Positions 1-64,000 of a stretch of DNA of 64,000 nucleotides are shown one piece after another. A program made the translations under genes and the position numbers. Where the stretch lies: NCBI GenBank assembly GCA_030739735.1, contig JASLYQ010000008.1, positions 29,747 to 93,746 of the forward strand, read 5' to 3'. The DNA comes from Alphaproteobacteria bacterium. GTDB taxonomy: Bacteria > Pseudomonadota > Alphaproteobacteria > UBA7887. The notes below the pieces were generated by a model. It made no database searches and was not told the origin of the DNA. It worked only from the letters and a program-made list of their open reading frames with translations. Within the stretch, counting starts at the first letter, position 1. Every line of letters begins with the position of its first letter.

Positions 1-1
1 C

Positions 2-484
2 TCGGCAACCTCGACGCCGCTGGTAGTCGACGTGGACAAGCTACGGTCTGGAACCTTGATGATTGACGATTCGTTCCCGTTCGGCTTCGACTCCGAAAAG
101 GCGGCAGCACGGGTGGTCAGAGACTCCGACATCGTGCTGACCATTGCCGGCGGGTTACGCGGTCCCAATCCATTCACCCTGGCTGAGACCACGGCAATGG
201 AAGAGCCGGCCGATTTCTCGCTGCTGGTCCAGCGCATGACCCGCATCATCAACCCCTGGCCCGACTGCATGACCGGCTGCGTCTATTCATCGCTGATAAC
301 CAGCCGTTTTGACCTGCCTGAGACCATAGGACCGGTGACATATGAAGAGGCGAGTATTTACCACCGCGCCTTGAAGGGTGTGGGTTTCTCCGGTATGCCG
401 CCGCATATTTTCACTTTCGACCGGGGTCATGAGAAGGCTGTTCTGCGCATGCCCGAAGGGCCCCTGGCGCGCCCCGTCCCGTGA
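2..484 (+). CDS. Partial CDS (C-terminus; starts before window): Rossmann-fold reductase/dehydrogenase-like domain
   Basis: Frame +2 is open from base 2 (SATSTPLVVDVDKLRSGTLMIDDSFP...). The ATS...D...L..GT.I.DDS.P pattern is typical of the end of shikimate-DH-like/acyl-ACP-reductase-like NAD(P)-binding domains. Stop overlaps the GTG of the next gene. Confidence 0.55.
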   Translation, partial: SATSTPLVVDVDKLRSGTLMIDDSFPFGFDSEKAAARVVRDSDIVLTIAGGLRGPNPFTLAETTAMEEPADFSLLVQRMTRIINPWPDCMTGCVYSSLITSRFDLPETIGPVTYEEASIYHRALKGVGFSGMPPHIFTFDRGHEKAVLRMPEGPLARPVP

Positions 485-1461
485 GCGTCCTCGTTACCGG
501 CGCTGCCGGTTTCATCGGCTCTCATGTCTGTCAAGCCCTCCTGGCCCAGGGCGAGCAGGTACATGGTGTGGACAACCTCAACGCCTATTACGACCCTGCG
601 CTCAAGCGCGCTCGCCTAGCCCGGATCGAGAAACGCGCAGGCTTCACCTTCCACCGCGCCGACATCACCGACGCCGAGGCCATGGCCGCAGCGGCAGCAG
701 CAGCCAAGCCCCTGCGTGCTGTGGTGCACTTCGCAGCCCAAGCCGGCGTGCGCCACTCCGTTGAGCACCCCATGGACTACGTCCGCAGCAATATCGCCGG
801 CCAACTCGTTGTTCTCGAGATGTGCCGCGCTGCGGACGGACTCGAGCACTTGGTCTATGCTAGCTCAAGCTCGGTCTATGGCGGCAATACAAAGCAGCCA
901 TTCGCCATAACCGACCGCGTGGACACGCCGATCTCGCTCTATGCCGCGACCAAACGCGCCGGCGAGCTGATGGGCCATACCTATGCCCATCTTTTCCGCA
1001 TACCATCGACAGGCCTGCGTTTCTTCACTGTCTACGGCCCTTGGGGCCGGCCTGATATGGCCACCTATATCTTTACCAAGGCGATTTTTGAAGGCCGGCC
1101 GATCGCGGTCTACAATCACGGCGACATGCGCCGCGATTTCACGTATATCGATGACATCGTCGACGGTGTGCTGCGGGTGCTTGCTCGACCACCGGCGGAC
1201 GACGGCAGCAACGCGCCGCACCGCCTCTACAATATCGGCAACAACACTCCGGAGGCGCTTTTGCGTTTCATAGGGCTGATCGAGCAGGCCCTAGGAAAGA
1301 CTGCGGAAAAGATCTTGCTGCCGATACAGCCTGGCGATGTGCCCAAGACCTATGCCGATATCGACGACCTGCGGCGCGATACCGGTTTCGTGCCCCGCAC
1401 CGCCATCGACGAAGGCATTCCCCGCTTCGTCGAATGGTATCGCGAGTATCACGGAACCTAA
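481..1461 (+). CDS. NAD-dependent epimerase, UDP-glucuronate 4-epimerase-like (extended SDR)
   Basis: GAAGFIG, YASSSSVYG, YAATK (YxxxK) and RFFTVYGPWGRPDMA motifs. Confidence 0.92.
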   Translation: MSVLVTGAAGFIGSHVCQALLAQGEQVHGVDNLNAYYDPALKRARLARIEKRAGFTFHRADITDAEAMAAAAAAAKPLRAVVHFAAQAGVRHSVEHPMDYVRSNIAGQLVVLEMCRAADGLEHLVYASSSSVYGGNTKQPFAITDRVDTPISLYAATKRAGELMGHTYAHLFRIPSTGLRFFTVYGPWGRPDMATYIFTKAIFEGRPIAVYNHGDMRRDFTYIDDIVDGVLRVLARPPADDGSNAPHRLYNIGNNTPEALLRFIGLIEQALGKTAEKILLPIQPGDVPKTYADIDDLRRDTGFVPRTAIDEGIPRFVEWYREYHGT

Positions 1462-1473
1462 AACAGGACGCGT

Positions 1474-4400
1474 ATGCCCAAACGTGACGACATACATTCG
1501 ATCCTGGTAATCGGCGCTGGGCCGATCGTGATCGGCCAAGCCTGCGAGTTCGACTATTCCGGCACTCAGGCCTGTAAGGCGCTGCGCGACGAAAACTATC
1601 GTGTGGTGCTGGTCAATTCCAACCCGGCGACCATCATGACCGACCCGGATACGGCCGATGCCACCTATATCGAGCCGATCACGCCCGAGATGGTGGCAAA
1701 AATCATCGCCGTCGAGCGCCCCGATGCGGTACTGCCCACCATGGGGGGGCAGACCGCTCTAAACACTGCATTCTCCCTGGCCGAGGACGGCACCCTGGAG
1801 CGCTATGGCGTTGCCCTGATCGGCGCCAATCAGAAGGCGATCGCCATGGCCGAGGACCGCGACCAGTTCGCCGCGGCAATGGCGCGTATCGGCCTGGAGA
1901 CGCCGCGCGGCGCGGTGGCACATTCGTTGGATGAAGCGCAGGTCATTCTTGACAGTCTCGGGTTGCCAATGATCGTCCGGCCTTCGTTTACGTTGGGCGG
2001 AACCGGCGGCGGCGTTGCTTACAATCGCGAAGAGTTCGAGCGCATCGTCACCGCTGGCCTTGACGCTTCGCCGATCGACAAGGTGCTGATCGAGGAATCG
2101 ATCATCGGCTGGAAGGAATACGAAATGGAGGTGATCCGCGACCGCGCGGACAACTGCATTATCGTCTGCTCGATCGAGAACGTCGATCCCATGGGCGTGC
2201 ACACTGGCGACAGCGTCACTGTGGCGCCAGCGTTAACACTGACCGACAAAGAATACCAGATCATGCGCGACGCCTCGATCGCAGTGCTGCGCGAGATCGG
2301 GGTGGAGACGGGAGGCTCGAACGTCCAGTTTGCCGTCGATCCCGCGACCGGGCGCCTAGTGGTGATCGAGATGAACCCACGCGTCTCACGCTCTTCGGCA
2401 CTGGCATCAAAAGCCACGGGCTTTCCCATTGCCAAGGTCGCCGCCAAGCTTGCGGTGGGGTACACCCTCGACGAGGTGCAGAACGACATTACCGGGAGCA
2501 CGCCGGCCTCCTTCGAACCGACCATTGATTACGTAGTCACCAAGATGCCGCGCTTCACCTTCGAGAAGTTTCCCGGCACCGAGCCGCTCCTGACCACGGC
2601 AATGAAGTCTGTCGGCGAGGCCATGTCGATGGGTCGCAGCTTTGCCGAATCCTTACAAAAAGCCCTGCGCTCCATGGAGACCGGCCTCACCGGGCTTGAT
2701 CCGGTGGAGATTGCCAACGACCGCGATGGCATTCTTGCCTCCCTGGCCCAACCGACGCCGGACCGACTCCTGGTCATCGCTCAGGCGTTGCGTGCGGGTC
2801 TCAGTGTCGATGAAGTGCATGACGCCTGCAGCTACGATCCTTGGTTTCTGCGCGAGATAGAGCACATCGTCGCTGCCGAGCGCCGAGTCGAGGCACAAGG
2901 GCTCCCGGACGATGCACAGGCGCTTACCGCATTAAAAGGATTGGGCTTTTCGGATGCGCGTCTAGCGACACTCGCCGGCTGTGATGAAGCGATGGTGTCG
3001 GCCAAGCGTGTCGCGCTCAACGTGCACCCGGTCTTCAAGCGTGTCGATACCTGTGCCGCCGAATTCGACGCACAGACGCCTTACTTCTATTCGACCTACG
3101 AAACCCCGGCCTGGGATGGCGGCGAGCCAGAATGCGAGGCCCAGGCGAGCGAGCGCCGCAAGGTGATGATCCTTGGCGGCGGTCCTAACCGTATCGGCCA
3201 GGGTATCGAATTTGACTATTGCTGCGTCCACGCCGCGTATGCGCTGCGCGAGGCTGGCATTGAGACCATTATGGTAAACTGCAACCCTGAGACCGTTTCG
3301 ACCGACTACGACACCTCGGATCGGCTCTACTTCGAGCCGCTGACCGCGGAGGATGTCATCGAGATCGCGCGCCTCGAGGCCACGCGAGGCACCCTACTCG
3401 GCCTCGTGGTCCAGTATGGTGGACAAACGCCGCTCAAGCTCGCCCGGGCCCTGGAGGCGGCGGGTGTACCTATCATCGGCACCTCGCCCGATGCCATCGA
3501 CCTCGCCGAAGACCGCAAGCGGTTCCAGCAATTACTAGCGCAACTCAATCTGAAGCAGCCCGACAACGGCACTTGCACCACCGTCGAGGAGGCCGTGGCG
3601 ATCGCCGAACGCATCGGCTATCCAGTTCTGGTACGCCCCTCGTACGTTCTGGGCGGCCGGGCGATGGAGATCGTCGGCAACAGCCACATGCTGAGCGACT
3701 ATGTAGGCCGCGCTGTACGCCTATTTGGCGATGCGCCGATCCTCATCGACCGCTTCCTAGCCGATGCTATCGAAGTAGATGTCGACGCGCTCGCCGACGG
3801 CGAGGCTGTCCATGTGGCGGGCGTAATGGAGCATATTGAAGAGGCTGGCATTCACTCGGGCGACTCCGCCTGTTCATTACCGCCCCATTCATTATCTAGC
3901 GAGATAATTTCCGAGATAGAACGGCAAACAGAAGCGCTGGCCAGAGCTCTTGGCGTGGTCGGGTTGATGAACGTACAGTTTGCGGTTAAGCGTGCCGATG
4001 ATGGCACAGATCAGGTCTACATCATTGAGGTCAATCCCCGGGCCAGCCGCACCGTGCCGTTCGTTGCCAAAGCGACAGGCACACCCATTGCCAAGATCGC
4101 CGCACGACTGATGACCGGTGAATCTCTGAGCGATTTCGACCTCGCGCGTGGGCGCGGCGGCCATGTCGCAGTTAAGGAAGCCGTATTTCCCTTTGCCCGC
4201 TTTCCCGGGGTCGACGTTCTGCTCGGCCCGGAGATGAAGTCCACGGGCGAGGTGATGGGGCTAGATTCGGACTTCGGGCGCGCTTTTGCAAAGTCACAAA
4301 TTGCGAGCGGCACGCGCCTGCCTGATGGTGGGAACGTGTTCATCTCGGTACGCGACAGTGACAAGCCGGCGATGGCCGAGGTCGGCCGCAGCCTTTCGGA

Positions 4401-4719
4401 AATGGGCTTTTTGCTGATTGCAACGGCAGGCACCGCAAAATATCTTGAGGATGCTGGCCTCGTCGTGACGCGCATACGCAAGGTTCGAGAGGGGCGCCCG
4501 CATTTGGTTGACGCCATATCGGACGGCGCGGTCGCGCTGATCCTCAACACGACCGAAGGCGCCCAGGCCATCAAGGACAGTTACAGCCTGCGCCGGGCGG
4601 CTTTGGCGAACCGGGTCCCCTACTATACCACCGTGGCTGGCAGCCGCGCCGTGACCGAGGCGATCGCAGCCCTTCGCCGAGGCGCCCTTGAAGTAGCATC
4701 GTTACAATCTTACACTTAG
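1474..4719 (+). CDS. carB: Carbamoyl-phosphate synthase large subunit
   Basis: 1081 aa; [30 protein letters not shown] start, duplicated ATP-grasp halves, C-terminal MGS domain. Confidence 0.99.
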
Positions 4720-4776
4720 ACCTTCTGGATACTTGGTGCCCGCATGGCGCCTCTCCGCAATGACGATGGACGGATC

Positions 4777-5250
4777 ATGGAACGTGTGCCCATGACCGCG
4801 ACGGGCTATCAACGGCTCGAAGCGGAATTGAAGAAGTTGAAGAGCGAAGACCGACCGGCCGTGATCCGGGCGATCTCGGAGGCGCGTGAACACGGCGATC
4901 TGTCCGAGAATGCTGAGTATCACGCTGCCCGTGAGCGCCAAAGCTTCATTGAGGGCCGAGTGCGCGAGATTGAAGACAAGCTCGGTCGCGCCCAGGTGAT
5001 CGATGTCGACAAGCTGTCGGGCGAGACGGTCAAGTTCGGCGCTGCCATCACATTGGTAGATGAAGATACCGGCGAGGAAGTCACCTATCAACTGGTCGGC
5101 GTCGATGAAGCGGATGTCGCGGAGGGACGACTCTCGATCACGGCGCCGATCGCGCGCGCGGTGATCAACAAGTCTGTTGGCGATAGCGTCATCGTCGAAA
5201 CACCCGCGGGCACCAAAGGCTACGAGATTGTCTCCGTGGACTTTCGGTGA
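4777..5250 (+). CDS. greA: Transcription elongation factor GreA
   Basis: MERVPMT start chosen at ATG 4777; [16 protein letters not shown] motif; usual carB-greA order. Confidence 0.97.
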
Positions 5251-6209
5251 GCGACCCGGCCGAGCGTATCTGGGTTCTTGCCGATGATCGCGTAGGGCAC
5301 GCCAACCAGGCCGTGGCCGTGGCCGAAGCGCTGGACGCTCCGTTCGATACCAAGCGGCTCCGTTACAACGATCTAGCCCAGCTTCCCAATGCGTTGCTCG
5401 GCGCAAGTTTAGATCATCTGACGAGCGAGACCCGTGGCACGCTTGCGCCGCCCTGGCCAGTGCTGGTGATCGCCGCCGGCCGGCGCACAGTGCCCGTTGC
5501 CAGAGCCCTGCGTCGTAAGGCGCCCGGGCTACGCTGCGTGCAATGCATGTGGCCCGGCGTGGGTGCCGCGGATTTCGATCTGATTGCGCTGCCTGCCCAC
5601 GACCGGCAACAGGAGTTCGCAACTGTCGTGCGCACGGTTGGCGCTCCCCACCGTGTCACGCGGCAGCGCCTAGCGGAGGCAGGAGAGGTGTGGGCACCGC
5701 GGCTGGATAGGATGCCGCGGCCGCGAATCGCGCTCTTGCTGGGGGGGACGACGGGGCGGCGCAATTTCGCGCCTGACGATGCCGAGTTACTGGCCGCGCA
5801 AATCCGCGTCATCGGGGGTTCCATCATGATGACAAGCAGTCGGCGCACGCCCGTATCCGTTCGTGACATCCTTGCCAGCCAACTCAGGCCACTGCACCGT
5901 TACGACTGGTCCGAGGACGGCACGGACAATCCCTATCTCGGTTACCTGGCCCTTGCCGATACCCTTGTCGTGACAGGCGATTCGACCGGCATGTGCACCG
6001 AAGCCTGTGCCAGCGGCCTGCCCGTCTATATCTTCGCCGCAGCCGATATGATCGCCGGCAAGCACCGCATCCTGCACAAGGCGCTTTACGCTGCCGGCCT
6101 CGCACGCCCCCTGGAAACCGCCACAAAAGACCTTTATCAGCCCGACACCACACCACTCGACGATGCCTCCAGCGTCGCACGCGCCATTCGCGAACGCGAC
6201 TTGCTATAA
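5247..6209 (+). CDS. Mitochondrial fission ELM1-family (DUF1022) protein
   Basis: [51 protein letters not shown] motifs; GTGA overlap with greA. Confidence 0.88.
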
Positions 6210-6241
6210 GTAAAGACTGCAGCATAGCAGGAGCCAACATC

Positions 6242-7204
6242 GTGCCCGACTGCCACCACTCCAAGGTTCTCATTCTCGGCTCAGGCCCCGCCGGCTTGAC
6301 CGCCGCCATCTATGCCGCTCGCGCCGATCTCGAGCCGCGGCTTGTGCACGGCATTCAGCCGGGCGGGCAAATGACCATCACCACCGATGTAGAGAACTAT
6401 CCAGGCTTCGCCGACGTGGTTCAGGGCCCTTGGCTAATGGAACAAATGACCGAGCAGGCACGCAAGGTAGGCACCGACTTCGTCAACGATATCGTCACTG
6501 CGGTCGACCTCAGCCGGCGACCCTTCGAGGCGACGGGTGACGGCGGCGATGCTTATCTTGGTGATGCCCTGATCATCGCCACTGGCGCCCAGGCGCGCTG
6601 GCTGGGCCTGGAGTCCGAGTCCCGGCTGCAGGGATTTGGCGTCTCCGCCTGCGCCACCTGCGACGGATTTTTCTATCGCGGTCGCGAAGTGGTGGTCGTT
6701 GGTGGCGGCAACACGGCGGTAGAGGAAGCCTTGTTTCTCGCTAACCTTGCCTCGAAAGTGACCCTGGTACACCGGCGCGATGCTTTACGTGCCGAGCGAA
6801 TTCTACAAGAGCGCCTGCTGCGCCGCGATAAGGTCGAGATAGCCTGGAACAGCGTCGTCGAGGATATTCTCGCCCAAGGCATGCCGCCGACAGTAACAGG
6901 CGTGCGGCTGCGCAACGTAAAGAACAACGAGACCCGCGAGCTTACGACAGACGGCGTGTTCATCGCCATCGGCCACAACCCCGTCACGGATCTCTTCGCC
7001 GGCCAGGTTGATGTGGACGACGATGGCTACATCCGCACCGCACCGAATAGTACAGTGACAAATATTGCCGGCGTGTTTGCCGCGGGCGACGTTCAGGACA
7101 AGCGTTTCCGCCAGGCAGTCACCGCCGCCGGCAGTGGTTGCATGGCCGCTTTGGAGGCAGAGCACTTCCTGGCCTCCGCGGAGGTAGCGGCAGCGGCCGA
7201 ATAA
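6242..7204 (+). CDS. trxB: Thioredoxin-disulfide reductase
   Basis: GSGPAG, CATCDG redox motif, GGGNTA, FAAGDV..RQAVTAAG; GTG start at 6242 after GGAG. Confidence 0.97.
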   Translation: MPDCHHSKVLILGSGPAGLTAAIYAARADLEPRLVHGIQPGGQMTITTDVENYPGFADVVQGPWLMEQMTEQARKVGTDFVNDIVTAVDLSRRPFEATGDGGDAYLGDALIIATGAQARWLGLESESRLQGFGVSACATCDGFFYRGREVVVVGGGNTAVEEALFLANLASKVTLVHRRDALRAERILQERLLRRDKVEIAWNSVVEDILAQGMPPTVTGVRLRNVKNNETRELTTDGVFIAIGHNPVTDLFAGQVDVDDDGYIRTAPNSTVTNIAGVFAAGDVQDKRFRQAVTAAGSGCMAALEAEHFLASAEVAAAAE

Positions 7205-7219
7205 GGGCTAAGATCACCT

Positions 7220-8110
7220 ATGGACTGGGATAAGCTTCGCATATTCCACGTTGTCGCCGGGGCCGGCAGCTTTACGCATGCAGGCGACTCTCTCGATCTC
7301 AGCCAATCGGCAGTGAGCCGGCAAATTCGTAGCCTCGAAGAAACCCTGAAAGTACCTCTGTTCCACCGCCACGCACGCGGGCTTATTCTGACCGAACAAG
7401 GCGAGTTGTTGCACCAAACCACGAGCGAGGTCTTCGCTAAGCTGACCGCAGCCGAAATGTTGCTCAGTGAAAGCAAGGAGCGGCCGCAGGGCCTGTTGCG
7501 TATCAACACTACCGTCGGTTTCGGCTCCATGTGGTTGACTGGCGTTATCAGCGAGTTTCTCGACAATTACCCGGATATCGCAGTGGCGCTACTGGTCGGT
7601 GAGGACGAGCTTGATTTGTCGATGCGCGAGGCCGACGTCGCCATCCGTATGGCGCCACCACGCCAGCCTGACCTGATCCAGCGCCGGCTTTTCCGGGGGC
7701 GCTTTGCAGTTTTCGCTATCGCTGACTACCTCAATCGCTTCGGCACACCTCGCAGTATGGAAGATTTGACCGGTCACCGCGTCGTTACCTATGGCGACCG
7801 GGTCTCGATTCCGTTTCTGCACATCAATTGGCTGGCAGATGCCCTACGTGAGATCGATGCCGAATTCCAACCCGCCTTCACCGTCAACAACCTGTACGGC
7901 ATCCTGCGCGCAGTCGAGACGGGCATCGGCATCGCCCTCCTGCCTGCGTTCATGGGTAGGCAGAACCCGCAATTGGTGCGCATCCTGCCGGAGGCTGAAC
8001 CACCGGCGGCAGACGGCTACTTCGTCTACCCAGAAGAACTCAAACAGTCGCAGCGGGTCATGGTCTTCCGCGACTTTCTGCTCAGAAAATTGACTGAGGA
8101 GCCGCTTTGA
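7220..8110 (+). CDS. LysR-family regulator (VtlR/LsrB-like)
   Basis: MDWDKLRIFHVVAGAGSFTHA HTH; position directly after trxB matches the alphaproteobacterial trxB-vtlR/lsrB pair. Confidence 0.9.
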   Translation: MDWDKLRIFHVVAGAGSFTHAGDSLDLSQSAVSRQIRSLEETLKVPLFHRHARGLILTEQGELLHQTTSEVFAKLTAAEMLLSESKERPQGLLRINTTVGFGSMWLTGVISEFLDNYPDIAVALLVGEDELDLSMREADVAIRMAPPRQPDLIQRRLFRGRFAVFAIADYLNRFGTPRSMEDLTGHRVVTYGDRVSIPFLHINWLADALREIDAEFQPAFTVNNLYGILRAVETGIGIALLPAFMGRQNPQLVRILPEAEPPAADGYFVYPEELKQSQRVMVFRDFLLRKLTEEPL

Positions 8111-8433
8111 GGAGCAGCCGTCTCGGTTCAATGACTCAGTAAAATTTTTGATTGAAGATGCCCAGCCAGTTGACTCGCGAGAAGCGGCAGGCCCTCCGCA
8201 CAAGATGACAGTTCAGTATCATACTAATCAACTTGATTTTACCTTGACTGGCTATATAGGTAACCCGCGGCGGGTTTAAAATAATGTCTGGAGAAATCTA
8301 CCAAAATTTTGTGCCAGTTGTGGAGGCTCGACTCACAAAACAGAAATGCGATCTGGCAAATCTCCCATCGCGCACAATAGCTCCGTCTAGAGTCAAGATC
8401 AGCCCAGCCTCGGCTGGTGCCTCTACACCGCGG

Positions 8434-9396
8434 CTACATGAACAAGCGGCGGTCCTGGGGCAGATCTGCGTAAAGGTGGGCCACGAACTCGCCATAGCCG
8501 TTGTAAAGCTTGGTCGCAACACGATCGCCCGTGCCTAACTCGCGCTCGCTCGCCTGGCTCCAGCGTGGGTGCGAAAACTCGGGGTTGACGTTAGCCCAGA
8601 AGCCGTACTCGGTAGGTCCGATTTCCTCCCAGAATGTCTTTGGCCGGTTCTCGGCAAACATGAAGCGAACGATCGACTTGATATGCTTAAAGCCGTACTT
8701 CCAGGGCACGGCAAGGCGCAGCGGTGAGCCATATTGCTTCGCCATCGGCGCGCCATAGGCGCCAGTGACAATCAAAGCCAGTTCATTAGTCGCTTCGGCC
8801 AGCGTCAGCGCTTCAGTGTAAGGCCAGGGAAAGTACCTCTGACGCTGGTTGCGACCTACCTCGGAATCAAAAAAGGTTTGCATGACCAGAAACTTGGCCG
8901 AGGCCAGGGGACGCGCAAACTCGACGAGCCTGGCCAGCGGAAACCCGGTCCACGGTATGGTCATGGCCCAGGCCTCGACGCAGCGGTGGCGCGTGATGCG
9001 CTCCTCCAGTGGCATACGCCGGATCAGATCCTCGGCCTCAATGTGGATTTTCTTCTCCACGAGGCCATCGATAGTCACATTCCACGGCGTGATGGACAGA
9101 TCTTGCGCCGCTTGCCAGATATTCTTATGGGAGCCAAACTCATAGAAATTGTTGTGGGTGCCGGTGATGCTCTTCTTGGTCACCGAGAACTCGACAGACA
9201 GCGCCTCTTTGCGGGGTGCCGGATAGAGATCGGCCGTGGGAGGCTCCTCGGCCGCGGCGAGATTGCCGAGCGGCGTTGCCGCGAGCAGGCTTCCCGCGGC
9301 CAGTCCCTTGGCTAGCTGACGACGATCAACATACTGCGACTCGGGCGTTACAGCGCGCTCCGACAAGCCCCAGCCGGGTAGGGTCTTGATCAACAT
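8434..9396 (-). CDS. msrP: Periplasmic protein-methionine-sulfoxide reductase catalytic subunit MsrP (YedY)
   Basis: Start at ATG 9396 (MLIKT..WGLSERAVTPE); twin-Arg DRRQL signal; NNFYEFG, HRCVEAW (Mo-Cys), VPWKYGFKHIKSIV, YGFWANVNP. Confidence 0.93.
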   Translation of the reverse strand: MLIKTLPGWGLSERAVTPESQYVDRRQLAKGLAAGSLLAATPLGNLAAAEEPPTADLYPAPRKEALSVEFSVTKKSITGTHNNFYEFGSHKNIWQAAQDLSITPWNVTIDGLVEKKIHIEAEDLIRRMPLEERITRHRCVEAWAMTIPWTGFPLARLVEFARPLASAKFLVMQTFFDSEVGRNQRQRYFPWPYTEALTLAEATNELALIVTGAYGAPMAKQYGSPLRLAVPWKYGFKHIKSIVRFMFAENRPKTFWEEIGPTEYGFWANVNPEFSHPRWSQASERELGTGDRVATKLYNGYGEFVAHLYADLPQDRRLFM

Positions 9397-9481
9397 TGAT
9401 GGTCTCCACCCTCTTAGCCCCGCGCTGCACGGCGCATGGCGACAGCCCTCGCAAAATCGCTCACCGGAACTTGAGCAACGT

Positions 9482-11539
9482 TCAGGCCGTGCGCAACCAC
9501 ACCGACGTGTCGTGAATGACCGCTCCGCCATTGGGCGGCCCAGCCTCGGCCGCGATCAGAGTGTTGAGCCCTACCCCACCCTCGAAGGCGCCGTTGGGCC
9601 AAATGCTCTCAACCACCACGACGCCGGGCTGCAAGCCGTCAAACAGTTTGGCGTGCACGACGACCTCGCCACGGTCGTTGCCCATGCGTAGACGCCGGCC
9701 CTCCCCGGCGCCAAGTCGCGCCGCATCGTCAGGGTGCAGCAACGCCCGCGGCCGCTCCTCCTTCTTCTGGCTCGTTGGCGTCTCGGTGAAGCTCGAGTTC
9801 AGATAGTTGTGCGCCGGTGCCGCCACCAGGCGGAAGGGATGGCGCTCGTCCGCAGCCTCGATGATATTGAAATGATCTGGCAAGTCGGGCATGCGCTCAT
9901 GATTCGGGCCGATGCGCGACCAATCTGGTGAGAAATGAAACTTGCCGTCAGACGTCGGAAAGCCGTCGAGAAAATGCGAGGTGGCGAAGTCCGGCTGGCA
10001 ATCGATCCAGTGGGTCTCCTGCAACTCAGTCAAGGTACCCCAACCCGATGACTGCAAGGTCGCGTCGATAATCTCATTGGTGCTCATAGCAAAGCCCGGA
10101 TGCTCGGCACCCAAACGCTTAGCCAGCGCACAAATCAACTCGTGGTTAGAGCGCGTCTCCGCCAGCGGCTCGATCACCCTCGGCCCCAGTATAATGTGTT
10201 GGTGACCGCCTCCCTGGTAGATGTCGTCGTGCTCGAGGAAGGTGGTGGCCGGTAGTACCAGGTCCGCGTGAGCAGCGGTCTCAGTCATGAACTGTTCGTG
10301 CACGCAAAGAAACAGGTCATCGCGTGCGAGGCCATCGTTGACCAGTGTCGATTCAGGCGCCACCACAGCTGGGTTGGTGTTCTGCACCAGCATCGCCGTG
10401 ACAGGCGGACCGTCGCCGAGATCTTTCTTGTCGCCGGTGAGCACCGGGCCGATGCGCGACATATCCAAGACGCGCACACCCTTATCACAGGCATCCAGGC
10501 CCTCGATCAGCGTCTTGTCCCAGTGATAGATATCGCCGTTGTTGTAGAAGGCGCCGCCGCCTTCGTGCCGCCAAGAGCCGGTAACAGTAGCCAGCGACAT
10601 CGCCGCATGCATATTGGCAGCGCCGTTGCGCGAGCGTGTGAAGCCGTAGCCGAGGCGAATATAACTGCGCTCCGTACTGCCGTAGAGGCTGGCAAATTCC
10701 TCGATTGCGTTTTCGTCCAGACCGGTGATCTCCGCCGCCCAGACGGGGTTTCGCGTGCTCAGGTGTTGATGCAGGCGCTCCGGACAATCGGCATAGCGAG
10801 CCATGTAGTCATGATCGGCGTAACCGTCGCGGAACAGCACATGCATGACCGCACAGGCCAGCGCGCCGTCCGTGCCCGGGCGCAACGCCAGATGCGTGTC
10901 GGCAACGGCAGCTGTCCGCGTGCGGTAGGGATCGATCACTACAAGCTTAGCACCGCGCGCCTTGCGCGCCCGCTGGATATGGGTCATGGCGTTGACCTGG
11001 GTTGAGGCCGGGTTGCCACCCCACATGACGATCAGATCGGACTGCGCCATCTCGCGCGGATCGGGACCGAGCACCCGGCCGGCCCCCGCCGTCCAGCCAG
11101 CAATTGCCAAAGCGTTGCAGATGGTGCTGTGCTGACCCGAATAGCCCATCACATGCCGCAGCCGATTGATGCCATCGCGCTGCAACAATCCCATGGTGCC
11201 GGCATAGAAATAGGGCCACACCGTCTCGGCGCCGTAGCGCTGGGTCGCAACGGTGAATGCCTCCGCAAGTTCGTCGAGGGCATCGTCCCAGGCAATGGGC
11301 TGAAAGCTGCCGTCGGCCATCTTACGCAGAGGCTCACGCAGACGGCCGGGGTTGTGCACGCGCTCAGCGTAACGCGCCACCTTGGCACAGACAACACCCG
11401 CCGTGTAGCTGTTGTCCCGGGCGCCATGGATCCGGCCGATAGTCGCAGCATCGAGACGCTCGACCTCCAGCGCACAAGTACTCGGACAATCGTGCGGACA
11501 GGCTGAAAACGCAATATCGTGGGAGATGTCACTATCCAT
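9482..11539 (-). CDS. Uncharacterised molybdopterin (bis-MGD) oxidoreductase, MopB family, with N-terminal Fe-S motif
   Basis: ACPHDCPSTC...CAKV N-terminal cluster motif, ADLVLPATTFLE, C-terminal molydopterin-binding domain; no Tat signal. Confidence 0.88.
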   Translation of the reverse strand: MDSDISHDIAFSACPHDCPSTCALEVERLDAATIGRIHGARDNSYTAGVVCAKVARYAERVHNPGRLREPLRKMADGSFQPIAWDDALDELAEAFTVATQRYGAETVWPYFYAGTMGLLQRDGINRLRHVMGYSGQHSTICNALAIAGWTAGAGRVLGPDPREMAQSDLIVMWGGNPASTQVNAMTHIQRARKARGAKLVVIDPYRTRTAAVADTHLALRPGTDGALACAVMHVLFRDGYADHDYMARYADCPERLHQHLSTRNPVWAAEITGLDENAIEEFASLYGSTERSYIRLGYGFTRSRNGAANMHAAMSLATVTGSWRHEGGGAFYNNGDIYHWDKTLIEGLDACDKGVRVLDMSRIGPVLTGDKKDLGDGPPVTAMLVQNTNPAVVAPESTLVNDGLARDDLFLCVHEQFMTETAAHADLVLPATTFLEHDDIYQGGGHQHIILGPRVIEPLAETRSNHELICALAKRLGAEHPGFAMSTNEIIDATLQSSGWGTLTELQETHWIDCQPDFATSHFLDGFPTSDGKFHFSPDWSRIGPNHERMPDLPDHFNIIEAADERHPFRLVAAPAHNYLNSSFTETPTSQKKEERPRALLHPDDAARLGAGEGRRLRMGNDRGEVVVHAKLFDGLQPGVVVVESIWPNGAFEGGVGLNTLIAAEAGPPNGGAVIHDTSVWLRTA

Positions 11540-11551
11540 GCTACTGCTCCG

Positions 11552-12799
<1,248 letters not shown>

Positions 12800-12885
12800 C
12801 TACGCCCGCCAAGCATGGCGCGCAAGCGCGCCTTGCGGCGACCCACATTGCGCCCCATACTCCGCCGCCCCGACGGGAGAATGCT

Positions 12886-14091
12886 ATGCGACTGTCAGAC
12901 TTCGAGATCAACGACGGTATGGGGCGGCTCGGCACAGAAAGTGCCTTCGAGGTGCTGGCGCGTGCTAACGAAATCACCCGCGAAGGCTATGAGGTGATTA
13001 ATCTCGGCATCGGCCAGCCAGATTTCCGCACACCGGAGCATGTGGTCGAAGCTGCCAAGAAGGCGCTCGACGACGGCCATCACGGCTACGCCCCGGGCAA
13101 CGGCATTTTACCCCTGCGCGAGGCCGTAGCAGCCGATATTGCGACCTATCGCGGCGTTACAATTGACCCTGATACGGTGGTCATCGTCCCCGGGGGGAAG
13201 GTGACAATGTGGTATGCTATCCTCATCTTCGGCGGCCCCGGCACCGAGATTATGTATCCCAATCCAGGCTTCCCAATCTACGAGTCGGTGATCCGTTATT
13301 CTGGCGCAAAGCCGGTGCCAATCGCGCTGAGAGAGGAAAACGGTTTCGCCTTCGATGCCAACGAGGTACTGGCACAGATCACACCTGAAACACGGCTAAT
13401 TATCCTCAACAGCCCCGCCAACCCGACCGGCGGCGTGGTGCCGCGCGAGCAATTCGACAAGCTCGTCGCCGGCCTGGAGGCGCATCCCCAGGTCACGGTG
13501 ATGTCAGATGAGATCTACGCCCGGTTGCTCTATGACAACACCGAGTTTGTTTCCTTGCTCGGCTATCAGTCTCTGCGCAACCGCCTGATCATCCTAGACG
13601 GTTGGAGCAAAACCTATGCGATGACAGGCTGGCGCATCGGCTACGGCATTTGGCCGGCGCCGCTGGTCGATCTCGTAACGCGCCTCAACATTAACTCTGT
13701 GAGCTGCACAAACACCGCGACACAATTCGCCGCCATGGCCGCCCTGCAAGGCCCGCAGGATTCTGTCGAGAAGATGCGCACCGCCTTTGACACCCGCCGC
13801 AAAGCCATCGTGGCCTGGACCAACCAGATTCCTGGCATGAGCTCTATCCTGCCGACAGGCGCATTTTATACTATGCCCAACATCTCGGGCACGGGCGTAA
13901 GCGCCAAGGCCATGGAAAACTTTTTGCTGGAGACGCTGCACATCGCTGCCATCGCCGGCACCAGCTTTGGCGCGTTCGGCGAAGGCTATATCCGCTTCTC
14001 CTACGCCAACTCGATCGAAAACATCGAAAAGGCGCTGAACCGCATCCGCGATTACGCCGGAAGTGAAGGTTGGGAAAAGGTATCGACCTAA
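12886..14091 (+). CDS. Second class I/II PLP-dependent aminotransferase
   Basis: [36 protein letters not shown]. Confidence 0.92.
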   Translation: MRLSDFEINDGMGRLGTESAFEVLARANEITREGYEVINLGIGQPDFRTPEHVVEAAKKALDDGHHGYAPGNGILPLREAVAADIATYRGVTIDPDTVVIVPGGKVTMWYAILIFGGPGTEIMYPNPGFPIYESVIRYSGAKPVPIALREENGFAFDANEVLAQITPETRLIILNSPANPTGGVVPREQFDKLVAGLEAHPQVTVMSDEIYARLLYDNTEFVSLLGYQSLRNRLIILDGWSKTYAMTGWRIGYGIWPAPLVDLVTRLNINSVSCTNTATQFAAMAALQGPQDSVEKMRTAFDTRRKAIVAWTNQIPGMSSILPTGAFYTMPNISGTGVSAKAMENFLLETLHIAAIAGTSFGAFGEGYIRFSYANSIENIEKALNRIRDYAGSEGWEKVST

Positions 14092-14363
14092 GGCAGCACC
14101 CGCGCCATCAGCGGCATGCCGTCGCCGAGCGGCACTCATCCCGTATGGTTGCTGACGCTCCACACCTCACCAGTGGCTGCGCTCTATCGGCACTAGCACC
14201 GCCAGTGGAATAAACACCCGATGTAGCCCGAATCCGAGCGACCAAGCGCACCAAGCAGCTTCACTGTCGCGCCCATAGTGGCAAAACAGAAGCCGGCAAG
14301 AATGATCCAGGCCGCGCCGCGGGCATTGCCGGGCAGCGCGGACCAGAGCGCCAGCACCGTCAC
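14092..14363 (-). pseudogene. Remnant of a second DMT/EamA transporter
   Basis: GTG at 14363 overlaps the stop of the intact DMT and reads MTVLALWSALPGNARGAAWIILAGFCFATMGATVKLLGA (DMT helix 1), then loses frame and homology. Confidence 0.7.
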
Positions 14364-15274
14364 GCCTGTTCCAACCGGCGCCGCAGCACCGCCTCACGCC
14401 GTGCGATATAAACCGAGCTCGAAACGATCACCGCGGCGCCAATCCAGGTCCAGCTGTCGGGTACTTCGGCGAAGGCCAGATAACCGATAGCGGATGCAAA
14501 GACTAGCCGCGTGAAGTCGAGCGGGTAGAGCGCCGTCGCCTCGGCCCCGCGCAGCGCCCGCGCTAGGGCCTGGTGGCCGAGTGTGGCGACGACACCCAGC
14601 AGCAACAGCCAGGCAAGCTGGGAGAGGGTCGGTGTCTGCCAATAGAACAACGCCGCCAGCAGCGATAGCGGCGTCATCATCAAAACCAACCAGAACACAG
14701 TCGCGTTGGCATGCTCCAGCGGTGCCAGCAGCTTGACCACGGTCTGGCTGATCGCCATCAGTAGCGCCGCACCGAGGACGCAAGCCGTCGCCGTGGTAAA
14801 CTCGGCAAAGCCTGGGCGCAAGATGATCATGGCGCCGGCGAAGCCAACCAGGATGGCGGTCCAACGCCTAGCCCGCATCACCTCGCCGAGAATCAACACC
14901 GCAGCGATGGACGCGAACAGCGGCGTCGTAAAGCTAAGCGCCGTCGCCTCGGCCAACGGCATCAGGCCGAGCCCGTAGAACCACGCCACCATCGCCACCA
15001 GCGCCAGCGCCACACGGAGCGTGTGCAGATCGATACGCCCAGGTCTGAGCGAGGTTAGACCCGGTCGCAGCAGCCACGGCAGCATCGCCAACAGCCCGAA
15101 CAGGCTGCGGAAAAAGACGATCACCAGTGTGGGCAACTCCTGTTGCGAGAGATGGCGCACGATGCCGTTCATGGAAGAGAAGCAGAGGCAGCCGAGCAGC
15201 ATCCATACTGCCGCAGTCACCGCCGGCGGCAAGCCCGCCGGACGATCCCCCCCCGTCATTGCATCCTTGGCCAT
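14360..15274 (-). CDS. DMT/EamA-family transporter
   Basis: About 10 hydrophobic helices; FFRSLFG, LPLAEATALSF-type repeat, LGEVMRARRW. Confidence 0.92.
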   Translation of the reverse strand: MAKDAMTGGDRPAGLPPAVTAAVWMLLGCLCFSSMNGIVRHLSQQELPTLVIVFFRSLFGLLAMLPWLLRPGLTSLRPGRIDLHTLRVALALVAMVAWFYGLGLMPLAEATALSFTTPLFASIAAVLILGEVMRARRWTAILVGFAGAMIILRPGFAEFTTATACVLGAALLMAISQTVVKLLAPLEHANATVFWLVLMMTPLSLLAALFYWQTPTLSQLAWLLLLGVVATLGHQALARALRGAEATALYPLDFTRLVFASAIGYLAFAEVPDSWTWIGAAVIVSSSVYIARREAVLRRRLEQA

Positions 15275-15538
15275 GGCGCGAGACTATAGAGTGGGTGTGA
15301 GCATCGCCAGCCGCCTCGGCCGCAACCCTTCGATGCCTCCTTCTGGCACGGCTGCAGCGGCAATTTCGGGCGCCGACGCCGGTGCCATGGGATCTTACTT
15401 CCCCTTTCCCTCGCACCGTGGCCTTATCCCAGAAGCCGGGTCAAGCTTGGCTTTCGTTTCGGGAACACCGGTACGAGTCACTCACGACAGGGTGCGCAGA
15501 GTCGTTCCCGCAAGCCAATTGTCTCTGCCCAGACCTGT

Positions 15539-16768
15539 TTAGTTGGCGCAGCGGCGCAGCAAGAGAATATTCACACCGTTGAGCGCGGCATAGAGTTCCT
15601 CAAAAGCGGCATCGAAGGCCTCGCGGCTCGGGCTGCTGGAAAGGTCCGTGTAGATCTCATCCACGCTGCGCCTACCGTCGATGCGCAAAAGAATCGCCGG
15701 CGCCAGGTTTCCCAGGTGATGGCGAACACTGAGGGATTCCAACTCGGCGGTAAAATGATAGCTCGATGCCAGGCCGCGCGCCATTTCTTGGCTGTCGCCC
15801 TCGCGCAGAACCGGGATCATGGTACCGTCGGGACGGGCCAGGCGCTTACTTACGTTGCCTTTAGCTAGATAGGCCACGTGACGTTTCATGGATCCCGCCA
15901 GTAACTCGGCCAGAGCGCAGCGCTCGGGCCAGGCCAGAGCCGCGGCACGTGCGCATAACTCAGCGTCGCCCAGATACGTCACCGGGTCATAGCGTGCCGG
16001 CTCGATAAAGGCAGTGATCGTGAGCCCCGCCGCGCTTGCCAGTTCGAAGACCTCCGGCACCAGGTAGGCACGGTCACAGCTATGCAGCAACAGGTCGTAG
16101 AGCCCAGCATCGTCGCCATGCAAATGGTCGGCGACGAAGCCATTACGGGTTAGCCAGTTGCTCTCGGGTAGACTACCTAGCAGACGCCGCGCCAGTACCA
16201 CCTTGGCCGCCGGGTTCGTACCGCCGCCTAGCAGGCGCAGCGCCTGCTGTGCCGGATAGACGCCGGTGCGCCCAAGCGTGCCGTAGACCATCAGGCCGAT
16301 GCCACCATCGTCCGCAAGAGCGGCGGCGAGTGTGCTCAGGGCGGCCGGCGGGTCTTCGAGGTGATGCAGCACGCCGCAACAGTCGATGTAGTCAAAACGG
16401 CCAAGCCCGAGGGCGTCGAGTTCGGTCAGCGAGCCATGCACAAAACGCAAATTGGCTAGCTGGCGAGCCTCGGCCCGGGCTTCCGCGACCCGCGCGGCGG
16501 CCTCCGACAGGTCAAGATGGACCACCTCAGCCTCGATCGCCGCGTCAGCAAGCTGCTGGGCCAGCATGATGGCACCGTCGCCAGTGCCACCGCCAGCCAC
16601 CAGGACACGAAACGGACCGGCAACTGGTGCACCACCCCTCAGATAATGCTCGATCTCGGCCAGGTGGCTGGGCGAGCCCATAACCAGACGCTTGGCTTCG
16701 TCGGCCGGTTCGCGCACCGGATATGGGTAGGCTTCGTATTGGCCGCGTAAGGTATCCTCGCCGACCAA
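15539..16768 (-). CDS. Class I SAM-dependent methyltransferase
   Basis: QYEAYPYP, VLVAGGGTGD motif I, FDYIDCCGVLHHL; TTG start. Confidence 0.85.
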   Translation of the reverse strand: MVGEDTLRGQYEAYPYPVREPADEAKRLVMGSPSHLAEIEHYLRGGAPVAGPFRVLVAGGGTGDGAIMLAQQLADAAIEAEVVHLDLSEAAARVAEARAEARQLANLRFVHGSLTELDALGLGRFDYIDCCGVLHHLEDPPAALSTLAAALADDGGIGLMVYGTLGRTGVYPAQQALRLLGGGTNPAAKVVLARRLLGSLPESNWLTRNGFVADHLHGDDAGLYDLLLHSCDRAYLVPEVFELASAAGLTITAFIEPARYDPVTYLGDAELCARAAALAWPERCALAELLAGSMKRHVAYLAKGNVSKRLARPDGTMIPVLREGDSQEMARGLASSYHFTAELESLSVRHHLGNLAPAILLRIDGRRSVDEIYTDLSSSPSREAFDAAFEELYAALNGVNILLLRRCAN

Positions 16769-16771
16769 AGC

Positions 16772-17746
16772 TCAGCGCCCGGTGGTCAGCACGACCTTGC
16801 CGGTGGACTTGCGGTCCATCATCAGACGTAAAGCCTCGCCAGCCTTCTCTAAAGGCAGTTCGTGGGAGATATGTGGCGTGATCTTGCCCTCTGTCAGCCA
16901 ATCGATGAGGGTTGCCAGAGAGGCACGCATGGGTTTGGGGTCGCGGCGGCGATAGGCGCCCCACAGCACCCCCATGACGGAGCAGTTCTTGAGCAGAACG
17001 TAGTTGGATGGGATCTTCTGAATGGTACCGCTGGCGAAGCCAATGACTATAAGTCGCCCTTCCCAGTTGATGCTGCTGAGCGCCTGCTGGAAGACATCAC
17101 CGCCGACCGGATCATAGACCACGTCAGCGCCGCCAGTCAGTTCTCTCACCCGGTCGCGAATATTCTCGTAGCTGTAGTCGATGCCGTGGTCGGCGCCATA
17201 TTTTGCGGCGACTTGCAGTTTTTCCGGGCTCGAGGCACAAGCGATGACGGTTGCGCCCATGGCCTTACCAATCTCCACGGCGGTCAGGCCGACACCGCCG
17301 GAAGCGCCAAGCACAAGCAACACCTCACCCTGGTGCAAATCGGCACGATGCTCGAGCGCCAGATGCGAGGTGCCATAGGCTACCGGAAAGGCTGCCGCCG
17401 CCCGCAGGTCCACGCTCGCGGGGACCTTCAGCACCCAGTTGGCGTCCGTTACCACATCCTCGGCGAAGGCGCCTGTGCCGGTCATGGCAATTACGGTGTC
17501 GCCCATGGCGAGATGCTCTACACCCTCGCCAAGCGCCGTTACGGTGCCCGAGAGTTCCATGCCCGGGGTGAAGGGCAGCTCGGGCTTTTCCTGATATTTC
17601 CCTTGAACGATCAGGATATCGCCAAAGTTGAGGCCAGCCGCGTGAACAGCGATCTTGACCTCACCCGCCGCGGGTGTCGGCGAAGGGACATCCTCCACCA
17701 CCAGCCCCTCGGGTTCACCCAATGTCTTGCAAAGAACCGCGCGCAC
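16772..17746 (-). CDS. NADPH:quinone oxidoreductase (zeta-crystallin/MDR family)
   Basis: GTG start 17746 after GGGAG; PFTPGMELSG, GASGGVG, YDPVGG, KSTGKVVL. Confidence 0.93.
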   Translation of the reverse strand: MRAVLCKTLGEPEGLVVEDVPSPTPAAGEVKIAVHAAGLNFGDILIVQGKYQEKPELPFTPGMELSGTVTALGEGVEHLAMGDTVIAMTGTGAFAEDVVTDANWVLKVPASVDLRAAAAFPVAYGTSHLALEHRADLHQGEVLLVLGASGGVGLTAVEIGKAMGATVIACASSPEKLQVAAKYGADHGIDYSYENIRDRVRELTGGADVVYDPVGGDVFQQALSSINWEGRLIVIGFASGTIQKIPSNYVLLKNCSVMGVLWGAYRRRDPKPMRASLATLIDWLTEGKITPHISHELPLEKAGEALRLMMDRKSTGKVVLTTGR

Positions 17747-17807
17747 TATTATCTCCCTCACATCCTGGCATCGACCGGTCGGTGCCCCGGCTTTACGAGG
17801 CGCTGTC

Positions 17808-18359
17808 ATGGCCGACCAAACCAAAGGCTATTTCGGTATCGGTGTGGAACGGATATCAAAGCCGATGAACCTCGGCAATCTGTTCCGCTCGGCGCACGCC
17901 TTCGGGGCGTCATTTCTGTTCACCATCGAGGCAGCGACCAAGATCGGACGACCACGCTCGGATACCTCCGCCTCAGCCGATAGCCTGCCCACTTGGCACT
18001 ACAATTCGCCGGGCGATTTGAGCCTGCCAGAGGATTGCACCCTGGTGGCGATCGAGCTAGTCGATGATGCGCAGGTGCTACCGAGCTTCCGTCATCCGCG
18101 CCGCGCCGCCTATGTGTTTGGTCCGGAAATAGGCTCGCTGAGCCTCGAGGTTTTGGCACGCGCCGATTCGGTAGTGCAGATTCCGACGCGGTTTTGCATC
18201 AACCTTGCCGCCGCCGGTGTGGTGGTGATGTATGACCGCCTGATCAGTCTCGGTCGCTTCGCCGAGCGCCCGGTCAGCGAACATGCTCAAGCCGTGCCAT
18301 TGGCCCCGCCGGTTCATGGTGATAAAATAAAACATTCCGGCCGGAGACAAAATGTTTAG
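17808..18359 (+). CDS. SpoU/TrmH-family RNA methyltransferase
   Basis: KPMNLGNLFRSAHAFGA, YVFGPE, CINLAAAGVVVMYDR SPOUT motifs. Confidence 0.9.
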   Translation: MADQTKGYFGIGVERISKPMNLGNLFRSAHAFGASFLFTIEAATKIGRPRSDTSASADSLPTWHYNSPGDLSLPEDCTLVAIELVDDAQVLPSFRHPRRAAYVFGPEIGSLSLEVLARADSVVQIPTRFCINLAAAGVVVMYDRLISLGRFAERPVSEHAQAVPLAPPVHGDKIKHSGRRQNV

Positions 18360-18864
18360 CAGAATATTCATTCTTCTATTTACTTTTATCTCAACCCTTA
18401 CTTCACCACTTTTTGCGGCCGAGAACGACGACGCCCTGGGGCGCTTTCGAGACTGGTACGCCGCGGCCTACACGGATGGTGGGCGCACCATCTGTTATAT
18501 GGTTAGCCGGCCAAAGGTCGAGGTGGGTGATTACACTCGGCGCGGCCCTGCCTATGTGCAGGTAACCCGACCCAAGGGCGATAACGGACCGGACGTTGTT
18601 AGTCTCGAAGCCGGCTACCCCTTTGCCGAGGGCGCCGAGATTGAGGTTGCCATCGACGGCACAACATTCTCTCTGTTTACCCAGGGTGAGACCGCCTGGG
18701 CTTACGACAGCGCCGGCGATCGGGAGCTATCCAAGGCCATGGCGAGCGGCGCCAGAATGATCGTTAGGGGCACCTCAGCGCGCGGAACCGAGACCACAGA
18801 CACCTATTCCCTGATGGGCTTCAGCGCCGCCCGCAACGCCATGGCCGAGGCCTGCGGAGAATGA
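18352..18864 (+). CDS. Invasion-associated locus B (IalB)-family exported protein
   Basis: Signal peptide; G.F.DW...[23 protein letters not shown]; usual position upstream of rlmN. Confidence 0.85.
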
Positions 18865-19943
18865 GCAGATCCCTGATCGGGCTCGATCAGGAGGCACTTG
18901 TCGCCGAGATGGGCGCAATCGGCGAGAGGCCGTTTCGCGCCAAGCAGCTTTGGCACTGGATCTATTGGCGCGGTGTGCATCACTTCGAGGATATGAGCAA
19001 TATCCCAAAGAGCCTGCGCGCATCGCTTGCCGACCACTATAGCCTAGCGCGACCCAATATCAGCACCTTACAGCTGTCCGATGACGGCACACGCAAATGG
19101 CTGCTCAGTTTCGACGATGGTGGCGAGGCAGAATGCGTGCATATTCCCGAAGAGAATCGCGGTGCGCTGTGCGTCTCCTCCCAGGTCGGCTGCACTCTCT
19201 CGTGCGCCTTCTGCCGCACCGGCACCCAGAAACTGGTGCGCAATCTCGATGCCGAAGAGATCGTCGGCCAGATGCTGGTCGCCCGCGACACAATAGGCGA
19301 ATGGCCGAGCCCGCCGGAAGGGCGCATGGTCTCAAACGTCGTCATGATGGGCATGGGTGAGCCGTTGTTTAATTACGATAGCGTAGCAACAGCCTTACGC
19401 ATTTTTATGGATGCTGAAGGAATTTCGTTGTCGCGCCGCCGCATCACCCTGTCGACCGCCGGCGTGGTACCGCTAATCCGCAGGCTGGGCGAGGAGCTGG
19501 CGGTCAACCTTGCCGTCTCGCTCCACGCCGTACGCGACGAGTTGCGCGACGAGTTAGTGCCGATCAACAGGAGGTACCAGATCGCCGAGTTGCTGCAGGC
19601 CTGCCGCGATTATCCAGCGGCGAGCAATGCGCGACGCATCACCTTCGAGTATGTCATGCTCAAGGGCATCAACGACTCGAACGGCGATGCACACGAACTG
19701 GTACGCTTACTGCGAGGCATCCCGGCTAAGATCAACCTGATCCCGTTCAACACTTGGCCCGGCGCACCGTACGAATGTGCCAGCAACAACCGCATCCACG
19801 CTTTCACCCGCATCGTCAACGACGCCGGCTACTCCTCGCCGGTACGTGTCCCCCGCGGCCGCGACATCATGGCCGCCTGCGGCCAACTGAAGAGCGCCAG
19901 CGAGCGGGTCCGGCGCGAAAAGACCGGACTGGCCCCGGCGTGA
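18861..19943 (+). CDS. rlmN: 23S rRNA/tRNA adenine C2-methyltransferase RlmN
   Basis: [15 protein letters not shown] radical-SAM motif, [15 protein letters not shown]. Confidence 0.98.
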
Positions 19944-20284
19944 GCAACAGCCCGCTGTGGCTGCGCCCGGCGGTGCCGGCAGACCTGCCACAGCTAGAGG
20001 CCTGGTGCGCCACGCTCCGCCCCGACGAGCGCCCGCCTTTCATCGCCGTAACCTTGGCCGAGTTCGAACAATCTCCCGCACGTGGCGTCCTGCTAATCGT
20101 CGGGGATGGCGAAAGAGAGACCGGCTTCGTGGTGCTGGTGCGACATTGGTCCAACCGTGCATGCGGGGAGATCGCCGTGATCGACGACGTTCTAGTCGAG
20201 CCTGCGGTCGACGTCGTCCTGTTACGCAAAGAGGTTGAGGCCTATGTGAAAGGGCTTGGCATCAACGACCTGCGCAACAACTGA
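19940..20284 (+). CDS. Short, probably degenerate GNAT-like protein
   Basis: [10 protein letters not shown]-terminus and GFVVL...IDDVLV strands fit GNAT, but the R/QxxGxG acetyl-CoA loop and C-terminal strands are absent; 114 aa. Confidence 0.55.
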
Positions 20285-20321
20285 CATCGATGCCGTCATC
20301 CTCTGCCGCGATATGGCGGCA

Positions 20322-20350
20322 TTGACAGGCTAGGCCACGCGGGCTATTCG
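20322..20350 (+). promoter_or_regulatory. Putative sigma70 promoter of argG
   Basis: TTGACA (20322-20327), 17 nt spacer, TATTCG (20345-20350). Confidence 0.55.
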
Positions 20351-20381
20351 CAGCGCGCACCCACACTTTCGAGGAATCGCC

Positions 20382-21590
<1,209 letters not shown>

Positions 21591-21870
21591 CATGCCGGCG
21601 ACGCGCAGGCGCTTATGGCGGCTGCTCGCGCCCGAGACGATCGTGATATCCCCCACCGCCACACCGAGAGTCTTGGCCAGCAGCTTGACCAGCGCCCGAT
21701 TGGCCTTGCCGCTTTCGGGTGCCGCCGAGACGCGCACGCCGAGCCAGGCGCACCCGTCGGACGTCTCCACGGAGCCCTCTATCCGATCGCTGCCGCCGCG
21801 GGGGGTGAACCGCACGGCGATCTCTACGCCGCCGTTCGCGGCGCCGCGATAGGGAAAATAAGGTGTGGTG

Positions 21871-22158
21871 CTAGAGCCCTGCCAGCCAACCACTAATGAT
21901 AACATCTTGGAGAAACCACAAGCCTACGATGGCAATCAGCGGCGAAAAGTCGATGCCCCCAGTGGCTGGTAGAAAACGGCGGATACGTCGCAACAGGGGT
22001 TCGGTAAGCACATAGAGCGCATTTCCGACTGCATAGACGAACTTGTTGCGTGTGTTGACCACGTTGAAGGCCATCAACCAACTTAGAATCGCCTGAGCAA
22101 CGATAATGCCAATGTAAAGGCCGATGAGCTTATCGACAAAACTCAACAAATCGAGCAT
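21871..22158 (-). CDS. yggT: YggT family membrane protein
   Basis: ILSWL.AFNVVN, LTEPLLRRIRRFLP..GGIDFSP. Confidence 0.93.
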   Translation of the reverse strand: MLDLLSFVDKLIGLYIGIIVAQAILSWLMAFNVVNTRNKFVYAVGNALYVLTEPLLRRIRRFLPATGGIDFSPLIAIVGLWFLQDVIISGWLAGL

Positions 22159-22181
22159 GGATGTGGCGGGCCTCGAAGGGA

Positions 22182-22210
22182 TTTACGGTGGGCGGGACGC
22201 AGTATATAAC
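22182..22210 (+). promoter_or_regulatory. Putative sigma70 promoter of tRNA-Ala
   Basis: TTTACG, 17 nt spacer, TATAAC, about 50 nt upstream of the tRNA. Confidence 0.5.
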
Positions 22211-22260
22211 ATGCGCCCGCTGGGGCCAGGGCTGAATCTTCGGCCGTTTCTGGCGCCTGT

Positions 22261-22336
22261 GGGGCCGTAGCTCAGTTGGGAGAGCGCGACGTTCGCAATG
22301 TCGAGGTCAGGGGTTCGATTCCCCTCGGCTCCACCA
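22261..22336 (+). tRNA. tRNA-Ala (anticodon CGC)
   Basis: 76 nt cloverleaf; acceptor GGGGCCG/CGGCTCC with G3:U70; anticodon arm CGACG-TTCGCAA-TGTCG; GTTCGA T-loop; encoded CCA. Confidence 0.98.
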
Positions 22337-22337
22337 C

Positions 22338-22496
22338 CTATCTCTCATAATATTCGGCGGAGCCAAAGGTTTGGTCGAGCACGACACGTCCCTTGTGGGC
22401 GATCGCGATCGCACAACCCAGCTGCTCAGTCTGCCGCATCTGGTAACCGAGCCACTGCGGAACATACGCCGCCGCCGCTTTCAGCCATCCATCCAT
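22338..22496 (-). pseudogene. N-terminal stub of a beta-lactamase-family serine hydrolase
   Basis: ATG 22496 after GGGGGAG: MDGWLKAAAAYVPQWLGYQMRQTEQLGCAIAIAHKGRVVLDQTFGSA, then stop after 52 aa, before any SxxK motif, right next to the tRNA 3' end. Confidence 0.75.
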
Positions 22497-22523
22497 TACG
22501 CTCCCCCGAACGAGTCCTCCGTC

Positions 22524-22552
22524 ATTATAGCGCGGCTTAGAGGCGCAGTCAG
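22524..22552 (-). promoter_or_regulatory. Putative sigma70 promoter of the hydrolase stub
   Basis: Minus strand CTGACT, 17 nt spacer, TATAAT. Confidence 0.55.
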
Positions 22553-22662
22553 AGCACGCAGGTGTTGAGAGTCCACGGGACTTGCACCAGCGCGACTAAC
22601 CACATACCTAATCTGTGAATGATGGGTATTCCCCACTGCCATTGCGAAGAGAGATTAAACGG

Positions 22663-23085
22663 GTGCTGCTCAAACTCTCAAAAAAGGAGATCGCGGCGGT
22701 CGAGGCGGTTCTCGACATCGCCTTGAACGGTGGCGGCGAGCTCGTGCAGTCAGCCGATATCACCGCCCGCCAGGGGATTCCGCCACGCTATCTCGAACCG
22801 ATCCTGCAAAAGCTTGGCCGCGCAGAGGTGTTGGTCGGGGTGCGCGGGCCGGGGGGCGGCTACCGCCTAGCGCGCGAGCGCCGACGCATTACGCTGTGGC
22901 AACTGGTCGACGCGATGCGCCCTGAAACCGATGTTCAGACAACACCCAATTCCGATGCTCTGGCTGACACGCTGGCCATTATCGAAGCCGATGTCCGCAC
23001 CCGCCTCGATGCGATAACCATAGAAGCGCTGTGTTGGGGAAAGGCGCCGCCCAAGCATGCTCCCAACCGCGACTTCATCATATGA
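22663..23085 (+). CDS. Rrf2-family regulator (CymR-like, no three-Cys Fe-S motif)
   Basis: [23 protein letters not shown] winged HTH; single Cys; C-terminus DFII; ATGA overlap with cysK. Confidence 0.9.
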
Positions 23086-24038
23086 CGGAACCGGTGAGCG
23101 TGCGCGGCCATATCTATGGCAGCCTATTGGAGACCATCGGGGCAACCCCGCTCGTAAGCCTGTCGCGGCTGGCGGCGGATGAGGGTTGCTTGGCAGACAT
23201 TGCCGGAAAGTGTGAGTTCTTTAACCCCTTGTCGTCGGTCAAGGACCGTATCGGCCTGGCCATGATCGAGCAAGCCGAGGCAGCCGGCGAAATTGGGCCC
23301 GGCACCGTTATCGTGGAGCCTACCTCCGGCAATACAGGCATCGCGCTCGCTTTCGTCTGTGCCACCAAGGGCTACCGTCTGATCCTGACCATGCCCGAGA
23401 GCATGTCGGCCGAGCGTGGGCGCATGGTGCGCCTGTTCGGCGCTGAGATCGAATTGACACCCTCGGGCAAGGGTATGCAGGGCGCCATCGCGCGAGCGGA
23501 GGAGCTGCTCGCAGAGCTGCCCGACGCCTACATGCCGCAGCAGTTTCGCAACCCCTCAAATCCGGACATCCACGCCCATACCACGGCCGAAGAGCTATGG
23601 CAGGACAGCGCGGGCGCCATCGACGTGCTGGTCAGCGCCGTCGGCACCGGCGGTACCATCACTGGTATTGCCACAGTGCTGAAATCGCGCAAGCCATCCT
23701 TGCGAGCCATTGCGATTGAACCCGAAGACAGCCCGGTGCTTTCCGGTGGCCCGGCCGGCCAGCACCAGATCCAGGGCATCGGCGCCGGTTTCGTGCCCAA
23801 GGTGCTAGATACCGACATCATCGACGAGGTGGTGCGTATCGGCAATCATACCGCCTTTTCGACCGCACGGCGTGCCGCCAGACTCGAAGGCCTACCGGTC
23901 GGCATCTCTTCCGGCTCAGCGCTTGCCGCGGCACTGGAGATCGGTTGCCGGCCGGCTATGGCTGGCAAACTGATTGTCGCCATCCTGCCCTCCTTCGCCG
24001 AGCGCTACCTCTCCTCGCCCCTGTTCGAAGGTCTATAA
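23082..24038 (+). CDS. cysK: Cysteine synthase A (O-acetylserine sulfhydrylase)
   Basis: [11 protein letters not shown] (PLP Lys), [21 protein letters not shown]. Confidence 0.97.
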
Positions 24039-24250
24039 GAACGGGGCCAAACGCGGTTTGGATTTACGTGGATATAAATAACATAATGAAAATGTCTTGA
24101 TATATTTTTCACATTCTTATTCTATTATTAGTATGTCACCACAGATCATATATGGTTTTTAATCATAATCACATTTTAAATACTGTGTAATCGGAGCATC
24201 AGGAGACTGTCGAGGCCTAACAGTCGAGCCGGCCCACTGGTGAGGACGAG

Positions 24251-24556
24251 ATGAGGGCAAAAAAAATCGCCACAGCGAATCGGGTCACGGATGGGCGGGT
24301 CGTCTTTCTGGATAACCGCGGTGCTTGGCACGAGTCAATGGAAGGGGCGCGCGTCGCCGATGATGAGGCAACCGCTGAAACTCTCGACGCGGATGCCAAG
24401 CTCGGTGAGGTCGCCAACCTGGTTATTGGCACCTATTTGATTGAAGTCGAGGATCAGCCCCTGCGCCCGAGCCGGTTGCGCGAACGTATCCGCGCCGCCG
24501 GTCCAACGGTTCAACTCGTGCTCAATCGGGCCCCAACGGCAATGGCGGCCAAGTAG
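24251..24556 (+). CDS. DUF2849 family protein
   Basis: TANRVTDGRVVFL...LRERIRAAGPTV; usual position before alphaproteobacterial sulfite reductase. Confidence 0.88.
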   Translation: MRAKKIATANRVTDGRVVFLDNRGAWHESMEGARVADDEATAETLDADAKLGEVANLVIGTYLIEVEDQPLRPSRLRERIRAAGPTVQLVLNRAPTAMAAK

Positions 24557-24560
24557 CGCG

Positions 24561-26198
24561 ATGTATCAATACGACGACCTTGATCAGGCCTTCATCGACA
24601 ACCGCACCGAGCAGTTCGCCGATCAGGTCGCACGTCGCCTCGACGGCAAGCTTAGCGAGGACCACTTCAGGCCCCTCAGGCTGATGAACGGACTCTATCT
24701 ACAGCTCCACGCCTACATGCTGCGGGTGGCGATTCCCTACGGCACGCTGACCTCCGCGCAGCTGCGCGGGCTCGCTACCGTCGCCCGGAAGTTCGACCGC
24801 GGCTATGGCCATTTCACCACGCGCCAGAACGTGCAGTTCAACTGGACGCGCCTCGACAACATGCCGGACATCCTCGCCGCTCTCGCCGAGATACAGATGC
24901 ATGCAGTGCAAACTAGCGGCAACTGTATCCGCAACGTCACCGCCGACCACCTGGCCGGCGTCGCGCCTGACGAAATTGAGGACCCCCGCCCCTGGTGTGA
25001 GATCATCCGCCAGTGGTCGTCGCTACACCCGGAGTTCACCTATCTGCCGCGCAAGTTCAAGATCGCCGTCGGCGGCGGACCGCGCGACCGGGCAGCCCTC
25101 AAGGTGCACGACATCGCACTCGAACTGCGCCGCAACGAGGCCGGAGAGATCGGCTTTGTGGTCATGGTTGGGGGCGGCCAGGGGCGCACGCCGAAGCTCG
25201 CCAAGACCATCCGAGCTTTCTTGCCCAAACAGCATCTGCTGTCCTATCTAGAAGCGATCCTGCGCATCTATAATCAACTCGGTCGGCGCGACAACAAGTA
25301 CAAGGCGCGTATTAAGATTCTTGTCGATGCCGTCGGCGTCCATCGCTTCGCCGAGATGGTCGAAGCGGAATGGACGCACCTGTATAACGGCGAACTAACC
25401 CTGAAAGCTGACGATATGGCGAAGATCATCACTGATTTTGCGCCCCCCGCCTATGCGAAAGCCGACCCCGCAGCAACCTCGGATGATCCCGCCATCATCG
25501 CCTGGTGCGAGCGCAATGTGCAGCCGCATAAGATACCAGACTATGCGAACGTTACCGTCTCGCTCAAGCCTATCGGCGGCGCACCTGGCGATGCCACAGA
25601 AGCGCAGATGGAAGTGGTCGCCGATCTTGCCGAGCGCTGGGGCTCTGGCGAGATCCGCGTCAGCCACGAGCAGAACCTAATTCTGCCAGATGTGCGCGAG
25701 AGCGATTTACCGACGCTATGGCGGGCGCTCAACGCAATGGAGTTGGCAACTCCCAATGCGGGACTTATCACCGATATCATCTCCTGCCCGGGCCTCGACT
25801 ATTGCGCACTGGCGACGGCGCGCTCGATTCCGGTCGCGCAAGAGATCAGTAAGCGCTTCGCCGACCTTGAGCGTCAGCACGATATCGGTGACCTCAAGAT
25901 CAAGATTTCCGGCTGTATCAACGCCTGCGGCCATCACCATATGGGCCATATTGGCATTCTCGGGGTCGATAAACGGGGCACGGAAGTCTACCAGATCACC
26001 CTCGGCGGCAGCGCCGAGAAAGATGCCTCGCTCGGCATCCTGGTCGGCCCCGGTTTTGCCGCAGATAAGATCGTCGATGCGGTCGAGGCCATCGTCACCA
26101 CCTATGTGGCCCTACGCCATGATGGCGAGAGCTTCCTCGACGCTTATCGCCGCGTTGGCCTCACACCCTTCAAGGAGGTGTTGTATGCCCCTGCTTAA
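24561..26198 (+). CDS. cysI: Siroheme/[4Fe-4S] sulfite reductase hemoprotein
   Basis: ATG 24561 MYQYDD; LRLMNGLYLQLHAYMLR, SCPGLDYC and SGCINACGHH ligand motifs. Confidence 0.95.
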   Translation: MYQYDDLDQAFIDNRTEQFADQVARRLDGKLSEDHFRPLRLMNGLYLQLHAYMLRVAIPYGTLTSAQLRGLATVARKFDRGYGHFTTRQNVQFNWTRLDNMPDILAALAEIQMHAVQTSGNCIRNVTADHLAGVAPDEIEDPRPWCEIIRQWSSLHPEFTYLPRKFKIAVGGGPRDRAALKVHDIALELRRNEAGEIGFVVMVGGGQGRTPKLAKTIRAFLPKQHLLSYLEAILRIYNQLGRRDNKYKARIKILVDAVGVHRFAEMVEAEWTHLYNGELTLKADDMAKIITDFAPPAYAKADPAATSDDPAIIAWCERNVQPHKIPDYANVTVSLKPIGGAPGDATEAQMEVVADLAERWGSGEIRVSHEQNLILPDVRESDLPTLWRALNAMELATPNAGLITDIISCPGLDYCALATARSIPVAQEISKRFADLERQHDIGDLKIKISGCINACGHHHMGHIGILGVDKRGTEVYQITLGGSAEKDASLGILVGPGFAADKIVDAVEAIVTTYVALRHDGESFLDAYRRVGLTPFKEVLYAPA

Positions 26199-27348
26199 GG
26201 ATGGCCGCAGCGTCGCCGATCCCTGGCTCCCAGTCGCAGACGGTGAGCCTCTGCCCGAGACCGGGCCCATGCTGCTGTCGATGGCGCGCTGGTGCGCAGA
26301 GCGCGAGACCTTACATGGCAACAATCGGACCTTCGGTGTCCGCCTCGCCAACGACCAGAGCCCGGATCTTCTGGCGGACGACGTCAAGCAGCTTGCGCTG
26401 ATCGTCTTAGATTTTCCCGACATCGCCGACGGCCGCGCCTATTCTCAGGCTCGCCTGCTGCGCGAGCGCTTTGGCTACCGCGGCGAGCTGCGTGCCGAGG
26501 GTGAAGTTCTGTATGACCAGTTATTACCCATGCAACGGGTCGGTTTCGATTCCTTCGACGTGGTGGAGCATGCAGATATCGAAACGGCACTCGCCGAAAT
26601 ACCCGTGTCGTATCAACCCACCGGCGCCGACGGCCAGACCGCTCTGTCGCTGCGTCGTGAGCGCCGTCGTCGTGATGCGCAGGTTGCCGGATTGCAGGCA
26701 GTGCACGGTGACACCGCCGGCGAGGCATTGTTGCGTGCCGTGATCACAGAGTCATTCCCAAGCCGCATTGCCGTGGTCTCGTCCTTCGGGACTGAGGCCG
26801 TGGTCATGCTGGACATGGTGGCGCGCATCGATCCCGCCACACCGGTTATCTTCCTCGACACCGACAAGCACTTCCCGGAGACCTTAGCCTATCATGAATC
26901 TCTGGTCGCCGAGCTTGGGCTTGAGGACGTACGCGATATCACCCCCGATGCGGTGGCGTTGGCGCACGAGGATGCGGCCGGCGATCTCTGGCGCCGTGAC
27001 GCCGACCGCTGCTGTCATCTGCGCAAAGTGGCGCCGCTCGCCCGTGCGCTCGAAGGCTTCGACGCTTGGGTAACGGGGCGTAAGCGCTTCCATGGCGACG
27101 TGCGCTCTGACCTGCCGCTTTTCGAAAACGACGGCAAGCGCATCAAGATCAACCCGCTTGCCGACTGGTCGGCAAACAAGGTCGCGGCCTGGATCGCCAC
27201 GCGCGGCCTTAGCACCCACCCCCTGCTTGCCGAGGATTTTGCCTCGATCGGCTGTGCCCCCTGCACGGCACCGGCCGATGCGAGAGGTGGCCGCTGGTCC
27301 GGCAGCGACAAGACCGAATGCGGCATCCATCAACGGCGGAAGACGTGA
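26185..27348 (+). CDS. cysH: DUF934 - APS reductase (CysH) fusion protein, 387 aa
   Basis: One ORF from ATG 26185 (AAGGAGG RBS). N-half has DUF934 motifs (LDFP.IADGRAYSQARLLRERFGYRGELRA.GEVL.DQL). C-half has SSFG, DTDKHFPET, RCCHLRKV, SIGCAPCT, ECGIH. Confidence 0.9.
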   Translation: MPLLKDGRSVADPWLPVADGEPLPETGPMLLSMARWCAERETLHGNNRTFGVRLANDQSPDLLADDVKQLALIVLDFPDIADGRAYSQARLLRERFGYRGELRAEGEVLYDQLLPMQRVGFDSFDVVEHADIETALAEIPVSYQPTGADGQTALSLRRERRRRDAQVAGLQAVHGDTAGEALLRAVITESFPSRIAVVSSFGTEAVVMLDMVARIDPATPVIFLDTDKHFPETLAYHESLVAELGLEDVRDITPDAVALAHEDAAGDLWRRDADRCCHLRKVAPLARALEGFDAWVTGRKRFHGDVRSDLPLFENDGKRIKINPLADWSANKVAAWIATRGLSTHPLLAEDFASIGCAPCTAPADARGGRWSGSDKTECGIHQRRKT

Positions 27349-28142
27349 CCGGTTCCCTCGACGCTCTTGAAAGCCAAAGCGTCTACATCCTGCGCGAGGC
27401 CTATGGCCGCATCTCGCCGACTATGTTGCTGTGGTCTCTGGGCAAGGACTCCAACGTCATGCTGTGGCTGGCGCGCAAGGCCTTTTGTGGGCATGTGCCC
27501 TTTGAGGTGGCGCATGTCGATACCGGCATGAAGTTCCCCGAGATGTATGCCTTCCGCGACCACTATGCCAGCGAATGGAATCTCGACCTGGTGGTGCGCA
27601 ATTGCCCGCCGGTCGAGGAGATCGATGCCTCGCTGCCGCCGGCCGCACGCTCGGCCGCGCGCAAGACGGCAGGGCTCAAAGCACTAATCGCCGAGAACGG
27701 CTACAATGGGGTCATCGCCGGCATCCGCCGCGACGAGGAAGTGGTGCGCGCGAAAGAACGCGTCTTCAGCCCGCGCGGCACCGACTCCCGCTGGGACTTC
27801 CGCGACCAGCCGGCTGAGCTGTGGGACCAGTACAAGACTGAGTTTCCCCCCGGCACCCATGTGCGCATCCACCCGCTGCTGCACTGGAGCGAAGTCGACA
27901 TCTGGCGTTACGTGGCGCGCGAGAACATTCCCGTGGTCGATCTCTATTTCGCCCGCGATGGCAAACGCTATCGCTCGCTCGGCGATCGCGACATCACCTT
28001 CCCGATGGTGAGTGAGGCCTCCAGCATCGACGAGATTATCAACGAGCTGGAGACCACGCACATTTCCGAGCGCGCAGGCCGCGCCATGGACCATGAGGCG
28101 GAAGATTCCTTCGAACGCCTGCGCAGCGAAGGCTATATGTAG
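27345..28142 (+). CDS. cysD: Sulfate adenylyltransferase subunit 2
   Basis: WSLGKDS PP-loop, [25 protein letters not shown]; GTGA overlap. Confidence 0.95.
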
Positions 28143-28143
28143 C

Positions 28144-29988
28144 ATGTCATATTTTAAAATTGGGGAGGCCGCACAGCTGCCGGTCGTCATCGTCGGCCAT
28201 GTTGATCATGGCAAGTCCACCCTGATCGGCCGCCTGCTGCACGATTCCGATAGCCTGCCCGAGGGCAGAATCGAAGCGGTGCGGGAGATGTGCCAACGCC
28301 GCAGCATGCCGTTCGAGTGGGCGTTCCTGATGGACGCCTTCCAGGCCGAGCGGGACCAGGGCATCACCATAGACACCACGCAAATCCAGTTTCGAACGCC
28401 CAAGCGTCCCTATCTCATCATCGACGCGCCGGGGCATCAGGAGTTCCTCAAGAACATGATCACCGGCGCCACCAATGCCACCGCGGCACTGCTGGTCATC
28501 GACGCCGAGGAAGGCGTGCGGGAGCAGACCCGGCGCCACGCCACGCTGCTCGGACTTTTGGGCGTGTGCCAGCTCGCGGTCGTGGTCAACAAGCTCGACC
28601 GCATCGCTTTCGATCGTTTACGCTTCGCTCAGGTTGCCGACGACGTACGTGGCTATCTCGGCGAGCTCGGCCTTGCGCCGAGCGCTGTCATTCCCGCCTC
28701 CGCCCGCGGCGGCGATAATGTCAGTAGCGCCAGCGAAAACACGCCCTGGTATGAGGGGCCCACGGTGCTCGAGGCGCTCGACAGCTTCACCGCGCGGCCC
28801 CAGGCGGACGAGCAGTCGCTGCGTCTGCCAATACAAGACGTCTACAAGTTCGACGAGCGCCGGCTGATTGCCGGGCGCATCGAGAGCGGACATCTCAGCA
28901 TAGGCGACGAGTTGGTTTTCGCACCCGACGATAAGCGCGCGCGTATTGCCAGCATCGAGAGCTGGAACGTGCCGCTACCGCAGGTCACGGCCAAGGCCGG
29001 CGAGTCGATCGCGCTGACCCTAGATCAGCAGATCTTCGTCGAGCGCGGTGCCATTGCTTATGCACCCGATTCACCGCCTCTCGTAGCGCGGCGGATACGC
29101 GCACGCCTGTTCTGGCTCGCCCGAGAGCCCTTGGAGGAGACACGCAAGCTAACGCTAAAGATCGGTACCGGACAGCATCCCGTGACCGTCACGACGATTC
29201 GCAGCGTGCTCGATTTCGAAAACCTCGAATCCCGACCCTCGCCACGCGCCGCACACAACGAGATCGCCGAAGTGATACTGGAAAGTGAACGGCCCTTGTT
29301 TATCGACGCTCACAACGACAATCCTGCCACCGGCCGCGGCGTGCTGGTCGCGGACTACGACGTGGTCGGCGGCTGCGTAATCCTCGGCGAGGTCGAGCCT
29401 GCGGCCGAGCTATACGCGGTCGCGCATCAGGTCGATGTCGATGCGCGCGCCATAGCGCTCGGCCATCGCGGCGGCGTGATCTGGCTTACCGGGTTATCGG
29501 GTGCCGGCAAATCCACACTCGCCATAGACCTCGAGGTGCGGCTTTTCAGCCGTAACATCCACGCCTTCGTGCTCGATGGCGACAATCTGCGCAAGCACCT
29601 CAGCAGCGATCTCGGCTTCGCGCCCGAAGACCGCACCGAAAACATCCGTCGTACCGCCGAGGCGGCACGCCTGTTTGCCGAAGCCGGAATGGTCGCCGTC
29701 GTCGCCCTGATCTCGCCATTGCGCGACGACCGTGACCGAGCCCGCACAATTGTCGGCAAGGAGTTTCACGAAGTGCATGTGCGCGCCGATCTGGAGACCT
29801 GCGAGGCGCGCGACCCGAAAGGGCTCTACGCTCGCGTCCGCTCCGGCCGTATCGCCAACTTCACCGGTATCGATTCGCCCTATGAGCCGCCGCACGCGCC
29901 AGAGTTGGTGATTGATACCGAAGCCATGTCGGTCACAGCCTGCCAGGAAGCGCTTGCCGCCTATGTCGAAAGCGCAGTGACACTATGA
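28144..29988 (+). CDS. cysNC: Bifunctional sulfate adenylyltransferase subunit 1 / APS kinase (CysNC)
   Basis: [18 protein letters not shown] GTPase motifs; C-terminal [27 protein letters not shown]. Confidence 0.95.
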
Positions 29989-30416
29989 GACGGCTACTGC
30001 ATCTGCCCGTCCAACCCACGGTGGTCAGCGGCTGGCAGGCCTGGGACATGCTCGCCGACGACCCCGACTCCATCTTGGTTGATCTGGGCTCGATAGGCTC
30101 CCCGGACCTGCGCGAGCTCAACAAGGTGCCCTCACACAGCGATGCCAGACCTGTCAACCACAGTACGCCCATCTTTCTGCTCAGTCAGACCGGCACGCAC
30201 GCAAGAAAAATCGCGGCAGCGTGGCTGGCGGACGGCTATGCCGGTGTCGCTGTGATCTCGGAGGGCGCTACCGGTTGGCAGGCCCTAGGCTTGCCTTGGA
30301 CGGAACCGACGCAGGCCGAGATAGCCCAACAGCAGGACGAAGCAGGCAAGCACGAAGAGCTTGTTGATGAACCAGTTGGTGGTCCAGATCGTCCACTCGG
30401 GCGCATCGAGAAATAA
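29985..30416 (+). CDS. Degenerate rhodanese-like protein (no catalytic Cys)
   Basis: [29 protein letters not shown] are recognisable; the active loop reads LLSQTGTHA; ATGA overlap with cysNC. Confidence 0.6.
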
Positions 30417-30662
30417 CGCCAGCTTGACCACCACGATGACGATCTCGGCAATCGACATGCCGAGCGCCAAGGCGATCGTGTAGCGCGGCTGCGCGAACAG
30501 TGCCCAGGCCAGCCACAAGTGGGCGACCCACCAGAAATCCCACCAGACATAGGTCGCCACGCCAACGCCTTCGGCCAGCGCATAAGCCACTGGAAAGGCG
30601 AACTTGACTGTCACGGTCCAGGCCGCCAGCAGGATCAGAAAATGCGCGATGAAGCGGATCAC
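30285..30662 (-). CDS. Hypothetical membrane protein (about 4 TM, 125 aa)
   Basis: Strongly hydrophobic, Trp-rich ORF; GTG start overlaps the stop of the AKR gene. Confidence 0.8.
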   Translation of the reverse strand: MIRFIAHFLILLAAWTVTVKFAFPVAYALAEGVGVATYVWWDFWWVAHLWLAWALFAQPRYTIALALGMSIAEIVIVVVKLALFLDAPEWTIWTTNWFINKLFVLACFVLLLGYLGLRRFRPRQA

Positions 30663-31849
30663 GTGGCCAAGCGGTAGTAGGCATCGAGCGTAAGCGCAGC
30701 GATGTCGAGACCGTGCGGGCAGGCGCCATGGCAGACCTTGTGGGTACATGTCGCGCAAGGTCCAGCGCCTTCGCCGAGCGCCGCATAGTCCGTGCGTGCC
30801 CGGACCTCGTCACCGTAATCGGTAGCGTACATGCGCGTACGCAGCACCTCGGTGATAGGGACGCCCGCCGGACAGGCTTGCGAGCAAGCGCCGCAGCCGG
30901 GGCGACAGTAGCGGTCTTCCTGTAATGCCGCATAGTGTGCCAGCAAACCAAAGTCACCGGGGCGCAGCGCCTGTTCGCCGGACGCCGCCATATATTCGTC
31001 GATTAGCGCCCGGCTAGTCATCGACACGATCAAGGAATCGACGCGCGGGCTCGACAGCACCCAGCGAAACGCAGCCTGGGCATAGGTACCACCGGTGCGC
31101 TCGAAAGGCCGCATATCATTGAGCCGCGCGCCCATCAGGACCTTCATGGCGACCACGCCGACGCCCTTCGCCTTCGCCTTCTCCAACACGCGCGGCAGCT
31201 CGGGCTGGATCGAGACGTAGTGCAGGGCGTGGCGCACCTGGGCGACGAAGTCCGGATCTTGTGCAAAGGTATAGGCGGCGAGCACAACATCGGCGAGATC
31301 GTTGTCGATGGCATAGTTCAGACACTCGGTCAGTGACGAGCCGTGTCCCGACATCCCACAAAAGCGGATCTTTCCCTGTTTCTTAGCGCGCTCGGTGAAA
31401 GCGTGCCATTCCGGGTTACGCAGTCGCTCGACGTCGTTGACAGAATGCAGAAAATAAATGTCGAGGTAATCGGTGCCGAGACGGCGCAGACTGCGTTCGA
31501 GAGCTGTCATCATATCGGCTTGGACAGCGCGCGCGCCGGCCTTGGTCTTGGACGCCAGCACAACGCGGTCACGCATGCCCCACAGACCCTTGCCCATAGC
31601 GGACTCGGCCGCGCCGAAGCGATAGCTTTCGGCAGTGTCGAAATATGTGACGCCACGATGGAGAGCGTAGCTGATCAGCTCGGGATCCGCCGAGAGGCTG
31701 GAGCCGAAGCCGATGTTCGAAACCTCGAGCCCAGTCGCACCCAGAGTAACCGTGCGCGCAGCGGCTGCAGCCGGCCGCGGCGCGGGGGCCCCGAGGGCCA
31801 ACGCCCCAACACCGAGAAACTGTCGCCGGTCGAGCATCGCCGCCTCCAC
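30659..31849 (-). CDS. Aldo/keto reductase with twin-Arg signal and C-terminal Fe-S motifs
   Basis: DRRQFLGVG; YFDTAESY, LASKT, YFLHSV catalytic residues; CRPGCGACSQACP and CATCTHKVCHGACP. Confidence 0.9.
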   Translation of the reverse strand: MEAAMLDRRQFLGVGALALGAPAPRPAAAAARTVTLGATGLEVSNIGFGSSLSADPELISYALHRGVTYFDTAESYRFGAAESAMGKGLWGMRDRVVLASKTKAGARAVQADMMTALERSLRRLGTDYLDIYFLHSVNDVERLRNPEWHAFTERAKKQGKIRFCGMSGHGSSLTECLNYAIDNDLADVVLAAYTFAQDPDFVAQVRHALHYVSIQPELPRVLEKAKAKGVGVVAMKVLMGARLNDMRPFERTGGTYAQAAFRWVLSSPRVDSLIVSMTSRALIDEYMAASGEQALRPGDFGLLAHYAALQEDRYCRPGCGACSQACPAGVPITEVLRTRMYATDYGDEVRARTDYAALGEGAGPCATCTHKVCHGACPHGLDIAALTLDAYYRLAT

Positions 31850-31918
31850 GATTTTGCGATGAGTCTATGTGCCAGCGCATGCTTGTTCAATGCACCCGGC
31901 ACAGGCTAGTCTCGGACT

Positions 31919-32380
31919 ATGCACTACCTTCTCGCCACGTTCATCGTCCTGTTTGCGCTGACCGGTGAAGCCATGGCTTGCGACAAAGCCGAAGAAGACC
32001 TCGCGGACTTTCTTGCCGGCTCGTATTCGCTGATCGGCCGCGAACCCCATTTTGGCGCGCCGTACGCCGGAGCCGCGACGCTCAGGGCCGCCGGCTGTCG
32101 CCTAGTCTTCGCGCGCTGCGTCAACGGCGAGCGCATCAACGGTACCGCTCGCCTCGGCAGCATCACGGCCGACGAGATTCCGGTGCTCGAGATCCGCTAC
32201 CGTATGGGCTCGCAGATCATCCTTGGTATGTTTCTCATAGACGGCGACCCCGATAACTACGCCCTGCTCAGCGGCGAATGGAAGGTTGGTGAATCCACCG
32301 GCGCACCCGGCCGTGAGCACTGGTACATCGAGCGCGAGAGCGACCTCGCCGCCGAGAATCCGCAGCCAGCCTGCGAATAG
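31919..32380 (+). CDS. Hypothetical exported protein
   Basis: Sec signal MHYLLATFIVLFALTGEAMA; beta-strand-rich mature part with GSYSLIG..P...Y.G pattern; 4 Cys. Confidence 0.7.
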   Translation: MHYLLATFIVLFALTGEAMACDKAEEDLADFLAGSYSLIGREPHFGAPYAGAATLRAAGCRLVFARCVNGERINGTARLGSITADEIPVLEIRYRMGSQIILGMFLIDGDPDNYALLSGEWKVGESTGAPGREHWYIERESDLAAENPQPACE

Positions 32381-32385
32381 CCCCC

Positions 32386-33069
32386 TTACTCCGGCTTCTG
32401 CCCCCCGAACAACGCCATGGTCAGGTATTGCCAGTGGCACGAGACTTCTTCGAAGCCGATCGTGCGCAGCCAGTCGAGTTGATCCGGCACGGGCGCGGGG
32501 TTGTCCTGCTCCAGGTGCTCTTTGAACCAACTCATGTCGTCGTAGCCGTATGAGGCGGCAGTGTTCTGCCAGATATCCTGGTAGCGCTTGTCGAGCGTTA
32601 ACGTCGGCCCCAGGATGACGTCGCGCAACAGGAAGATGCCGCCGGGGTTGAGTGCAACGAAGATCTTGGCGAAGCTCTTGCGCTTGTCCTCGTGGCTGAG
32701 GTGGTGCAGCGCCAGGCTCGAGACCACCACGTCGTAACCCGGGTCGATCTCGGCTGCAGGGAAGCGGCCCTCGCACACTGTCACACGCTCGCCGAACTGC
32801 GCCAGGTTGGCGCTACATTCCTCCAGCATCTCGGGTGAGAGGTCGATAGCCAGCACGGTGGAATTCGGGAAGGCGTCGAGCACGCAGCCAGCAACCACAC
32901 CCGTGCCCGTGCCGACGTCGAGCGCGCTCAACGCCGCGTCCTTAGGGTATGGGATGAGGTCGAGCATGAGCTGGTTTATCTCGTGATAGAACGGCACCAG
33001 ACGCGGGATGAAATCCTCGTACGCCTCGGCCCGGTCACCGAAAAACTCGCTCGCCTGTTGGTCCTTCAT
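32386..33069 (-). CDS. Class I SAM-dependent methyltransferase (CmoA/Tam-like)
   Basis: LDVGTGTG, IDLSPEML, YDVVVSSLALHHL; ATG 33069 overlaps the upstream stop. Confidence 0.88.
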   Translation of the reverse strand: MKDQQASEFFGDRAEAYEDFIPRLVPFYHEINQLMLDLIPYPKDAALSALDVGTGTGVVAGCVLDAFPNSTVLAIDLSPEMLEECSANLAQFGERVTVCEGRFPAAEIDPGYDVVVSSLALHHLSHEDKRKSFAKIFVALNPGGIFLLRDVILGPTLTLDKRYQDIWQNTAASYGYDDMSWFKEHLEQDNPAPVPDQLDWLRTIGFEEVSCHWQYLTMALFGGQKPE

Positions 33070-34232
33070 ACCCGTCCCCACATCCGTTTGCTGGCTATCG
33101 CGGCGCCTTCGCTCAGTGCAGCAAGCTTTGCCCATACCACATCCTCGGCTACGAAGGCATCACCAGCGAGCGTGCTGAAGCCGCAATCGGTGCCAGCCAA
33201 CACACGCTCACGATCGCCCACAGCCGCGACAACGCGCTCGAGCCGCTCCGCGACCCATTCGGGATGCTCGACATAGTTGGTGGTGGTGTCGATCAACCCA
33301 GGAATGACGAGCATGTCCGGCGGCAGGCCAGATGTGGACAGCACCTCGACCTCGTGCGCATGGCGCGGATTGGCGAAAGGCAGGCATATCGCACCGACAC
33401 GCGCTTCCGCCATTAGCGGCAGCACGTCGGCACAGGCGACATCGTGCACATGTGGGCTGTTGCGGTTGCCCCAGCAGGCGTGCAAACGGATTTTTTCGCG
33501 CGGGATATCGCCCGTGGCTTCGTTAATGGCGGCGATGTGGCGCGCGACGAAGCCCTGGAACTCGGCCAGGGTGTGCCCCTGGAAGAAAGTGGCGCGCTCC
33601 ATGGCGAGGTCGGGCGCATCAATCTGCAGCAAATAGCCGCGCGCGACGATGGCGTCGTATTCCTTCTTCAGTTCACAGCTAAGCGCTGTGAGATAGGCGT
33701 CGTGGCTGTCGTAATGAGCGTTGAGCATGGTGGTCGCGACGATGCCGGGCGAGGCCGCGGTCATGAAAGTCTCCGCGAACGCGCCCTCGTGCACGCCCAA
33801 CGCGCGCTCGAAGGCATTGCATTCCTGAGCCAGCTGCGCCTCGCCGTCATAGGCGATCTCTCCTTGCGCCTGGGGCGCGTCCCACAGCCTCGCCCGGCGC
33901 AGGTTGTGATCCGCCACCCATTGCCGCCAGATGGGGAAGTTTTTCATATCCAGGGTGATGGGGCGATCAGAGGCGCCACCATAGCCGTGCATGCGCCGCG
34001 CCACATAGGTCGAAAACGAGATACGCGGCATCTCGCCGTCATTGGCAACATCGATGCCTACTTTGGCTTGCGCTGTAACCACGGCGTGCGTGGCCTCGTC
34101 AACCGCAGCCTGGAAAGCGGTGGGATCAGGCCAGCCGCCCTTATCTTGCTCCAACAGCATCTCGGTCAGCACAGGCCCGCGCGGCAGACTACCCATATGC
34201 GTGACCAGGAATCTCTCATCGCTTCGCTTCAT
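33066..34232 (-). CDS. Cobalamin-independent methionine synthase II family (single-barrel MetE-like)
   Basis: THMGSLPR, DGEMPR, QIDAPDL, Zn ligands HACWGN and GTDCGF. Confidence 0.9.
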   Translation of the reverse strand: MKRSDERFLVTHMGSLPRGPVLTEMLLEQDKGGWPDPTAFQAAVDEATHAVVTAQAKVGIDVANDGEMPRISFSTYVARRMHGYGGASDRPITLDMKNFPIWRQWVADHNLRRARLWDAPQAQGEIAYDGEAQLAQECNAFERALGVHEGAFAETFMTAASPGIVATTMLNAHYDSHDAYLTALSCELKKEYDAIVARGYLLQIDAPDLAMERATFFQGHTLAEFQGFVARHIAAINEATGDIPREKIRLHACWGNRNSPHVHDVACADVLPLMAEARVGAICLPFANPRHAHEVEVLSTSGLPPDMLVIPGLIDTTTNYVEHPEWVAERLERVVAAVGDRERVLAGTDCGFSTLAGDAFVAEDVVWAKLAALSEGAAIASKRMWGRV

Positions 34233-34361
34233 CGCACGCCCCTTCCTTGTTTGCCGCTACTTTAGAACATCGTCGCGTCCCGCGTGGAGCCGGTTTCCCC
34301 GCTCGCGTTTCCCCCTATAATGCGCGCCGCGACAGAAATTATGCCCGAGGGGCCAGCCGCC

Positions 34362-35558
34362 ATGGAGATCGAATTCACCGGCGCCGAATTGGCGTTTCGC
34401 AACGAGGTCAGGGATTTCGTCAAAAATAACCTGCCCGCCGACATCCGCGAGAAAGGCGAGAACGATATTGGCCCGTCGCGCGAGGACTTCGTGCGCTGGC
34501 ATTCCATCCTCTATGACAAGGGCTGGGTGGCGCCAGCTTGGCCCAAGGAATATGGCGGCACCGGGTGGACACCGATCCAGCGTTACATCTTCGGCGAGGA
34601 ATGTGCCGCCGTCTCGGCACCGCGGGTGATGCCCTTCGGCGTCAGCATGGTAGGACCGGTGATCTACACATTCGGCAACCCGACGCAAAAGGACTACTAC
34701 CTGCCGCGCATTTTAAGCGGCGAGCATTTCTGGTGTCAGGGCTATTCCGAGCCCGGCGCTGGCTCCGACCTCGCAAGCCTGCGCACCCGCGCCGTGAGCG
34801 ACGGCGATCATTACGTGGTCAACGGCCAGAAGACTTGGACGACGACCGCGCATTGGGCTGACCACATCTTCTGCCTGGTGCGCACGGACACAGAATGCAA
34901 GCCGCAGGAGGGCATCTCGTTTCTGCTCGTCGACATGGACGACCCCGGCATCACCGTGCGCCCGATCATCACCATGGACGGCGGTCACGAAGTCAACGAC
35001 GTCTTCTTCGACGACGTGCGGGTACCTGCCGAGAACCTGATCGGCGAGGAGAACAAAGGCTGGACCTACGCCAAGTTCCTGCTCAGCCACGAGCGCGCCG
35101 GCATCGCCGATGTCGGGCGATCGAAGAACCGCCTCGCCAGGCTCAAGGCGATCGCGCGCGCCGAAAAAGTGAACGGCGCGCCGCTGATCGAGAACGTGCG
35201 CTTCCGCGACAAGATCGCGGATCTGGAGATCCGCCTAATGGCGCTTGAGTTTACTGAGCTGCGCACGCTGTCCAGCGAGGAAGCGGGCGCGCAACCGGGA
35301 CCGGAGGCAAATCTGCTCAAGATCCAGGGCACCGAAGTGCAGCAGCGCCTCACCGAACTCACCCTTGAGGCGGTTGGCACCTATGCCCAACCTTTCGTTC
35401 CGGAGGCGCTCACCAGCGGCTGGAACGAAGAGCCTGTGGGCCCTGACTATGCCGCCGCCGTGGCGCCGCGCTATTTCAACTGGCGCAAGGCCTCGATCTA
35501 TGGCGGCTCTAACGAAATTCAAAAGGGGATCATCGCCAAGATGGTTCTCGGTCTCTAG
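34362..35558 (+). CDS. Acyl-CoA dehydrogenase (PimC-like)
   Basis: WCQGYSEPGAGSDLASL, NGQKTWTT, IYGGSNEIQ. Confidence 0.93.
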   Translation: MEIEFTGAELAFRNEVRDFVKNNLPADIREKGENDIGPSREDFVRWHSILYDKGWVAPAWPKEYGGTGWTPIQRYIFGEECAAVSAPRVMPFGVSMVGPVIYTFGNPTQKDYYLPRILSGEHFWCQGYSEPGAGSDLASLRTRAVSDGDHYVVNGQKTWTTTAHWADHIFCLVRTDTECKPQEGISFLLVDMDDPGITVRPIITMDGGHEVNDVFFDDVRVPAENLIGEENKGWTYAKFLLSHERAGIADVGRSKNRLARLKAIARAEKVNGAPLIENVRFRDKIADLEIRLMALEFTELRTLSSEEAGAQPGPEANLLKIQGTEVQQRLTELTLEAVGTYAQPFVPEALTSGWNEEPVGPDYAAAVAPRYFNWRKASIYGGSNEIQKGIIAKMVLGL

Positions 35559-35567
35559 GAACGTGTC

Positions 35568-36665
35568 ATGGACCTGAGACTGAGCGACGACCAGCAACTC
35601 CTCAAGGACACGCTGGAGCGCTTCACGCGCAACGAGTACAACTTCGACACTCGTCGAAAGCTGACCGATTCCGAGGACGGCTTCAGCCGCGATATCTGGC
35701 AGAGTTATGCTAGCCTGGGCTTACTCGGCATCCCCTTCGCGGAAGAGGACGGCGGCATCAGCGGCGGGCCGATCGAAGTGATGATCGTGATGGAGCAGCT
35801 AGGCCGCGCGCTGGCTCTCGAGCCCTATCTGCCCACCGTGGTCCTAGCTGGACGCGCCATTGTCGAGGCCGGCTCGGCGGCGCAGAAGGAACAGTTGCTC
35901 GGCGAGATCATCGCCGGCGAGGCTCTGTGGGCTTTCGCCCATGCCGAGCCGGGCGCACGCTACGACCTCGCCCATGTTGAGACCCGCGCTGAGGGTGGTC
36001 GTCTCAGCGGTCACAAGGCCGTGGTGCACGGCGCCGTGACAGCCGATAAGCTCGTCGTCTCGGCCCGCAGCGAAGCGGGTATCTCGCTCTACGTCGTGGT
36101 GGCCGAAGCCGACGGCCTTACTTTGCGCCCCTATCGCACCATCGACGGGCTGCGCGCCGCGGAAGTGATGCTGGATAACGTTGCAGGTGAGTTGTTGGGC
36201 GAAGATGGTAGCGCCCTACCCGTCATCGAATCCGTGATCGACCGCGCCACCGCAGCCGTCTGTGCCGAGGCCGTTGGTGCCATGGATGTGCTGCGCGAAA
36301 CTACTCTCGAATACTTGCAGATGCGCAAGCAGTTCGGCGTGCCGATCGGCACGTTTCAGGTCCTGCAGCACCGCTCGGTCGAAATGATGGGAAACTGCGA
36401 AGAAGCGCGCTCGCTGACCCTGATGGCAACGCTCTCGCTCGACCAGGATGTGCAAGCACGCGCACGCGCCGTCTCCGCCGCCAAGGTCGGCATCGGCACG
36501 CGCGGCCGCCATGTCGGCCAGGAGGCAATCCAGATGCATGGCGGCATGGGCATGACAGACGAGCTCAAGGTCGGCCACTATTTCAAGCGCGTGAGCATGA
36601 TCGACGCCATGTTTGGCAACACCGACCACCATCTCGACCGCTTCGCGGCGGCGTCCCTGAGCTAG
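35568..36665 (+). CDS. Acyl-CoA dehydrogenase (PimD-like partner subunit)
   Basis: RKQFGVPIGTFQVLQHR, AIQMHGGMGMTDE. Confidence 0.93.
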   Translation: MDLRLSDDQQLLKDTLERFTRNEYNFDTRRKLTDSEDGFSRDIWQSYASLGLLGIPFAEEDGGISGGPIEVMIVMEQLGRALALEPYLPTVVLAGRAIVEAGSAAQKEQLLGEIIAGEALWAFAHAEPGARYDLAHVETRAEGGRLSGHKAVVHGAVTADKLVVSARSEAGISLYVVVAEADGLTLRPYRTIDGLRAAEVMLDNVAGELLGEDGSALPVIESVIDRATAAVCAEAVGAMDVLRETTLEYLQMRKQFGVPIGTFQVLQHRSVEMMGNCEEARSLTLMATLSLDQDVQARARAVSAAKVGIGTRGRHVGQEAIQMHGGMGMTDELKVGHYFKRVSMIDAMFGNTDHHLDRFAAASLS

Positions 36666-36679
36666 ACAAGGGAAAAGGC

Positions 36680-37465
36680 ATGATAAACAGCAGCAAACTA
36701 TTCGATCTCTCTGGCCAGGTTGCCGTCATCACCGGCTCAACCCGCGGCATCGGCAAGGCGATCGCCGAAGCCATGGCCAGTGCCGGTGCTAAGGTGGTCA
36801 TCTCCAGTCGCAAGATAGATGCCTGTGACGCGGTGGCGGCAGAGGTCAACAAGGATGGCGGTGAGGCCATCGCTATTCCCTGCAACATCTCCTATAAGGA
36901 CCAATTACAGGCGCTAGTTGACGGCACCATAGAGAAATGGGGCAAGATCGACAGCCTCGTCTGCAATGCCGCTGTCAATCCCTATTACGGACCTATCAGC
37001 GGTATCAGTGACGAGGCTTACGACAAGATCATGAATTCCAATGTGCGCAGCAATGTTTGGCTATGCAACATGGTAATTCCACAAATGGCAGAGCGCGCTG
37101 GCGGCACCGTCATCATCGTTTCTTCTGTGGCAGCCTTCATAGGCTCCGCCGTTCTCGGCGCCTATGGTCTTTCGAAGGCCGCCGATGCCTCGCTGGCGCG
37201 CAACCTAGCGGTCGAGTGGGGGCCGCAGAATATTCGCACCAACTGCCTAAACCCGGCGATCATTCGCACCGATTTTGCTCGCGCGCTGTGGGAGAATCCC
37301 AAGACCTATGCCCGGGCCACCTCGAACTATCCCCTCAAGCGCATCGGCGAGCCCGAGGAAGTAGCCGGCGCCGCGGTATTCTTGGCCTCGAAGGCAGGCA
37401 GCTTCGTTACCGGCCAGACCATCATCATCGACGGCGGGGCGACGATCTCTGCTGGCGACGTCTGA
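36680..37465 (+). CDS. Short-chain dehydrogenase/reductase (DHRS4-like)
   Basis: TGSTRGIG, NAA.NP, YGLSK. Confidence 0.93.
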   Translation: MINSSKLFDLSGQVAVITGSTRGIGKAIAEAMASAGAKVVISSRKIDACDAVAAEVNKDGGEAIAIPCNISYKDQLQALVDGTIEKWGKIDSLVCNAAVNPYYGPISGISDEAYDKIMNSNVRSNVWLCNMVIPQMAERAGGTVIIVSSVAAFIGSAVLGAYGLSKAADASLARNLAVEWGPQNIRTNCLNPAIIRTDFARALWENPKTYARATSNYPLKRIGEPEEVAGAAVFLASKAGSFVTGQTIIIDGGATISAGDV

Positions 37466-37468
37466 GAG

Positions 37469-38230
37469 ATGGCAGAACCCGTCAAGGTCTACTGGCAACC
37501 GGGCTGCACCAGCTGCCTGCGGGTGAAGGAATTTCTTGACGCGAACGGCATTGATTTCATCTCTGTGAACGTCGCCGCTGAAGAGGCCGGCTGGGACGAG
37601 TTGGCGCGGCTCGGCCTGCGCAGCGTACCGGTGGTGGCGCAAGGTGAACACTACGTCTTCGCTCAAGTTCTCGGTACGGTCAGCGAATTCCTCGGCCTCG
37701 GTGCGGCAGACGGACCCAGGCTCGCACCGGCGGCGCTGGTAACGCGTCTCAGCCTGATCCTGGAGACTGCCTGCCGGCTTGCAGGTCAAGTGCCGGAGAA
37801 CAGACGCGACGACGGCCTGCCCGGGCGCGACCGCAGCCTACACGGTCTCGCCTACCACATCTTTCAGATCCCCGAGGTCTTTCTCGCCTGCCAGACCGGT
37901 ACCACGCTGACTTATGAGGCGCTCGACGCATCGGCGCCGAAGCACCTGGCATCGATAGCCGATATCGCAGTTTATGGTGCAGACATCGGAGCACGTCTCG
38001 CGGCATGGTGGGAGGGCGAGGCAGACTGCGATGCAGCGCGAACGCTCGCCACCTATTTTGGCGAGCATAGCTTGCACGTGGTGCTGGAACGCACCACCTG
38101 GCATTCGGCCCAACATACGCGCCAGCTTGCGATGATGCTGGAAAGCCTCGGCATCGCCCCGAACCGCCCACTCGATGCCGCCGCCCTCGTCGGCCTGCCT
38201 TTACCCGCAAAAGTCTGGGAGGCGGCTTGA
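37469..38230 (+). CDS. Glutaredoxin (CTSC) - DinB-superfamily fusion protein
   Basis: N-terminal YWQPGCTSCLRVKEFL...SVPVV Grx fold; C-terminal SLHGLAYHIF...WHSAQHTRQ DinB His pattern. Confidence 0.82.
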   Translation: MAEPVKVYWQPGCTSCLRVKEFLDANGIDFISVNVAAEEAGWDELARLGLRSVPVVAQGEHYVFAQVLGTVSEFLGLGAADGPRLAPAALVTRLSLILETACRLAGQVPENRRDDGLPGRDRSLHGLAYHIFQIPEVFLACQTGTTLTYEALDASAPKHLASIADIAVYGADIGARLAAWWEGEADCDAARTLATYFGEHSLHVVLERTTWHSAQHTRQLAMMLESLGIAPNRPLDAAALVGLPLPAKVWEAA

Positions 38231-38389
38231 GCAACCGCCTGTTCGGCGAGTCGTTTCTTCGAGACGTTGAGCGAGAGACCTTCATTTATCGCGAGCAGAT
38301 CATTTGGGGTCAACTCCATCTCCAGCAGTGGTGTGAGAGCTGCCAGCAGTTTCTCGATACTCCTGCCTGCGCCAAGTGAGCGCCGCGCG

Positions 38390-38584
38390 CTAGCCCGTCA
38401 TTTCCGCTTTGAGAGTGGCTAGCGCGACCGCGAATGCGGCGCGCGCTGTCTCGAGCTGGATGGCGGCCGCATCTGGCGTGGTGGCGAGGATGGCGTCGAT
38501 GGCCTCACGCACCGGCTGCGGCGCCTCGCCGCCACACAAAGCCTGCTCGCTGAGAGCGCGCGCCCAGTCCTGCACGTCACTCAT
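38390..38584 (-). CDS. Short helical hypothetical ORF (64 aa), possibly the 5' part of a split gene
   Basis: ATG overlaps the stop of the TetR-like remnant; a protein-like frame (SIEKLLAALTPLLEMELTPNDLLAINEGL) continues downstream in another phase. Confidence 0.45.
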   Translation of the reverse strand: MSDVQDWARALSEQALCGGEAPQPVREAIDAILATTPDAAAIQLETARAAFAVALATLKAEMTG

Positions 38585-38886
38585 GCGGCCTTTTCCTTGG
38601 GTACCAGGCAACAGCGTTGCATCAGCCTCTCGGCGCCGGCCAGACACTCGCGCGCCGACTGCGCGAGGTCAGCAAGATCGGTGCCTTTGGCAACCTCGAC
38701 AACGATATGCCGGGCAAATCCTGATAGGGTCTCGGTCTTGCTCCCGGCCGTGCCAAGCACTTGCGCCAATGTCAGGTCGCCCCCGCCGGCGATATTGGCG
38801 AGCGTGACATCGCGCCACTTCCGCCTCGCCACCAGCGCTAGGGCCGCTTCCGCCACCCGTCCGGAGATATTGATCTTACAGGCCAT
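38581..38886 (-). pseudogene. Internally deleted TetR-like regulator
   Basis: AALALVARRKWRDVTLANIA...GSKTETLSGFARHI HTH runs straight into a C-terminal-like LAGAERL; only 101 aa. Confidence 0.65.
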
Positions 38887-38956
38887 AACAACCTTTCCTG
38901 TCCTTTGAGGCGAATAGGATATTGACTTGGTGCCGACGCCTGCAATGCTTGTTTTT

Positions 38957-39242
38957 ATGAGTAAGAGATTTGCCCGCGATGCCGCCGGCGCTTTGATTCG
39001 TACCGCGCGCCGCCATCCCATGCTATCGCGAGAGGAAGGGCACGTGCTGGCCAGACGTGCCGCGCGCGGCGATCGGGAAGCGACACAGCGACTCGTCGCC
39101 AGCCATCTCAGGCTGGCGATCAAAATCGCCGAGCGCTATCGCGCACCGGGCTTGGCCCGTGGCGACCTGATCCAGGAGGGCTGCATCGGCCAAACTCAAG
39201 ATACTGGTGAGAGTCGATGCCGAATCGGGAGCGGCCGCATGA
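38957..39242 (+). pseudogene. Internally deleted sigma-32 (RpoH)-like sigma factor
   Basis: MLSREE..LARR..RGDREATQRLVASHLRLAIKIAERY..GLARGDLIQEGCIG (regions 1.2-2.2) breaks at about 39190; another frame gives AKLKILVRVDAESGAAA* resembling the extreme C-terminus. Confidence 0.75.
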
Positions 39243-39330
39243 GGGGGCTTTCCGGTCGCTTTGCCGAGGCACTGACCTATGTCAGAGAGCTGCAGCCCAC
39301 GGTCAACGCCTTTGCCGCGGAGATGAAAAC

Positions 39331-40161
39331 ATGCGCTCACTCGTAATCCTTGCCGTACCGCTCATAATCGCCTTGGGGACAGCGCAAGCGGGTGAAAGCC
39401 TGCAATCCATTCTCGACTCGCGTCCGGCCGAGGACATGGCGCGGGATCAATACCGCCACCCGGCTGAGACCTTGGCTTTTTTTGGGCTGGAGCCGGGCAT
39501 GAGAGTGGTCGAGACACTGCCCGGCCGGCGCGCCTGGTATACACGCATCCTGGTGCCCTATCTCGGGCAGAACGGCGTGCTCTACGGCGCCAACTACACC
39601 CACGCGCTTTTCCAGCGCATCTTCGGCGACCGCTGGGAAGACCTGCGTGAAAAAATGGAGGCTTGGCCCGAGACTTTCCCGGCCCAGTCCGCAGGCTATG
39701 CCGAGGCGCCGCCCACAATCGGCACGCTCACCGTCACAGAGGCACCGGAGACGCTCTACGGCACGTTTGACCACGTGCTCTTCATCCGCTCGCTACACCA
39801 CCTCAACCGCTACGATCCAGCAACCCTCGATCGCGCAGCGGCAGAAGCGCGGGACCTGCTCAAGCCGGACGGTGTGGTCGGCATTGTGCAGCATCGAGCG
39901 CCGGAAAGCGCGTCGGATGAATGGGCGAACGGCGATAATGGCTACCTCAAGACCTCGCGTGTCGTCGCAGCTTTCGAAGCCGCCGGACTGATCCTGGAGG
40001 AGAGTTCGGAGCTGAATACCAACCCGCTCGATCGGCCAACCGAGGAAGATCGCGTCTGGCGTCTGCCACCAAGCAACGGCAAAGGCCGCGAAAGCCGCGA
40101 GACCTACCTGGCAATAGGCGAATCCGACCGCATGACGCTGCGCTTCCGCAAGCCCGAATAG
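39331..40161 (+). CDS. Exported class I methyltransferase-fold protein (COG4798-like)
   Basis: ATG 39331 after GGAGA; signal peptide; RDQYRHPAETLAFFGL.PGM.VVE, IGESDRMTLRFRKP. Confidence 0.85.
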   Translation: MRSLVILAVPLIIALGTAQAGESLQSILDSRPAEDMARDQYRHPAETLAFFGLEPGMRVVETLPGRRAWYTRILVPYLGQNGVLYGANYTHALFQRIFGDRWEDLREKMEAWPETFPAQSAGYAEAPPTIGTLTVTEAPETLYGTFDHVLFIRSLHHLNRYDPATLDRAAAEARDLLKPDGVVGIVQHRAPESASDEWANGDNGYLKTSRVVAAFEAAGLILEESSELNTNPLDRPTEEDRVWRLPPSNGKGRESRETYLAIGESDRMTLRFRKPE

Positions 40162-40165
40162 CGCC

Positions 40166-41761
40166 TCAAGCGCTCAACGCAAAGCCTACATAGCCCTTGG
40201 CGACGATCTCATCGCATTTCTGCACGTATGTGGGAAAGCCGCCGATATAGGGCATGAAGACGCGCGGCTTGCCGGGGATGTTGGCACCTAGGTACCAGGA
40301 GCCGCAAGAGGCGCGCAGATGATGGCTGGCGACATCGGCTACATGGGCAATCCAGGCATCCTCAGCATCCTCTGTCGCCTCGATACGGGAAAAACCGTTC
40401 TCACGCAAATGCGCGATGCAATCGGCAATCCACACCACATGCTGCTCTATCGACGGGATCATGTTGGTGAAGACGGACGGGCTGCCCGGCCCCGTGATGG
40501 TGAAAAGGTTGGGAAAACCCGCCAACGTCAGGCCGAGATAGGCGCGGGGTCCCTCGGCCCATTTGTCGCGCAAGCTGCAGCCACCACTTCCGCGAATATC
40601 GATTTTTAGCAAGGCGCCAGTCATCGCATCGAAGCCGGTTGCAAAGACGATGGCATCAAGCGCGTAGATCTTAGTGCCAACCACCATACCATCGGTGTAG
40701 ATGCGCTCAATAGGCGTCTCACGAACATTCACCAGCGTGACATTGTCCCGATTGAAAGTGGCGTGGAACCCGGTATCAACACAAAGCCGTCGGCAGCCAA
40801 TAACGCCGTGCGGCATCAACAATTCCGCCACGTCAGGATCATGCAGCGTCTCGCGCACCTTTTCGCGCACGAACGAAGCCGCTGTCTCGTTGGCCTCGGC
40901 ATCAAACATCAAATCGTTGAAGGCACCGAGGAAACCGACACCGCCGGTGCGCCAGCGTTTCTCGTATTCCTGCTGCCGATCCTCAGCACTGGTCACCATG
41001 GCAGAGGTGTTGTTTAGCGGGAACAGCACGCCGCTCGGTAGGCTTCGTGCACACTCCCGAATTTCGCCGTATCTGGCTTTGACTTCGCGCTGGGCTTCGG
41101 GAGCCAGCGGCGCATTATGTGCCGGGACCGTATAGTGCGCGGACCGTTGAAAGACGAACAAATGCTCGGCTTCCTCGGCAATGATCGGAATTGCCTGAAT
41201 CCCTGACGAGCCAGTGCCGATCACACCGACCTGCTGGCCTGAAAAATCTACCTCTTCGTGCGGCCACAAACCAGTGTGGTAGGTATTCCCAACAAAGCTG
41301 TCTACGCCCTCGATATCGGGAATGCTGGGCACCGACAGGCAGCCCGTCGCCATGATGCAGAAGCGCGCCGAAAGCGTCTCGCCCATATCAGTCTCGAGGC
41401 GCCAAATCGTCGCCGCCTCGTCGAACGTCGCCGCCACGACCCGCGTCTTGAAGGTGATATCCAGGCACAGGTCGAAGCGGACGGCCACGTACTGTGCATA
41501 GCGCAAAATTTCGGGCTGGGTGGCATAACGCTCCGTCCAGTCCCATTCTTGCTGCAATTCGTCCGAGAACTGATAGGAGTACTGCATGCTCTCGACGTCA
41601 CAGCGGGCGCCGGGATAACGGTTCCAATACCAAGTACCACCGACGTCGCTCGCGGCCTCGATCACGCGCACGCGCAAGCCCTGGCTGCGCAGGCGATGCA
41701 GCATGTAAAGACCGGCAAAGCCGGCGCCGACGACGATGGCATCGAAATCAGGCTGGGTCAT
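40166..41761 (-). CDS. Baeyer-Villiger monooxygenase (cyclohexanone monooxygenase family)
   Basis: GAGFAG, GGTWYWNRYPGARCD, fingerprint FVGNTYHTGLWP, GTGSSG, FATGFDAMTG. Confidence 0.95.
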   Translation of the reverse strand: MTQPDFDAIVVGAGFAGLYMLHRLRSQGLRVRVIEAASDVGGTWYWNRYPGARCDVESMQYSYQFSDELQQEWDWTERYATQPEILRYAQYVAVRFDLCLDITFKTRVVAATFDEAATIWRLETDMGETLSARFCIMATGCLSVPSIPDIEGVDSFVGNTYHTGLWPHEEVDFSGQQVGVIGTGSSGIQAIPIIAEEAEHLFVFQRSAHYTVPAHNAPLAPEAQREVKARYGEIRECARSLPSGVLFPLNNTSAMVTSAEDRQQEYEKRWRTGGVGFLGAFNDLMFDAEANETAASFVREKVRETLHDPDVAELLMPHGVIGCRRLCVDTGFHATFNRDNVTLVNVRETPIERIYTDGMVVGTKIYALDAIVFATGFDAMTGALLKIDIRGSGGCSLRDKWAEGPRAYLGLTLAGFPNLFTITGPGSPSVFTNMIPSIEQHVVWIADCIAHLRENGFSRIEATEDAEDAWIAHVADVASHHLRASCGSWYLGANIPGKPRVFMPYIGGFPTYVQKCDEIVAKGYVGFALSA

Positions 41762-41791
41762 TGAGCTTCCCTCGCTAACTCACGCGCGGCC

Positions 41792-42310
41792 CTAGCGCGA
41801 AATCTGGCAGGCGCAAAGCCGCTGAACGCAAGCTGGCTGGGGGCCACTAACTTCTAGGTCTTCATAGGCAAACACGCGCAAGCCACCCATCGTAGCGATC
41901 TCCAGAAGCTCACCATGGCGCAACAGAAAATCCGGATTGCTCGGACGTCCATGGCGTTCGTTGCCTTCCGCGAAAGTCTCGTAGATCAGCACGCCGCCGG
42001 GCGCCAGCGCAGCGATGATCTCGGGGAATAACGGCCTATGCAGATAATTAGTCACGACAACACCGGCAAACGCCGCCCCGGCGAAAGGCCAGGGATCAGC
42101 CTCAAGGTCAGCCGTAACGGCCGTTGCCGGGGCCATCAGGCGCGAGATATCCCGGTCGACAGCGGTGACCGGATGACCGCGTTCAAGGAACACGTCCGCG
42201 TGCCGGCCGCTGCCGCAAGCGAGGTCCAAGACCGGCCCGCCGGGCACAATCAAAGACGCGAATCGGACCACCCAGAACGATGGCGCGGCTTGTTCTTTGG
42301 GCATAGGCAT
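41792..42310 (-). CDS. Small class I SAM-dependent methyltransferase
   Basis: VLDLACGSGRH, VVTNYLHRPLF, GRPSNPDFLL. Confidence 0.88.
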   Translation of the reverse strand: MPMPKEQAAPSFWVVRFASLIVPGGPVLDLACGSGRHADVFLERGHPVTAVDRDISRLMAPATAVTADLEADPWPFAGAAFAGVVVTNYLHRPLFPEIIAALAPGGVLIYETFAEGNERHGRPSNPDFLLRHGELLEIATMGGLRVFAYEDLEVSGPQPACVQRLCACQISR

Positions 42311-42362
42311 GTCATCTAACGCTAGGAAAGCCGTGATTGCGGCATGGAGCTATGGGCGAAGC

Positions 42363-42779
42363 ATGATCGTCTATGACGTAAAATGCGCCAAGTCGCACGT
42401 TTTTGAGGGCTGGTTCCGCGACAGCACCGCATTCGACGAGCAGGCGGCGGCGGGCGAAGTCGTCTGCCCGGTCTGCGGCGAAAGCGAGGTCAGCAAGGCA
42501 CCCATGGCGCCCGCTATCGGCCGCGCCCGGGAGGGTGAGTGCGCTACGCCCTACACGCAGCCCGAGGTCATGTCGAAGCTGCGCGAGATCCGCGATGCGG
42601 TTGAGAAGAACAGCGAGCATGTCGGCTCGGCCTTTCCTGAGGAAGCGCGCAAGATTCATTACGGCGAGACCGAAGCACGCAATATCCACGGCAATGCCAC
42701 GCTCGACGAGGCCAAAGCGCTTAAGGAAGAAGGCGTTTCCGTGGCAATGATCCCGTGGCTGCCGCGGCAGGATAGCTGA
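42363..42779 (+). CDS. DUF1178 family zinc-ribbon protein
   Basis: MIVYDVKC..SHVFEGWF, CPVCG, VGSAFPEEARKIHYGE. Confidence 0.92.
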   Translation: MIVYDVKCAKSHVFEGWFRDSTAFDEQAAAGEVVCPVCGESEVSKAPMAPAIGRAREGECATPYTQPEVMSKLREIRDAVEKNSEHVGSAFPEEARKIHYGETEARNIHGNATLDEAKALKEEGVSVAMIPWLPRQDS

Positions 42780-53382: not shown

Positions 53383-55487
53383 GACACCTCAAAGGCATCC
53401 TTTCGCTTGCGTTCGGCCACCAGCGGCGGGCAGCGGCGATCGTCATAATATTCGACCTGACAGTCGAGATATTGCAGGCATTCGCTCATATTGATTTTGC
53501 CGCTGTCGGGGATGGCGGCAACGGGACAGGAACTGCTGCAGATCTGGCAGGGCGAGCCACATTCGGGCCGGCGCTTGAGCCAGTTAAAAACGTGCCAGCG
53601 CCCGGCCAGGGCCAGCAGCGCACCGAGCGGACAGAAAAAGCGGCAGAAAGCGCGCTCATAGACCAAGCCCACAGCGAGCAATCCCACGGCATAGGCCACA
53701 TAGGGCCAGGTGCGTTGGAACTGGAGGCTGATAGCGGTTTTGAAAGGCTCCACCTCGGCCGCCGTATTGGCCGCTTCACGCGAAACCAGGGCGGTCGCCA
53801 ATACTACGAACAACACCCCATATTTGACTCGCCAAAGGCGCGCCTGCAAGTGCTCTGGCAAAGCGAGTTGCGGTACGTGCAGAAATCGTGCGATGCGGTT
53901 GGACAGCTCCTGCAGGGCACCGAAAGGGCAGAGCCAGCCGCAGAAGACACCGCGCCCCCAAAGCACCAGCGTGACTAATACATAGACGCTCAGCAACACT
54001 AGTGGTGCATCCATCAACATGCCGCGCCAGTCGAGTCCGCCGAAGGCAACCTGTAGCCAACTCAGCACCGTTAGAATAGTAAGCTGAGCCCCGGCGAACC
54101 AGCCCAGTCCCACCAAAGTCACGCCGAGAACGCCAAGCCGCAGCAGCTGGTGGTGGCGCCGCGAGTGTGTCAGGCGGTGCTGGAGAAGCATCACCCCGGT
54201 CACGACCAGCAGCAGCACGACAACACCGGCAAGAACCCGATCCTTATCGAGCCAGGCGCGTTGCCAGGGTGCCAGGGTGCTTTCACGCCAAAGCCCAAAA
54301 GCAACGTAAGTGGGTGTCTTAAAACCGGCATCCTCCAGCGCCGCGTCATCACCCAGCACATGCTGCACCGGAATTCGATAGGGCAGGGCGACGATCGCAT
54401 CGGGCATGGTCAATTCCAAGCTCCACGGCGCCAGTGGATCGAAGCCGCTGTCGGCAGTGATGTGGAACCGCCCAGCCTCATCGAAAGCCGGATGATCGGT
54501 CATTGCAAGGCGCCAGGCGCGATAGAATCTCTCGGGCCGCAAGACGAATGCCTTGCCTTCTTGGACCAGACGCAAACGCTCGAATAGTGGCACGAGCCAG
54601 GGGTTTTCCGGGATCCAGCCGATGGCGCCGACCGAGGCCACAAGGATCTGATTATCGTCCGGACCCGCGGCGTCGCGCATGGACCGGTAGGCGCGCTCGC
54701 CGAACAGGTTGCGGCCCACCGCAGGCGGCGTGGCCAGCGCAGCATAGAGCGTGGCAGAGCTGCCGCCGCCGGTGTCAACGTGGAGTTCTTGAACCGATGC
54801 GTTCCTGACCAGATCCGGCCAGGTCATGGGCTCAAAATCAAAACGATTGAGCGACAACCCGTCGCCGCCAACCTCGCGCAGACCCACAATCATACCCACA
54901 CGCAGCGCTGAATCGAGCATGGCATTGGCCATGGCAATACCGCTGATCGTTGCGCCGGAAACCGAGTCTATCGAACTCGGCACGAAGCGGCGGGCCGTAC
55001 GCACGTCGCTGCCGTGCAGCTCGCTGAGGAAGGCGCGAAAACCGGGCGGCTCGATGACGCCGCGTTGCAGCAGCGGCTCCTTTTGGGCCAGCACATGGTG
55101 ACCGCGGATGATACCGCCGGCACCGAGTGCCACAACAATATCGAAGGGATTGCCGGCGTAGCCGGCCGGCCGGACGGTCTCCAGGGTAGAAAACAGATAG
55201 CCTGCCACCTCACCCTTTGCCAGAACAGTCGCCACGGGCGGGTCGCCAGCCACCATGCCTATGCCGTCGGCAGCGGGGAAGAGTTCGGCCACCAGTGCCG
55301 AAGTCAGGCGCTCCTGCAAAGGTGCCTCACCCTCGGCAAGCGCCGTCGTCGATGCCAGCGCAAAGACGAGAAGCGCGCCTACTCGGCAGCGATGGCGAGA
55401 TCTTCGCGCTGCTTTCGCTGGGCGACCAACGGGGGGCAGCGATACTCGTCGTAATATTCGACCTGACAGTCCAGGCATTGCAGGCAC
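53379..55487 (-). CDS. NosR/NirI-like FMN-binding, Fe-S membrane protein, copy 2 (start uncertain)
   Basis: DSVSGATIS flavinylation-type motif, TM bundle, CGWLCP and CRFFCP, CGSPCQICSSSCP, CLQYLDC (one Cys replaced by Tyr relative to copy 1). Confidence 0.9.
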   Translation of the reverse strand: MPAMPGLSGRILRRVSLPPVGRPAKAARRSRHRCRVGALLVFALASTTALAEGEAPLQERLTSALVAELFPAADGIGMVAGDPPVATVLAKGEVAGYLFSTLETVRPAGYAGNPFDIVVALGAGGIIRGHHVLAQKEPLLQRGVIEPPGFRAFLSELHGSDVRTARRFVPSSIDSVSGATISGIAMANAMLDSALRVGMIVGLREVGGDGLSLNRFDFEPMTWPDLVRNASVQELHVDTGGGSSATLYAALATPPAVGRNLFGERAYRSMRDAAGPDDNQILVASVGAIGWIPENPWLVPLFERLRLVQEGKAFVLRPERFYRAWRLAMTDHPAFDEAGRFHITADSGFDPLAPWSLELTMPDAIVALPYRIPVQHVLGDDAALEDAGFKTPTYVAFGLWRESTLAPWQRAWLDKDRVLAGVVVLLLVVTGVMLLQHRLTHSRRHHQLLRLGVLGVTLVGLGWFAGAQLTILTVLSWLQVAFGGLDWRGMLMDAPLVLLSVYVLVTLVLWGRGVFCGWLCPFGALQELSNRIARFLHVPQLALPEHLQARLWRVKYGVLFVVLATALVSREAANTAAEVEPFKTAISLQFQRTWPYVAYAVGLLAVGLVYERAFCRFFCPLGALLALAGRWHVFNWLKRRPECGSPCQICSSSCPVAAIPDSGKINMSECLQYLDCQVEYYDDRRCPPLVAERKRKDAFEVS

Positions 55488-57472
55488 TCGCTCATTTTGA
55501 TGTTGCCGGTCTTGTCGATGGCGTCGATTGGACAGCTAACGGTACAGAGCTGACAGGGTGAGCCGCATTCGGGACGGCGCTTGAGCCAGGTGAAGACATG
55601 CAGACGGCCAGCCAGAACCAGCAACCCGCCGAGGGGGCAGAGGTAGCGGCAGAAGGCGCGCTCGATCACCAAACCCACAGCCAGTATCGCCAAGGCATAG
55701 GCCAGGAACGGCCAGGAACGTTGGAAATGCAGGCTTATCGCGGTCTTGAACGGTTCCACTTCTGCCGCCGTGTCGGCCGCTTGCAGCGAGATCGCCGCGG
55801 CTGCGAGGAGTCCCAGGGCGAAAACATATTTGACGCGCCAAAGCTGCGCATGCAGTCGCTCGGGCAATGTAATCTGGCGCAGGCCGATGGCGCGGGCGGC
55901 CTTGTTGGACAGTTCCTGCAAAGCGCCGAAGGGACAAAGCCAGCCGCAGAACACCCCGCGCCCCCATAGAACCAGCGTCAACAGCACAAATACGCTGAGC
56001 AGCAGCATCGGCGGATCCATCAGGACGGGGCTCAAATCGAGCCTCTCAAAGGCCATGCGCAGCCAAGTCAGCACCGTGATGACAGTGAGTTGGGTGCCCG
56101 TCATCCAGCCCAGCCAAACCAAGGCCGCCAGGAGAATGGTGGTTCGCAGCCAGCGATGCGCACGGCGTGAGCGCACCAGTCGATGCTGGAAGAGCATCAC
56201 GCCTGTCACGATCAGCAACAGCGTCAGAATGCCGACGAGTATATCGTCCTTGTCGAGCCAGGCGCGTTGCCAGGGCCGCAAGGTGCTTTCCCGCCAGAGG
56301 CCGAAAGCAACATAGCGGGGAATCAGAAAGCCGGCATCCTCCAAGGCTGCCTTTGCGCCAACCACGTGGCGCAAGGGAATGCGATACGGCAGCGGGAAGT
56401 TGGCGCTTGCCGCGTCGTCGCCCTCGCCCCGAACGTCGAGTTCTAACGTCCAGGGCGCGGTGGCATCAAATCCGAGGGCTGCGGGCAGATGAAAGCGCGC
56501 GGCATAATCGAACTGAGGATGCCCCTCGATCTTGAGCCCGCGCGTGCGGTAAAAGTTCTCCGGCAACAGCGGTACCACGGTCTCGCCCTGACGCACGCGT
56601 ATGCGGTCGAATATAGCAACCATGTAGGGGTTGCGCGGAATCCAGCGGTAGGGACCGACCGAGGCTACCAGCAGCTGATGATCGCCTGCCTGGCTCGTCT
56701 TCACCACCGAGCGAAAGATGCGCAACCCGAACAAATTTCGGCCGATCCCGGGTGCGGTGGCGAGCGCCACATAAAGCGTGAGAAATATCTCGTCATCGCC
56801 GCCCGGCGGCACAACCTCGCCCAGGATGGAGCGCACCTCACGGCGGCTCAAGGTGAGGCGGGTGATCGAGCCGTCTGCGATCAACTCTGCCCAGTTATGC
56901 GGCTCATAGGCAAAGCGGTCGAGTGAGAGGCCGGTGCCGCTATCGTCCAGGATCGCAGCACGGTAGCCGGCAAAGATGGCCGAATCCATGATTGCATTCG
57001 ACATGGCGGCAGCACTGATGGTGGCGCCCGAAACACCGTCGGCACCGGTCGGCACCAAGCGATGGCGGGTACGAATGTCGATGCCGTGATTGCCCGTGAG
57101 AAAGCCGTTGAGTTCCTCGATGCTGACCATACCTTCGTCAATCAGCGGCTCATGTTCCTCCAGCACCAGATGGCCACGGATGATGCCATCAACGTCAAGC
57201 GCGACGATGATGTCGAAGGAGAGACCCGCATAACCAGCGGGATTGACCATTTCGTGGGTCGAGAACAGGTAGCCCAGCGTCTCGCCGCCACGAAAAACGG
57301 TCGCCAGGGGCGGCGTGCCCTCGACCGGGCCGAGAACGTCCGCCGTCGGAAACAATATCTCAACGACCTCGGGCACGAGCCGCGTCGCCAGAGGCTCGTT
57401 CATATCAGCAAACGCCGCCGGTAGCCAAAACAGAGAAAGCGAGACAAGGAGGGCAGAAAAGCGCATGGGCAC
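55379..57472 (-). CDS. NosR/NirI-like FMN-binding, Fe-S membrane protein, copy 1
   Basis: Signal peptide, GYAG..FDIIVAL, DGVSGATIS, CGWLCP and CRYLCP, CGSPCQLCTVSCP, CLQCLDC. Confidence 0.92.
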   Translation of the reverse strand: MPMRFSALLVSLSLFWLPAAFADMNEPLATRLVPEVVEILFPTADVLGPVEGTPPLATVFRGGETLGYLFSTHEMVNPAGYAGLSFDIIVALDVDGIIRGHLVLEEHEPLIDEGMVSIEELNGFLTGNHGIDIRTRHRLVPTGADGVSGATISAAAMSNAIMDSAIFAGYRAAILDDSGTGLSLDRFAYEPHNWAELIADGSITRLTLSRREVRSILGEVVPPGGDDEIFLTLYVALATAPGIGRNLFGLRIFRSVVKTSQAGDHQLLVASVGPYRWIPRNPYMVAIFDRIRVRQGETVVPLLPENFYRTRGLKIEGHPQFDYAARFHLPAALGFDATAPWTLELDVRGEGDDAASANFPLPYRIPLRHVVGAKAALEDAGFLIPRYVAFGLWRESTLRPWQRAWLDKDDILVGILTLLLIVTGVMLFQHRLVRSRRAHRWLRTTILLAALVWLGWMTGTQLTVITVLTWLRMAFERLDLSPVLMDPPMLLLSVFVLLTLVLWGRGVFCGWLCPFGALQELSNKAARAIGLRQITLPERLHAQLWRVKYVFALGLLAAAAISLQAADTAAEVEPFKTAISLHFQRSWPFLAYALAILAVGLVIERAFCRYLCPLGGLLVLAGRLHVFTWLKRRPECGSPCQLCTVSCPIDAIDKTGNIKMSECLQCLDCQVEYYDEYRCPPLVAQRKQREDLAIAAE

Positions 57473-57619
57473 GGGCGATCATCCGCCGGAGGAAAATGTC
57501 ACCCTACTTCAGCTGCGAGGTGTCGCGAAAGCCCCAAACGCATGCGTCAGGACTTGACTCAACCGGGCGCCAGAACGACGTTCGTCCGACTTTGTCATTT
57601 CCCGACCGGGAGCGCGCGA

Positions 57620-58207
57620 ATGCGCCTTACCATAGCGTTATCATCGCTTTGCCTCGCTCTTCTGCTGTCATTGCCGGCGGCGCACGCCGTGGACCGGGCG
57701 CCGTTCGCGCTGACCGACCACACCGGAAAGGCGGTGACAGACGAGGATTTTCTGGGCTCCTTCTTGCTGGTCTTCTTCGGCTACAGCCATTGTCCCGACG
57801 TCTGTCCGACCGATCTCGCAATAATGGCCGGTGCGCTGGACGCACTCGGTGACCGAGCCGCAGTGGTGCAACCCCTCTTCGTGACACTCGATCCCGAACG
57901 TGACACGCCCGAAGTGCTGGCGGCTTATCTGCCTGCCTTCCATTCCCGCTTCATCGGCTTGACCGGCACGTCCGAACAGATCGCCGCGATGTCAGAAAGC
58001 TACAGCGTGCGGCACAGGCGCTACTACCCGCCGCCGTTCGACGAGGACGGCGAGCCCCCCGAAGATGATGAGACCTATTTCGTCGATCACACTGCCGCCA
58101 CTTATCTGGTTGGCCCCAATGGCGGTGCCTTGCGGCTGTTTCACCATGGTGCCACAGTCGCCGAAATGATCACAGTTATTGCCGAAGTGTTGCCTACGGC
58201 ACGCTAA
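57620..58207 (+). CDS. SCO1/SenC-family copper chaperone
   Basis: ATG 57620; signal/anchor; FGYSHCPDVCP (CxxxC), LDPERDTPE, VDHTAATYLV (Cu His). Confidence 0.93.
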   Translation: MRLTIALSSLCLALLLSLPAAHAVDRAPFALTDHTGKAVTDEDFLGSFLLVFFGYSHCPDVCPTDLAIMAGALDALGDRAAVVQPLFVTLDPERDTPEVLAAYLPAFHSRFIGLTGTSEQIAAMSESYSVRHRRYYPPPFDEDGEPPEDDETYFVDHTAATYLVGPNGGALRLFHHGATVAEMITVIAEVLPTAR

Positions 58208-58288
58208 TCCGTTTTAAGGAAGGTAGTTGCCGGCTGTAACTCAACCGATACAGATTTGCGTCCCCACCCCACGAAAGGCACTATTGCG

Positions 58289-58651
58289 ATGACCCTAAAA
58301 TACGCTGCCCGCTTGCCGTTATTGGCTCTGATGGCCATCTTTGTTAGCGCCTCCGCGGCCCAAGCCGTGGACTGCAACGCGATTCACCAAGTCAATATCA
58401 CCTTTGAGTTCGTGCCCGGCGATATCTACCTCGCACCCGGCGACTGCGTCCGTTTTACCAATATCCATCATATCGAGCATTCCGCCATAGGCATGGAGCG
58501 CGAGTTCAATACCGGCGTTCTAATGCCCAACAACAGCGCAGTGCATCGCTTCAATGAGGAGATAGCGATCCCCTACGTCTGCGGCGTGCACCCGCTGATG
58601 GTCGGTGTCATCGTAGTCGAGGAGCCGGAGGACGATTCTGCGGTTCAGTAA
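58289..58651 (+). CDS. Exported type-1 copper protein (amicyanin/plastocyanin-like cupredoxin)
   Basis: GAAAGG RBS; signal peptide; F.P...L.PGD.V.F.N....H and C-terminal YVCGVHPLMVG (Cys-His-Met loop). Confidence 0.9.
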   Translation: MTLKYAARLPLLALMAIFVSASAAQAVDCNAIHQVNITFEFVPGDIYLAPGDCVRFTNIHHIEHSAIGMEREFNTGVLMPNNSAVHRFNEEIAIPYVCGVHPLMVGVIVVEEPEDDSAVQ

Positions 58652-59787
58652 CCGAAACCATACAGCCGGGCAGCGTTGTCGCAGATCACCTTGTGGCGGG
58701 CGGCCTGCGACAGTTGGCCGAGTTCCCGTTGAATAAAATCCCGGGAATCTGGCCAGACACCGTCTGGGTGGGGGAAATCCGAGCCCCACATAATGTTGTC
58801 CTCGCCCAACTCGTCGAGCAATAGCACGCCGACCCTATCGGTCTGATAGGTAGCAAAGCATTGTCGCCGCCAATAGTTCGACGGTTTCATGGTCAGGGTA
58901 AGATCCTTGAACTGGTCCTCCCACTCAAGGTCCATATGATCGAGTACATAGGGAATCCAGCCGATACCGCTTTCAGCGATCACCACCTTGAGATTTGGAT
59001 TGTCCTCGAGCACACCGCCGAAGACGAGCTCCATGAGCACCTTCGACATACCCATCTGGAAACCGGTGATAAACACGGCGAAGGCTTGGCGTGCCTGTAG
59101 CGGTGGCATGGCGGTGAAATCCGGCGGTTGACTGCCGATAGTGTGGAAATGCATGGGCAGATCCGATTCGCTGGCCGCCTTCCATAAGGGCACCCAATGG
59201 GGGTCGAACAGGGGGATCATGTCGAAAGTGAGCGCCACTTCCAACCCGCGCACACCACCGCGCTCAACTACGCGTGCGATCTCGGCCAGTGCCGCCGCCA
59301 TATCATCGCCGGGAATTGTGGCAACGCCCGCATAGCGGTCAGGATGGCTGCGGCAGAACCCGGCCAGCCATTCGTTGTAGATGCGCATCATCTCACGTGC
59401 CGCCTCGGCGTCGCCGAGGCGCTGTGCAGCACCGAGAATACCGTAGAGTACCTCGCCCTGCACGCCATCGCGGTCCTGGTCCGCAAGGCGGAGATCGGGA
59501 TCCGTCAGGCGCCGGATACCCTTGACCCCGTCATCATAAAGGCCGGTCTCAGCCATACGGTCGGAGCGATGGATCTGTCCTGGGACATATTTGCGCCCGG
59601 CCGAGCCCATGCCGTTCTGCAAGCCGAATTCAGCGCCGCCACGGCTCACCCATTTCGGGCCACCGAGCCCATCGGTAACGTAGGGCATGCGATCGCGCAG
59701 GGCAGCACTGGCATTGGCCGTGAACAGATCTGGCGGCAGCCAGATCAGGTCGATGTGGCAATCTGCCGATATCACCTCGTAGCGCAT
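58645..59787 (-). CDS. Amidohydrolase-2 family protein
   Basis: ISADCHI, MHFHT, AESGIGW, MWGSDFPHPDG. Confidence 0.9.
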   Translation of the reverse strand: MRYEVISADCHIDLIWLPPDLFTANASAALRDRMPYVTDGLGGPKWVSRGGAEFGLQNGMGSAGRKYVPGQIHRSDRMAETGLYDDGVKGIRRLTDPDLRLADQDRDGVQGEVLYGILGAAQRLGDAEAAREMMRIYNEWLAGFCRSHPDRYAGVATIPGDDMAAALAEIARVVERGGVRGLEVALTFDMIPLFDPHWVPLWKAASESDLPMHFHTIGSQPPDFTAMPPLQARQAFAVFITGFQMGMSKVLMELVFGGVLEDNPNLKVVIAESGIGWIPYVLDHMDLEWEDQFKDLTLTMKPSNYWRRQCFATYQTDRVGVLLLDELGEDNIMWGSDFPHPDGVWPDSRDFIQRELGQLSQAARHKVICDNAARLYGFGY

Positions 59788-59913
59788 GGTCACCCTCCCT
59801 TCGGCGACCCGATAGACCCACGTCATAAAGCCCGCCCTTGACACCCGCAAGCGGGTCGGTGACATGTGAAGCTGATTACAACTAAACGCTTGAGGTGTGG
59901 CATAAACGAGGCG

Positions 59914-61194
59914 TTGTGGCAGCTAGGTGTTGAAGATGCGGCGCGACGCATCGCCACTGGCGAGCTGACATCGCGGGCATTGGTGGATTCGTGTTTGGCG
60001 CACATCGCCGAGCACGAGCCCAGGGTGCACGCTTGGCGCCATCTCGATGTGGAGGCGGCACTGGCGCAGGCAGAGGCCTGCGATGGGGCAGAGAGGCCGG
60101 CAGGCTCACTGCACGGGGTGCCTATCGGCATCAAGGATCTTATCGACACTGCTGACATGCCAACCGGCTACGGCTCACCGATCTATGACGGCAACAGGCC
60201 GAACGCGGACGCAACTTGTGTCGCGCGCCTACGCGCCGCGGGCGCGGTCATTCTCGGCAAGACCGTGACCACGGAGTTTGCTACTTTCAAGCCACCGGTG
60301 ACGCGCAACCCGCACAATGTGGAGAGAACGCCGGGCGGCTCGTCATCGGGCTCCGCCGTTGCCGTCGCCTTGAGCATGGTCGGCGCCACGCTCGGCAGCC
60401 AGACCGCGGGCTCAGTGATCCGCCCGGCCGCATTCTGTGGCACGGTTGGCTTCAAGCCAAGCTTCGGTGCCATCAATTTGGACGGCGTTAAGCCCCTGTC
60501 GCGGGATCTCGATACGCTCGGCACGTTCGCGCGCAGCGTTGCCGATGCGGCCCTTGTGGCGCGGACCATCGCCGATGCACATGGGGCCCTCGGTCAAACG
60601 CCAACAGGCTTCCTGCCACCGCCCACGGTGGCGCTTTGTCGGACCCCTGACTGGGACAAAGTGGAGTCTTCGACCACAGCGCTGCTGGAGGAACTCGTGG
60701 CCCGCCTTAGCGCGGCTGGCGCACCGGCAGGCGAGGTGGTCATGGAAGGCGCATTCGCGGAGCTCGCGGAAGCGCAGAATATCATCATGAAGGCGCAGGC
60801 CGCCGTGATGCTCAGGCGCGAGCACAGCAGTGATCGCGACCAGCTGAGCCCGGGATTGGCGAAGATGCTTGACGAGGGTGCCAACATGCCCCTCGAAAGT
60901 CTTGATGCCGCGATGGGCATCTTCACCCGCTGTCACATCGAAGCGCACCATCTGTTCGGCGATTACGACTTGCTGCTGACACCTGCGGCGCCTGGCGAGG
61001 CACCCTCGCAGGACTCCACCGGTGATCCCATGTTCAACCGCGCCTGGACGGCCCTGCACGTGCCCTGCCTGACTTTGCCCGCTGGCAACGGCCCCACAGG
61101 AATGCCACTCGGCGTGCAGCTCGTCGCACGCGGCGGCGACGACGGCCGGCTGATCGCCTGGGCGCGCTGGATCGAGGAGATCCTGCGCGGGTGA
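59914..61194 (+). CDS. Amidase-signature family enzyme
   Basis: TTG start after GAGG (GTG at 59866 also possible); PIGIKD, PGGSSSGS, GSQTAGSVIRPAAFCG. Confidence 0.93.
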   Translation: MWQLGVEDAARRIATGELTSRALVDSCLAHIAEHEPRVHAWRHLDVEAALAQAEACDGAERPAGSLHGVPIGIKDLIDTADMPTGYGSPIYDGNRPNADATCVARLRAAGAVILGKTVTTEFATFKPPVTRNPHNVERTPGGSSSGSAVAVALSMVGATLGSQTAGSVIRPAAFCGTVGFKPSFGAINLDGVKPLSRDLDTLGTFARSVADAALVARTIADAHGALGQTPTGFLPPPTVALCRTPDWDKVESSTTALLEELVARLSAAGAPAGEVVMEGAFAELAEAQNIIMKAQAAVMLRREHSSDRDQLSPGLAKMLDEGANMPLESLDAAMGIFTRCHIEAHHLFGDYDLLLTPAAPGEAPSQDSTGDPMFNRAWTALHVPCLTLPAGNGPTGMPLGVQLVARGGDDGRLIAWARWIEEILRG

Positions 61195-61757
61195 GCAACG
61201 AACATGTGTTCGGCTTCGGCTCGCTGGTCGGCCTTGGGGCGCTTGCACAATTTCTCTCGCGGCCACCTTTCGCGGCGAGCGAAGCCTATCCCTGCCACCT
61301 GCATGACCATCGCAGGCTCTGGAACATCGCCCGCGACAACAGCCACGACCTACCTGGACGACCATATTTCGTGGACGACGATGGCGAGCGCCTCGACATC
61401 TTCGTTACTGCAGTGAACATCCGCCCGGCACAGGGCAGCACTGTCAATGGCGTGGTTTTTCCCGTGACCGGGGCGCAGCTCGCGCTATTGGACATCCGTG
61501 AGGCAAATTACGACCGCATCCGGGTCGATGGTGCCGTCGCGCCGGGACTGCCAGGGCGCATCTGGACCTATCGCGGCAAGGCGTTAGCGGAGGCATGGTT
61601 CGCACAAGGCGCGGCCACCGGCAAAGCCGTGGTCAATGCCCATTACCACACCATCGTCACCGACGCATTCGCCAGCCACGGCAAAGAATTTCTGACCGAG
61701 TATCATGCTACCACGGAAGCGCCCACTGTCCCCATCCGGCCTTTGCAGACAGCCTAG
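61191..61757 (+). CDS. Gamma-glutamylcyclotransferase-like (GGCT/ChaC-like) protein
   Basis: HVFGFGSL N-terminal motif, LDIREANY; GTGA overlap with the amidase. Confidence 0.75.
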
Positions 61758-63547
61758 CCTTTCTCCGGCTTAGGCGGTAGCTGCAGTCGGATGTGCAACT
61801 CCTTGAGGTGCTTGTCGTCAACCTCACCCGGCGCGCCCATCAGCAGATCTTCGGCCTGGCCGTTCATGGGAAAGACGATGACCTCGCGGATATTGGGCTC
61901 GTCAGCCAGCAGCATAACGATGCGGTCGATGCCAGGCGCGATACCGCCATGGGGTGGGGCGCCGAAGCGGAAGGCGCGCAGCATCCCACCGAAGCGTGCT
62001 TCGACTTCCTCGGGCGGATAGCCAGCCATGCCGAAGGCCTTGATCATGACATCGGGGCGATGGTTGCGGATGGCGCCGGAGCTTAGCTCAACACCGTTAC
62101 ATACAATGTCATACTGCCAAGCGAGAATATCGAGCGGGTCCTCGTTCTCCAGCGCTTCCATGCCACCCTGGGGCATGGAGAACGGATTGTGGCTGAACTC
62201 GATCCTGCCGCTCGCCTCATCGCGCTCGAACATCGGAAAGTCGACGGTCCAGCAGAAACGAAAGACATCCTTCTCGACGAGGTCGAGCTGCTCGCCGAGC
62301 CGCATGCGCACGCGCCCGGCGAAGAGCGCCGCCTCATTCGGCTTCATGCAGACAAAGAAGACCGCATCGCCAGCACCGACGCCCGCCGTCTCGCAGATCG
62401 CCGCCTGGGCATTTTCGGGCACAAACTTGGCAATCGGGCCCTTGCCCTCGCCCTCCTCACCGAAGGTGATGTAACCGAGGCCCGGAGTACCTTCACCACG
62501 GGCCCAGTCGTTGAGCTTATCGAAGAAGCTGCGCGGACGCGCCGCGGCACGGGGCGCCGGAATGGCGCGCACTACAGCGCCCTTTTCGATGGCGCCCTGG
62601 AAGGCCTTGAAGGTCACACCCTCCATGGCGAAGGCGTCGGTCACGTCTGCGATGCGCAAGGGATTGCGCAGGTCAGGCTTGTCGGTGCCGTATTCCAACA
62701 TTGCTTGTGCGAAAGAGATGCGTGGAAAGGGCAAGGGTGTCACCTCCCGGTCGGTGAACTGCTCGAAGACGCCGTGGAGAACCGGCTCGATGGCATTGAA
62801 GACGTCCTCTTGGGTGACGAAGGCCATCTCCATATCAAGCTGGTAGAACTCGCCAGGGCTGCGGTCGGCGCGAGCGTCCTCATCGCGAAAGCACGGTGCG
62901 ATCTGGAAATAGCGGTCGAAGCCGGCGACCATGAGCAACTGCTTGAACTGCTGCGGCGCCTGGGGCAGTGCGTAAAACTTGCCCGGATGCAGACGGCTCG
63001 GCACCAGGAAGTCACGCGCGCCCTCGGGCGACGAGGAGGTCAGGATCGGCGTCTGGTATTCGCTGAAACCCGAGGCGATCATGCGCTTGCGGATGCTGGC
63101 AACGATAGCACCGCGCAAGGCAATATTTCGCTGCATCGCTTCACGGCGCAGGTCGAGGAAGCGGTAACGCAAGCGCATCTCCTCGGAAAACTCCTGCTCG
63201 CCCGCCACCTGCATGGGCAGCACCTCAGCGTGGGACTGGACCTCGAAGCTCTCGATGCGTACCTCGACCTCACCGGTAGCGAGCTTGGGGTTCACCGTTT
63301 CGGTGCTCCGCGCCAGCACCGAGCCACTGACCGTGATCACGCTTTCTGGGCGGGTCGCTTCGACGACCGGAAAGTGCTCGCTGCTCTGGTCAACCACGCA
63401 TTGGGTGATGCCGTAATGGTCACGCAAATCGAGGAACAGCAGATTGCCGTGGTCGCGCTTGCTGTGCACCCAGCCGGAAACACGAACTTGGGTGCTGACG
63501 TCAACAAGTGTCAACTCGCCGCAGGTATGGGTACGATAGGCATGCAT
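61754..63547 (-). CDS. aspS: Aspartate-tRNA ligase, probably non-discriminating Asp/Asn type
   Basis: [12 protein letters not shown] start; RDHGNL (His where discriminating enzymes have Leu), [25 protein letters not shown]. Confidence 0.97.
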
Positions 63548-63810
63548 AGCCGGGCCGAAATCTGGGGAAAAACAAGTGTCGCCACGGGTAAGCGGCGGCG
63601 GGCGCGGATCATAGAGCACATGCGGCCAGAGGCAAATCGCGAAGGTTTGCCTCTACAAAAAGGTGGGCATGTTGTCGAAGCCTGTCAGCCACAGCGTGCA
63701 GGCAATGACGGACCTCCCCGACCGGACTGTGAGCGCCGTAGCTAGCACCGCAACCGGCAACAACACCCAGACTATCGCAACGAGGGTGGCCTCGGGCAAT
63801 GCACCCTTCG

Positions 63811-63999
63811 TCAGGCGCTCCGGTACTCCGTATCGATGTCCGGCGCACCATCGCAGGCGGCGCGACCCGTCGCCACCATATGTACTAGGTGAGCGAGCAC
63901 CGAGCGACCAGCAGCGCCGTGCAGGCGCGAATCGATATTGGCATAGAGGCGCGAGACCATATGGGGAATACGCGTCACACCCTCTTCCAGACAGGTTGC
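63811..63999 (-). CDS. Partial CDS (C-terminus): MBL-fold hydrolase, LACTB2-like winged-helix tail
   Basis: Hand translation: IPHMVSRLYANIDSRLHGAAGRSVLAHLVHMVATGRA...YRSA*; runs off the window end. Confidence 0.75.
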   Translation of the reverse strand, partial: ATCLEEGVTRIPHMVSRLYANIDSRLHGAAGRSVLAHLVHMVATGRAACDGAPDIDTEYRSA

Positions 64000-64000
64000 A

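What the first reader, a model, noticed from the sequence alone, without database searches (positions are those of the whole stretch)
26185..27348. DUF934 fused in frame to an Fe-S APS reductase (Rosetta-stone clue to DUF934 function)
Seen: one uninterrupted 387-aa ORF with a strong RBS, DUF934 first, an Arg-rich linker (LRRERRRRD, about 26647-26675), then CysH with CC...CxxC and ECGIH. Known: in alphaproteobacteria these are normally separate genes, usually cysI-cysH-DUF934, so the order is also reversed; DUF934 is uncharacterised. Inference: DUF934 physically couples APS reductase to the sulfite reductase, for example channelling sulfite or relaying electrons. I cannot say how rare the fusion is.
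Basis: partly seen in the sequence, partly recalled or inferred. Interest (0 to 1): 0.65.

Follow-up and report, generated by a model that had tools for sequence, protein, structure and literature searches.

The report
DUF934 fused to APS reductase
A marine alphaproteobacterium really does make one protein joining the little-understood DUF934 domain to its sulfate-assimilation enzyme APS reductase. The same fusion has arisen repeatedly, in both domain orders, in many other bacteria, so it is a useful functional clue and not a rarity.

Summary
Window 26185-27348 (+) is one 387-aa ORF with DUF934 (Pfam E 1e-31) followed by a CysH/PAPS_reduct domain (E 2e-39). The CysH part carries CC...CxxC and ECGIH, and an AAGGAGGT RBS precedes the start. 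Contigs from four independent marine metagenome studies match 26100-27400 exactly, so this is not an assembly artefact.

The fusion is not rare in absolute terms:
- 114 of the 120 best database clusters carry both domains: 73 DUF934-CysH and 41 CysH-DUF934.
- Cultured Brevundimonas, Bradyrhizobium, Pelagibacterium and Maritalea have it.
- 7 of 160 DUF934-bearing species in an even alphaproteobacterial sample have it.
- A CysH tree needs at least 8 architecture changes.

- The order is not reversed. Adjacent separate DUF934→cysH is the commonest arrangement in my samples.
- The "Arg-rich linker" is DUF934's own basic tail.
- DUF934 is not wholly uncharacterised. Published knockouts place it at the sulfite→sulfide step.

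Best reading: DUF934 is a cofactor-less accessory subunit of the CysJ-less sulfite reductase CysI. Fusion tethers APS reductase to CysI. This is inferred, not shown. Verdict: a new member of a known, recurrent architecture, of moderate interest.

The parts
26172..26179 (+). Shine-Dalgarno AAGGAGGT, 5 nt before the ATG at 26185
   Evidence: Read directly from the sequence.
26185..27348 (+). DUF934::CysH fusion ORF, 387 aa. It overlaps the cysI stop (26198) and the cysD start.
   Evidence: Identical in four independent assemblies.
26185..26679 (+). DUF934 domain, aa 1-165 (Pfam core aa 51-151 = 26335-26637). It carries the invariant FP..DGRAYS.ARLLRER...E.RA.G..L.DQ...R.G and YQP motifs.
   Evidence: Pfam E 1.1e-31. 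Alignment with 31 stand-alone DUF934 proteins. AF2 pLDDT 86, a (beta-alpha)5 fold.
26647..26673 (+). LRRERRRRD. This is the native basic C-terminal tail of DUF934 (R157 invariant) and forms the junction. It is not an added linker.
   Evidence: The HMM envelopes of the two domains overlap by 13 residues. It forms part of the modelled helix 153-174.
26662..27345 (+). CysH (Fe-S type APS/PAPS reductase) domain, aa 160-387 (Pfam core aa 195-363)
   Evidence: PF01507 E 2.4e-39. NF002537 scores 243 bits. Best PDB match is 7lhr, E 2.4e-43.
27010..27015 (+). Cys276-Cys277, the first pair of [4Fe-4S] ligands (CCHLRKV)
   Evidence: Sequence. Invariant in 41 homologues.
27253..27264 (+). Cys357-x-x-Cys360, the second pair of [4Fe-4S] ligands (GCAPCT)
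   Evidence: Sequence. Invariant in 41 homologues.
27316..27330 (+). ECGIH, the catalytic cysteine (Cys379) loop
   Evidence: Sequence. E378, C379 and G380 are invariant in 41 homologues; I381 and H382 are nearly invariant.
24251..24556 (+). DUF2849 gene, the conserved partner of CysJ-less CysI
   Evidence: Pfam E 1.8e-22.
24561..26198 (+). cysI, sulfite reductase haemoprotein (NIR_SIR plus NIR_SIR_ferr)
   Evidence: Pfam E 8.7e-65 and 2.5e-36. The genome has no CysJ-type FAD_binding_1.
27318..28142 (+). cysD. The start is either ATG 27318 or GTG 27345, the latter in a GTGA overlap with the fusion's stop.
   Evidence: NF003587 scores 335 bits. Sequence.
28147..29988 (+). cysNC: sulfate adenylyltransferase large subunit fused to APS kinase
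   Evidence: Pfam GTP_EFTU plus APS_kinase. NF004035 E 2.6e-171.
23082..24038 (+). cysK-like PLP enzyme. With the Rrf2 regulator gene (22615-23085) it heads the cluster.
   Evidence: Pfam PALP E 3.8e-68 and Rrf2 E 1.4e-22.

Best explanation
Window 26185-27348 encodes a genuine bifunctional polypeptide. A DUF934 domain (aa 1-165) is joined seamlessly, through its own basic tail, to an Fe-S type thioredoxin-dependent APS reductase, CysH (aa ~160-387). The gene sits in a translationally coupled cysK - DUF2849 - cysI - [DUF934::cysH] - cysD - cysNC cluster in a CysJ-less marine alphaproteobacterium.

The fusion arose by loss of the stop and spacer between two genes that are very often adjacent in this same order. 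It belongs to a recurrent, polyphyletic architecture that also exists in the opposite order, CysH-DUF934. All of the above is shown, with confidence about 0.95.

The mechanism is inferred, with confidence about 0.4. DUF934 is a cofactor-less alpha/beta accessory subunit that the CysJ-less sulfite reductase CysI needs for sulfite→sulfide. Because the fused copy is the only DUF934 in the genome, it must still serve CysI. That tethers APS reductase to the sulfite reductase complex, so toxic sulfite is made next to the enzyme that consumes it. The conserved Arg/Asp/Tyr-Gln cluster lies at the C-terminal ends of the parallel strands. It is the likely site for binding an oxyanion or for docking a partner. 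The overall confidence given (0.55) is a blend of these two levels.
For: Shown:
- ORF, domains and motifs.
- Identical sequence in four independent assemblies.
- It is the only DUF934 and the only cysH in a 98.8%-complete genome. The genome has no CysJ.
- 114 of the 120 best 90%-identity clusters carry both domains: 73 in the order DUF934-CysH and 41 in the order CysH-DUF934.
- The fusion occurs in the window's own genus, in three other genera of its family and in unrelated families. It also occurs in Brevundimonas, Rhizomicrobium and Hyphomicrobiaceae genomes.
- In every fused genome of the even sample the fused copy is the sole DUF934.
- The CysH-domain tree needs at least 8 architecture changes. 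Well-supported branches alone force at least 3 for the N-type and at least 2 for the C-type.
- Separate DUF934 and cysH genes lie adjacent, with short gaps, in both orders.
- The reverse fusion in Pelagibacterium halotolerans sits in the same cysG-DUF2849-cysI context.

Literature:
- P. stutzeri delta-psest_2088 (DUF934) is not rescued by sulfate or sulfite. Sulfide and cysteine partially restore growth, and thiosulfate also restores it (PMC5554334).
- DUF934 is cofit with sulfate-assimilation genes in Pseudomonas, Marinobacter and Cupriavidus (10.1101/072470).

Structure:
- The DUF934 model has pLDDT 86 and a (beta-alpha)5 fold. Its weak best matches are half of the phosphate-binding TIM barrels.
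- The invariant residues sit at strand C-termini.
Against: - No direct evidence that DUF934 binds CysI or CysH.
- The full-length AF2 model has pTM 0.63 and a low-confidence segment at aa 131-155. It therefore predicts no fixed interface between the two domains.
- Linker lengths vary widely between lineages, as expected for a loose tether.
- The fusion is a minority form: about 4% of DUF934-bearing species in the even sample, and 1 of the best 150 representatives at 50% identity.
- In many genomes cysH and DUF934 are unlinked.
- No credible CysI-DUF934 fusion was found. The two candidates are frameshift artefacts.
- The sulfite non-rescue result shows that DUF934 does more than channel sulfite.
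Confidence: 0.55

Rival explanations
1. Neutral gene fusion. Two translationally coupled neighbours of the same pathway lost the stop and spacer between them. Nothing beyond co-expression is gained, and DUF934 does not physically connect CysH with CysI.
For: - Adjacent separate DUF934→cysH genes with short gaps are common, so fusion is mutationally easy.
- The fused form is a minority.
- Linkers are variable, and no confident interdomain interface is predicted.
Against: - Fusions arose repeatedly in both orders. They persist across deep clades, for example a 37-member C-type clade and family-level relatives at 51% identity.
- The tight DUF934-cysH adjacency in both orders is itself non-random.
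Confidence: 0.25
2. DUF934 is a maturation factor for the cofactors of CysI and CysH, either siroheme or the [4Fe-4S] clusters that both enzymes carry. It is not a stoichiometric subunit, and fusion merely delivers it to one client.
For: - Thorgersen et al. raise siroheme biosynthesis as a possibility (PMC5554334).
- Both partners are Fe-S enzymes.
- DUF934 has a nucleotide- or phosphate-binding-like alpha/beta fold.
Against: - Catalytic chaperones are rarely fused 1:1 to a client.
- DUF934 has no conserved cysteine for cluster handling.
- CysH lacks siroheme. It is nevertheless the only credible fusion partner found here: both apparent CysI-DUF934 fusions are frameshift artefacts.
Confidence: 0.15
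3. DUF934 primarily serves APS reductase, for example by docking its reductant or handling the Cys-S-sulfonate intermediate. This would parallel the C-terminal thioredoxin-like domain of plant APS reductase.
For: - CysH is the only credible fusion partner found, in both orders.
- In the C-type fusion, DUF934 occupies the position that the Trx-like domain holds in plant APR (established knowledge of plant APR).
Against: - The DUF934 deletion is not rescued by sulfite, which lies downstream of CysH (PMC5554334).
- DUF934 has no redox cysteines (10.1101/072470).
- In Pseudomonas, DUF934 follows cysI with no other sulfate-assimilation gene downstream (10.1101/072470). In many alphaproteobacterial genomes cysH and DUF934 are unlinked.
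Confidence: 0.1
4. Assembly artefact or pseudogene: a frameshift or chimeric join created an apparent fusion.
For: Such artefacts do exist in this gene neighbourhood. Two apparent CysI-DUF934 'fusions' in the databases are frameshifted reads of low-coverage contigs.
Against: - Four independent assemblies are identical.
- Both domains are full length with every invariant residue.
- The junction aligns residue by residue with dozens of fused homologues.
Confidence: 0.01

Closest known systems
DUF934-CysH and CysH-DUF934 fusion proteins already in public databases, auto-named 'phosphoadenylyl-sulfate reductase'. Examples: Brevundimonas sp. CEF1 and MYb52, Bradyrhizobium sp. LM3.2, Rhizomicrobium, Pelagibacterium halotolerans, Maritalea.
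   Same: They have the same two Pfam domains in one ORF, the same Fe-S cysteines and the same cysI-linked context. The window protein is 44-80% identical to the N-type members (one cluster, P0002, is 94% identical).
   Different: The window's junction is among the shortest, with no inserted linker. It also has a 6-residue shorter loop after CxxC. The Devosiaceae-type members have the opposite domain order.
[quoted passage not shown]
   Same: The whole 165-aa domain is 48-57% identical to the 31 aligned stand-alone proteins and keeps all invariant residues. The position directly after cysI is also the same.
   Different: Here the domain is covalently joined to CysH. The stand-alone proteins end 5-15 residues after the LRR motif.
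Bacterial Fe-S APS reductase CysH (M. tuberculosis 7lhr; P. aeruginosa 2goy)
   Same: Same fold family, CC...CxxC cluster ligands and catalytic ECG[IL]H loop.
   Different: The window protein has an N-terminal 165-aa DUF934 domain. Substrate preference (APS versus PAPS) was not measured, and the operon also encodes an APS kinase domain.
Plant-type APS reductase (CysH domain plus a C-terminal thioredoxin/glutaredoxin-like domain)
   Same: A CysH catalytic domain is fused to an accessory domain of the same pathway.
   Different: DUF934 is not thioredoxin-like and has no CxxC. TIGR00424 scores 69 bits against a cut-off of 553. The window protein is not a member.

Membership tests
DUF934 (Pfam PF06073) | Match to the family HMM above the gathering score | tested here: met
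   109.3 bits against a cut-off of 25, covering profile positions 1-104 of 107. 112.4 bits in the genome search.
DUF934 (Pfam PF06073) | Family-invariant residues: FP..DGR, A.RLL..R, E.RA.G, L.DQ, R.G, YQ(P) | tested here: met
   All 24 invariant columns of a 32-sequence alignment are present in the window protein.
DUF934 (Pfam PF06073) | Gene lies immediately downstream of a CysJ-less cysI | tested here: met
   cysI at 24561-26198 overlaps the start at 26185. The genome has no FAD_binding_1.
DUF934 (Pfam PF06073) | Required for sulfite→sulfide in vivo | not testable with these tools
   Known only from P. stutzeri delta-psest_2088 and RB-TnSeq.
Fe-S type assimilatory APS reductase (CysH) | PAPS_reduct domain / CysH equivalog HMM above cut-off | tested here: met
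   PF01507 scores 135.6 bits against a cut-off of 22.5. NF002537 scores 243 against 154.
Fe-S type assimilatory APS reductase (CysH) | Four cluster cysteines, CC...CxxC | tested here: met
   C276, C277, C357 and C360 are present and invariant in 41 homologues. They align with 7lhr.
Fe-S type assimilatory APS reductase (CysH) | Catalytic cysteine in a C-terminal ECG[IL]H loop | tested here: met
   ECGIH at aa 378-382.
Fe-S type assimilatory APS reductase (CysH) | Score above the TIGR02055 APS_reductase subfamily cut-off | tested here: not met
   153.8 bits against a cut-off of 235.3. The subfamily model is narrower than the motif-based definition, so APS preference is inferred from the cysteines only.
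Fe-S type assimilatory APS reductase (CysH) | Prefers APS over PAPS as substrate | not testable with these tools
   Needs an enzyme assay. The operon also encodes an APS kinase domain in CysNC.
Plant-type APS reductase (CysH + Trx-like domain) | C-terminal thioredoxin/glutaredoxin-like domain; TIGR00424 above cut-off | tested here: not met
   69.4 bits against a cut-off of 553.2. No thioredoxin domain was found.

The most novel reading that the evidence does not exclude
DUF934 is the physical bridge of an APS reductase-sulfite reductase 'sulfite metabolon' in CysJ-less bacteria. It binds CysI as an essential activating subunit and recruits CysH. In about 4% of DUF934-bearing alphaproteobacterial species that recruitment has been hard-wired by fusion, in either order. 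Sulfite would then pass between the two Fe-S enzymes without being released. The conserved arginine-rich pocket of a half-barrel fold, possibly completed by dimerisation, would be the oxyanion relay site.
Probability: 0.3. Interest if true: 0.6.

Novelty: new member of a known kind. Interest (0 to 1): 0.35.

Why it matters
DUF934 is found across alpha-, beta- and gammaproteobacteria. There are 3,045 cluster representatives at 50% identity. It is genetically required for sulfate assimilation, yet it has no biochemical function.

The recurrent fusions to CysH, in both orders, are the first concrete pointer to a physical partner. I found them discussed in no paper of the searchable library. Combined with the published sulfite non-rescue phenotype, they give a sharply testable model: DUF934 bridges APS reductase and sulfite reductase.

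There is also a practical annotation point. These proteins are auto-named simply 'phosphoadenylyl-sulfate reductase', which hides the DUF934 half. Genomes that carry the fusion can then look as if they lack DUF934.

For this particular window the finding is ordinary. It is one more member of an existing architecture.

Tried and rejected
1. Assembly artefact: rejected.

2. CysI-DUF934 fusions as a second Rosetta stone.
- A word-indexed search with a 932-aa synthetic CysI+fusion query, scored on the DUF934 region, found nothing of 513 aa or longer.
- The exhaustive search then returned two candidates, P0279 and P0319, with NIR_SIR plus DUF934.
- On inspection both are frameshift artefacts. After '...KIKI', P0279 switches into the out-of-frame open frame that also runs upstream of the window's own DUF934 start. 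Its contig has 3x coverage, and cysI is split into two gene calls.

3. Other DUF934 architectures. Twelve long open frames containing DUF934 in the class sample all turned out to be out-of-frame read-through of cysI in high-GC DNA. The DUF934::rhodanese fusion mentioned in an earlier scan note could not be verified.

4. Homology of DUF934 to a solved structure.
- Sequence and profile searches of the PDB found nothing, even at E ≤ 10.
- Foldseek gave only weak partial matches: TM about 0.5 to half of ribulose-phosphate 3-epimerase-type TIM barrels, and worse matches to receiver domains. That is enough to name a fold class but not a function.

5. A confident interdomain interface from AF2. pTM was 0.63 and the junction has low confidence.

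6. Promoter and terminator scan of 22000-31000: nothing above the shuffled expectation.

7. Metatranscriptome runs held none of the sampled words, so expression was not examined.
Full report
**Observation.** Window 26185-27348 (+) is a single uninterrupted ORF of 387 codons plus a stop.
- The frame is open from 25690. The start at ATG 26185 is fixed by the AAGGAGGT box at 26172-26179 and by the N-terminus MPLLKDG, which is conserved at the start of stand-alone DUF934 proteins.
- Pfam finds DUF934 (PF06073) at aa 51-151, E 1.1e-31. It finds PAPS_reduct (PF01507) at aa 195-363, E 2.4e-39.
- The CysH half passes NCBIfam NF002537 with 243 bits against a cut-off of 154. Its best solved relative is the M. 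tuberculosis enzyme 7lhr, E 2.4e-43.
- Cys276-Cys277, Cys357-x-x-Cys360 and the ECGIH loop are present. The five cysteines, E378 and G380 are invariant in 41 fused homologues; I381 and H382 are nearly so. These motifs are the signature of the Fe-S (APS-type) reductases (established knowledge).
- The subfamily model TIGR02055 is not reached (154 against 235 bits), and the substrate was not measured.

**Artefact test.**
- The stretch is held at 99-100% of sampled words by 20 marine or seawater metagenome runs from 13 studies.
- Contigs assembled independently from four of them, in four different studies, match 26100-27400 with no difference and no gap.
- The junction also aligns residue by residue with dozens of fused homologues.
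- The fusion is therefore real.

**Context.** The cluster runs, on the + strand:

| Gene | Coordinates |
|---|---|
| Rrf2 regulator | 22615-23085 |
| cysK | 23082-24038 |
| DUF2849 | 24251-24556 |
| cysI | 24561-26198 |
| DUF934::cysH | 26185-27348 |
| cysD | 27318 or 27345 to 28142 |
| cysNC | 28147-29988 |
| weak rhodanese-like ORF | 29985-30416 |

- Gene ends overlap or nearly abut.
- The 98.8%-complete genome has no second DUF934 or cysH.
- It has no CysJ-type flavoprotein.

**How rare is the fusion?** It is not rare in absolute terms.
- Of the 120 best 90%-identity clusters, 114 carry both Pfam domains.
- Classified by HMM, 73 are DUF934-CysH and 41 have the opposite order, CysH-DUF934, about 427 aa long.
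- Fused genes occur in cultured organisms: Bradyrhizobium sp. LM3.2, Pelagibacterium halotolerans and Maritalea, and Brevundimonas sp. CEF1 and MYb52. They also occur in a Rhizomicrobium MAG. All are auto-named 'phosphoadenylyl-sulfate reductase'.
- In relative terms the fusion is a minority. In an evenly drawn sample of 401 alphaproteobacterial species, 160 have DUF934. Five of those have the N-type fusion and two the C-type. The ORFs were verified.
- Only one CysH fusion appears among the best 150 of 3,045 DUF934 representatives at 50% identity.

**Gene order.** That does not hold.
- In the even sample, adjacent separate genes run DUF934→cysH in 26 genomes and cysH→DUF934 in 2.
- Among 80 named loci the counts are 34 and 14. 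The second order is typical of Stappia, Roseibium, Phyllobacterium, Yoonia and Jannaschia.
- Each separate-gene order has its fused counterpart. The window's fusion simply keeps the commoner order.

**The 'Arg-rich linker'.**
- LRRERRRRD aligns with the native basic tail of stand-alone DUF934, for example ...ALRHRRVAAAE. R157 is an invariant family residue.
- The HMM envelopes of the two domains overlap by 13 residues.
- The junction is therefore seamless. Other lineages have inserted linkers of up to about 70 residues.

**Independent origins.**
- Opposite domain orders cannot come from one fusion event.
- A maximum-likelihood tree of 124 CysH domains needs at least 8 changes of architecture. 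Well-supported branches alone force at least 3 for the N-type and at least 2 for the C-type. Stand-alone CysH proteins nest among fused ones.
- The fusion has persisted in the window's family down to 51% identity.
- Stand-alone genes are under-sampled in this tree, so the counts are lower bounds.

**What DUF934 is.**
- AF2 models it confidently (pLDDT 86, pTM 0.77) as a five-stranded parallel (beta-alpha)5 domain.
- Sequence and profile searches of the PDB find nothing.
- Foldseek finds only weak partial similarity (TM about 0.5) to half of the phosphate-binding TIM barrels: ribulose-phosphate epimerase, TenI, IMPDH and QPRT.
- The invariant residues D82-G83-R84, R90, R95, E101, R103, G106, D111, R118 and Y143-Q144 lie at or after the C-terminal ends of the strands. 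In such folds that is the usual ligand site (inference).
- There is no conserved cysteine or cofactor motif, so a direct electron-relay role is unlikely.
- In the full-length model both domains are confident. However, pTM is 0.63 and aa 131-155 have low confidence, so no fixed interdomain interface is predicted.

**What is already known.**
- Price et al. (bioRxiv 10.1101/072470) found DUF934 cofit with sulfate-assimilation genes in Pseudomonas, Marinobacter and Cupriavidus. They called it an accessory protein for sulfite reduction.
- Thorgersen et al. (PMC5554334) deleted psest_2088. Sulfate and sulfite do not rescue growth. Sulfide and cysteine partially restore it, and thiosulfate also restores it. 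That places DUF934 at the sulfite→sulfide step.
- None of the papers that mention DUF934 (6 in the searchable library), nor the one that mentions DUF2849, discusses a CysH fusion.

**Synthesis.**
- Genetics ties DUF934 to CysI. The recurrent fusions, in both orders, tie it physically to CysH.
- In every fused genome of the even sample the fused copy is the only DUF934. It must therefore still do the CysI-linked job.
- The most economical model is that DUF934 is a non-redox accessory subunit of the CysJ-less sulfite reductase, and that it also anchors APS reductase. Fusion hard-wires that anchoring.
- Pure sulfite channelling cannot be the whole story, because exogenous sulfite does not rescue the knockout.
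- Rival readings are a neutral fusion of coupled neighbours (0.25), a cofactor-maturation role (0.15), a role primarily for CysH (0.1) and an artefact (0.01).

**A caution found on the way.** Two database proteins look like CysI-DUF934 fusions but are frameshift artefacts. P0279 switches, after '...KIKI', into the out-of-frame reading that is also open upstream of the window's own DUF934 start. It comes from a 3x-coverage contig in which cysI is split. I found no credible CysI-DUF934 fusion.

**Verdict.** The gene is a new member of a known, recurrent architecture. It has moderate interest as a testable clue to the function of DUF934.

Noticed in passing
P0261 (database protein, 303 aa): A tandem DUF934-DUF934 protein with two full copies in one chain. 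Together with the half-barrel-like (beta-alpha)5 model, it hints that DUF934 works as a dimer.
   Followed up: partly
P0279 / L110:3858-5849 and P0319: Apparent CysI-DUF934 fusions in public protein sets are frameshift artefacts. High-GC cysI has a long out-of-frame open frame that runs into the DUF934 start, so a single indel creates a false fusion. The window shows the same open frame (ORF 25690..27348).
   Followed up: yes
window 29985-30416 (+): The last ORF of the cluster is weakly rhodanese-like (Pfam 20.0 bits, below the 22.2 cut-off). It has Ser where the catalytic Cys should be (LLSQTGTHA), so it is probably an inactive rhodanese-homology domain. An earlier scan note reports a DUF934::rhodanese fusion in another genome, which I could not verify.
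   Followed up: partly
L011 (Pelagibacterium halotolerans CP085243.1), 4406-10715: The reverse fusion sits in the cluster cysG - DUF2849 - cysI - [cysH::DUF934] - FNR-like Pyr_redox_2 - 2Fe-2S ferredoxin. That points to a ferredoxin/FNR pair, not DUF934 or DUF2849, as the electron supply for this type of CysI.
   Followed up: no
window 22615-24038 (+): An Rrf2-family regulator gene overlaps the start of cysK at the head of the cluster.
   Followed up: no
window 28147-29988 (+): CysN is fused to an APS kinase (CysC) domain, although the CysH has the Fe-S cysteines of APS-type reductases. PAPS may therefore be made for sulfation, or the reductase may accept both substrates.
   Followed up: no
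window 27253-27300 (+): The loop between CxxC and the RxGRW motif of CysH is 6 residues shorter than in five of the six other CysH sequences aligned.
   Followed up: no
G245:C75:15436-16653 and G346:C55:20871-22094: In two species of one genus, DUF934 and cysH lie in the same frame, separated by a single TAG. They are one substitution away from the fused state.
   Followed up: no
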